IMG/VR virus record: IMGVR_UViG_3300010376_000813
Span: 1 to 39,216 of that record
DNA from: a virus
Taxonomy: Duplodnaviria > Caudoviricetes
Length of the DNA stretch: 39,216 nucleotides
Strand: one strand, 5' to 3'
The notes under the pieces were generated by a model that saw only the letters and a list, made by a program, of their open reading frames with translations, searched no databases and had not been told where the DNA came from. Positions 1 through 39,216 of this stretch are shown here, piece by piece. A program made the position numbers and the translations under genes. The stretch's first letter is position 1. The number at the start of each line of letters is the position of its first letter.

Positions 1-138
1 CACGATCCTAAAGAATGGGCTAGAGCTGCTATTGAATGGGAGGGACAGCGTTATAGCTATAGTGTGCTTCCGAAAGAGTTCGAATGGAAAGCTGTGTGGC
101 CTAGATTTGTTTCATGGCTTCGAAAAGGAGTTCGATGA
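1..138 (+). CDS. Partial CDS (3' end), probably a GT-B/GT4-type glycosyltransferase C-terminus
   Basis: Frame 1 is open from the window edge (HDPKEWARAAIEWEGQRYSYSVLPKEFEWKAVWPRFVSWLRKGVR*). The F-x-W-x-x-V terminal helix resembles GT4 ends. TGA overlaps the next ATG (ATGA 135-138). Lies beside other glycosyltransferases. Confidence 0.5.
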   Translation, partial: HDPKEWARAAIEWEGQRYSYSVLPKEFEWKAVWPRFVSWLRKGVR

Positions 139-602
139 CTGCTTACGAATATCTTGTGAAATCTGTTCGGGAATGCAGTACTGATTCTTGCCTGATCTGG
201 CCTTACCAAACTGACCGTGATGGATATGGACGATTGCGCATGCCTATGGCCGTTGCTGGGAAGCGGGTAAAAGTGGCCGCACATCGGTTGGCCTATAAAA
301 TTGTGAATGGCAATTGGCCCAAGAATGAAGGAACGCATAGTTGTGACAATCCTTCGTGCTTCAATCCACGGCACATTAAAGATGAAACAAATGCGATGAA
401 CCAAGCTCAGAAGGCAGAACGCGGAAGGTCTTTGCGTGGATCTATGCAGCATGATGCGAAATTAACTGATGACCTTGTTAGACAGGCACGCGCTGAATAT
501 GTGCCAAGGCGCAATGGGTTTCATAAGCTCGCTAAAAAATATGGTGTATCCAAACATGCGATGCGGCTAGCTGTTTCAAAGCTGTCTTGGAGACATGTGT
601 GA
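135..602 (+). CDS. Free-standing HNH homing-type endonuclease with C-terminal HTH
   Basis: CLIW..DGYG..AHRLAY..HSCDNPSCFNPRH..N motif plus KLT...LAKKYGVS HTH tail. SD AAGGAG at 125-130 favours ATG 135 over 114. More AT-rich than the core genes. Confidence 0.9.
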   Translation: MTAYEYLVKSVRECSTDSCLIWPYQTDRDGYGRLRMPMAVAGKRVKVAAHRLAYKIVNGNWPKNEGTHSCDNPSCFNPRHIKDETNAMNQAQKAERGRSLRGSMQHDAKLTDDLVRQARAEYVPRRNGFHKLAKKYGVSKHAMRLAVSKLSWRHV

Positions 603-823
603 CCCCCACCGTCCTCAACCGCTTCTTCAACCGCTACGCCCTTACCCCCAGCGAGCGCCGCCTCGTGAAGCTGCTCCTCGACGGCATCACCCCGATCGAA
701 ATCTCCCACCTCCTCAACCACAGCCATCGCACGATCAAAACCCAGCTCTCGAGAATCTACAAGAAAACTTCCCAAAAAGGCGCTCTGAAGCTCGTCACCT
801 CGATCTACAAGGACACCCGATGA
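599..823 (+). CDS. Stand-alone LuxR/GerE-type HTH protein
   Basis: LTPSERRLVKLLLDGITPIEISHLLNHSHRTIKTQLSRIYKK matches the LuxR HTH pattern. GTG 599 overlaps the upstream TGA. Confidence 0.85.
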   Translation: MTPTVLNRFFNRYALTPSERRLVKLLLDGITPIEISHLLNHSHRTIKTQLSRIYKKTSQKGALKLVTSIYKDTR

Positions 824-1800
824 TCCTCTTCGGCGCAGGACGATTGGGTAGGCGAATCCTCGCCGAATGCCGCGCTCACGATATCCACGTCGAAGCCTTC
901 TCCGACAACAATCCCAAGCTCTGGTGGACGAAGATCGATGGTCTGACCGTCCATCCCCCCTCCGCCCTCCCCTCCCACCTGCGCGTAGTGACCATTACCA
1001 ATGGCGGCGAAGCGCGACGCCAACTCAAGGCAATGGGCCTCCGCGCCCAATCCTGCTCCGCCTTCATCCTCGCGCACGGCCTGAGCATGGAGGAATTCGG
1101 CTTCGCTCCTCCCTCCTTCTACAATTCCAATCTTTACTCAATCAAACATCTCTCCTCCCATCTCGCCGATGAGCTTTCCCGATTCCTCCTCCACGAGCAG
1201 ATCGAGTTCCGCATCGGCTCAATCTCTGAGACTTCTCCCCCATCCCCGATCAGCGAAATCTACTTCCCCCCTCTCCTTACTCCCCTGATCGGCGAAGTCT
1301 ATTTCGACTGCGGAGCCTACGACGGCGACACCATCCGCCAGTTCCAGCAATGGAATCCCCTCTACAAGCAAATCTATGCCTTCGAACCTGTTCAGCGAGT
1401 CTCCGCGACCATCGACGTGCAGATCCTCCCCTGTGGAGTCGGCAATCACCCCACTCGCGCAAACTTCACCCGCGAAGGCGCAGGCTCACACGCTGACGAT
1501 AATGGCTCCGTCACCGCCCCTATCATCCCCCTCGATTCTCTCGCCTTCGCCCACCCGACGCTGATCAAAATGGACATCGAGGGCGCCGAGCCCGAAGCGC
1601 TAGACGGCGCGAAGACGATAATCCGCGATCTCGCTCCGGCTCTCTCCATCTGCCTCTACCACCGCCCCGAGCACTTGTGGGAGATTCCGATCCAGATCGA
1701 ATCTCTCAATCCTTCTTATCGCCTCTTCATCCGCCGCTACGCCGAAGACGCATCTGAGCTAGTCTGTTATGCAATCCCCGAGGACCGCCTGAACCGATGA
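820..1800 (+). CDS. FkbM-family SAM methyltransferase with N-terminal Rossmann-like domain
   Basis: ILFGAGRLG N-terminus; YFDCGAYDGD, YAFEP, IKMDIEGAE and SICLYH motifs. ATG 820 overlaps the upstream stop (ATGA); the longer 595 start is rejected. Confidence 0.9.
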   Translation: MILFGAGRLGRRILAECRAHDIHVEAFSDNNPKLWWTKIDGLTVHPPSALPSHLRVVTITNGGEARRQLKAMGLRAQSCSAFILAHGLSMEEFGFAPPSFYNSNLYSIKHLSSHLADELSRFLLHEQIEFRIGSISETSPPSPISEIYFPPLLTPLIGEVYFDCGAYDGDTIRQFQQWNPLYKQIYAFEPVQRVSATIDVQILPCGVGNHPTRANFTREGAGSHADDNGSVTAPIIPLDSLAFAHPTLIKMDIEGAEPEALDGAKTIIRDLAPALSICLYHRPEHLWEIPIQIESLNPSYRLFIRRYAEDASELVCYAIPEDRLNR

Positions 1801-2363
1801 AATTCTCGATCATCACCCCCACGATCCTCCGCCCCTCCCTGCTCAAGTGCTCTGAGTCAATCGATCGTCAGACGCATCAGGATTGGGAACACATCATCAT
1901 CAGTGATCGCGGCTTCGAAGAAATCCTGATGGACATCGCCCATCCTCGCCGCAAAATCCTCGTCTGCGAACCCGAGCATCACAACTTCGGCAACACCTGC
2001 CGACACAACGGCTGGACTCACGCGACTGGCGATTACTGCCTCTACCTCGACGATGACAATTTTCTCTCGCACCCTCTCGCGCTCTCCTCAATCGACACTG
2101 TCCTCTCGCGCGATCAGCCGAAATGGGCTATCTTCCCCATTCTCCGCTTCGGCCACCCCTTCTTCTCCGATCCCCCCGGCCTCTGCCACACCGATTCCGC
2201 GAACATGACCATCCAGCGCGAAATCGCCCAATGGCCCAACCGCGACGAATACACCCTTGACGGGATATTCTGCGATTATCTCAAGGAGCATTATCCCTAT
2301 CTCGCCTATTCCCAAGTCCCCCCGATAGCCGTCGTTCCCGTTCAAGGAAAGGGAGAGAGATGA
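1797..2363 (+). CDS. GT2-family glycosyltransferase
   Basis: FSIITPT..SIDRQTHQDWEHIIISD..RHNGWTHATGDYCLYLDDD (DxD motif). ATGA-coupled. Confidence 0.9.
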   Translation: MKFSIITPTILRPSLLKCSESIDRQTHQDWEHIIISDRGFEEILMDIAHPRRKILVCEPEHHNFGNTCRHNGWTHATGDYCLYLDDDNFLSHPLALSSIDTVLSRDQPKWAIFPILRFGHPFFSDPPGLCHTDSANMTIQREIAQWPNRDEYTLDGIFCDYLKEHYPYLAYSQVPPIAVVPVQGKGER

Positions 2364-3061
2364 AAGACCTGATCGTTATCACCGCAGCGAGCGGCAATTA
2401 CGGCACCCTCCCCCTCTACCGCGACCAACTCTCTCGCGCTCAAATCGACTTTTATGTTGACGACATCTCCGGCAAATATATCCCCCCGCTCGGCGGCAAC
2501 TTCGCGATCAAGCTCGAATCGATGCGCAGACTCTCTCAACAATTCTCCACCTATCAGCGCATTGTCTTCACCGACGCCTTCGATGTGACGTTCTGGGGTA
2601 GCAGGGACGATCTTATTGCGAAGATTCCTCTCGATTACGTGTTGTGGGGCGCAGAAAAAAACTGCTACCCCAACCACCACCTCGCCGAAGTAATCCCCAA
2701 CTGGTGCCCCGCGCGCTTCGCCAACGGCGGCCTGCTCTGCGGCACTCCCCAATCCATGCTCGACTGGTGCGACCGCGCCGAATCCCACCCCCTCTTCCAC
2801 CCCAACATCCTCGACCAGCAATGGCTCAACCAGATGCTGGCGGAGAACTCTCCCCTCGTCACCTGCGACCACGTTTCCAAAATCTTCTTCTGTCTATTCG
2901 GCGGCTATCCTGAGCTTGAGTTCGAGCGCGGCCTTCCCGTCAACGCCCTCTACAACACTCACCCCCACTTCATCCACGCGAACGGCAAGTGGAGCGCCGA
3001 CGAGATGTGGCGGAGGTATGAGGAGAGCATCGCAGATCACGCCGCTGAGAGCTATCAATGA
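2360..3061 (+). CDS. Glycosyltransferase resembling the PLOD/LH3 GT domain
   Basis: Motif order IVFTDAFDV, AEKNCYP, FANGGLLCG, DQQW, DHVSKIF, HANG parallels the procollagen lysyl hydroxylase GT domain. Confidence 0.75.
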   Translation: MKDLIVITAASGNYGTLPLYRDQLSRAQIDFYVDDISGKYIPPLGGNFAIKLESMRRLSQQFSTYQRIVFTDAFDVTFWGSRDDLIAKIPLDYVLWGAEKNCYPNHHLAEVIPNWCPARFANGGLLCGTPQSMLDWCDRAESHPLFHPNILDQQWLNQMLAENSPLVTCDHVSKIFFCLFGGYPELEFERGLPVNALYNTHPHFIHANGKWSADEMWRRYEESIADHAAESYQ

Positions 3062-3732
3062 TCCACTCCCTGAACACAGACTACGAACGCGCAGAGCGCG
3101 ACACGCTGATCTCTCTCGCCAAGCCCGGTGACATACTCTACGATATCGGCGCTTATGTGGGATGGTACAGCGTGGAGTTTGCGAATAGAGTCCCTCACAG
3201 CCGAGTGTATGCGTTCGAGCCCATTCCCGAAATTCGCCGCGAATTCATCCGCAACACATCCCACCTGAACAACATCACCAGCTATCCAATGGGACTCTCA
3301 GACCATTCGGGCATTGAGAATTTCTATATATCCGAAAAAGAACCCGGCACCGCATCCCTCCAGCCTCTTGAGGAGGATAGATTCGGCCCCACATTCTCCA
3401 TCCCAGCCCCGGTGACCACAATCGACGAACTCCCGATCCCAGCGCCCAATATGATCAAGATCGATGTCGAGGGCGCGGAGCTGCTTGTGTTGAAAGGCGC
3501 GCGGGAAACTCTCGCCGCTCATCATCCCATTATCCTGTGCGAGATGCTCAGGAAGTGGATGAGGAGATTTGGACATCATCCGAACGACTTGATCGATTAT
3601 CTCTCCAGCTATGGCTACAAGTGCTACACCTTGAAGCTGGAGCCATTCGCGCGCATGTCCGACGACATCGAGGAGCGAAACTTCTTCTTTATCCATCCCG
3701 ACAGAGCGGAGAGCCTAAATGCGACTCTTTAA
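3058..3732 (+). CDS. FkbM-family SAM methyltransferase
   Basis: YDIGAYVGWYS, VYAFEP, IKIDVEGAELLVLKGA, ILCE motifs. Confidence 0.92.
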   Translation: MIHSLNTDYERAERDTLISLAKPGDILYDIGAYVGWYSVEFANRVPHSRVYAFEPIPEIRREFIRNTSHLNNITSYPMGLSDHSGIENFYISEKEPGTASLQPLEEDRFGPTFSIPAPVTTIDELPIPAPNMIKIDVEGAELLVLKGARETLAAHHPIILCEMLRKWMRRFGHHPNDLIDYLSSYGYKCYTLKLEPFARMSDDIEERNFFFIHPDRAESLNATL

Positions 3733-4393
3733 GCCCAAGCCCGACTTCCACGCCTACATCCCCTTCGTCAACCGGCCTGACATCACCAGCGCGTGCGTTG
3801 ACTCGATCTCCTCTCTCTGGCCCAACCTGACAATCCTCGACAACTCCCCCGAAGGCCTCGGCGGGAGATGTCCGTGCGCCGTCTACCGCCCTCCCGTCCC
3901 CCTCACCTTCAGCCAATCCCAGAACTTCTTCTTCAGCGACGCGAGAAAGAGGGGAGCGCGCTTCATGGTATGGCTCCACAACGACGTGATCGTGCCTGCT
4001 GGAGTCTTCCCTGAGCTGCTCGACTTCGCCCGATCGATGTTCACCCACAACCCTCGCTGGGGCGTCATCCACACCTACTACGACATTATCTCAGCCGTTA
4101 ACCTTGAAGCTGCAGAGAGCGTCAGTGGCTACGACATCAATATCCGCGCCTACAAGAGCGATCAGGACTTCTATCGGCGCCTCGACCTCTCTGGCTGGGA
4201 GCGCCTTGAGTCGCATATCAAGACCGAAGAGATCAAATCAGCCCACGTCGGCTCCCAGACTATTGCATCCGATCCCAAACTGCGCTATCTTAATGGCATT
4301 ATCCAAACTCTCGACGCCGCCTACTACATGAAGAAGTGGGGAGGGGACGCGGGGATGGAGAGGTTCTTTGAGCCGTTCAATGGAGAGTGCTAG
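3719..4393 (+). CDS. GT2-like (GT-A fold) glycosyltransferase
   Basis: IPFVNR..ILDNS..WLHNDV..SDQDFYRR..HVGSQT..YYMKKWGG pattern. Confidence 0.8.
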   Translation: MRLFKPKPDFHAYIPFVNRPDITSACVDSISSLWPNLTILDNSPEGLGGRCPCAVYRPPVPLTFSQSQNFFFSDARKRGARFMVWLHNDVIVPAGVFPELLDFARSMFTHNPRWGVIHTYYDIISAVNLEAAESVSGYDINIRAYKSDQDFYRRLDLSGWERLESHIKTEEIKSAHVGSQTIASDPKLRYLNGIIQTLDAAYYMKKWGGDAGMERFFEPFNGEC

Positions 4394-4629
4394 TGAATGT
4401 ATTGTACTGGTCTAAGAATGTGAATTTAGATGCATTTCCTGATACGAGCAGTGTCGGAATTCACGGTTTAGAGTTGAAGCTGATAGGCAACAACATTGCT
4501 CGATTTACGCGCGATGAGAGGCATTGCGATATTACGATTTATCAAATTGTTATCTTAGGAACTGATTGGGCAAATCGAAAGCTGCGAAGATTTCGCCGTT
4601 ATTGTAAACGAATGGAGCGCGAAGGATGA
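4387..4629 (+). CDS. Hypothetical protein (AT-rich insert)
   Basis: Fills the gap, overlapping the upstream stop and the downstream ATGA. No motif recognised; start uncertain (GTG 4387 or 4393). Confidence 0.5.
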   Translation: MLVNVLYWSKNVNLDAFPDTSSVGIHGLELKLIGNNIARFTRDERHCDITIYQIVILGTDWANRKLRRFRRYCKRMEREG

Positions 4630-4835
4630 CCCTCGGCGAATCAATCCGCTCAGCCAGACAGAATCTCGGCTTAACTCAGGCTGATCTCGCCCATCAATTC
4701 CGCGTAACCCGCTTCTACATCTCCCGCCTTGAGCGCGGACACAAGCAGCCCAAGAAATGTGAGCGCTATCGCCTCTGGGCCGAACTCAACAAACCTCATC
4801 AGGAGAATCACGATGCCAGAGAAGTCTTTGAATGA
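4626..4835 (+). CDS. XRE/Cro-like HTH protein
   Basis: LGESIRSARQNLGLTQADLA..ISRLERG is a typical HTH_3 pattern. Confidence 0.88.
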   Translation: MTLGESIRSARQNLGLTQADLAHQFRVTRFYISRLERGHKQPKKCERYRLWAELNKPHQENHDAREVFE

Positions 4836-5208
4836 GCCTCTCTGTGGCGAAGAGATAAAGGCGATCACTCTCGCCGAAATCGCCACCGCTCTCGAACGCG
4901 ACACCAATCTCTACGACGACATCCAATACGCCGGAATCCGCATCAAGCACGAGACCCGCATCTACCTGAAGCACTACGTCGGCGCGGAGCCGGTCGAGAC
5001 TCTCCTCTGGGGCGAGACGGTTAAGGGCGAGCCGGTCACCGAAGCGACTGCAGACGTGAGCACGACTGTCGCTCTCGACTACTCAACCACCCAACCCGAC
5101 GTGGCTCGCCAAGACCACGACCTCCCTATCCCCGTCGAAGCCCAAGGTCCAGCCGGACCCGAGCGCAGAATGGTGCGGATCGCGAAGAGAGGAGCGGCGC
5201 GGAGATGA
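4813..5208 (+). CDS. Hypothetical protein
   Basis: AGGAG at 4801-4805 precedes ATG 4813; genome-typical codon usage. Confidence 0.7.
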   Translation: MPEKSLNEPLCGEEIKAITLAEIATALERDTNLYDDIQYAGIRIKHETRIYLKHYVGAEPVETLLWGETVKGEPVTEATADVSTTVALDYSTTQPDVARQDHDLPIPVEAQGPAGPERRMVRIAKRGAARR

Positions 5209-5381
5209 CCAACGTCGAACTGAACGATCGCCAACAAAGATACGCTGAGGAAATGGAACGCGTAACGTCGATAGACAAGGGCAATATGTTCACATATGGC
5301 ATGATTGCAGTTGCGCTAATGGAGATTGCCCGCCGCCTTCCCGAGCCCCCTCAACCCCAACCCTCGGAGCCCGCTCAATGA
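5205..5381 (+). CDS. Small hypothetical protein (58 aa, not in ORF track)
   Basis: MTNVELNDRQQRYAEEMERV...PSEPAQ*. ATGA overlaps at both ends. Confidence 0.65.
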   Translation: MTNVELNDRQQRYAEEMERVTSIDKGNMFTYGMIAVALMEIARRLPEPPQPQPSEPAQ

Positions 5382-5650
5382 ACGACCATCTTGCCAACAA
5401 ACTAATTAACGCTATACTTGGCTTAACAACCGAGCTAAAGCGCTACAATGACCGACACTCTCCAGTCGCCGCTCCTGACCGCGCCCGAACCGAGTCCGAA
5501 TACTATCGGGCCGATTACGACCCCGGTTCCCGAGCCCGCCGCGAATCAACCGAAGCGCTCTCAGCTCTTTCCCCAGCGGGACTACCACAAACTGAACGGC
5601 GCGGACGAAGCGCGTCAGCGTCTCGGCCTGACCGCCGAGGAGATGGCTGA
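5378..5650 (+). CDS. Hypothetical protein
   Basis: ATGA-coupled start with GGAG upstream; helical N-terminus; overlaps the next ORF in another frame. Confidence 0.55.
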   Translation: MNDHLANKLINAILGLTTELKRYNDRHSPVAAPDRARTESEYYRADYDPGSRARRESTEALSALSPAGLPQTERRGRSASASRPDRRGDG

Positions 5651-6296
5651 TGTCCCAATCATCACCAATCGCGTAAAAAGAGCCCTCGGCTCTCCCCGCC
5701 GCGCAGTAGAAATCCTCTCTTCCGACCCCTCCCCCGACTCTCTCGCCTTCGTCCGCAAGTGGAACTCCCTCTCCCAGCGCGACTAGCGCTACGTCCGCCT
5801 CGAAGACGTAATCATCGCCTCTGGCCTGACCGTCCGCCGCTTCTGGGAGATCCTCGCCGGAGCCCTCATGGAGCAATCCGCGATCGACTCCAAAATCCTC
5901 GTCCTCGAACACCAGCCCGATGTCCTCAAGGCCACGATCAAAGCCGCGACCAAGGGGAAGACCATCACCACTTTCGACGCCGACGGCAACAAAACCGTCA
6001 TCGATGAGCAGCCCGACGTATTCGCCCAGCGCCTCTTCCACTCCATCACCGGCGCGATGCCGACGCCCAAGGGCCAGACCATCAACCTCATCCAGCAGAA
6101 CTCTCCCGCTCAGCCCAAAACCGTCAACGCCGAAGTCGAGCGCACTCCCCTCCAGTCAATGGACTCCTTCCTGATCGAAGTGAGCGAGATCGCCCGCTCC
6201 CGCGCTCTCCCCGCTCCGCGCGTCCCCGACATCCCGGTCGAGATGCCCTCAACCGTTCCCGACATCGAATATCTCCCTCTCTCTCTAGACGAATAA
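5448..6296 (+). CDS. Putative terminase small subunit, interrupted by an in-frame TAG at 5784-5786
   Basis: ORFs 5448-5786 and 5868-6296 share a frame, and the 27 codons between them (RYVRLEDVIIASGLTVRRFWEILAGAL) have normal codon usage. Lies directly upstream of TerL. The TerS call rests on position only. Confidence 0.55.
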
Positions 6297-6299
6297 CCC

Positions 6300-8450
6300 A
6301 TGTACTCCTTCGACAAAGTCGGCGAGAAGTGCGAACGTTTCAAACATCGTTACGGCTGGAGCCTCCAGCCCCATTCCGTCGAAGAAGTAGACGAGTTCAA
6401 CCGTAAGCTCAAAGCCCTTCAAGTCCTCGACAACAAGGATGGCTGGGTCATCCGCGATCAGGACATCTCCCCCGCCGCCCTCCGCTTCATCCAAAACGAG
6501 CGCGCCTTATGCGCCTTTTCCGCCGAATATTTCCTCACCCGCTACTTCTGGCTGACCGAAACCGACATCCAGCACTTCTCCTTCCGCTCCGGCCAGCGCG
6601 CCTTCTTCACTGTTCTCCAAGAACTTGAATCCGAAGGCGTCTCTCAGGACATCCAATGCCTTAAGGCGCGCAAACAAGGCATCTCCACCCTGGTCGAAGG
6701 CCTGATGACCCACGCCTCGCTGATGATTCCCGGTACGCGCTGCTCGATCGGCTCAGCGGACGACCAGAAAACCCAAGTCATGATGGCGATGATGTACGGG
6801 GCGCTGAACCACATTCCCTGGTGGCTGACCCCGACCCAAACCCGCGACCGGCGCTCTGGACGCGCCCTGCTCGAATTCCAGCACATCGGCTCGATGATCG
6901 TCGTTCAGCACGGCGCGATGCGAGGAGGGATTGGACAGGGCACGACACCAAACAAGATCCACTTATCTGAGGTCTCGCAATATACCAATCCCGTCGAGCA
7001 AATCGAAGAAGGCCTCTTCAAAGCCGTCCCCACCACTCCCGACACTCTAATGGTTCTCGAATCGACCGGCGAAGGAAACACCGGCTGGTGGGCCGAGCAA
7101 TGGCGCGAGAACAAAGAGAAATATTGGCAGGGCCGCGCACGAATGCTCCCCCTCTTCCTCCCATGGTTCATGACGCCCGAACTCTACCCGACCCCGAACT
7201 GGATTCAGAAATTCCCCTTCCCCGAAAGCTGGAAGCGCGGCGAGACGCGCGAAGTCCAGACCATGATCGACAAGTGCGAACTCTATGTCCGCTCTACCGA
7301 GATGCTCTCAAAAATCCTCGGCAAAAACTGGCGTCTCCCCGACGAGCAAGTCTGGTATTGGCAATTCCACTACGAAGACTCGAAATCGAGAAGGACTGAC
7401 AAATCCTGGCTCCGTCAAATGCCCTGCGACGACTTCGAAGCCCTCATCGGCGAGCACGATTCCGTCTACTCCCGCGAGACCATCGCTGAGATCAACACCA
7501 CTCGCGATCGCCCAACCCGCATCTACGGCATCCTCGGCGGCGGCATCAACGAGAAACACGATCCCTCGCCGATGGATGTCGATATGAGCGCCGAGCGCAT
7601 CCCTGTGCGCTGGACGATCCCCTCTACCAACACCAGCGTCGAGTGGATGCTGATGCCGCTCAAGGGCGAGCCCGAGTCCCAAAAGTTCGACCCTCACAAA
7701 AAGCTCATCGTCTACCTCCCTCCCCACTACGGCTCGGTCTACGCAATCTCGATCGACCCCGGGTCCGGCGTGGGCGGCGACCGCACCGTGATCACCGTGA
7801 CCAAGCGCGGCACCAAGGGCTTCCCCGACATCCAATGTGCCGAGTTCGCCTCCGACGACATCGACAATGTCGAGGTCTTCGCTTATGTCGCCTGCATCGC
7901 CGCCTACTACGGCCAGTTCTACGACGAAGGCGAGACGATCCTGATGGCGATCGAGCAGAAGCGCAAATACGGCGACTCCTGCTACCACGCCCTCAAGCTG
8001 CACGGCTTCAAGAACTGGTACAAGTTCCGGATGTTCGACAAGAAAACCCTCCGCCCCAAGCCCTCCGCCAACCCGCGCGAAGGCTGGTTCACGAACGAGT
8101 GGTCTAGGCCGATGCTTTTGAATGCGTTCAAATTCGCCGTGGACAACAAGTGGTACAAGGTCAACTCGAAGTGGCTTACCCAAGAACTCGAAGCGCATGA
8201 GCAGCGCACCACGGAAACCGGCAAAACCCGCGCCGACCACGCGCGCGGCAAGCACGACGATCGCATCTTCGCCGCCGCCATCGGCTACTTCATCCAGCAT
8301 GATCTCGATGTGCTGATGGAGCGCGAGCATACCCGCTGCCACACTCCCCGGCCTGAGGAAGAGTGGATCGTCAACACCGACCACTACCAGGGAATGGAAA
8401 TCCGCAACATCTCCATCGAAAAGTTTCAGGAGCTTTATGCAGAGCGCTAA
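6300..8450 (+). CDS. terL: Terminase large subunit
   Basis: Walker A LKARKQGIST, Walker B IHLSEV, coupling motif VLESTGEG, RNase H-like ISIDPGSGVGGD, and C-terminal HDDRIFA. Confidence 0.95.
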   Translation: MYSFDKVGEKCERFKHRYGWSLQPHSVEEVDEFNRKLKALQVLDNKDGWVIRDQDISPAALRFIQNERALCAFSAEYFLTRYFWLTETDIQHFSFRSGQRAFFTVLQELESEGVSQDIQCLKARKQGISTLVEGLMTHASLMIPGTRCSIGSADDQKTQVMMAMMYGALNHIPWWLTPTQTRDRRSGRALLEFQHIGSMIVVQHGAMRGGIGQGTTPNKIHLSEVSQYTNPVEQIEEGLFKAVPTTPDTLMVLESTGEGNTGWWAEQWRENKEKYWQGRARMLPLFLPWFMTPELYPTPNWIQKFPFPESWKRGETREVQTMIDKCELYVRSTEMLSKILGKNWRLPDEQVWYWQFHYEDSKSRRTDKSWLRQMPCDDFEALIGEHDSVYSRETIAEINTTRDRPTRIYGILGGGINEKHDPSPMDVDMSAERIPVRWTIPSTNTSVEWMLMPLKGEPESQKFDPHKKLIVYLPPHYGSVYAISIDPGSGVGGDRTVITVTKRGTKGFPDIQCAEFASDDIDNVEVFAYVACIAAYYGQFYDEGETILMAIEQKRKYGDSCYHALKLHGFKNWYKFRMFDKKTLRPKPSANPREGWFTNEWSRPMLLNAFKFAVDNKWYKVNSKWLTQELEAHEQRTTETGKTRADHARGKHDDRIFAAAIGYFIQHDLDVLMEREHTRCHTPRPEEEWIVNTDHYQGMEIRNISIEKFQELYAER

Positions 8451-8946
8451 GGGAGTCATCGGACAAAAGGAGCGCACCGTCTTCTGGCGCGAACACTACA
8501 CCGGCGAGCTGATGCTCGCTCCTGACACTCACCTGAAGCCCTTCATCGGCTGGGATCGGATCGAGTGCCAGACTGTCGCCGAAACCGAACATCTCTCGCG
8601 CCGAATGGCTAAGCAAGAATTCGAGAAATTCCGTTCCCTCAAAGTCGAGGAGCACCTCCGCTACAAAGCTCATCGCGATCGCATTCGCGACAATTGCACC
8701 CTTCGCTTGGCCAAGGGCTGCATCTCCGCCGCCGACGAATACGCCACCCGCATGACTATCCGCAATCTCGACGCCAAAGACGAAGCTCTTTACAAACTCC
8801 TCGCCAATGAGCCAGACTTATCCCGAGCATCCCTCGAAATCGAACGCTACGAGGCCGGTACGATCAAAGCCAAGACGCAAAAGCGCCGTGGACTCCAAGA
8901 TGACGAGATCAATCTCGCCAATTCCCTGATCGAAGGAGTTCGCTGA
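8437..8946 (+). CDS. Hypothetical protein between TerL and portal
   Basis: AGGAG SD, coupled overlaps, typical codon usage. Confidence 0.75.
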   Translation: MQSAKGVIGQKERTVFWREHYTGELMLAPDTHLKPFIGWDRIECQTVAETEHLSRRMAKQEFEKFRSLKVEEHLRYKAHRDRIRDNCTLRLAKGCISAADEYATRMTIRNLDAKDEALYKLLANEPDLSRASLEIERYEAGTIKAKTQKRRGLQDDEINLANSLIEGVR

Positions 8947-11060
8947 TGCCTCCCTCCCGCAGCCTCTCTCCCGGCATGTCGCACTGGCAGCCCCCGCCCA
9001 ACGAAGGCTCCGAGAACAAAGCCCAGCGTCAGGACTGGCTTCAGCAAGTCGTCTCAGTCGGTGAAGCCTACAACGCCTCCCTCACTTCCTCTCGCGACCT
9101 TCCACGGGGGATCTCGATGATCTCAGGCAGGGTCGCCGACGCACCCAATCAAGCGAGATCAAACCTCAAGATCCCCCGCGAGAAGCGAGTCCTGCGCGAA
9201 GTAGTCGCCGGAATCTCCGACATTCGCACCGTCGATGCCTACTCCTCCGACAACGCCTCCTACTCCCCCTTCCTCGCGATGCTCAACAAAATCTGGAAGG
9301 CGGTCTACTTCGAATCCAAATTCCAGCCCAAATTCAAGCGCGCGGTCCAGTGGGCTTCCGTCGGCGGCTATTCCTACATGTCGCCCGTCTACCGCAATCT
9401 CCAGCTCAACTCCCGCAGCAAGAAGCGTATTGACTTCGATGTCTTCTCATCCCAAGACTGCCTCCCCTTCCAGCTCCCAGACGACAACAACGTCCAAGGC
9501 GCATACGCATGGACAAGAATCGTCTTCATGCCTCTTTACGAGGGTCATGCGAAGTTTCCCAAATTCCAAGCCCGCCTCAAGCCGATCGCGCGCCGGAGAT
9601 ATTCAGGAAATATCTCGAAGGATCGAATCGCTCTCGCTGAACGCTTCCGCAACGATATGCGAACCGCCTCGGGTCAAGCCTATGGAGGAAACTGGCAAGA
9701 GCAGATGATGGAGTTCCGCTACACCACCGTCCGCGATCTCTCCATCAACGAAACCAAAAAGCCAAAGCCGATGGGCGACCCCGGAGCCTCATGGAGCTAC
9801 GTGGTCCCCTTTGTCGGCCAGCGCATCCCCACGGGCCAATGGACCCTTTCTCGCGACACCGGCGCAAAGGTCCGCGAAACCCGCGCCGCCGAAGAAGAAG
9901 ATTGCGTTCTCTATCCCAATCTCCGCTTGATGATTAGTCAAACTGGCCTGCAGGAACCAATCTACGATGGCCCCTTCTGGGACTGGCACGGGATGCATCC
10001 TCTAGTCCGGATCTCGATGGACGAGTGGCCCTGGGAACCCGGCTACTCCCTGATGGAAGACATCGACTCTCTCGGCCAGACTCGCCAGAAATTCATGCGC
10101 GGCCTTGATCAAACCGCTGCCCAGCGGTTTGACCCCGCCTTCATGTACGACAAAAACGGCGGCCTGAACCGCAAGACGATGGAGCAATTCGATCCCTACG
10201 AGGAGCGCGGGAGACTTGGCATCGACGGCCCAGTCGATGAGAAAACAATCCGCACTGCGCTCCCCGAAGACCTGATGTCCATCCCCGAATGGGGCTTCGC
10301 ATGGGCCAAGAAGCTCGAAGACGACGAGGATTATCTCCTCGGCAACAACGCAATGAACAATCTCGCGCGGGCCAAGATCGCAGGCGCAGACGACGCCCTT
10401 CTGAAAGCGATGGAGGAGGCTGGCCCGATCGTCAAGGACATCTCGAACTCCTGTAACGATCCCGTCTCCGACATCATGATGATGACTCTCTCCGACGTTC
10501 TCCAATACTACCCAACAGGCCGTATCATGCAATACGTCGGACCCAACGGCGTCGCACGCGAAGTCTTCGACCTCGACCCTGAAACCCTCATCCCCTCTCA
10601 CATCCTCGGCGAAGACACCAAGGAGAAATCCATCTACACCCGGATGCAGCGCTCTCAAAACTTCTGCTCCGCTCTCCACGCAACCATCGCTCCCGGCGAA
10701 CTCCACGGCGTCGTCCAGACCGCGCATAAACTCCTCCTGATCCAGATGCAGCGCGGCGGATACATGATCGACTCCGAGACCATCGCGAAGGCCGCCGATG
10801 TTCCCAACTGGGGCCATCTCGACGGCAACACCGTGATGGAGAAGTGGCAGACTGAGCAGAAAATCAAACTCGAATTCGCCGTCCAGATGAAGGAACTCGA
10901 AACTGCCCTCGTTCCGCAAGGCCCATCCGCACCTCCAACCCCAATTGGAGTCGGCGGGAACAAGGGCGCGCCGGGCCGACCGCCATCCGGCAACAAGCCC
11001 GCTCACATGGAGACGAAAGGAAGCGCCGCAGGCCCGCGCGCGACGATTAGTGAATCATGA
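8946..11060 (+). CDS. Portal protein (large, podovirus/P22-like size)
   Basis: 704 aa downstream of TerL. HPLV..PW..GYSLMEDI..Q..R pattern resembles P22-type portals; Pro/Gly-rich tail. Confidence 0.8.
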   Translation: MPPSRSLSPGMSHWQPPPNEGSENKAQRQDWLQQVVSVGEAYNASLTSSRDLPRGISMISGRVADAPNQARSNLKIPREKRVLREVVAGISDIRTVDAYSSDNASYSPFLAMLNKIWKAVYFESKFQPKFKRAVQWASVGGYSYMSPVYRNLQLNSRSKKRIDFDVFSSQDCLPFQLPDDNNVQGAYAWTRIVFMPLYEGHAKFPKFQARLKPIARRRYSGNISKDRIALAERFRNDMRTASGQAYGGNWQEQMMEFRYTTVRDLSINETKKPKPMGDPGASWSYVVPFVGQRIPTGQWTLSRDTGAKVRETRAAEEEDCVLYPNLRLMISQTGLQEPIYDGPFWDWHGMHPLVRISMDEWPWEPGYSLMEDIDSLGQTRQKFMRGLDQTAAQRFDPAFMYDKNGGLNRKTMEQFDPYEERGRLGIDGPVDEKTIRTALPEDLMSIPEWGFAWAKKLEDDEDYLLGNNAMNNLARAKIAGADDALLKAMEEAGPIVKDISNSCNDPVSDIMMMTLSDVLQYYPTGRIMQYVGPNGVAREVFDLDPETLIPSHILGEDTKEKSIYTRMQRSQNFCSALHATIAPGELHGVVQTAHKLLLIQMQRGGYMIDSETIAKAADVPNWGHLDGNTVMEKWQTEQKIKLEFAVQMKELETALVPQGPSAPPTPIGVGGNKGAPGRPPSGNKPAHMETKGSAAGPRATISES

Positions 11061-11281
11061 ATCCTCCCCCATTCACTCCAGAATTCAACGTGAAGATGGA
11101 AGGCCACGCCTTCGCCCACTTCACTGGAGAGCGTGATCCCGAGACCATCAAGAAGCTCTACGCTTACCTTCGCGCCAACAACTGGAAGGGCTGTTTGAAG
11201 ATCCATTTCCCCGGTAATGGAGGCGTTACCGACGTTATGTTTGAAGAAATAAAGAAAATGACTGTTGACAAACAGACTTAA
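11057..11281 (+). CDS. Small hypothetical protein (possibly DUF2292/YezD-like fold)
   Basis: ATGA-coupled to portal. Helix followed by WKGCLKIHFPGNGGVTDVMFEE beta pattern. Confidence 0.6.
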   Translation: MNPPPFTPEFNVKMEGHAFAHFTGERDPETIKKLYAYLRANNWKGCLKIHFPGNGGVTDVMFEEIKKMTVDKQT

Positions 11282-11398
11282 CAGCAGTAACACTTTTTCT
11301 TAACGACTCTAACGAGATTCTGACCTCTTCTCTCTCCCTTGGAGAAATGAGACATGGCTCAAGCCTAATCAGCTTGGGCCATTTCCATTTTGGCCCAA
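11251..11398 (+). promoter_or_regulatory. Putative late promoter and structured leader (copy 1) ahead of the head operon
   Basis: AAAGAAAA 11251, TTGACA 11265, TAACACT 11288 (imperfect -10), GAGATTCT 11314, bulged hairpin 11329-11352, hairpin 11354-11382. Parallels 31881-32009. Confidence 0.65.
11354..11391 (+). terminator. Terminator-like hairpin in the leader
   Basis: ATGGCTCAAGC/GCTTGGGCCAT 11-bp stem (one G-U) followed by an interrupted T tract, TTCCATTTT. Confidence 0.55.
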
Positions 11399-11415
11399 CC
11401 TCGGAAGGAGAACTC

Positions 11416-11568
11416 ATGGCGCACCACAAGACGCACGAGCACAAGGACGGCCATCACAAGGATGGTCACAAGGACGGGAAGCACAACATGTCCAAAGCCG
11501 GAAAGCTGAAGATCCACGGCGGCTTCAAGGCGATGGAGCATGAGAAGCACGCTGAGAGGAAGAAGTAA
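11416..11568 (+). CDS. Small His/Lys-rich protein (50 aa)
   Basis: AAGGAG SD before ATG 11416; MAHHKTHEHKDGHHKDGHKDGKH... Confidence 0.75.
   Translation: MAHHKTHEHKDGHHKDGHKDGKHNMSKAGKLKIHGGFKAMEHEKHAERKK
11440..11478 (+). repeat. Three HKDG-encoding units (CACAAGGAYGGN)
   Basis: cacaaggacggc-cat-cacaaggatggt-cacaaggacggg read directly. Confidence 0.8.
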
Positions 11569-11574
11569 CTCTCA

Positions 11575-11850
11575 ATGGCCTCTCCAGCGATCAGTCCCGG
11601 TGCGGCAGGCATAGGCGGCCCTCCTCCCCAGCAGGGCGGAGGCGCTCAGCCCACTCCCGCACCGACCGCGCAACCCACATCCGCAGTCGCGCAACTGGTC
11701 GCTCAAATCGCTGGTGGTCTCGACATGCTCCAGCAAATCTTCCCTCCGTCTGCTCCGAAGGTGCAGGAGATGCAGAAATCTCTTCTCGACATCGGCTCCC
11801 TGATGGGAGCGACTCAATCTCCCCAGCAATCTCCGGCACCCCCGATCTAA
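11575..11850 (+). CDS. Pro/Gln-rich small protein of the head module
   Basis: 91 aa; low-complexity ends around an amphipathic helical core; precedes the scaffold. Confidence 0.7.
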   Translation: MASPAISPGAAGIGGPPPQQGGGAQPTPAPTAQPTSAVAQLVAQIAGGLDMLQQIFPPSAPKVQEMQKSLLDIGSLMGATQSPQQSPAPPI

Positions 11851-11865
11851 GGAGCGTTTACGACT

Positions 11866-12669
11866 ATGGACATCAAAGTCTTTCTCAAATCGAAGAACTT
11901 CTCGGATGAGCAGATTACGCAGCTCCTCACGAATGATGCCTTCTCTCCCATGCTTGAAGGATTGATCAACGAGGCTGAGAGCGGGAAGACTGCCCTCGCC
12001 AACGCTCAGCAGATCGAGACCAATCTCAAAGCTTGGCAGCAGAACGAAATCATTCCCTACGTTCGCAAAGCCGATGAGCGCGCCGCAGCCGCAGAAGGCC
12101 GAGTCTCTCAACTTCAAACTCACATGAAGTCGATGAAGGATGCTGGATACGACATCCCCGACGCCTATCTCGCCACTTCTGCTGAGCCCGTGAAGAAAGT
12201 CGAACCCCTTCCCTCGAATGGAATCTCCCGCGAAGACTTCGACAAGCGCGGAATGGAGATCGCCGAGACCAACATGGCCCTCGTCTCGCTCTCGAATCGT
12301 CATCGCAAACTAACCGGCGACGAACTCGACCTCGACACCGAATACACCGACTTCAAGGCCAACCGCCGCCCCGACGAGAACCTCCGCTCCTACGTCGCCC
12401 GCAAGTACGATCACGCTGGTCTCCAGACCAAGCGCGACACGGAGAAGCACCAAAAGGAACTCGACGACTACGCGGCTGGAAAAGTCGCCGCAGCGCAAAA
12501 AGACTGGGCCGAGAAGAATGGCTCGAACGGCGAAACCCGCAACCCCCGCGCCTCGCGCTGGGATGCTGTCAAGACGGACGAAAATCGCAACAAGCTCTGG
12601 CAGACCGCGCAAGGCCGCGCACAAGCGACCAAGGACCGGCTCGCCAAGTATCAAGCTATGGTGCAGTAG
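11866..12669 (+). CDS. Putative capsid scaffolding protein
   Basis: Charged, helical 267-aa protein immediately upstream of the capsid gene; AAGGAG SD. Confidence 0.7.
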   Translation: MDIKVFLKSKNFSDEQITQLLTNDAFSPMLEGLINEAESGKTALANAQQIETNLKAWQQNEIIPYVRKADERAAAAEGRVSQLQTHMKSMKDAGYDIPDAYLATSAEPVKKVEPLPSNGISREDFDKRGMEIAETNMALVSLSNRHRKLTGDELDLDTEYTDFKANRRPDENLRSYVARKYDHAGLQTKRDTEKHQKELDDYAAGKVAAAQKDWAEKNGSNGETRNPRASRWDAVKTDENRNKLWQTAQGRAQATKDRLAKYQAMVQ

Positions 12670-12708
12670 CGCAGTTAGACCTCTTGGTTTTGATGAAGGA
12701 GACCTTCG

Positions 12709-13887
12709 ATGACAGACCCGACATATAATGGCGACCTGCAGGCCTCAACACTCGATGATCTGCTCGCTGATGCCGCCTACGACAACTTCTTTGTCAAAAC
12801 CGCTCTTCAACAGCACATGCGGGCCATCGGCGCGATCGACCCATTCGGCGGCGGCGTGCTGATGCGCGAGCCCTTCATCATGGGCTCTCCGGATGCTGGA
12901 GCCGCAGCCCCTGGCACCAACTTCAATGTCGTCCACGTTCAGCAGCTAGCCGACCTCGCCTTCACGCCGCGCCTCTACACCTCGCGCGATATGCTGGAGA
13001 CCTTCTCTCTCAGCGTGCAGAACAAGGGGCCGAACGCGCGAATCGAACTCACCGATCTCTACTTCCGCAATGGTGTCGCAGCGATCTCGACCAACGTCGA
13101 AGTCGATCTCTACTGGCACGGACAGGCCTCGATCGCGAATCAAGTCGCCAACTCCCGCACCAACAACGTGAATGGCTTCGCCGAAGCCCTGAACGATGGC
13201 GCGAACAACTCATGGAACGGCGACTACTTCGTCAACTACGGCAACCAAGTCCGTAACGGCGCAGTCTCCTCCTCCCTGAACTCAGTCCCCTTCTTCTTCG
13301 GCAACGCCGACGGAACCGCAGGCTCGATCTCCGTCCGCGCCCTGATCCAGTTCCTGATCCGTCAGCGCAAGTTCACCGATGGCCGGACGCCGGAGATCAC
13401 CATCACGACTCCCAACGGCTGGGGATACATCCTCTCCGCTCTCCAAGCTCAGCAGCAGTTCACCACGAACTGGACGATGAAGAGCTTGATGAGCGTTCCA
13501 GACGTTGAGGGAATCAGCTTCATGGGCACCGTCATCTACGACGACATCCTGACCCCCGGCGCAACCTGGGGCAAGGACTTCCCGACCGCCTACATCGGCA
13601 CCTCGAACCTCACCTCCACCTTCACCTCCTCCTCAACAGCAACTGGCGCGACCTCCGTCTCCCAGCTCCCCGCCTCGACCACGATCACAGTCGGCGAGAC
13701 GATCTGGGCCTTGACCGGCAGCGCGTGGAAGTATCGCCCCACCGACAATCCCGACTTCCTCTTCGGACGCCGCCAGAACGAGGTCTACAACAACAACACG
13801 AACGATGCTCTCTTGATCAACCTCGCGCTCAACGCCTACACACCGGCACCGAGAGAGTCTGGACAGGGTTACGGCTTTAATGGCTAA
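12709..13887 (+). CDS. Major capsid protein (putative HK97 fold)
   Basis: 392 aa after the scaffold; strong codon bias; DNFF..GG..MREP N-terminus and GISFMGTVIYDD typical of phage coat proteins. Confidence 0.85.
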   Translation: MTDPTYNGDLQASTLDDLLADAAYDNFFVKTALQQHMRAIGAIDPFGGGVLMREPFIMGSPDAGAAAPGTNFNVVHVQQLADLAFTPRLYTSRDMLETFSLSVQNKGPNARIELTDLYFRNGVAAISTNVEVDLYWHGQASIANQVANSRTNNVNGFAEALNDGANNSWNGDYFVNYGNQVRNGAVSSSLNSVPFFFGNADGTAGSISVRALIQFLIRQRKFTDGRTPEITITTPNGWGYILSALQAQQQFTTNWTMKSLMSVPDVEGISFMGTVIYDDILTPGATWGKDFPTAYIGTSNLTSTFTSSSTATGATSVSQLPASTTITVGETIWALTGSAWKYRPTDNPDFLFGRRQNEVYNNNTNDALLINLALNAYTPAPRESGQGYGFNG

Positions 13888-13915
13888 TCTGTTGATTTAA
13901 TTGGAGTTAGCTGAA

Positions 13916-14428
13916 ATGAAAAAAGCATTTCAAAAACATCTGGATGGAATGGCGGGAACGTTCGCAGTTTGCGAACAGTTGTGTCGCTATGGACATACTC
14001 CTTTCATGCCTTCGGTTGATTTTGGAGTGGATGTCATGCTCGACAATGGCTTGAAGATTCAGGTCAAGAGCGGGCGATGCCGCAATCATCCCGGTTACTC
14101 CAATGGGGTATATGCATTCGACATCCGTAGGGGCTGGACAAGAGTAAAAGGCGAGATTGTTGCACATCCCAAAGACCGTGACTACCGCGATAGTTGTGAC
14201 TTTGTGATCTTCTTTGGGGTAGATGAGAGACGATTTTTCATCATTCCAAGTGTAGAAATCAATAGCCACGCTATCTGGATTCCTCGACGAGGCAACCGAG
14301 AATTCAAGCGCGCTAAATCCATTGCGAAGTCAATGATGAAGTTTGAAGACGCATGGCACCTGCTCGATGTAAACGCTACTTTGAGCGATCTGGAACTGAA
14401 GGAGATTGAATCATGTCAAGAACAGTAG
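13916..14428 (+). CDS. Free-standing PD-(D/E)XK homing-type endonuclease
   Basis: PSVDFGVDVMLDNGLKIQVKS and DFVIFFG..FFIIPS motifs; AT-rich. GGAG at 13903 supports ATG 13916 (the track start is TTG 13901). Confidence 0.8.
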   Translation: MKKAFQKHLDGMAGTFAVCEQLCRYGHTPFMPSVDFGVDVMLDNGLKIQVKSGRCRNHPGYSNGVYAFDIRRGWTRVKGEIVAHPKDRDYRDSCDFVIFFGVDERRFFIIPSVEINSHAIWIPRRGNREFKRAKSIAKSMMKFEDAWHLLDVNATLSDLELKEIESCQEQ

Positions 14429-15045
14429 TCGGTTACATCGGACCAAATGGCCTGAACAACATGGCCTCCTCTTCTCCGACTGCCTCAGTCGAAGCCGTTA
14501 CCGGCCTGCCGATCGCGACTGGTCTCGAAGTTGGACAGCGTCAGGAATTCACCGCGACGGAAGCGGCGTTCCATTCCTACCAGTCCGCAGGCACATATCC
14601 CTGGGGCCAGCTCTACGACGGCACCTACATGTGGGTCCAGCTCGACCCAACCGTCTCGACCGATCCGATCCCGATCGGCACCTGCGTGGCGTGGCTTGGC
14701 TCTGCCGACACAACCGGCCAGAACATCCAGGTCACCACCCTCAGCGCGACCAACACCGACTTCGCGGGCGTGACGATCGACTCGAACTTCGGCAAGTCGC
14801 ACCCTTATGCCTTCATTCAGCTCTCTGGCAAGGTGGCGATCCAGTACGACACCAATGCAGCCTTCGCGCACATCGGTGACTATGTTGGACTTTCGACCAC
14901 AACCTACGGATGGGCCTCCACCTCTGGCTCGCAAAGCACATCGCAAACCGCTCTCTCCCTGGGCATCTCCCTCACCACCTCTGGCACCCAGGGCATCGGC
15001 GGACGTTTCCTTACTCGCATTCTGCGTTTCTTCGGACGGTTCTAA
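14413..15045 (+). CDS. Putative capsid cement/decoration protein
   Basis: Follows the MCP; Ser/Thr/Gly-rich; YMWVQL..FAGVTI..YAFIQLSG pattern resembles cement proteins. Confidence 0.6.
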   Translation: MSRTVVGYIGPNGLNNMASSSPTASVEAVTGLPIATGLEVGQRQEFTATEAAFHSYQSAGTYPWGQLYDGTYMWVQLDPTVSTDPIPIGTCVAWLGSADTTGQNIQVTTLSATNTDFAGVTIDSNFGKSHPYAFIQLSGKVAIQYDTNAAFAHIGDYVGLSTTTYGWASTSGSQSTSQTALSLGISLTTSGTQGIGGRFLTRILRFFGRF

Positions 15046-15054
15046 GGAGCGGCA

Positions 15055-15402
15055 ATGGCAGACACGAAACTTGCTCTCTACACATCGGGACAGGGCCGGA
15101 CGATCACAGTCGATCACACTGGCCCTGCCTCCTATCCGACCGGAGGCGAGACCGTCGGCACGGTTAACGTTCCCGATGGCATCGTTGTTCAGGGACTCTC
15201 GACCATCGACATGATCAATGTCGCTGGCCCGACTGTCTCAGGCAACTACGCAGTCATCCCGCAGTGCACCGGAACTGGAAATCGCAAGACGTGGAAACTG
15301 ATCTGGGTGACGGCGAACTCCGGCATCCCGACCACGACTCAAGTCACCAACGGCACCAACCTCAGCGCGGAGACTGTCCGAACCGTCTACGACGGACGCT
15401 GA
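15055..15402 (+). CDS. Small virion structural protein (decoration-like)
   Basis: GPASYPTGGE motif; beta-rich; AAGGAG SD; last gene before a terminator. Confidence 0.6.
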   Translation: MADTKLALYTSGQGRTITVDHTGPASYPTGGETVGTVNVPDGIVVQGLSTIDMINVAGPTVSGNYAVIPQCTGTGNRKTWKLIWVTANSGIPTTTQVTNGTNLSAETVRTVYDGR

Positions 15403-15422
15403 GCGATTTTGAGGGGAAGTCT

Positions 15423-15460
15423 TTGGGCAGGGCAGCGATGACTGCTCTGCCCGATTTTTT
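15423..15460 (+). terminator. Intrinsic terminator after the capsid genes
   Basis: GGGCAGGGCAG-CGATGA-CTGCTCTGCCC stem-loop followed by T6. Confidence 0.85.
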
Positions 15461-15471
15461 AGGAGTCTCAT

Positions 15472-16485
15472 GTGAGCCTCGCATCAATGATCGCCGAGCA
15501 GCGCGGAGCAGTCCCGAACTACTCCGGCGCACTCGCGCGGACTCACCTCCAGAACGCATGGACCGACATTCGCAATCTCAAGGGATGGAGCTGGCAACTT
15601 GGAGTCACAGGCTATACAGTCCCCGGCCTGCTCAACACAGGCTCAGTCACGACCACTCTCGGATCTCCATTTGTTATTGGAGACGCGGCGGCTTCGGCTG
15701 CATGGGCCACTGCTTCCAGCGCCGTATCGCTCATCACCCAGCGCCAATTCCGTACCGGCGCAGGCACAATCTACAACATCATCGCCTATGACACAACCTC
15801 CAACCCCCCCTTCGGCACCCTGACCCTCGACCGCCCCTGGATCGACGCCTACTATCTCGGCCCGACCCAAGGCTACTCAATCTACCAACCCTACATCGTC
15901 GCGCCGGTCTCGAATTTCCTCGCGTGGGAATTCTTTCTCGATGTCCGCAACGTGATCCATCTCGACGTGAACAACACGCGCGGACTCTGGGAGAAGGTCA
16001 ACGAGGCCGATCCGCAGCGGCAGATATTCTCAAACCCCGGCAACGTAATCCCTCACGGCGTCGATCAGCGCGCGGGCTCAGCAACTCTGGGCTACGCGAT
16101 GTACGAACTCTATCCCCAGCCACAGTCGATCTTCGTTTATCAAGTCGGATACTCCTTCTCCGGCCCCGACCTCACCAACACCTCCGGCCAGAGCGCTGTC
16201 CCCTTCCCGATGACCGAGCATCTGGTGAAGACACTCGCGAGAGTCAAAGCATATGAGTGGAGTGAGGCGAACAAGAATCCCGCGAATCCTCGTGGCGCGG
16301 GTGCTGACTACCGCTTCCTAATCGAGATCGCGCAGGCGGAGTATCAGGGACAGCTTAAGGAGATTCGTAAAATCGATCGCGACATCTACGACGCATGGCA
16401 GACCACGATGAAGCGGTACACGAATATCGGAGTCGTAAGTACATTTGACCCGGCAACCGGAACGGTAATGAGTAGAAATCTCTGA
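15472..16485 (+). CDS. Putative head-tail adaptor protein
   Basis: Helical N-terminus ending in WSW, beta insertion, ELYPQP..Y..Y motif and helical C-terminus; adaptor-like layout; AGGAG SD. Confidence 0.6.
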   Translation: MSLASMIAEQRGAVPNYSGALARTHLQNAWTDIRNLKGWSWQLGVTGYTVPGLLNTGSVTTTLGSPFVIGDAAASAAWATASSAVSLITQRQFRTGAGTIYNIIAYDTTSNPPFGTLTLDRPWIDAYYLGPTQGYSIYQPYIVAPVSNFLAWEFFLDVRNVIHLDVNNTRGLWEKVNEADPQRQIFSNPGNVIPHGVDQRAGSATLGYAMYELYPQPQSIFVYQVGYSFSGPDLTNTSGQSAVPFPMTEHLVKTLARVKAYEWSEANKNPANPRGAGADYRFLIEIAQAEYQGQLKEIRKIDRDIYDAWQTTMKRYTNIGVVSTFDPATGTVMSRNL

Positions 16486-16487
16486 TG

Positions 16488-16988
16488 CTAAGTGATACTC
16501 GCAAATTCGCCGTGGAACTTTTTAACCGCTTCGCAATAAGCTGCGTGTGCTTCTTCGGGCGTGCTGAAGTCCTTCAGAAAAACTACCTTTCTGTTGAGAA
16601 CAACTTTGGCTCTCCACTTCAAACTGCGTTTAGGCTTCCAGATTCCCTTGAAGCCACTGCTATTACATTTCTTCATGCGTTGATTACGAATCTGCTCTGC
16701 GTGTGTGGCAATGCGAAGATTTTCGTCAAGATTGTTCAAGGTGTCGTGGTCTATGTGATCACCTGTACGCGGATCGCCTTTTTTCAGGCCAAGCAGATAG
16801 CGATGCAGATATACAACACACCGCTTATTGTTTTCATCGCGCATTTTGGTTGCTGCATAAAAGGATTGGGCGAGTTTCATCCACACTGCGTACCATTTGA
16901 ATCCCTTAATCTCTTTGTGCCTATGTGGACTGATCCTCGTAACTTGTCCCTGCGTCAAAGGAATTTCGATGTAGTCTGTAGTGGGCAT
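16488..16988 (-). CDS. HNH endonuclease with C-terminal AP2 domain (inverted insertion)
   Basis: IPLTQG..KWYA..YLHRYLLG..DHIDHDTLNNLDENLR..N..SSGFKG..WRAKV..F.TPEEAHAAY. AGGAG SD 7 nt before ATG 16988. Confidence 0.92.
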   Translation of the reverse strand: MPTTDYIEIPLTQGQVTRISPHRHKEIKGFKWYAVWMKLAQSFYAATKMRDENNKRCVVYLHRYLLGLKKGDPRTGDHIDHDTLNNLDENLRIATHAEQIRNQRMKKCNSSGFKGIWKPKRSLKWRAKVVLNRKVVFLKDFSTPEEAHAAYCEAVKKFHGEFASIT

Positions 16989-17050
16989 CCTCACACTCCT
17001 AATGTGGGTCACTTTGGTGGACTGTTTCAGCAGTCGATGCCCTTAGCATA
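16989..17050 (-). promoter_or_regulatory. Putative -10 box and two-hairpin leader of the HNH-AP2 gene
   Basis: Minus strand: TATGCT, 9 nt, GACTG-CTGAAA-CAGTC, then CACATT-AGG-AGTGTG enclosing the SD. Confidence 0.55.
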
Positions 17051-17071
17051 CCTCAATCAAGGAGGTTTGTG

Positions 17072-17251
17072 ATGGCTGAGAAATGGATACAACACGCGAC
17101 TGAGAAGATGAAAGAGAAAGGCACTCTCGGCTCCTTCGGCAAAGCCACTCCCAAGAAGATCGCCGCTGCTAAGAAGGCTGGCGGTAAGCGCGAGAAGAAA
17201 GCCATTTTCGCGGAGAACATGAAGCATATCGCTGAGCGGAAAAGAGGCTGA
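17072..17251 (+). CDS. Small Lys-rich basic protein
   Basis: MAEKWIQHATEKMKEKGTLG..KKIAAAKKAGGKREKKAIFAENMK; AAGGAGG SD. Confidence 0.8.
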   Translation: MAEKWIQHATEKMKEKGTLGSFGKATPKKIAAAKKAGGKREKKAIFAENMKHIAERKRG

Positions 17252-17253
17252 CC

Positions 17254-17454
17254 ATGCAGATTACCTACACCGAGAAAGGCGCTCACAACGTCACCCCGCT
17301 CGTCACTGATCGAATCTATGTCGGCTCGGGCCGGGGCGCGAATCCCATCCACAAGGTTGGATCGGCGAAGAACTACGCGACCAAATCAGTCGTCGGGAGA
17401 GTCTGTAGCCAATCGAAATTCCCCAAGCTCTCTGTAGCGAGGAAGAAGGACTGA
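17254..17454 (+). CDS. Small basic hypothetical protein
   Basis: GAGG SD; tightly packed in the operon. Confidence 0.7.
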   Translation: MQITYTEKGAHNVTPLVTDRIYVGSGRGANPIHKVGSAKNYATKSVVGRVCSQSKFPKLSVARKKD

Positions 17455-17456
17455 TT

Positions 17457-17711
17457 ATGGCTCAATACGAAGATGACGATGATGAGCCTTCCGGCCTTGT
17501 GAAAGGCGCGAAGAATCTTTATGACAAAGTGACTGGAACGCTCAACAAGATGCCTCCATACGAGCGCAAGACCGAGGCTGATCCCGACATGGTGCGCGAG
17601 GCAAATGAATCTTTCAAGCATCCTGTGCAGACTAAGGCTCAGCAGAAGAAAGCATCTCCAAAGGCTTCGACCAAGGTGAACGTGAAGGGTCCAGCGAGAA
17701 AGCGGGATTGA
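17457..17711 (+). CDS. Small protein with acidic N-terminus and Lys-rich C-terminus
   Basis: AAGGA SD; EDDDDE...QQKKASPKASTK. Confidence 0.7.
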   Translation: MAQYEDDDDEPSGLVKGAKNLYDKVTGTLNKMPPYERKTEADPDMVREANESFKHPVQTKAQQKKASPKASTKVNVKGPARKRD

Positions 17712-17712
17712 C

Positions 17713-17982
17713 ATGGGCGACATCTTCGGCGGCAATGATGATTCCTTCAAGGGCGGAGGGACGATTAGCGACTCGACAAAGGGAGTGTTCAAGAGTGGCA
17801 ACGATCTCTCTCACATCCCCTTCTCGGGCGGCTCCCCTTCCTCTGTTAGCAGCACCGAAGGCCATGCAGCCCAATACGTAACCCGCCACTCCACCAAGGG
17901 TCTCGGCTTCAAGCACACCGGACTGCTGAAGACCAAGACGAATACGAATATCGGAAAGGCGATCGGGAGGAAGAGGTTCTGA
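17713..17982 (+). CDS. Small Gly/Ser/Lys-rich protein
   Basis: Tightly packed ORF with a basic C-terminus. Confidence 0.7.
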   Translation: MGDIFGGNDDSFKGGGTISDSTKGVFKSGNDLSHIPFSGGSPSSVSSTEGHAAQYVTRHSTKGLGFKHTGLLKTKTNTNIGKAIGRKRF

Positions 17983-18011
17983 GATGCCGGAGCTTAATTC
18001 ATTTCGAAGGA

Positions 18012-18020
18012 TGTTAAAAT
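18012..18020 (+). promoter_or_regulatory. Extended -10 element (TGnTAAAAT) for the HNH gene
   Basis: TGTTAAAAT about 20 nt upstream of ATG 18040, followed by a GGAGG SD. Confidence 0.5.
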
Positions 18021-18039
18021 CGCTGTTGGGAGGAAGTTT

Positions 18040-18513
18040 ATGCCTACAGGGATTTATGTTCGAACTGAAGAAGCAAGAACTAATATCGGAAAAGCCAATC
18101 TCAGGCATGGGCATTCAGCGGGAGGAAAACTTAGTCGAGAATACATCTCTTGGAGGGCTGCATGGCAACGTTGCTTTGATCCTAAAGCGAAATCCTATGC
18201 GCGCTACGGGGGTCGTGGGATCACTATGTGTGGGCACTGGAAGTCAGACTTCTCAAGGTTTTTGTCCGACCTTGGTCCACGTCCCACAGGAATGTCAATC
18301 GAACGTATCGACAATGGGTTGGGCTACCTTTGCCCCCTTTGTATTCCTCCCATTGGAAATTGTAAGTGGGCTACAGCTTCAGAGCAGCAGCGAAACAAAG
18401 AACCATACTCAGAAGAAGCGCGAAAGAAGAAGTCGGATTGGTGGATGTCCCAAAGTTCAGAGTATCGGCATCAACGTGCAGTAGAAGCTGCACGTAAGCG
18501 ATGGGGAGGGTAG
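18040..18513 (+). CDS. Free-standing HNH-type endonuclease (YGGRGI family) with NUMOD3-like motifs
   Basis: EYISW..QRC..YGGRGITMC..W..F..DLGPRP..SIERIDN..GNCKWAT..EQQRN; RTEEARTNIG and YSEEARKKKS motifs. Confidence 0.88.
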   Translation: MPTGIYVRTEEARTNIGKANLRHGHSAGGKLSREYISWRAAWQRCFDPKAKSYARYGGRGITMCGHWKSDFSRFLSDLGPRPTGMSIERIDNGLGYLCPLCIPPIGNCKWATASEQQRNKEPYSEEARKKKSDWWMSQSSEYRHQRAVEAARKRWGG

Positions 18514-18516
18514 ACT

Positions 18517-18705
18517 ACGCCAGAATTGCATTTTAAGTCCGCTGAGGGGTATCGGAAGAACATGGCATATCGCCACATCCACGGTATCCCCGACACTGCC
18601 TCGAAAGTAGTCGTCGCGGGCAGGGAGCACACGGTCAAACATTCCACTGATCCTGAGCGTAAGAAAATCGATGCGGCTCAACGAAAGAAAGAGAGGAAAC
18701 GCTAA
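18517..18705 (+). CDS. Small basic protein (62 codons) with apparent ACG start
   Basis: GGAGG 18505-18509, then ACG-CCA-GAA-TTG-CAT-TTT (xPELHFKSAEGYRKNMAYRHIHGIP...RKKERKR*). TAA overlaps the next ATG. Confidence 0.6.
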   Translation, partial: TPELHFKSAEGYRKNMAYRHIHGIPDTASKVVVAGREHTVKHSTDPERKKIDAAQRKKERKR

Positions 18706-18887
18706 TGGCCAAGCACTCAGTAGGTGTCACTGGTGGCAACGCCAAACACCTCGTCAATCACACCCCAATCAGCGGGATCAAGCTCGCGGGCGAGACTCCC
18801 ACCAAGCCTGTTGTGGGGAAGATATTCAAGCTCGCGGGAGCGCCGAAGGCTCAGGGCGACCAGAAGAAATCGCGTAAGAGAGGATAA
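18705..18887 (+). CDS. Small basic protein
   Basis: GAGG SD, TAATG coupling; ends in KKSRKRG. Confidence 0.7.
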   Translation: MAKHSVGVTGGNAKHLVNHTPISGIKLAGETPTKPVVGKIFKLAGAPKAQGDQKKSRKRG

Positions 18888-18890
18888 TGA

Positions 18891-20279
18891 TTGCCCCCAG
18901 CATTCCAGTATTCGACATGGTTGCAGATGCAGCAGCAACTTGCTCTTCGCTTGAATGATGTGAACATGGTCCGTTGGACCAAAGCGGAGATTCAACTTTA
19001 TCTAGCAGAAGCATTACGCCTATGGCAATGTTTAACGCAACAGTTTGAGGTCGATTGGACAACCACCTACGCGCAACCCGCTTCTCCTAATCTCCCCGTC
19101 TGGAACTCTCTCGCGAATTCCGTCAATACTCTGGTCGGCTCTAACCCAACCTCTCCGCGCTTTCAAACTCTCAATGACTCCTACGTCTACACCATCGCAC
19201 AATATCACCTGCTCGAACCTCCAACCGGCAATGCGACATGGGCAGGCACGACCCAATTCGCTCTCGCTGACTTCACTAACGCCCTCCAAAATCGCCGCGA
19301 CCAGATCCTTCAGCTCACCGACTGCAACGTTGGCCCCTTCGCGCCGACCCTCGAAGTCCTTCCCGGCACCAACCGCACTCAACTCCCCGATTCCACCGCA
19401 CAATCCATCCTCGATCTGCGCCGAATCCGCTTCGTCCCCGACCCAACCGAAGGAAAGCCCTCAACCCTCTACCGCGACGACCTTCTCTCCTTCGAATACT
19501 TCACCAACGAATACGAACAAACTCGCGGCAATCCCCTCTGCTGGGATGTTCTTGGCTCGCCGCAGCAATTCGTCACCTTCGACGCGCGGCCTAATCTCGC
19601 CGCAACTCTCGATTGTCTTGGCGTGCTGAGTGGAGGAGTGATCACGCCTCCAGTCGCTTCCCCACTCCTGATCCCCGATGACTTCTACTGGGTTTTGAAA
19701 TTCGGCATGATGGCCGATATGCTCTCGAAGGAAACCGAATCGAAAGACTTGCTTCGCGCTCAATATTGCCAGCAACGCTTCTCCGAAGGCATCATGCTCA
19801 TGCAGCAGATGCCGTGGCTCCTCCAAGCCTACATCGACGAAATCCCCGTTGACACTCCTTCCTTCTTCGAGGCCGATCAAAACGACTACGAATGGCAATC
19901 GAACCCTAATGCCATAAGTGAAATCATCCGTGGAGGAATCGATCTCTTTGCGATCTCGCCTCTCATCCCGGCCTCTACCTCCGTCTCTATCACTCTCAAA
20001 CTGGTGGGCAACGCGCCGATTCCAGCAACGGACGCAAGTTTTGTTCAAGTCTCTCGCGAAGTGTTCGATGCGATTCTCGATGAAGCTGAGCATCTCGCGC
20101 AATTCAAGGAAGGGGGAAGTGAGTTCATAGAATCCATAAAATTGCATGAGAGATTTGTGCAACTTGCGCTGCAAACAAATAATCGCCTGAAAATGAGCGG
20201 AATATTTGCAACTGATCTACGAAGGGCAATCAGCAAAGAAGACGCAGCTGAGCCGAGATTTGTTCTGGAGACAAAATAG
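18891..20279 (+). CDS. Virion structural protein, putative second (tandem-domain) adaptor
   Basis: N-terminal LALRLND..RWTKAEIQLYLAEA helix pattern typical of adaptors; lies upstream of the nozzle-like gene; TTG start. Confidence 0.6.
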   Translation: MPPAFQYSTWLQMQQQLALRLNDVNMVRWTKAEIQLYLAEALRLWQCLTQQFEVDWTTTYAQPASPNLPVWNSLANSVNTLVGSNPTSPRFQTLNDSYVYTIAQYHLLEPPTGNATWAGTTQFALADFTNALQNRRDQILQLTDCNVGPFAPTLEVLPGTNRTQLPDSTAQSILDLRRIRFVPDPTEGKPSTLYRDDLLSFEYFTNEYEQTRGNPLCWDVLGSPQQFVTFDARPNLAATLDCLGVLSGGVITPPVASPLLIPDDFYWVLKFGMMADMLSKETESKDLLRAQYCQQRFSEGIMLMQQMPWLLQAYIDEIPVDTPSFFEADQNDYEWQSNPNAISEIIRGGIDLFAISPLIPASTSVSITLKLVGNAPIPATDASFVQVSREVFDAILDEAEHLAQFKEGGSEFIESIKLHERFVQLALQTNNRLKMSGIFATDLRRAISKEDAAEPRFVLETK

Positions 20280-20766
20280 AGTGATGCCGATGAGAGCCAT
20301 GAAGAATCTTCGCAGCGACTGCATAGGCCAGTCGCGCTTCATGCTCTGTGTCTACTTCGCAGACATGATACTCAGTGCCCCTAACTTTAATGCGAACGCT
20401 GTAACGTCCATTGCGTCGTTTGCGAAGGCCTCGATTATTTCCTGCATATCGATTGATCATGTTCTGCGAAGCCGAAACAATGCGGAGATTTTCATCGCGA
20501 TTATCCAAGCCATCACCATTTACGTGATCGCATTGACGCTTGTCGGAATCATCAAGCCCGAGAATCAGGCGATGCATAAGCACGCAGGTATTTTTACTTG
20601 CGGTGCGCATTCTGCGGATCGCGTAGAGATTTCCATTTTTGCTACTCTTGGTACGCAGCAGACACCATTTCCATTGGTTGAGATATTCAAACACTCGTGG
20701 AGAAACGCGAGTAACCATTCCCTGCGACAACGGGATTTCACAGTACGATTGCTCAGAGGGTGTCAT
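20230..20766 (-). CDS. HNH endonuclease with AP2-like domain (inverted insertion)
   Basis: EIPLSQG..WKW..YAIR..LMHRLILG..CDHVNGDGLDNRDENLR..SQNMIN..EARLAYAVAAKILHG. Confidence 0.92.
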   Translation of the reverse strand: MTPSEQSYCEIPLSQGMVTRVSPRVFEYLNQWKWCLLRTKSSKNGNLYAIRRMRTASKNTCVLMHRLILGLDDSDKRQCDHVNGDGLDNRDENLRIVSASQNMINRYAGNNRGLRKRRNGRYSVRIKVRGTEYHVCEVDTEHEARLAYAVAAKILHGSHRHHSILSPEQISAQLRLLC

Positions 20767-20827
20767 ATTCGCTCCTTTATAGCGAGTAGGCTTCGGCGGG
20801 GCTGCAACCCCGACACCCTCAAGTATA
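20767..20827 (-). promoter_or_regulatory. Putative -10 box and two-hairpin leader of the second HNH-AP2 gene
   Basis: Minus strand: TATACT, 9 nt, CGGGG-TTGCAG-CCCCG, then TCGCT-ATAAAGG-AGCGA enclosing the SD. Confidence 0.55.
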
Positions 20828-20835
20828 TAACGGAA

Positions 20836-20874
20836 GCCGAGCCTCGCTTCGCGCTTCAGGAAGGGAAATCATGA
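20836..20874 (+). pseudogene. Orphaned duplicate 3' end of gene 18891-20279
   Basis: Encodes AEPRFALQEGKS*, versus AEPRFVLETK* at 20247-20279; keeps the ATGA overlap with the next gene. Confidence 0.75.
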
Positions 20875-21134
20875 GAACTCTTGCAGTAGTGTTGGCAGGA
20901 TCTGGCGCGCAGCAAATCACAACTCAAAACATCTACGCCTCGACAATCGTCGCCTCTGCATCTGGCACCGATTACATTGGCGACAACACCGTATCCGCGA
21001 ACAATGGCCAGAAGCTCAGCACAACTCCGATCGTAATCACAACCTCCAATCCTCGCGGGATTCTGCTCTCGACAATCTGGGCGATCGGTACTGGCAGCGA
21101 CAAGGTTAATTTTCTCTACGAGCCCTCAGCTTAG
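20871..21134 (+). CDS. Small beta-rich virion protein
   Basis: YIGDNTVSANNG..LSTIWAIG..DKVNFLY pattern seen in small phage structural proteins. Confidence 0.65.
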   Translation: MRTLAVVLAGSGAQQITTQNIYASTIVASASGTDYIGDNTVSANNGQKLSTTPIVITTSNPRGILLSTIWAIGTGSDKVNFLYEPSA

Positions 21135-21143
21135 GGAGCATAA

Positions 21144-24100
21144 ATGCGCAAAGGTTTCGGTGGCCACGATCTCTCGAACCCCATCAATCGCCTGCTGGGG
21201 AAGATCGCTCTTGCCGTCAACGTTCGCGCTTATGTCTCCGGCTCGATCACTCTCCGCACCGCCCTCACCAACGCAATTGTCACCGTCAGCGCGGGAATCC
21301 AAACCGTCGCGCGGCTGAACGACTCCACTCCAGCCGGACCCGCTCAAGGCTACTCCTACATCATCGCAGGCGGAACCATCCTCCACTGCGTCACTGTCCC
21401 CGCGCCTCCCGACCCGATCGCTACCGGCATGAGCGGCAATCCCGTCTCAACCGTCCCCTTCCGCCCCAATGCCTCGGTCCAACCGTGGCTATATATCGGC
21501 GACGGCGCGCCAACCCCTACCGGCCCCCTCAACTTTGTCACGATCGATACTGAATACGCGCATAATGGCACCCCAACAACTTTCGCCTGCAGCGGAATGG
21601 TCAAGGTCCGCTCAGACGGCCTGATCTACAAGATGGGCATCCGCGAGCCTCAATGGGCTCCAGTGGTCTCGACAATGGGCACGACCACAACCGGCACCGC
21701 GACACTCGCCGCAACCGCCGTCCCGTGGAACAATGTCGGAGGAGTCAATTCCTCCTACAACTACGGCCAGACCAATGCTGCTGATGGCACGCCTCCAGTC
21801 ATCATCCTCACGCCAACTGGCTCTCAAACTCTCCAACTCACCATTACCGGCAGCGCAACGGTCAATGGCTCAGTCCAAGCTCCCTCAGCCCCTGGCCCGC
21901 AAACCTCCGCCTATCCCGGCCACTTCGTCACCGGAGCCTGTGCGATCATCGTTGCTGCCTTCACCGACGGCTCAGGAAACGTCCTCACCGGCTCATCTCC
22001 TCCAATCCCCTTCGTCGCCTCCGTAGGCGCTCTCGTAACTCTCTCAATCCCAGTTGGCGCGGTTCAATGCCAAATCGGTATCGATTCCAGCGCGAACACA
22101 TTCAGCTCGAACAGCGGATCATTCTCTCTCGCGTGGATTCTTACACAATCCGCCATTGCCACTGCGCCCTCAACCATTGGCCTCGTAACCGCCTATAGCT
22201 GGGGCGACTCACCTCACTCCGGTCCTGTCGCAACCTATCTCTGGAAAGCCCCAAGCGATGTCGGCTCCGGCATCCCGCGCACCGCCTCGACCGCGCCCTC
22301 CATCACAACCAACAACAGTTGGCAAGTAGATACCACTCCAGCAGTTGTGAACTCCGGCGTCCTTCCGCAATGGGACACTCTTCTCCCCAACGGAACCGTC
22401 TCAGGCGATATTCCTCTCTTCCCCGCGCCCTTCCCGCAATCCGCGCCTCTTACTAACAACTTCAACACATGCATGACGGGATCTATCTTCTTTCCATCAG
22501 GAGGAGTTTATACTCTTACTCTTGTCTATAAAGATCAGATCATGCTTGGGATTGGAGGAGGAGTCACTGCGAGCTATGCCTCGGGGGTGATGCCAGCCTC
22601 TTATTCTCCTAGCGGATTCAACGGACAGACAATCTCAGTCGCATCCGGCCTTCCCCTTGTCTTTGTCAGTGCGATTAATGGTGGCGGTACTCAGCAAACC
22701 ACATCTCTAACGCTGAATGTCCCCGGTTCAGGCGGAATCATCCAGTTCGAGATCGACTGGGACTTCTGGTATCACTCTGGGCGCTCTCTCGTAATGACGA
22801 TCAACGGCGCGGTAATCAAGCCCGTCCCCTCCGGCGCGCGAGTCAACACCTCCTACATCTCTGTCTATCGCTCCTCCCTGACCGGCGCGCTCTCAAACCC
22901 CGGCCCAGCCTCAACCCCTCAAGTCACCCCCGTCCTCGACAACACAGTCACCTCTCCCTATTCGCTCGACCCACAAGTCGATAAGGTTGACTATTATCGT
23001 CAAGATTCAGGACTTCCCAACTACACTTATGCCGTCACCGGCCCCAATGACGGCCTCGGGCCAGTGATCAACGGAATCCAATACAACACACCCGTTACTG
23101 ACTCTCTCAGCGATCTCGCAATCAGCGCGAACCCAATCGCCCAGTTCGACAACTTCGAGCCCTTCCCCTCGATCGATCTCCCCGCGTCAGGCGTTCTCAA
23201 TATCTCAGGCGGAGTCGCAACATGGGTCAGCGGAACTCACTTCAACATCCGCTGGCTTCCCGGCACAGTGATTCTTGTTGGAACTCCAACCCAGCTTGCC
23301 TATACCTCGATCCGTCGTCCCACCTCTTCCACCTCATGGGATTTCACCGGCCTGACCAATCCCATTCCCGACGGCACCAACCTGACTTTCAACATCGCCG
23401 AGCCGATCCTCGCCGCTCAGCCCCTCGCCTACCTGGGCGGCCCGACCGACAACATCAACTTCATCTTCGCAGTCGGTGATCCTCTTCGCCCCGGAACGCT
23501 CTATTGGTGCAAGGGATCTAATCTCGATTCCGCTCCCGACACTAACCAAATGGATGTCACCGATCCCTCCGAGCCCTTAGTAAATGTCGTGATGAGCGGC
23601 GGACGCGGAGTGCTGTTCTCGATCAAACGCGCCTGGGTGATCATGCCGAATTTCTTCAACGCCGAGGCCACGGTCACCGGCACAGCAGGCTCAACATGGA
23701 CCCTCCAAGCCACCTCTATCACCCGAGGCCTGTTCATCCCGCGCTGCTTGGCCGTTAGCGGTGGCGGGACGATCTTCTTCCGCGTAGACGACGGCATCCA
23801 CGCCTCTCCAGGGGGACTGGGAAGCGAATCCATCACCGATGGCGACCTCTACCCCCTCTTCCCCCACGAAGGCTCTACGCCCTCCCCAATCGTGAGAGCA
23901 GGCATCACCATCTATCCCCCCAATGATGCCTTTCCTCAGCGTCAGCAATTCCACTACAACAACGGCTATCTCTACTGGGACCACTACGGCACCGACAACG
24001 CCTATCACACTCTGGTCTTCGACGAAGCAGCGGGAGGATGGATATTCGATCTCTACTCCGTCAGCGTGATCACTCACGCCTCGAACGAATCGGAGAGCAC

Positions 24101-24554
24101 TCAAGGCATCCTCACAGGCTCGACCGACGGCACTCTCCGCCAGATGTCCACAACCGGCCCTGAAGTTGTCACCGGCACCATTCTCTCCCCCGCTCTCGGC
24201 GGACAGGGATGGATGCAGTGTCAAGAGTTCACAGTTGAATATTCCTCAAACGCAAATGTCATCGTGACTCCGCTCGCCGCTGACGCTGGAAATGGATCAA
24301 TCAGCGCCAACCCAGTCACTCTCCCCTCAACCGGAGGAACGATCGCGAAAACAAAGGTGATCATCAGCGCGAATAAGTTCAAGCTGATGTGGTTTCAATT
24401 TCAATCGACCGACTCTACATTCCGCGTCTTTACCGAGGGATTCGTCTGTCGCGTGAAGTCGTGGGGCGTTAAGGAACCCTTCAGAAACTTGAATCCCTTT
24501 ATGATGTTGAATCCATATTTCCCATCAGTAGGCGGACAGGGAGGACAACAGTGA
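21144..24554 (+). CDS. Tail nozzle / DNA-stabilisation-like protein with inserted lectin-like domains
   Basis: 1136 aa, beta-rich. C-terminal half has propeller-type motifs (TLYWCK, LFSIKRAW, IFFRVDDGI, TLVFDEAAGGW); position matches P22 gp10/T7 gp12. Confidence 0.65.
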   Translation: MRKGFGGHDLSNPINRLLGKIALAVNVRAYVSGSITLRTALTNAIVTVSAGIQTVARLNDSTPAGPAQGYSYIIAGGTILHCVTVPAPPDPIATGMSGNPVSTVPFRPNASVQPWLYIGDGAPTPTGPLNFVTIDTEYAHNGTPTTFACSGMVKVRSDGLIYKMGIREPQWAPVVSTMGTTTTGTATLAATAVPWNNVGGVNSSYNYGQTNAADGTPPVIILTPTGSQTLQLTITGSATVNGSVQAPSAPGPQTSAYPGHFVTGACAIIVAAFTDGSGNVLTGSSPPIPFVASVGALVTLSIPVGAVQCQIGIDSSANTFSSNSGSFSLAWILTQSAIATAPSTIGLVTAYSWGDSPHSGPVATYLWKAPSDVGSGIPRTASTAPSITTNNSWQVDTTPAVVNSGVLPQWDTLLPNGTVSGDIPLFPAPFPQSAPLTNNFNTCMTGSIFFPSGGVYTLTLVYKDQIMLGIGGGVTASYASGVMPASYSPSGFNGQTISVASGLPLVFVSAINGGGTQQTTSLTLNVPGSGGIIQFEIDWDFWYHSGRSLVMTINGAVIKPVPSGARVNTSYISVYRSSLTGALSNPGPASTPQVTPVLDNTVTSPYSLDPQVDKVDYYRQDSGLPNYTYAVTGPNDGLGPVINGIQYNTPVTDSLSDLAISANPIAQFDNFEPFPSIDLPASGVLNISGGVATWVSGTHFNIRWLPGTVILVGTPTQLAYTSIRRPTSSTSWDFTGLTNPIPDGTNLTFNIAEPILAAQPLAYLGGPTDNINFIFAVGDPLRPGTLYWCKGSNLDSAPDTNQMDVTDPSEPLVNVVMSGGRGVLFSIKRAWVIMPNFFNAEATVTGTAGSTWTLQATSITRGLFIPRCLAVSGGGTIFFRVDDGIHASPGGLGSESITDGDLYPLFPHEGSTPSPIVRAGITIYPPNDAFPQRQQFHYNNGYLYWDHYGTDNAYHTLVFDEAAGGWIFDLYSVSVITHASNESESTQGILTGSTDGTLRQMSTTGPEVVTGTILSPALGGQGWMQCQEFTVEYSSNANVIVTPLAADAGNGSISANPVTLPSTGGTIAKTKVIISANKFKLMWFQFQSTDSTFRVFTEGFVCRVKSWGVKEPFRNLNPFMMLNPYFPSVGGQGGQQ

Positions 24555-24555
24555 G

Positions 24556-25317
24556 ATGAGCACCCCAACCCTCAACCCGCCCTCCCTGCGCTTCCCCTTC
24601 GAACTCGTCGGCCATCCGCGCGAGATCGTCGAAGCTCATCGTTTCGCCTTCAACGGCTTGCTCGATCTTAATCAGGCCGTCCGCGCGCTTAACACTAAGG
24701 TCAACACCAACACGACTTCAATCGCAGCCGCAGCGACGACGGTCAACACCGTTACGCAGATCATCTCGAACGCCCTTCCCGGCCTCGGGACGGTCAATGA
24801 CCAAACCGGCCAGACTTCTTACATCACCGTTCCTTCTGACAACGGCGCATTCCTAATCCTCTCTGACGCCTCTCCCGTCGCAGTCACCCTTACCATCCCT
24901 TCCTCCGGCCAGCCCTGGATGATGTTTACGATGAACTGGGGAGCGGGTCTGGTGACGTTCACCCCAGCTTCTCCTGCCTCGATCTCGTATATCGGGAACC
25001 TTCTCGCTTCCTCGATGACTCTGGCGCAGGGATACCAGACGCTCATCGTCTTCGACGGATTCAACTTCTACGCCGCAACCCTTCCCAGGGTTCCTGTTTT
25101 TGTTGACAGCGAGCATGTCACAATCACTGCTGGCTCGGGGACTCTGGCAAACACTCCGAATCCGGCCTCAAGTCTGCAATTTTATGCATGGAATACAGGC
25201 TTTGGAGCGACTTTACTCATTCAAGGCGTGGATTACAATCTGGCCGGAGCGGTCATCACGCTTACGGGAACCGCACCGCCTGCCGTGGGAGGGTACTATG
25301 CGTTTTACCGTATTTAG
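24556..25317 (+). CDS. Tail-associated protein (short coiled coil plus beta domains)
   Basis: LNQAVRALNTKVN coil; TSYITVPSDNG..VAVTLT and LIQGVDYNLAGAVITL motifs common in fibre proteins; no signal peptide, no Cys. Confidence 0.6.
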   Translation: MSTPTLNPPSLRFPFELVGHPREIVEAHRFAFNGLLDLNQAVRALNTKVNTNTTSIAAAATTVNTVTQIISNALPGLGTVNDQTGQTSYITVPSDNGAFLILSDASPVAVTLTIPSSGQPWMMFTMNWGAGLVTFTPASPASISYIGNLLASSMTLAQGYQTLIVFDGFNFYAATLPRVPVFVDSEHVTITAGSGTLANTPNPASSLQFYAWNTGFGATLLIQGVDYNLAGAVITLTGTAPPAVGGYYAFYRI

Positions 25318-26218
25318 TGTGTTGCTGGCATTCTGCTTGCCTTGTGTGGGCCAGAACCCTACCGGCAACGGAGGAACGGGCAAGAACTGGAGCGCGGCGA
25401 CGGGGATTCCGCAACTATTGAGTGGAACTTTCTCTCTCTTCAATACGACCTGTGCTTCTGCGTTGACCTTCTCCGCTGGAGCCTTCGGATGCAACGCCGG
25501 ACCTCTTCCAACCGGAAGCGGCACCACGAATTTCACTGCCCGCTGGACATCCTCATCAGCCCTCGGCATCGGAGCTATTCAGGATAACGGAACTCACGTA
25601 GGCATCAACATCGCTCCCAACGCTTCCTATGATTTGAATCTCAACGCAAGCATGGCGATCGGCCCTGCGACGGAAATGACTTTCTCGACCAATACGATTA
25701 CGGAGACCGTCTCGTCGCCGCTCACCATAAAAGCCAGCCTCGGGACGTTGAATCTCGATTCAACGAATGGAGATATATCGATAGCGGCAGGATCGGGTCA
25801 TAATCTTTTAGGGGAGGGTGCTGGTGATATCAGCGTTACCAATGGCAGCACAATGGGCATTCTCACGGGCTCTCTTACTAACTACGGTCTGGCCGCAGGA
25901 GTCCAGGTCAGCGACGGCTCGAACAACGTCTTCTGCATCCCTTCGGTCACCAGCGGATTCCCTGCCGGTTGCTACTTCTTCCCGGCAGCATCGACCGGAA
26001 CGCACATCCTTGACGCAGGAAGCACGCTCTATGTATCTCTCGACACATCAAGTCTTGTCACCAATAGCCCAGATTTGAAGTTTCCCGACGTGGCCAGCGG
26101 AACCTTTGGCGTCATCACCGCATTCTCGACAGGCCACGCGCTATGCGAGAAGACCGACCACTCCATCGGTCACTGCACGACCGTCGTAAGCGCAACGGGA
26201 ACCTGCACCTGTACGTAA
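25298..26218 (+). CDS. Signal-peptide-bearing fibre-like protein
   Basis: GGAGG SD before ATG 25298; MRFTVFSVLLAFCLPCVG|Q; GSGTTNFTARWTSSSALG..IQDNGTHVGINIAP fibre motif; 8 Cys in the predicted mature part. Confidence 0.7.
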   Translation: MRFTVFSVLLAFCLPCVGQNPTGNGGTGKNWSAATGIPQLLSGTFSLFNTTCASALTFSAGAFGCNAGPLPTGSGTTNFTARWTSSSALGIGAIQDNGTHVGINIAPNASYDLNLNASMAIGPATEMTFSTNTITETVSSPLTIKASLGTLNLDSTNGDISIAAGSGHNLLGEGAGDISVTNGSTMGILTGSLTNYGLAAGVQVSDGSNNVFCIPSVTSGFPAGCYFFPAASTGTHILDAGSTLYVSLDTSSLVTNSPDLKFPDVASGTFGVITAFSTGHALCEKTDHSIGHCTTVVSATGTCTCT

Positions 26219-26228
26219 AGGAGGCTTT

Positions 26229-26675
26229 ATGCTCAAGATCATACTCATGCTTGCAGTCCAGCTCGGGACTCCATTTGCTTACTCCGGACCAAACCAGAGT
26301 GCCGTCAGCGATACGTTTGCAGCGGTGGATTATTACGTCAACTACCCGCTCAAAAACCAGATGGTTATCACCATCGACTATGGGACGGCGACCACGGCAA
26401 CCGGTAACACTTCCGTGTTTACCCATGACCCCTCTAGGCAAATTCACTGGCTGATGAACTGGCAGACGCTTACGTGGACTGCGGTCAGTGGGAACATTAG
26501 CCAAACAGGTACCATCTCGGCAGCCGACATCACGGCACTTCAGACGGCTCAGGCCTCCGGGCAAATTGCGATCTATAACGAACTGGAAACTCTGGCCGTA
26601 CAGTATGGGATTCTGGGAACCGGCACGACTATCTTCCCCTGGACAGCGCAACCGACTCCGACGAATTTCAAATAG
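26229..26675 (+). CDS. Hypothetical protein with probable signal peptide
   Basis: GGAGG SD; MLKIILMLAVQLGTPFA N-terminus; follows the fibre-like gene. Confidence 0.65.
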   Translation: MLKIILMLAVQLGTPFAYSGPNQSAVSDTFAAVDYYVNYPLKNQMVITIDYGTATTATGNTSVFTHDPSRQIHWLMNWQTLTWTAVSGNISQTGTISAADITALQTAQASGQIAIYNELETLAVQYGILGTGTTIFPWTAQPTPTNFK

Positions 26676-26719
26676 CAATTCGCCAATGAAATAACCTTTG
26701 GTAGTACGATGGAGGGCAT

Positions 26720-26755
26720 ATGGGCGGATTCCTAAGCGCAATATTCGGCGGCTCA
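26720..26755 (+). pseudogene. Orphaned duplicate 5' end of gene 26779-27300
   Basis: GGAGG + ATG encoding MGGFLSAIFGGS, versus MGGFLASIFGGS at 26779; out of frame, stops at 26825-26827. Confidence 0.8.
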
Positions 26756-26778
26756 TTCGTATCAAAGCGAGGTCATTT

Positions 26779-27300
26779 ATGGGTGGCTTTTTGGCGAGTA
26801 TCTTTGGAGGAAGCAATCCTACCCTGAATCAAGATATCTCGAAGATCGGCAAACTCAGCGACTTCTCGACTAACGCTGGCGAGCAGGGGACAACTGCGGC
26901 CCTGAACTACGATCTCGGCCTGCTCTCGGGCGACCCGACCAAAGTTGCCGAGACTCTCGCTCCCGAGACTCAGCAGGCTCAGCAACAAGCCCAACAGGGT
27001 AAGAACACGATCGCTCAGTTCTCGAATCGCGGGGGAGGGTCGAATGCGGTTATGAACTCGCTCGACGACGCGACCCGCGCCAAGCTCTTGTCGCTGACCG
27101 GGGGATTGCGACAAGGGGCTGCGGGCCAAGCTGGGCAACTCGGTACTGCGAATCTCGGCTTGGCCCAAAACGCTACGATGGATCAGTCGAAGCTGGCGCA
27201 GGAGCGATTCCAGAACTGGATGAATTCTATTCTCGGTAAGGGCATAACCGATATCTCTAAGACGGCTCTCAATGCGGGTGAAGCCGGGTTAGGATTGTGA
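26779..27300 (+). CDS. Putative ejection (internal virion) protein, P22 gp7-like position
   Basis: Gly/Ala/Gln-rich; amphipathic MGGFLASIFGG N-terminus; GAGG SD before ATG 26779. Confidence 0.6.
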   Translation: MGGFLASIFGGSNPTLNQDISKIGKLSDFSTNAGEQGTTAALNYDLGLLSGDPTKVAETLAPETQQAQQQAQQGKNTIAQFSNRGGGSNAVMNSLDDATRAKLLSLTGGLRQGAAGQAGQLGTANLGLAQNATMDQSKLAQERFQNWMNSILGKGITDISKTALNAGEAGLGL

Positions 27301-27301
27301 C

Positions 27302-29119
27302 ATGGGCGGCGTAAGTCAGGCATGGGCGGAAGCTGGGCAACAGGCTGAGGAACGCAGGCAGCAGCGGAATGCGATTCAGGAACAACAGCGCGTTCAGCAG
27401 CAGAACACCGTCGGCGCGCAGCTTCTCGACGCGATCAACCAATCCTCCAACATCAAGCCAACGATGAAGGATGAGCAGGGGAATGTTGTCGATAACCCTG
27501 CCTATGCGCAAGCCCAGATCGATCGCCGCAATCTGCTCGCCCAATACACCGCCCTCAACTCTCCCGAACAGCACGCCTCCTTCGGGCAGCGCCTTCACGG
27601 ATTGATCTTCGGCCACCCCACCGATCAGAAACGCGAGCCAGCCCTCAGCCCCGCAGGAGCCGAGACTCCCCAACCTCCAGCCGCAGCATCCCTAATGGCC
27701 CCCAACGCTGCTCCTCCCGCTCCTCAGCACCCGATGGCCGCTCCCAATCCCGAGACCGAAGCGCTGCTCGCGAAGGGTCAGGGGTTCATGGATAAGCTGA
27801 AGAATCACATGGCGGCTTTCGCACATCCTCTCCCCGCTCAGCCGAAGCCCGATGTCGCGACGATTGCGAAGTATTATCGTGATCCAAGTGAGGTTCAATT
27901 CCAACGCAATCTAGAAATGTGGGGACTGCGGGGACAGACCGCAGAGGATGTCGCGCGTATTCGCTCGAACTATGCCCTTCTCAACACGCCGGAGAAAATG
28001 CGCTTGGACTCTGGCGCTCGCGCTCTTGGCTACGACGGCTTCATGAATACGCCGCCCGATATTCAAGACTCACTCCTCAAGCAATACAAGAGTGCAACCA
28101 CTCTCCCCACATGGAAAGCAACAGAAGAAGGCAACGACATCTACGCTGTTGATGCTCACGATCCCTCAAAACGTCAGTTGATCGGGCACAAGGACGACAC
28201 AACGCAGCATCTCGTCTACAAGACCATGACGATGCCGGATGGAACAGAGTATGAAGTTCCCTTCGTTGAATGGACAAAGAAAGGAAGTTCTACACCACCA
28301 ATCACGACACAGGCGTCTCCTGCAGATGTAAAGCGCTTGGCGGGTCAGACGGCTGCTCCTTCTCCGGCATCATCTGCAACTCCTGCCATCCCCTCAACCA
28401 CTCCAGCAGGAGTTAGCGGTACTTCAAGCCCAGAGCCAATTACCAGCGTGGTACCTCCTGCGCTCGCGCAAACCAACGCACAGATCGCGACAGCCAATGC
28501 AACATCGAAGAAGCTCAACAAAGGAAAGCCTTCTCCTGCGTCTGCCAAAACTCCCCTCCCTCCCGGCGTCCCCAAGGGCGCGATTCCGTTCGGCGCGAAA
28601 GAAAGCCCTGAAGCCAAGGCAGATCAGGCTGCTTATACAAAGGCGCTCGAAGACTCTCAACAAAAACAGGCAGCTTTCCAGAATGCTCAAGGACTGCTAG
28701 ACGACAAAAATCGCAAAACCGATCTCGAACTGATCTACGCCTGGGTCCGCTCAAACGTTCAAGGCGCAGGCCGTATGACCAATGCGGAGATTCAGCAAGC
28801 TGCAACCGCTGGATCATGGGGCACGCGAATCCAGAATTACTTCAGCATTGCTTCAACTGGCCGCTTATCTCCTGAGATCGAACAGGAGTTCATGACCGAG
28901 ATCAAGCGGGCAAACGACACAGCCCAAAGTCAGGTAGCGACTCTCAAGACGCAGCTTCAGCAGGATCTCAATCCAAGTTCTCGAAATGCCCCCGCTGCGC
29001 CGGGGGCATGGAAGCCTCCAGCAGACGCGCCTGCCCCTACTAAAGTCGGTCAAGTCCTCAAGGTTGATGGAAATGTAATTGCGAGGTCTGCCGATGGCAA
29101 AACATGGAGCCAACCCTGA
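27302..29119 (+). CDS. Putative ejection/DNA-transfer protein
   Basis: 605 aa; Gln/Ala/Pro-rich helical with long disordered linkers; second of three successive genes. Confidence 0.55.
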   Translation: MGGVSQAWAEAGQQAEERRQQRNAIQEQQRVQQQNTVGAQLLDAINQSSNIKPTMKDEQGNVVDNPAYAQAQIDRRNLLAQYTALNSPEQHASFGQRLHGLIFGHPTDQKREPALSPAGAETPQPPAAASLMAPNAAPPAPQHPMAAPNPETEALLAKGQGFMDKLKNHMAAFAHPLPAQPKPDVATIAKYYRDPSEVQFQRNLEMWGLRGQTAEDVARIRSNYALLNTPEKMRLDSGARALGYDGFMNTPPDIQDSLLKQYKSATTLPTWKATEEGNDIYAVDAHDPSKRQLIGHKDDTTQHLVYKTMTMPDGTEYEVPFVEWTKKGSSTPPITTQASPADVKRLAGQTAAPSPASSATPAIPSTTPAGVSGTSSPEPITSVVPPALAQTNAQIATANATSKKLNKGKPSPASAKTPLPPGVPKGAIPFGAKESPEAKADQAAYTKALEDSQQKQAAFQNAQGLLDDKNRKTDLELIYAWVRSNVQGAGRMTNAEIQQAATAGSWGTRIQNYFSIASTGRLSPEIEQEFMTEIKRANDTAQSQVATLKTQLQQDLNPSSRNAPAAPGAWKPPADAPAPTKVGQVLKVDGNVIARSADGKTWSQP

Positions 29120-31005
29120 TGCCGACTAAATACACAGTCGAAGACGCTCCAGCCAAGACATCGCAGTATACAGTTGAGGATGCGCCTGCGGCTCAGCCAC
29201 CTCCTCCTGCTCCGCTCGCCCGTACATTCGGCAACTACGCAGGAGAGTTATTCGGCGGAATTGGTCACGGACTCGTCAACATGGGACAGGGACTTTATCA
29301 GACTTTTACCTCTCCCCGCGCTACCGCTCAGGCCGTTGCCGATCAAGCCGACATTGCCCAACAGGAAGCATGGAAGGACTACAACGCGAAGAAGAACATC
29401 GTCCCGAAATGGATGGCAGCTACATCAGGGCTTCTCACTGGGCTTGAGAATGCTCCTATTGTCGGCGGCGCAGTTCAGAAAGCCGAGACTGGAGGAATTG
29501 CGTCTCCTGAATCAGTCGGTGCAGCGGGAGAACTTGGCACTTACGCCATCGCTCCAGAGATGGTGAAGAAGGCTCCTGCGGTGCTAAAAAAAGGCGCTCA
29601 AATACTATCGAACACTACTCCTCGAATCTCTGAAGAATTGGCCGCAGACACCGCCAAGAAGAATGCTGAAGTGTCTACAAAGAACGCTGAGATTCAGGCA
29701 AAGGCTGACGCTGCACGCAAAGCCCAAATTGAGCAGCATTTCGAAAAGCGCCAACAGGTCCGCGCACAGAATGAGGCAACTCAAGCAGCACAATCGCGTA
29801 AAGCCGCATTGGAGCGCGGCGTCGAGCAACTCGATCCGAAATTTCAAGACGATCTGAAAGCAACTGAGAAAAATGTTCGTGCTCAGGCTAATCAAAAGTA
29901 CGATGCTGTTCGCAAAGCAACTGCAGGAGAGACAGTTCCTTCGGCTTCTCTTGCTGAAGCCGTCAAGACAGCGGAAGAAAAGATCGCAGGCTCAAGCGAG
30001 AACCTCAAAATATTTCGCGACATCCTCTCTAAGCATCCTGAAGGCGAGCCGGAAGCGATTGAATATCAAGGCGCGCAAATCCCAAAAGGCCATCCTCTCT
30101 ATGAGGTGCTGAAAGAGGGATCAGAAGCAGCAACCAAGCCTGCAACTTTCAATGACCTTCAAGGCTATTATTCTGAATTAGGCGACAAACTCTCGACCGG
30201 CAATCTTCCCGGCGATGTCTATCAAGCAATGAAGTCGCTGCACGATTCCGTTGGTGGGTTGATGCAGCAGATGGCGGAGTCGAAGGGTGTGGGAAATATT
30301 CTCTCTGACGCACAAAATTTTTATCGTCAGTACATGCAGGCATTCCGCGATTCCAAGTCTCCACTCAATAAGGCGATGAAGGCCACAGAGAGGGGCGGCG
30401 CAGTCAAGATGCTTCAAGGGAAGGATCAATCCGGCATCGAGACTCTCGCCCGCTATAACCCTGAACTTGCTCAGCGCGTGAATACTATTCGCGGCTACCA
30501 GGCCGAAGCGAAAGGAATCATCTCTAAGACTGCCGCACCCAAACCCGAACCATCTCTCCCTTCAAAGACACAGCCAAACCTAGAGGAGCCAAAGAAGATC
30601 GGCCTTCAGGATATCTCTGATGCGAAGGCAAAGGCGATCGAGGATCAGGTTAGATTCCTGCGCCGCCGCATGTCCTATCTCTCTGGGGGTTACGGAGCGT
30701 ATCAGATTCTTCATTCAATCATCAGCGGTAATCTATCTGGAACCGTTACTGGAGCAGCTCTGATTGCCGCTCCCTATGTTCTCTCTGAGGCGCTTGATTC
30801 GCCTAAGATCGTTCAAGCCCTGACAAAGCCGACTCCCGCCGACATTGCACAGATTCCGACAGAGCTTCGCGGCAGTGATCTCTCTACTATCGTGAAGGCG
30901 GCGGAGGCGAAGGGAATCAAGGTCCATCCTGCGGTTAAAGCGCTTGCACTTCATGCAGCAGGAGAATGGACAGCGGCAGCGGGAACGACAGCAAAAAAGA
31001 AATGA
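29119..31005 (+). CDS. Putative large ejection/DNA-transfer protein
   Basis: TGATG coupling at 29117-29121; duplicated YTVEDAPA at the N-terminus; Ala/Lys-rich helices; two Gly/Ala-rich hydrophobic regions. Confidence 0.55.
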   Translation: MPTKYTVEDAPAKTSQYTVEDAPAAQPPPPAPLARTFGNYAGELFGGIGHGLVNMGQGLYQTFTSPRATAQAVADQADIAQQEAWKDYNAKKNIVPKWMAATSGLLTGLENAPIVGGAVQKAETGGIASPESVGAAGELGTYAIAPEMVKKAPAVLKKGAQILSNTTPRISEELAADTAKKNAEVSTKNAEIQAKADAARKAQIEQHFEKRQQVRAQNEATQAAQSRKAALERGVEQLDPKFQDDLKATEKNVRAQANQKYDAVRKATAGETVPSASLAEAVKTAEEKIAGSSENLKIFRDILSKHPEGEPEAIEYQGAQIPKGHPLYEVLKEGSEAATKPATFNDLQGYYSELGDKLSTGNLPGDVYQAMKSLHDSVGGLMQQMAESKGVGNILSDAQNFYRQYMQAFRDSKSPLNKAMKATERGGAVKMLQGKDQSGIETLARYNPELAQRVNTIRGYQAEAKGIISKTAAPKPEPSLPSKTQPNLEEPKKIGLQDISDAKAKAIEDQVRFLRRRMSYLSGGYGAYQILHSIISGNLSGTVTGAALIAAPYVLSEALDSPKIVQALTKPTPADIAQIPTELRGSDLSTIVKAAEAKGIKVHPAVKALALHAAGEWTAAAGTTAKKK

Positions 31006-31931
31006 TCCTCACCTCCGAAGACTTCCACAACCACGACTTCTGCCCCCGCTTCCGCCAGTACGACTCCCGCTACGCCCGCCTGCGCATCTCCCTCCCTCGC
31101 GCCCTGTCCGAAACCCTCGATTACGCCATCGCGAAATCCGACCCCTCCCTCGCCCGCCCCTACCTGATGTCCCTCGCCACCAATCCCGGCCTGGACCTAA
31201 CCGCGCGCAACCTCTACCGCATCGTCATCCATCACGCGAGCCTTCTCGAACTCCTCGCAACCTACATCCTCGCGGTCTCAACCGTCACCCAGCCCGAGCC
31301 GATCTCAATGCCTTGGGGCGAATACCGCTCCTGCCCGATCCTGCGCGATGGCCGCCTCCGCCGTATCCTTCTCGTCGATCGCTGGACTGCCGACGCCGAA
31401 GCCCGCGAGAGCTGGTCGTGGCGCACCGCCGCCGAGACCGCGATCACAGGCCGCGCGATGCTTTTGAACATCTTCCTCATCGGGCGCGCGAACGACTCCG
31501 GCATCCGCACCTCACCGTGGACGATGGGCTATAAGCATCCCGTTAATGGAGTGCTCAGGATCAAGCGGCATAATGATGAATATGATCAGAAGCGCGAATT
31601 TAAGGACACCTGGGAGAAGGTCTATCGCGAGAACACCGATCACAAGCCGATGCACTGGCTGGGTATGATGCAATCCGACGACGCCTTCAAGGGATGGATT
31701 CAATCCACCACCATCGACACCCCGCCGAATCGCGCGGAGATTCTCGATCAGCTCGCGGAGAGGGTGCGTGAGATTCACGCTAACCATCCGCGCCAAAACC
31801 GCGCCTCCTGCTTCAAGCTCCGCCCCTGCGCCTTCAACCCCGCCTGCCTTACCGACCAGTCCCCCGCTGCGATGGGCTGGAAAGAAAAGGAGATAGACGT
31901 TCCCCTCGCCTCGATGTTAAGCTGTCCGTAA
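31002..31931 (+). CDS. Cas4/AddB-like (PD-(D/E)XK_1) protein, catalytic motif apparently degenerate
   Basis: N-terminal CPR plus C-terminal C-x5-C-x5-C (CFKLRPCAFNPAC), as in Fe-S staple nucleases. ATGA-coupled start at 31002. Confidence 0.55.
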   Translation: MILTSEDFHNHDFCPRFRQYDSRYARLRISLPRALSETLDYAIAKSDPSLARPYLMSLATNPGLDLTARNLYRIVIHHASLLELLATYILAVSTVTQPEPISMPWGEYRSCPILRDGRLRRILLVDRWTADAEARESWSWRTAAETAITGRAMLLNIFLIGRANDSGIRTSPWTMGYKHPVNGVLRIKRHNDEYDQKREFKDTWEKVYRENTDHKPMHWLGMMQSDDAFKGWIQSTTIDTPPNRAEILDQLAERVREIHANHPRQNRASCFKLRPCAFNPACLTDQSPAAMGWKEKEIDVPLASMLSCP

Positions 31932-32009
31932 CTATCATGAATTGAGATTCTCCGCCGCTCCACCGGGAGATCCGGCGAATGGCTCATGACTTCGGTCATG
32001 GGCCTTTTT
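31881..32009 (+). promoter_or_regulatory. Putative late promoter and structured leader (copy 2) ahead of the fibre operon
   Basis: AAAGAAAA 31881, TAGACG 31894, TGnTAAGCT 31915-31923, GAGATTCT 31944, bulged hairpin 31953-31977, terminator 31981-32009. Confidence 0.65.
31981..32009 (+). terminator. Intrinsic terminator with cUUCGg tetraloop
   Basis: GGCTCATGAC-TTCG-GTCATGGGCC followed by T5. Confidence 0.88.
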
Positions 32010-32029
32010 GCGTTTGGGAGGAATTGAAG

Positions 32030-35000
32030 ATGAAGTGGATAAACCGAATTCTGCTGACTTTCCTCCTGCTCTCTCCTCTTACGGCTCTCGGCCAGACGGA
32101 CGGATTCAATGGCTTCTGCACTACCGGCAATGTGAAAGTTACGACCTCAGGGCTGACCTCCACAACTACGGTTCAGCAATCCTATCCAAAGTGTACGGTG
32201 ACGGTTTATCTCACCGGCACGCTGACCAAAGCGACCATCTTCAAGGACGCGCTCGGTACTGCGCTCGGCAATCCTTTCACCGCCAACACCGACGGCTCAT
32301 GGCTGTTCTTCGCCGCCGATAACCAAGGCTTCGATGTAACGATGAGCGGAGGAGTTGCGCCAAATGTCTTCGCGATTCCCTTTACCCTGACCGATCTCAA
32401 GGTGGGCTCAGGAGGAGGTACGACTGCTGGTTGTCAGGGCACTCTTCCCGGCGACAATACCTCCACAAATTGCGGCTTCGGGAACCTCGTGGCCAACACC
32501 ACTACTCCCCCGGCCAACACAAGCAGCTTCGGCTATTCGTCGATCGACACGAACGCCTCGACAAACATCGTTGCGGTCGGGAATACTAACGCGAACAATA
32601 TCAGCACGTTCTCAGGCGACGTGGTAGCGATTGGCGACAACAATGCTCACTACCTCACTGGAGCGGGGACTGATGTTGCTGTCGGATATATCAACTTCGT
32701 CGGGACAGTTTCGAACCCCTGCCGCCTTTTCAACGTAGTCGCGGTGGGGCAGCAGAACATCAATCCTTGCCCACAGGGGACTGCAGGTGCGAATACCGGA
32801 GATATCGTAGCGGTAGGCGATAACAACTTCTCGTTCAACGGAGTCACGGAGCCCAGTTACCGGCTGGGAAATGTGGTCGCTGTCGGAGACAACAATTTCA
32901 TCCCTGCCACTACCAGCAATGCCATCGGTGCGATTGACACTCTGTGCATGGGCAACAATTCCTGCGCGAACATCAGGGCAACGCTGAATACAGATCTTGT
33001 CGGGATCGGAGACGCATCGCTGACCGGATATGCCGGGAATTCTTCGAATACAACTCCGTGGAATGACATCGTTGCCATCGGAGACGCCTCGGGAATTAAT
33101 CTGCCAAATACTGCCGGATTCATTGTCGGCATCGGCCTTTCCTCTGCTGTCGGCTGTCAGTCAGGCAACTCCAGTTGTACTCCCGGCTCGGCCACAATGC
33201 AGTACATCGTCGGCATCGGAGAAAGCTCCGGCGTGAACCTCCAGGGAACCGACGTTGTGGCTATCGGCGACAGCGCAATGACGGGATTCTTCGCTTTGTC
33301 GAACCCGACTCCCTTCACCGGCCACGACGCGATTGCGATTGGCAACCATGCCTGCACCTCTCTGACGACCGGAACAGACAACATCTGCATCGGCGACTAT
33401 GCCGGGTCAATTGGCTATGACGGAGTAAGCACCAATGGGAATGCGAATAAGACCGGCATCCGCAACGTCTGGATCGGCGACACTGCGGGGCCAAACACAA
33501 CCTCCCAGTTAAACAACACCATCGCCATCGGATACCAAGCATACGTCACTGCCTCGAACCAGATCACTCTTGGCAACTCCTCGAATACCCTGACGATCCC
33601 AGGACTTGCAGGCGTAGGCACCTATTGCCTCAAGGTGGACACGAGCGGCAACGTCACCAACACCGGAGCAGCTTGCGCAACTGCATCCTCTCCGCTGACC
33701 ACCAAAGGCGATATCTGGGTTTACTCATCGGTCGATACCAGACTGCCAGTAGGAACGAATGGACAGGTTCTCAGCGCTAATTCTGCTCAGACTACAGGGC
33801 TTCAGTGGATCTCCGCGTTGACAAATCCCATGACCACTCTAGGCGACATTATCTACGGCGGAGCGGCAGGCGCGGCAACAAGACTGGCAGGCAATACCAC
33901 TGCCTCAACTCTCTGCCTCGTACAGACTGGCACTGGATCAATCTCCGCTGCTCCTTCATGGTCATCCTGCGCAGGCTCAACCTCGACTGCTCTCTCTTCA
34001 GTCAGCGCAGCCTCGACTAACGCGACGATCGCGAACGGGAATAATCCCATCGTATGGAACTGGGCGCAGACTACCAACTCTCAGACTGCGTTCACATTCG
34101 GCGAGACCTCCGCTGCTACGGGGACTAGCGATATCGAGCTAGCAGTTACGACCGCTACTGGCTCAACCGCCATTCCAGTCGTTATCACGGAATCGCTCAA
34201 CTCTGCTCAGACTATTCCGGCGCTCGAAGTTCTCCCGACATGGAATACAACTGGGGTGGTGGATGCGGCGATCCTCGTCAATGCGACTAACACCGCATCA
34301 GGCGCGGCGTCAAAGCTGCTCGACCTTCAAGTCGGAGGGTCATCGAAGTTCTCAGTAGACAAGTCCGGCAATGTCCTTCAGGCAGGAACGCTGAACTCAA
34401 CCTCCGTCGGTGGAATCACTGTCAGCGGAACTCCCTCTGCGAATCAAGTCCTAACCGCGACTTCATCGAGCGCCGCGAATTGGCAAGCGCCGCCGGTTAC
34501 GTCGGTATCAAACTCCGACTCGACGCTCACGATCTCGCCCACCACCGGAGCGGTAGTCGCCTCAATCAACCTCGCTCACGGCAACACATGGTCAGCAACG
34601 CAGACTTTCAACTCCGTCACCCTAAGCTCGATCACCGGCTCCACGCAATGCCTTCAGGTCAACGCGTCGGGAGCGGTGAGCGGAACCGGAGCGGTCTGCG
34701 GATCGGGCGGAGGCGGAGCAACCGCATGGAGCAGCCTTACCAACCCCACGACCGCGCTCACCCTGTCAATGGCCGCGAACTCCTCGACCTTCACCTACAA
34801 CGCCGCAACCGGCGCCGGAGACCTCTACAAACTCACCGACACCACCGGGAATACCGGGACGGGGAGAATCCTCCGAGTCACCACGGCCTCGGGATCGACC
34901 GAGAATCCCTTCCAGGCTGATGCGAATGGGGTGGGATGGCAAGTCACCTCCAGCGGAACTCTTCAGACGGTGGGCTTCACCGGAGCTGGAGAATTAGTTC

Positions 35001-36700
35001 TTGGCGAAGGCTCTGCGCCTGCGGGCTCAGCGGGCAATGACCTGATCTGGGGAGATGCCACGACTCACCGGCTGAGGCTGAATCCGAACAATGCTGGGGC
35101 GGTGAGTCTTGGGGGAATTGCAACCGCTGGCAGTGCTGGAGATTCCATAGTCCTCACTGCCAACGGAGTAGATTACGTAGATTCTAAAACTGCCACTGTG
35201 TTTGCCGCATCGGGCGATACCTCTTGTGCAACAGACTCAGCCGCACTTCAAGCGGGAATTACAGCCGCGCAAACTTCTGGAATCCCAATGCAACTACAGC
35301 CGGGAATATTCTATGCAGACAACTTGAGCGTTACCGGCCCAATCGTCTTTCGAGGCTCAGGAGGACACGCGACGATTATCAAGAATTGCAGCACTACCAA
35401 CAACGTCTTCACCCTCGCCTATCACACTTCGGCAGGCGGCGACCCATCCCAATCCGAAGCCATATTCTCAGATTTCGATGTCACGATGAAGAGTGGCGTT
35501 AATCCGACTGCGGGATATGGATTTCAGATCAGCAACGGAGGGACTGGATATCTCTCTGGCTTGCACCTTCAAGCCGTAAGCATGAGCGGCATCTGGCAAC
35601 CATTCCTTCTTGGCACAGGAGTAATCACTAACTGGATAAAGGATTTATCTACCATCAATTGCGTAAGTAATATCGGCATTGAATACAACACCGTAAGCCC
35701 TGGAGGAGATTACTGGATCAGCGACTTGAATCTCCAGAATTGCTCTCTTCAGATCGATCAAGCCGATACAACGACTTTCAACAACCTGAAGATCAACGTC
35801 CCAGCATCAGGAACAGCGGTTAAGTTTACTCAGGCTGGTTTTACCTCAAGAGTGCGCTTTATCAATCCGTCTATCGAATCTACAAGTACTGCTTGCTACG
35901 ACTTCGGCACGGGATCGAACAGTCCTAGTCAAGTACAGATTGTGGGTGGCGGATGTGGACTCGGCGCAGGAGCGATGTTTGCTAACGTAGGGAATGCCGT
36001 TCTCTTGCAATACATAACCAACGATTACACGACTGCGGACGGCAATCCCGGTCCTGTGGCTTCGGGCTGGCTGTGGCCGACCATCAACGCCACAAGCCTA
36101 GTGTTGTCCAGCACCACGCTTGCCAGTTCCAGTATTACAAACAGCGATGCAGCAGGCACGGGCACGGTTGGCTATTCGCTTTCAGACGACAACATCAACG
36201 GCTCATTCCAGGGTTTCGGCCCCAACTTCATTCTAGACCCAACGCTGAAAAGCAAGATAGCTTTTGGTCCCAACAACACAACCGCTAACGGGCTAGTCCT
36301 CTTCGGCACCAGCGGAGCGGTATCGGGGAATACGAATACCATCGACTTCAGGCCGGGAGGATACGCCGGAGCTGCCCGGACCCTGATTCTCGACAAGAAC
36401 CAGATCGAGCAGTTGGCGATTACGAATATGCTGTCGCAGACCGTGGTGTCATCAGCAACAACCATTGCTCCCACGTCACAGGCATTCCATGTATCGGGAA
36501 CCACGACAATCCAGACCATTACTGCACCGACAGCATGTATCACGGCGGGGCAGATGTGCCAGATTACGATCATCCCGGATGGAATCTTTGCAACCAACAC
36601 CAGTGGGAACATTGCACTTGCCACAGCCGCAACGGTGGTCGGAAAGGCGCTGATTATGACCTACGACCCCGGCACAAGCAAGTGGTATCCGAGCTATTAG
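32030..36700 (+). CDS. Large tail fibre/tailspike (1556 aa) with N-terminal signal peptide
   Basis: GGAGG SD before ATG 32030; MKWINRILLTFLLLSPLTALG|Q; VTVYLTGT..ATIF..NPFTANTDG anchor-type domain; VAIG repeats; LTTKGDI..RLPVGTNGQVL fibre motifs; DSAALQAGI..PGIFY beta-helix entry. Confidence 0.8.
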   Translation: MKWINRILLTFLLLSPLTALGQTDGFNGFCTTGNVKVTTSGLTSTTTVQQSYPKCTVTVYLTGTLTKATIFKDALGTALGNPFTANTDGSWLFFAADNQGFDVTMSGGVAPNVFAIPFTLTDLKVGSGGGTTAGCQGTLPGDNTSTNCGFGNLVANTTTPPANTSSFGYSSIDTNASTNIVAVGNTNANNISTFSGDVVAIGDNNAHYLTGAGTDVAVGYINFVGTVSNPCRLFNVVAVGQQNINPCPQGTAGANTGDIVAVGDNNFSFNGVTEPSYRLGNVVAVGDNNFIPATTSNAIGAIDTLCMGNNSCANIRATLNTDLVGIGDASLTGYAGNSSNTTPWNDIVAIGDASGINLPNTAGFIVGIGLSSAVGCQSGNSSCTPGSATMQYIVGIGESSGVNLQGTDVVAIGDSAMTGFFALSNPTPFTGHDAIAIGNHACTSLTTGTDNICIGDYAGSIGYDGVSTNGNANKTGIRNVWIGDTAGPNTTSQLNNTIAIGYQAYVTASNQITLGNSSNTLTIPGLAGVGTYCLKVDTSGNVTNTGAACATASSPLTTKGDIWVYSSVDTRLPVGTNGQVLSANSAQTTGLQWISALTNPMTTLGDIIYGGAAGAATRLAGNTTASTLCLVQTGTGSISAAPSWSSCAGSTSTALSSVSAASTNATIANGNNPIVWNWAQTTNSQTAFTFGETSAATGTSDIELAVTTATGSTAIPVVITESLNSAQTIPALEVLPTWNTTGVVDAAILVNATNTASGAASKLLDLQVGGSSKFSVDKSGNVLQAGTLNSTSVGGITVSGTPSANQVLTATSSSAANWQAPPVTSVSNSDSTLTISPTTGAVVASINLAHGNTWSATQTFNSVTLSSITGSTQCLQVNASGAVSGTGAVCGSGGGGATAWSSLTNPTTALTLSMAANSSTFTYNAATGAGDLYKLTDTTGNTGTGRILRVTTASGSTENPFQADANGVGWQVTSSGTLQTVGFTGAGELVLGEGSAPAGSAGNDLIWGDATTHRLRLNPNNAGAVSLGGIATAGSAGDSIVLTANGVDYVDSKTATVFAASGDTSCATDSAALQAGITAAQTSGIPMQLQPGIFYADNLSVTGPIVFRGSGGHATIIKNCSTTNNVFTLAYHTSAGGDPSQSEAIFSDFDVTMKSGVNPTAGYGFQISNGGTGYLSGLHLQAVSMSGIWQPFLLGTGVITNWIKDLSTINCVSNIGIEYNTVSPGGDYWISDLNLQNCSLQIDQADTTTFNNLKINVPASGTAVKFTQAGFTSRVRFINPSIESTSTACYDFGTGSNSPSQVQIVGGGCGLGAGAMFANVGNAVLLQYITNDYTTADGNPGPVASGWLWPTINATSLVLSSTTLASSSITNSDAAGTGTVGYSLSDDNINGSFQGFGPNFILDPTLKSKIAFGPNNTTANGLVLFGTSGAVSGNTNTIDFRPGGYAGAARTLILDKNQIEQLAITNMLSQTVVSSATTIAPTSQAFHVSGTTTIQTITAPTACITAGQMCQITIIPDGIFATNTSGNIALATAATVVGKALIMTYDPGTSKWYPSY
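32500..33580 (+). repeat. Degenerate protein-level repeats (V/I-A/G-V/I-G-D-N/A), YadA-head/beta-roll-like
   Basis: IVAVGNTN, VVAIGDNN, IVAVGDNN, VVAVGDNN, LVGIGDAS, IVAIGDAS, VVAIGDSA, TIAIGYQA and others; boundaries approximate. Confidence 0.7.
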
Positions 36701-38632
36701 ATGATGAAAAGACTGCTCATCCTCGCCCTTCTCCTCACGCCTCTCGATGTGGCTGGGCAGGTCATCAATGCCGCTTCGTGTTCCTCTACGGACGTACAGA
36801 CAGCATTCAATTCTGTCATCAGTTCGACTACGACGGTGAACATCCCGTCTGGCACTTGCTCCTGGACTACCCAGGTAACGCTGACCGTCCCTTCGGGCAA
36901 TACCAGCCTCACCGTCCAAGGGCAAAGCTCAATTGCGACCAATGACGCAAATGGAAACCCCGCTACGTTCAACGATGTAACGATCATTACCGACAACTAC
37001 ACGACGCAGAGCGGGATGCTGGTCATCAACACCAATTCGAACGCCTCTGGAATAGTAAGATTTACCGGGATCACGTATCAGGCTGGAACCGGACCACCGA
37101 CAAGCTCCGGCTGGCAAATCATTTCGCTTGGCTCGGGCTCCGAGCAATTCCGATTCGACCACAATCACCCCATGGTGCTGTCATCGTCCGGCCAGACTTT
37201 CATGCGCATCAATGGATGTACTCCCGGCGTGGCTGACCACAATCTCGTTGATCTGACTTCGAACAACAATGGAATCCAGGAGTGGAATCTTGGATCGTGC
37301 TATTCCGATTCTCTTGGCGAAGGCGATCAGGCATGGGCGCACCCTACCGGGTTTGGCACAGCCAGCGCCTTCTTCCTCGAAAACAATACCTTCAATAATG
37401 GGTTTGCAAATGATTGCTATATGGGCTCCTACGTGTTCCGTTTCAACACCTTCAATGAGAACGCGAACACGGCATCAGCGATCCAGACTCATCCGACCGG
37501 TGGAGCGGGCAGAATTCGAGGCTGCCGGTCAACGGAAATCTACAAGAACACCATGAACGTGACCTCGTTTATGAATGCGGCGGTGTTCTTCTCATCCGGC
37601 CCAGGGATGATCTGGGGCAACCCCTGCGCATCGAGTTCTGCCTCTGGAGGTGTGGGGTGCAAGCAATGGGTGCAGATAGAGTCCATCCGGACAAGCAACG
37701 TCACCTATACGCAGACCGCAACGCCGAACGGCTGGGGATACTGCGGTACGGCATTCAACGGAACCGGATCGAACTGGGATGGCTCGAATTCCACTTCAAG
37801 CGGATATCCATGCATCGACCAGCCCGGACGTGGGCAGGGAGATTTGCTGGTCAACGATTTCCCAAACACCACCAATAACGCCACTGGATGTACCTCGTCT
37901 TCGGCCTGCGCCTATCCCCGTCAGGCTGTCGAGCCTGTGTATGTGTGGTCTCTGGCATCGCAGGAATGGCAGCCGGTTCCGAACAATACCTCGAATTACG
38001 TTGGCATAGGCGTAGGGTCTGCCGACCTGACCCAGAATGTGGACTTCTATACCGGTGCCGACAACAGCGGGAATCTGATCTCGTTTACCGGAGCAACCGG
38101 GGTTGGCGTAGGAACCCGTGCATCCAGACCTGCATCGACCACAAACGGCGTGGCGTATTGGGCAACGACCGATTCAGGATCGGGCGTAACCTGGAACAAC
38201 GGCGCACCGAATTCAGGGTGTCTCGATAAGGTCGTCTCAGGCGCATGGGTGAACTGCTTCTATACTCCCTACGCCTATCCTCATCCGCTAATCTCGGGAG
38301 GAGTCGCAGCGGTTCCTACGTACACTCCCGGCACGGGAACCTACACCGCTCCCCAGACCGTAACGATCTCCTCAACGACTTCAGGAGCCACAATCTGCTA
38401 CACGACTGACGGATCGACTCCGACCGCAAACGGCGCTGGAACCTGTACCCACGGTACGACATACGCCGGAACCATCACGGTCTCAACTACCCAGACCGTC
38501 AAGGCTGTGGCCTCAAAATCAGGCACCGTTGATTCTTCAGTCGGAACGGCGGCGTTCACTATCAATCAAGCTCCTGCTCCGGTGATGTTCCTCGGGCCAA
38601 TTCAAATGATCGGAAAGGTGACTATTCCATGA
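36701..38632 (+). CDS. Secreted-type beta-helix protein with C-terminal chitobiase/Fn3-associated Ig-like domain
   Basis: MMKRLLILALLLTPLDVAG|Q; INAASCS..DVQTA, FRFDHN, ENNTF, FRFNTF beta-helix rungs; PTYTPGTGTY..TISSTTSGATICYTTDGSTPT..TVKAVA domain. Confidence 0.8.
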   Translation: MMKRLLILALLLTPLDVAGQVINAASCSSTDVQTAFNSVISSTTTVNIPSGTCSWTTQVTLTVPSGNTSLTVQGQSSIATNDANGNPATFNDVTIITDNYTTQSGMLVINTNSNASGIVRFTGITYQAGTGPPTSSGWQIISLGSGSEQFRFDHNHPMVLSSSGQTFMRINGCTPGVADHNLVDLTSNNNGIQEWNLGSCYSDSLGEGDQAWAHPTGFGTASAFFLENNTFNNGFANDCYMGSYVFRFNTFNENANTASAIQTHPTGGAGRIRGCRSTEIYKNTMNVTSFMNAAVFFSSGPGMIWGNPCASSSASGGVGCKQWVQIESIRTSNVTYTQTATPNGWGYCGTAFNGTGSNWDGSNSTSSGYPCIDQPGRGQGDLLVNDFPNTTNNATGCTSSSACAYPRQAVEPVYVWSLASQEWQPVPNNTSNYVGIGVGSADLTQNVDFYTGADNSGNLISFTGATGVGVGTRASRPASTTNGVAYWATTDSGSGVTWNNGAPNSGCLDKVVSGAWVNCFYTPYAYPHPLISGGVAAVPTYTPGTGTYTAPQTVTISSTTSGATICYTTDGSTPTANGAGTCTHGTTYAGTITVSTTQTVKAVASKSGTVDSSVGTAAFTINQAPAPVMFLGPIQMIGKVTIP

Positions 38633-39090
38633 TTCGGAAGATCGCAATCACTTTCCTAGTCCTCTTCGCTCTCAGAGCCGGAGGTCAGACTCTTGGTTCG
38701 GATGGAGGGATCAAGACTACATGGTACTTTTCGGGGACTGCTCAGAACTGCTCGACAACCACCACCACCAACTGCATTTCGAGCTATACCGAGACCTTCA
38801 CTCCTCCGCAGAGCCAAGCAGTTACGGTGATCACCATCCCCACCGCGCTCTGCGCTGCTCCAGCGACTAGTTGTATCCAGAGTGGCACGGGAGCCAGCAC
38901 ATCTCCCTATCTCTCTGTATGGCGACCGGGAGGGAAACTTTACTGCGGCCAGTGGACCATTACGCTGACTGCGAACTGGCTGGACGGGAACGGGAATCCT
39001 CAAGCACTGACTGCGCAGGGGGCGATGAATGAGCCGTGCCCTTTCACGGGAAGCGCCCCCACCGGGCTGGGCGTAACTCCGATCCCGTAA
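38629..39090 (+). CDS. Small secreted-type Ig/Fn3-like protein
   Basis: MIRKIAITFLVLFALRAGG|Q; six Cys; ends in SAPTGLGV; ATGA-coupled. Confidence 0.72.
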   Translation: MIRKIAITFLVLFALRAGGQTLGSDGGIKTTWYFSGTAQNCSTTTTTNCISSYTETFTPPQSQAVTVITIPTALCAAPATSCIQSGTGASTSPYLSVWRPGGKLYCGQWTITLTANWLDGNGNPQALTAQGAMNEPCPFTGSAPTGLGVTPIP

Positions 39091-39216
39091 ACGCCCATAA
39101 CGAGTAGTGCTGCTTTATCTGTACTCGCTGACCAGTAATAGGTCGAGCCGCAAGGCGCGAGACTTTTGCTGTGCTGAAAGGCCTTGGTTCCCATGAGCAC
39201 GATAAGGAACGGCAAC

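Follow-up and report, generated by a model that had tools for sequence, protein, structure and literature searches.

The window analysed here, a linear virus record of 39,216 nucleotides that is 64% complete, contains two copies of an RNA element in which a promoter-like site is followed by a covarying hairpin that shares a strand with an intrinsic-terminator-like hairpin. Copy 1 precedes the head genes and copy 2 a large gene for a putative fibre protein. With a probability of roughly 0.55-0.57, we interpret the element as a protein-held antiterminator or anti-sequestering switch that opens head, fibre and lysis genes, the product of a small upstream gene, orf74, being the candidate ligand. 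By default, each copy would be OFF. A dimer of the orf74 protein, made from the upstream terminase-portal transcript, would bind the internal loop of the first hairpin, referred to here as the sensor, and hold the switch ON, opening the head operon at copy 1 and, in trans, the fibre/lysis operon at copy 2, with a packaging-first, virion-later cascade as the expected outcome. Satellite-like islands would make use of this trigger as well, as would some host toxin genes. Sequence comparison across homologous loci has shown the conservation and covariation of the sensor, its overlap with the terminator, the fixed adjacency of orf74 and the exchange of the terminator for a helix that hides the SD and AUG.

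A relative of the window phage is located in a Terracidiphilus MAG and more diverged relatives are found in genomes of the same group, so that the host is probably an acidobacterium, and the element probably belongs to a family of uncultured soil phages with Acidobacteria as hosts. Apart from a weak terminase match at 6300-8450, the structural genes of the window are unannotated in Pfam and PHROG, and portal, scaffold and capsid are putative names given from size and gene order. The first gene behind copy 1, on the plus strand, encodes a 50-residue His/Lys-rich peptide (11416..11568) with homologues in the near clade. It is followed on the same strand by the head genes (11575..13887), which comprise a 91-residue gene, a scaffold-like gene (11866-12669) and a capsid-like gene (12709-13887), have a conserved order and give no family match in Pfam or PHROG. 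Behind copy 2, also on the plus strand, lie the large gene (32030..36700), which may encode a fibre or receptor-binding protein, and a gene with an Fn3-associated domain according to Pfam (36701-38632). Elsewhere in the window, an FkbM methyltransferase and glycosyltransferase gene cluster (595-4393) ahead of the packaging genes possibly serves DNA or virion modification, and a strong plain terminator without the sensor hairpin lies past the head-gene block (15423-15464). Endonuclease-like genes are inserted among the structural genes (16488-17012 on the minus strand, and 13901-14428), and also near the portal gene in two other loci (L128, L130).

A sensor hairpin overlapping a terminator

Every motif that the first-pass annotation had listed for a duplicated promoter-leader-terminator element was found in place in both copies. 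In copy 1, AAAGAAAA starts at 11251, and the promoter-like site (11265..11294, plus strand), which overlaps the end of orf74, combines TTGACA at 11265 with TAACACT at 11288 across a 17-nt spacer; a TTGACA-like box is also present in homologues, in many of them with a spacer of 19 nt. The sensor (11314..11360, plus strand) opens with GAGATTCT at 11314, 49 nt past the start of the -35 box, and the terminator-like hairpin (11354..11391, plus strand; stem 11354-11382), which opens with ATGGCTCA at 11354, ends in an interrupted U tract. The two hairpins have the seven nucleotides 11354-11360 in common. Past the U tract, the hexamer GGCCCA (11392..11397, plus strand), which is complementary to the 3' arm of the terminator and also occurs in L127, L131, L277 and L283, is a possible stabiliser of the read-through state. 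Copy 2, again on the plus strand, has a promoter-like site (31894..31923) with TAGACG at 31894 and TTAAGCT at 31917, the latter including a TG-extended TAAGCT at an 18-nt spacing. Its sensor (31944..31985) starts with GAGATTCT at 31944, 50 nt past the start of the -35 box, and ATGGCTCA at 31979 leads into the terminator (31979..32009; stem 31981-32004, UUCG loop, U5), the 5' arm of which is common to the sensor.

The terminators of both copies ranked top in a terminator scan. For the promoters, the proposed boxes are in place in both copies, but the -10 box of copy 1 is a poor match and neither site passes a consensus scan. Among 27 leaders, 12 show a 19-nt spacer in their best -35/-10 fit (L126, L128, L131, L253, L255, L269, L277, L283 and L316-L319), plus one weak fit, which may mean a second, DNA-level control.

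A profile built from 12 homologues, neither window copy being among them so that the chance test is non-circular, recovered copy 1 at E=8.5e-15 and copy 2 at E=7.5e-4, with the next match at E=2.5. Several features that had been taken as the core of the element turned out to lie outside it: AAAGAAAA falls inside the coding sequence of the upstream 74-residue gene and is present in 2 of 20 head loci, TAAC is present in 4 of 20, and the CTCC/GGAG stem and exact 3-nt bulge are free to differ in both their sequence and their size. The pairing overlooked at that stage is the conserved base of the hairpin, where GAGATTCT and ATGGCTC pair mutually and close the sensor. In the RNA, GAG-AUUC-UG pairs with CA-UGG-CUC, so that a GAG/CUC helix and the UG/CA pairs enclose a conserved 4x3 internal loop, AUUC/UGG, above which stands the variable, bulged upper stem.

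The alignment shows a hairpin with a fixed base and an unconstrained upper stem, followed by the terminator; the letters of the internal loop are nearly invariant while the upper stem varies freely. The conserved core covers about 16 nt on a simple hairpin of 40-50 nt in total. Among 24 aligned sequences, the closing-helix pair 5-49 is A-U in 15, G-C in 8 and G-U in 1, pair 4-50 is G-C in 13 and A-U in 5, and the pair adjoining the internal loop is G-C in 24/24. Changes on both sides of the helix number 19, against 6.8 in shuffles and with 0 of 500 shuffles reaching that value, although this control ignores kinship, which can inflate the result; slid controls give 1-5. The base of the terminator is 93% paired with modest covariation (14 sequences; 9-10 of 500 in the control). 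Rfam gave no match in the window at gathering thresholds and none over either element at E<=10. With homologues and covariation both found, and with orthologous second copies in related phages, the earlier suggestion of a possibly undescribed cis-acting attenuation RNA gating two late operons is supported.

Since the strand AUGGCUC takes part in both helices, being the 3' strand of the sensor and the 5' arm of the terminator, the two folds are mutually exclusive, as in RAT. Folding was computed for 25 leaders (window copy 1 included, L316 left out). In the full leader RNA, the closing pair of the sensor is predicted to be absent in 25/25 and the shared C to be paired downstream in 23/25, and the OFF fold is favoured by 3.7-14 kcal/mol. 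In copy 2, the probability of the closing pair is 0.97 in the nascent RNA and 0.00 in the full leader. According to the predictions, the nascent RNA folds into the sensor first, and the terminator then displaces it unless it is stabilised, which corresponds to a default OFF state. Window copy 1 is a weak representative, its nascent sensor having P=0.04 and its U tract and -10 box being imperfect. L130 lacks a terminator, its loop measures 5 nt, and its OFF fold lies in another register.

The same behaviour could be produced by a kinetic attenuator without any ligand, in which the sensor delays the terminator and a fixed read-through fraction tunes gene dosage. It would agree with the predicted early formation of the sensor, which is closed (P>0.5) in 19 of the 25 nascent RNAs, and with the U tracts, which are interrupted in several head loci. 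We nevertheless regard it as very unlikely, because it leaves unexplained the near-invariant loop letters across clades, the fixed upstream gene and the reuse of the sensor for SD sequestration.

orf74 and the spread of the element among phages

The gene orf74 (11057..11281, plus strand) encodes a 74-residue protein of an unannotated family which, on the basis of its homologues, predicted fold and adjacency to the sensor, is a candidate RNA-binding activator. The family has 109 homologues, with 35 matches among 50%-identity representatives, no Pfam or PHROG match and no zinc-finger pattern. It is barely basic (median net charge +1), and G45, G55 and G56 are invariant. The model has a beta-alpha-beta-beta order with a pLDDT of 85.9. 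A homodimer through strand 46-51 and the helix is predicted with a score of 0.46, against 0.00 for the best control; among solved pairs 20 of 30 reached the mark, among single chains 1 of 23, and the runs agree in at least 97% of contacts with a pLDDT of at least 72. Foldseek gave no match at E<=0.001, the best VIA match had Z 3.9 (rmsd 3.2, 47 aligned), and no clear match emerged from the fold searches and the Atlas. One protein (P0133) carries the annotation of an HNH with an orf74-like domain fused to it in frame.

A possible relationship to DUF2292/YezD (PF10055) gave no significant match. The arrangement of a helix, a Gly, a beta-hairpin and E-x-x-R in that family aligns almost without gaps with the C-terminal half of orf74, which differs by an extra N-terminal strand. 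The hhalign comparison is in register, but its probability of 0.1-0.2% (E 0.28-0.46) is not significant, and 0 of 39 members of the orf74 family match PF10055 above the Pfam cut-off. Separately, a true DUF2292 gene at L338:1400-1430 (minus strand) is followed, before the next gene, by a short hairpin (CC-A-CCAG..CTGG-A-GG) with a faint likeness to the L333 loop.

In all 20 of the distinct head loci, the sensor is preceded at 21-76 nt by the stop codon of an orf74-family gene; 17 of these loci were reached by protein searches and three by the RNA alone (L301, L316, L341). The upstream ORF of L341 was judged by eye to be a family member before it went into the profile, so its E-value is circular. 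As the 20 loci come from related phages, synteny of the head module alone could give this adjacency. The orf74 alignment is too variable for a scan of loci. Among 40 capsid-gene loci, 22 extend to the upstream small gene and all 22 have the element behind it; 10 of the 18 others were checked and all are too short, one of them (L259) having a sensor at its edge. The platform following the sensor in the 20 head loci is a terminator in 15, translational in four and unclear in one (L130).

Outside the head loci, model R1 identified second copies, none of them in its training set, directly before the homologue of the 32030 gene in G003, G010 and G007, the last at E=0.1 for the whole genome. The fibre role of that gene is putative, and in G003, a complete relative, a minor tail protein and an endolysin are also encoded in the run of same-strand genes that copy 2 precedes. 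In a truncated and more distant prophage of G691, two copies with a variant loop stand ahead of membrane, peptidase-like and endolysin genes. Variant-loop switches (GAG-CAAC or CGAC) are seen in L490, L496 (G691:C1:308968, 311030), L494 and L491, and the pair in the truncated prophage stands 2 kb apart ahead of lysis-type genes. After filtering of 262 loci, every full promoter-sensor-terminator match came from this phage group. Loose pattern scans of viral contigs were discarded as giving mostly chance matches.

Four distant phages (L333-L336), reached solely through relatives of orf74, have the sensor right behind the orf74-family gene. Their orf74 proteins are 29-35% identical and their capsids about 45%. 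L334-L336 combine an AAG/CUU closing helix with the same internal loop, and L333 has a variant loop. None of the four has a terminator; instead, the shared strand pairs with the SD and AUG of the next gene. A second copy was not found in these four records. That one sensor drives two platforms is consistent with a ligand that keeps the hairpin closed, but not with put or Q.

This bears on the first-pass annotation's analogies with lambda pR'/Q and HK022 put, which are not supported: the sensor overlaps the terminator, and the translational variants have no terminator. An RNA that binds RNA polymerase as put does, or an antiterminator of the Q kind loaded on DNA in the promoter-proximal region, would suit the layout of promoter, short leader and terminator ahead of late genes, and the 19-nt spacer, with the 12 of 27 promoter fits and the one weak fit given above, hints at a DNA-level factor. 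The put RNA needs no protein and is made of two stem-loops (PMC9378689), whereas here a single hairpin overlaps the terminator, and a mechanism acting on RNA polymerase could not open a translational platform. No Q- or N-like PHROG match was found among 53/61 unmatched G003 ORFs or 45 window ORFs, most of the proteins being unannotated, and we consider such a mechanism highly improbable.

The two-state switch could also respond to another phage protein, for instance the His/Lys-rich peptide encoded behind copy 1, which would then act by positive feedback. Basic peptides are known to bind RNA internal loops (lambda N, Tat, Rev), this one contains 13 Lys and Arg and 11 His in 50 residues, and a basic peptide follows the head-locus switch in both the near and the distant clades. 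The motif of the peptide, however, differs between clades that have an identical RNA loop, whereas orf74 keeps its three invariant glycines, and the peptide gene itself sits behind a default-OFF gate, all of which makes this choice of ligand unlikely.

Copies outside phage late operons

The host-side searches covered 121 and 151 genomes around G007. In L339 (G027:C4:220753-220831), a promoter-sensor-terminator cassette with phage-like downstream sequence lies between Xre/ParS antitoxin and RES toxin genes (Pfam). The sensor occurs in 1 of 30 RES loci, L339 alone, and the nearest relatives (74% and 69% identical) have a gap of 26 nt in place of 182 nt, which indicates that the cassette is an insertion. 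In L347 and L349, which are identical in sequence, the sensor precedes a BrnT/BrnA pair and is of the type that hides the SD and AUG, with no terminator; the L349 leader (L349:1498-1601) has a canonical sensor. A related leader, again of the kind that hides the toxin SD and AUG, stands ahead of 4 of 30 BrnT loci, and those of L461, L462 and L465 have diverged sensors with non-canonical folding. The toxin frame of L349 ends at 73 codons, against 95-99 in these three. At L339 (RES, terminator) and at L347/L349 (BrnT, SD/AUG helix), a host toxin gene lies behind a predicted blocking structure that carries the phage sensor.

Two satellite-like islands have the sensor before scaffold-like genes (L342, L492). 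Satellite-like islands at L503:9000-15000 (G015:C3) and L502:9900-14900 (G705:C120) contain small HTH-like, 130-151-residue, scaffold-like and injection-like genes behind a variant switch, and in the stretches read they show no capsid gene or orf74. The sensor is also present at two unexplained places (L367, L491). Model R1 matches in L343-L346, L348, L350, L366 and L368-L373 are a terminator-type repeat or an ordinary terminator alone and were not counted. This repeat (GGCCCGAAT..ATTCGGGCC) is dispersed in host genomes (L343, L366, L368, L370, L373), in two cases between a promoter-like site and small genes that lack annotation.

A search of incomplete genomes, whose control recovered two known homologues, found orf74 in none of five toxin hosts and in none of five hosts of satellites or defective prophages. 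Copies in host genomes without a detectable orf74 homologue would be expected of a riboswitch, in which a small molecule or host factor signals the infection stage or cell state, and one sensor with interchangeable transcriptional and translational platforms, as seen here, is typical of riboswitches. The core, on the other hand, is small for such a sensor, with only its 16 or so nucleotides on a simple hairpin, and the element was not found before metabolic genes: 24 non-self R2 matches in 151 family genomes lacked leader context, most lying inside long open frames, as did the 7 inspected of 48 pattern matches in 401 phylum genomes, in searches of limited sensitivity that scored about 40 of about 1000 candidates per genome. 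A riboswitch therefore appears quite unlikely.

Relation to known switches and significance

An uncatalogued RNA with an unannotated candidate partner would be a variant of protein-dependent RNA switching, for which several precedents are described. BglG and SacY act on RAT, a stem-loop that is stabilised by the protein and rules out an intrinsic terminator with which it overlaps in part (PMC4347634). The present element is alike in that an antiterminator stem-loop overlaps the terminator, with exclusive folds and 7 nt in common in copy 1, and unlike in its loop sequence, in its stand-alone candidate of about 70 residues without a Pfam domain, in its position at phage late genes and in its additional translational platform. 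The domains of the BglG family are CAT and PRD, and no Pfam match to that family was found in the 45 ORFs of the 64% complete window or in the orf74 family.

In lactococcal phage bIL66, the 42-residue Orf1 binds an RNA structure in its own operon as well as the host abiD1 mRNA, whose RBS is sequestered, and activates translation of the host gene; its targets are weak AU-rich hairpins without a common sequence pattern (PMC2661086). Here, too, a structure is common to a phage operon and host toxin loci and the candidate protein is small, but the sensor covaries, is sequence-specific and would act on termination as well as translation, with RES and BrnT toxins as the host targets. The Com protein of phage Mu is small and binds a hairpin beside the start-codon-hiding helix of mom, exposing the translation signals (PMC6483171). 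Com is a zinc-finger protein acting on mom, whereas orf74 lacks such a pattern and the switch stands ahead of whole late operons, mostly acting through a terminator.

HK022 put (PMC9378689) and the Q-type BrrG (bioRxiv 10.1101/2024.11.20.624540) are reported to give read-through of terminators before phage genes by processive modification of RNA polymerase. Compared with put, which has about 70 nt in two stem-loops apart from its terminators, the element is one 40-50-nt hairpin overlapping its terminator, and this local overlap and the SD-hiding variant point to a switch at the RNA level. SD/AUG sequestration without a terminator in the four distant phages and the host BrnT locus argues against a mechanism that modifies RNA polymerase, and a put-type contact with the beta-prime zinc-binding domain is likewise disfavoured by the translational variant. 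No account of the element was found in the literature searched, and the catalogue in PMC10690425 gave no match in six supplement files, though the motif may be listed elsewhere in it.

In the textbook picture, late control in phages relies on DNA-binding activators, sigma factors or Q-type factors. If the protein-held switch is real, it would add a further route of late control, a RAT-like switch with a minimal stand-alone protein in transcriptional and translational forms, and would do so in phages of a major soil phylum from which hardly any viruses have been characterised. It also gives the unannotated orf74 family a testable role and offers a compact candidate ON-switch for synthetic biology. 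More tentatively, and at less than even odds, the element may be a portable late-gene switch, consisting of one small protein and one RNA loop and working through termination or translation, whose RNA half has been captured repeatedly by Acidobacteria and their phage satellites and wired to RES and BrnT toxins as well as to scaffold and injection genes of satellites. The toxin-linked copies would then be a phage trap, firing only once a phage switches on its virion genes, and possibly a second example, independent of the first, of the AbiD1 principle, in which a phage is sensed by borrowing its regulatory RNA.

What the first reader, a model, noticed from the sequence alone, without database searches (positions are those of the whole stretch)
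25298..39090. Candidate new system: tail-appendage proteins exported by Sec and disulfide-folded outside the cytoplasm
Seen: ORFs 25298, 32030, 36701 and 38629 (and more weakly 26229) begin with basic-hydrophobic-small-residue signal peptides. They carry closely spaced Cys pairs (e.g. CQGTLPGDNTSTNC, CLKVDTSGNVTNTGAAC, CLQVNASGAVSGTGAVC, CSTTTTTNC), whereas the MCP, 24556 and the ejection-like proteins have no Cys. The 1556-aa protein nonetheless has hallmark phage fibre features, and its operon shares the head operon's leader. Known: tailed-phage virion proteins normally fold and assemble in the reducing cytoplasm without signal peptides. Inference: receptor-binding fibres mature in the periplasm (SPase I, Dsb) and dock on particles during or after lysis. 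Alternative: they are secreted decoys, depolymerases or host-surface adhesins.
Basis: partly seen in the sequence, partly recalled or inferred. Interest (0 to 1): 0.92.

Follow-up and report, generated by a model that had tools for sequence, protein, structure and literature searches.

The report
Phage tailspikes carrying bacterial export signals
A soil podovirus, likely of Acidobacteria, puts a predicted secretion signal and paired cysteines on its big tailspike-like protein, right in front of a domain related to the part that fastens tailspikes to phage particles, so this host-recognition gear likely folds outside the cytoplasm and would join the virus only at lysis.

Summary
Observation confirmed, with corrections. 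The window is a podovirus contig. ORFs 25298, 32030, 36701 and 38629 begin with Sec-type leaders ending before Gln and have even mature Cys counts (8, 26, 16, 6); 26229 has a weaker leader and no Cys. Behind the leader of 32030 sits a 104-residue domain that matches tailspike head-binding domains (Pan3, Pam1, P22) by profile and fold; leaderless versions start ordinary tailspikes. In 178 of 193 relatives a leader precedes it; 175 of 189 have even Cys (core virion controls 28 of 73). The cluster is phage DNA: relatives carry it inside the tail module or just before lysis genes, and 32030 shares a late-gene hairpin leader with the head operon. Cultured Tunturi 1 has the same arrangement, so it is directly testable. 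Unrelated phage phi18:3 has three leader-bearing proteins annotated from MS/MS as structural. Best reading: export, disulfide folding, docking at lysis (0.62). Cleavage and virion binding are not shown. 36701 is a bacterial-type beta-helix enzyme, not a fibre. Ten paper searches found no account; this scan noted the same phenomenon before on other DNA.

The parts
32030..36700 (+). 1556-aa tailspike/fibre-like protein: predicted Sec leader (residues 1-21), head-binding-type domain (22-125), seven YadA-head-like [ND]hVA[VI]G repeats (179-413; label recalled), mosaic fibre modules; 26 Cys in 13 close pairs
32093..32404 (+). Conserved 104-aa N-terminal domain related to tailspike head-binding domains; Cys9 and Cys34 invariant among 45 aligned proteins
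36701..38632 (+). 643-aa exported beta-helix protein with Fn3_assoc/CHB_HEX_C_1 domain (543-618) and a C-terminal G-x-h-x-h-x-G-x-h-x-h motif; 16 Cys; likely a glycan-degrading enzyme
38629..39090 (+). 153-aa protein with predicted leader and 6 Cys; no true relative found
25298..26218 (+). 306-aa fibre-like protein with predicted leader and 8 mature Cys, inside the tail operon; its C-terminal Cys knob recurs at the end of six head-binding-domain proteins
26229..26675 (+). 148-aa protein with a weaker leader, no Cys, no relatives found; membership in the system uncertain
31944..32029 (+). Two-hairpin late-gene leader in front of 32030
11314..11400 (+). Second copy of the leader, in front of the head operon
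15472..16485 (+). Leaderless podovirus tail adaptor with an inserted beta domain; candidate docking partner (untested)
21144..24554 (+). Leaderless 1136-aa conserved tail protein, nozzle/hub-like by position and size (inferred); second candidate docking partner
24556..25317 (+). Leaderless, Cys-free needle/fibre-like protein with conserved N-terminus: the cytoplasmic alternative for host recognition

Best explanation
ORF 32030 is a tailspike-like protein with a predicted Sec signal fused directly to a domain related to tailspike head-binding domains, so it is likely exported and disulfide-folded in the host periplasm and would dock on finished particles when lysis opens the inner membrane. Steps: (1) late co-expression with head and lysis genes - shared leader and gene order shown, timing inferred; (2) Sec export and signal-peptidase cleavage before Gln - predicted from sequence; (3) disulfide formation by the host's DsbA-like/VKOR enzymes - inferred from Cys parity, enzymes present in related hosts; (4) trimer formation - inferred from homology; (5) attachment to the adaptor/nozzle at or after lysis - inferred, by analogy with P22 heads that take up purified tailspike in vitro. 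25298, 36701 and 38629 lack the docking domain and would ride on the spike or particle by other contacts, or act as free helpers (least certain).
For: Domain identity: profile of 30 family members hits Pan3 tail spike 9vyg (E 9e-5) and Pam1 head-binding domain 7eeq (E 0.022); the AlphaFold model (pLDDT 89.9) ranks 9vyg and 7eeq first to third in Foldseek (E 0.011-0.039) and 7eeq first in VIA (Z 8.5, rmsd 2.4, 79 aligned; P22 gp9N Z 7.3-7.5, Sf6 7.1). The same profile matches residues 11-72 of leaderless proteins of Serratia phage MTx and E. coli phage ECO1230-10 (annotated tailspikes) and Pseudomonas phage Orisa03 (3 of 3 checked). Export: leader directly before the domain in 178 of 193 family proteins; Gln at or next to the first domain position in 172 of 189; even Cys in 175 of 189 against 28 of 73 in core leaderless proteins. 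Context: leader-bearing genes lie between the adaptor gene and the next tail gene in 8 of 9 related genomes and before the endolysin in the ninth, G001. Cultured podovirus Tunturi 1 has leaders on gp12, 13, 14, 16 and 17 right after its adaptor gene, gp12 carrying the domain, and its 24556-slot protein is only 98 aa. Family size: 2,648 clusters at E<=1e-10. Host enzymes: Thioredoxin_4 in 3 of 3 and VKOR in 2 of 3 Acidobacteriaceae genomes carrying the domain. Precedent: Cellulophaga phage phi18:3 gp085-087 have leaders ending before Gln and are annotated 'structural protein, based on experimental MS/MS proteomics'; 9 other MS-annotated proteins there have none. P22 tailspike is added last and binds tailless heads in vitro (bioRxiv 2021.09.20.461090, passages).
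Against: No experiment shows cleavage, disulfides or presence on particles for this family. The fold is common: transthyretin-like and CnaB domains of secreted bacterial proteins score Z 6.5-7.7, tied with P22, and no Foldseek hit reaches E 0.001. 3 of 9 related genomes (G015, G016, G018) have leader-bearing clusters without the domain, and only 1 of the window's 5 proteins has it. The phage also has leaderless candidates for host recognition (24556; the large insertion in 21144). Tunturi 3, a podovirus of the same host strain, and the siphovirus Tunturi 4 have no leader on 22 and 17 structural-region proteins, so export is not required to infect these hosts. A domain-bearing cassette sits beside an integrase in the Tunturiibacter gelidiferens chromosome, where no adaptor gene was found. 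The phi18:3 proteins are not homologous and are Cys-poor (0, 1, 3), and MS of a particle preparation can include co-purifying protein.
Confidence: 0.62

Rival explanations
1. The exported proteins never join the particle: they are released at lysis as soluble depolymerases and glycan-binding helpers that clear capsule or biofilm for progeny; the N-terminal domain survives only as a folding or trimerising cap.
For: 36701 belongs to a family with leader-bearing members on contigs of up to 1.15 Mb, at 42-52% identity, i.e. apparently cellular secreted enzymes; GDSL esterase and beta-helix modules occur in 5 of 30 family proteins scanned; 4 of 5 window proteins lack the docking domain.
Against: The docking-type domain is the only part kept across 192 of 192 relatives, while every other block of 32030 is shared by at most 17: the conserved-anchor, variable-tip pattern of fibres. 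The genes sit within the tail module in 8 of 9 relatives. phi18:3 leader-bearing proteins are annotated from virion MS/MS.
Confidence: 0.22
2. They are lysogen or infected-cell surface proteins (adhesins, receptor masks or decoys for superinfecting phage) that reuse fibre modules.
For: YadA-head-like repeats are shared by fibres and autotransporter adhesins (established knowledge); a cassette with the domain lies next to an integrase in a Tunturiibacter chromosome without a detectable adaptor gene; one relative is classed as a provirus.
Against: No second hydrophobic segment in the four Cys-rich proteins: their most hydrophobic 19-mer is the leader. 32030 is under the same leader element as head genes. 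Tunturi 1 forms clear plaques and no integrase was annotated in it (PMC11924767 sections 18 and 19).
Confidence: 0.1
3. The leader is an uncleaved membrane tether or folding delay; the proteins stay on the cytoplasmic side and join particles by the ordinary route.
For: No cleavage data; the leader call is a heuristic.
Against: Ala at -1 in 123 and Gln at +1 in 139 of 178 by profile position is a cleavage-site pattern; even-Cys bias 175 of 189 is expected only for oxidatively folded proteins; leaderless homologues have 11 and 13 Cys in two of three cases and lack the conserved Cys pair context.
Confidence: 0.06

Closest known systems
Podophage tailspikes with an N-terminal head-binding domain (Pam1 PDB 7eeq, Pan3 9vyg, P22 gp9N 8eb7/8tvr, Sf6 gp14N 7sg7)
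   Same: N-terminal beta-sandwich domain matched by profile and fold; variable receptor-binding modules behind it; podovirus adaptor in the same genome.
   Different: Here a Sec-type leader precedes the domain, two Cys in it are invariant, and the chain carries about 13 close Cys pairs; P22 tailspike has no signal peptide (bioRxiv 10.64898/2026.09.13.751334, legend S23).
Tunturiibacter phages Tunturi 1 and 2 (PP887698, PP885685)
   Same: Cultured podoviruses with homologous terminase, portal, capsid, adaptor, 18891- and 21144-like proteins and a leader-bearing gp12 with the same domain.
   Different: Core proteins only 27-35% identical; cluster sits after the adaptor gene. The describing paper does not mention signal peptides in its main text or supplementary tables.
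Cellulophaga phage phi18:3 gp085-087
   Same: Three consecutive leader-bearing proteins, cut before Gln, upstream of lysis-type genes, annotated as structural from MS/MS.
   Different: No homology to this family, few Cys, Bacteroidota host; the record does not remark on the leaders. I did not read the source paper.
Filamentous phage pIII and pVIII (M13; recalled, no call)
   Same: Virion proteins made with Sec leaders; the receptor-binding pIII forms periplasmic disulfides.
   Different: They stay membrane-anchored and are built in during non-lytic extrusion; here the proteins have no anchor and the phage is a lytic, tailed virus with a cytoplasmic head and tail.

Membership tests
P22/Pam1-type tailspike | N-terminal head-binding beta-sandwich domain | tested here: met
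   Profile E 9e-5 to 9vyg and 0.022 to 7eeq; VIA Z 8.5, rmsd 2.4, 79 aligned to 7eeq; matches N-termini of annotated tailspikes. Unrelated prealbumin-like domains score within 1-2 Z.
P22/Pam1-type tailspike | Made without a signal peptide, domain at residue 1 | tested here: not met
   Leader of 21 residues before the domain; 178 of 193 relatives alike.
P22/Pam1-type tailspike | Homotrimer | not tested
P22/Pam1-type tailspike | Bound to the tail adaptor/hub of the virion | not testable with these tools
   Needs virion proteomics or cryo-EM; adaptor identified.
P22/Pam1-type tailspike | Right-handed beta-helix glycanase domain | tested here: inconclusive
   No Pfam hit in 32030; Beta_helix in 1 of 30 relatives; 36701 resembles beta-helix lyases only as a lead, scores 0.80-0.86.
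Sec/SPase I substrate with structural disulfides | Tripartite leader with small residues at -3/-1 | tested here: met
   Heuristic; false-positive rate 1 of 99; SignalP not run.
Sec/SPase I substrate with structural disulfides | Even, closely spaced Cys in the mature chain | tested here: met
   175 of 189 family proteins, 68 of 79 leader-bearing cluster proteins, controls 28 of 73.
Sec/SPase I substrate with structural disulfides | Cleavage and disulfides shown biochemically | not testable with these tools
   Needs MS.
Trimeric autotransporter adhesin | C-terminal membrane anchor domain | tested here: inconclusive
   No Pfam anchor hit in 32030; C-termini are unrelated across the family.
Inovirus-type exported coat protein | Membrane anchor and non-lytic assembly | tested here: not met
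   No second hydrophobic segment; terminase, adaptor and, in G001, endolysin genes.

The most novel reading that the evidence does not exclude
A large lineage of tailed phages splits virion assembly across two compartments: head and tail core are built in the cytoplasm, while all large receptor-binding parts are secreted, disulfide-stapled in the periplasm and clipped on at lysis, with a head-binding-domain spike as the hub and short terminal beta-strand motifs (as on 36701) hooking on enzymes captured from the host's own secretome.
Probability: 0.45. Interest if true: 0.95.

Novelty: categorically new. Interest (0 to 1): 0.85.

Why it matters
Tailed-phage morphogenesis is taken to be wholly cytoplasmic. 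If spikes are exported and join at lysis, part of the virion depends on Sec, signal peptidase and Dsb/VKOR, particles could exchange or acquire spikes outside the cell, and phages could recruit disulfide-dependent secreted enzymes of the host as receptor-binding modules without re-evolving them. The family is large (2,648 clusters at E<=1e-10) and infects an abundant soil phylum. It is testable now: Tunturi 1 and 2 grow to 1e8-1e9 PFU/mL on a cultured soil host (PMC11924767). It also warns annotators: leader-bearing phage genes are commonly read as host cargo, and gene callers can drop the leader.

Tried and rejected
N-glycosylation: NxS/T sequons looked abundant but are at chance level in all five proteins (z -0.4 to 1.2). 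Flanking host DNA or misassembly: rejected. Pfam and PHROGs name none of the five proteins except the Fn3/CHB_HEX_C domain of 36701. Sequence searches of the PDB for 15472, 18891 and 21144 gave nothing below E 0.06; 15472 was identified by fold only. Archaeal precedent: the HFTV1 structure preprint has no passage on signal peptides, disulfides or secretion. The phiCbK paper's passages concern lysis proteins only. A match between the 36701 terminal motif and adaptor C-termini was looked for; one adaptor (G009) fitted the pattern, the window's does not, so no partner is claimed. The two 38629 hits (E 1e-4) lie in an unrelated leaderless gene and were rejected. 36701 was not found in three Acidobacteriaceae genomes with this query. 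The leader element has no Rfam match. No RNA holder listed. A parity count (170 of 186) mis-sliced four truncated proteins and is replaced. Literature searches listed no paper on exported tailspikes of tailed phages; the library lacks most subscription papers and bioRxiv supplements were not seen.
Full report
What the window is. The 39,216 bases are a whole virus record. It encodes a terminase (6300; PHROG E 1.5e-4) and proteins homologous to the portal, major head protein and tail proteins of the cultured podovirus Tunturi 1 of Tunturiibacter (27-35% identity). ORF 15472 folds like podovirus tail adaptors (VIA Z 11.6, rmsd 3.5-3.7, about 185 aligned, to A4 and Pa223). The only cellular records with the key domain are three Acidobacteriaceae genomes. 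The host is therefore likely an acidobacterium.

The observation. All five ORFs carry a basic-hydrophobic-small-residue N-terminus; their 9-residue hydropathy is 2.76-3.16, against at most 2.16 for the other 21 proteins scored. SignalP was not available, so this rests on my own rule, which flagged 1 of 99 homologues of core virion proteins. The predicted mature chains of 25298, 32030, 36701 and 38629 begin with Gln and hold 8, 26, 16 and 6 Cys. Pair spacing is shorter than chance for the first three (p 0.012, 0.0001, 0.025) and not for 38629 (p 0.34). 26229 has no Cys. Leaderless proteins are not Cys-free as a class (21144 has 9). For 25298 the public gene call starts at Met119, but only Met1 has a strong RBS, the upstream part scores as coding in frame, and residues 22-61 match a fibre-family protein.

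It is phage DNA under late control. Contigs from runs X2, X3 and X4, three studies apart from the possible source, bridge the 31931/32030 junction. The complete relative G001 (61.8 kb, terminal repeats) has the same order: exonuclease-like gene, four leader-bearing Cys-rich genes, then lysis genes including an endolysin. In the other 8 of 9 genomes examined, leader-bearing genes lie between the adaptor gene and the 18891 homologue (G015 only). Across 24 copies two hairpins are 95.5% paired, with 7 of 17 pairs changed on both sides (the structure was derived from this alignment and the copies are related, so this leans in its favour). G001's own spike operon has a more divergent copy that the pattern did not catch.

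The key domain. Residues 22-125 of 32030 define a family of 5,233 clusters at E<=0.001 and 2,648 at E<=1e-10. Of 193 proteins examined (63 plus 130 new ones from the best 150), 178 have a leader directly in front; the other 15 are 7 with starts called too late, 4 truncated and 4 missed by the rule. 175 of 189 complete ones have an even mature Cys count; core leaderless proteins with Cys are even in 28 of 73. The sequences are related, but beyond the first 100 residues they share little: every later 50-residue block of 32030 is matched by at most 17 of 192. A profile of the domain hits the Pan3 tail spike (E 9e-5) and the Pam1 tailspike head-binding domain (E 0.022). The model (pLDDT 89.9) ranks these first in Foldseek, without reaching E 0.001, and Pam1 first in VIA (Z 8.5), with P22 and Sf6 head-binding domains at 7.1-7.5, tied with transthyretin-like and pilin domains. 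The sequence evidence breaks the tie: the profile matches residues 11-72 of two annotated tailspikes and one tail-region protein of proteobacterial phages, none with a leader. So a particle-binding-type domain that normally begins at residue 1 here stands behind an export signal.

The other proteins. 25298 ends in a Cys knob also found at the end of six domain-bearing proteins, so it is a fibre-module protein without the anchor. 36701 belongs to a family of 569 proteins; of the best 120, many end in a P-x-x-P-x-x-L strand (58) and several lie on contigs of 0.3-1.15 Mb, so the family includes cellular secreted proteins; 6 of 120 carry instead the terminal G-x-h-x-h-x-G motif of 36701. Viral homologues again lie in leader-bearing clusters within structural modules, for example between adaptor and 18891 homologue in L134. 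I read it as a secreted glycan-degrading enzyme of bacterial type recruited by phages; whether it is particle-bound is open. 38629 and 26229 have no usable relatives.

Mechanism. Most likely (0.62): late expression, Sec export, cleavage before Gln, disulfide formation by host DsbA-like and VKOR proteins (present in 3 of 3 and 2 of 3 related genomes), trimerisation, and docking on the tail when lysis joins the compartments. The last step has a biochemical precedent: P22 tailspike is the last part added and binds tailless heads in vitro (bioRxiv 2021.09.20.461090, passages; PMC3741392, passages). An independent hint that leader-bearing proteins reach tailed particles is Cellulophaga phage phi18:3: gp085-087 have leaders ending before Gln and GenBank marks them structural on MS/MS evidence, while 9 other MS-marked proteins have no leader (lead taken from earlier notes of this scan; source paper not read). 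Against: nothing is shown biochemically for this family; three relatives have leader clusters without the domain; Tunturi 3 and 4 infect Tunturiibacter with leaderless tail proteins; a cassette with the domain sits beside an integrase in one chromosome without an adaptor gene. Free helpers released at lysis (0.22), cell-surface proteins or decoys (0.10) and uncleaved tethers (0.06) are the rivals.

Novelty. Ten searches (listings only) showed no paper on exported tailspikes of tailed phages. In the Tunturi paper (PMC11924767: passages, sections 18 and 19, supplement search) 'signal' occurs only in reference titles and not in the supplement. I also read passages of PMC3556154, bioRxiv 2024.12.09.627619 and bioRxiv 10.64898/2026.09.13.751334; the last states that P22 tailspike has no signal peptide, presumably because it needs no export. 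Filamentous phages are the known case of exported virion proteins (recalled), but they are membrane-anchored and non-lytic. This scan has noted the same phenomenon in at least 25 other genomes; those are unchecked notes and are not counted as support.

Verdict. Interest 0.85.

Noticed in passing
window 11314-11400 and 31944-32029; G008, G014, G006 (4-6 copies each): Repeated two-hairpin leader followed by a T-run and an RBS in front of late genes, with compensatory changes; not in Rfam. Could be a phage late-gene antitermination or translation-control element.
   Followed up: partly
window 595-4393: Cluster of two FkbM methyltransferases, a GT2, a PLOD-type glycosyltransferase and a galactosyltransferase-like gene upstream of the terminase; similar genes in relatives (G009, G014, G018). 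Possibly for modifying particles, DNA or the host surface.
   Followed up: no
window 38596-38629 (C-terminus of 36701): G-x-h-x-h-x-G-x-h-x-h hexapeptide motif at the C- or N-termini of several leader-bearing proteins in relatives, replacing the P-x-x-P-x-x-L end of cellular-type homologues; possible docking strand.
   Followed up: partly
P0201-P0318 and window 38629 C-terminus: A terminal P-x-x-P-x-x-L strand (58 of 120 homologues of 36701; APTGL in 38629) resembling the first strand of an Fn3 domain (label recalled); possible sorting or donor-strand signal in these bacteria.
   Followed up: no
L091:6337-14440 (Tunturiibacter gelidiferens chromosome): Integrase followed by a cassette headed by a leader-bearing head-binding-domain gene, with no adaptor gene found in that genome: remnant, satellite or domesticated cassette.
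   Followed up: partly
window 15472-16485, residues about 52-140: The adaptor carries an inserted beta domain resembling domains in tailspikes and tail-tube proteins (VIA Z 6.5-7.4); a possible fibre dock.
   Followed up: partly
window 16485-17072, 18040-18513, 20230-20766, 114-602, 13901-14428: Several HNH or PD-(D/E)XK endonuclease-like insertions between structural genes.
   Followed up: no
window 32758-32797, 34234-34255, 38200-38584: The 40 best-supported strain differences in runs X3 and X4 all fall in 32030 and 36701 (42 more were not shown), as expected for diversifying receptor-binding genes.
   Followed up: no
window 17069-18887: Several short Lys-rich ORFs between adaptor and 18891, similar to small basic proteins in Tunturi 1 (gp25); role unknown.
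   Followed up: no
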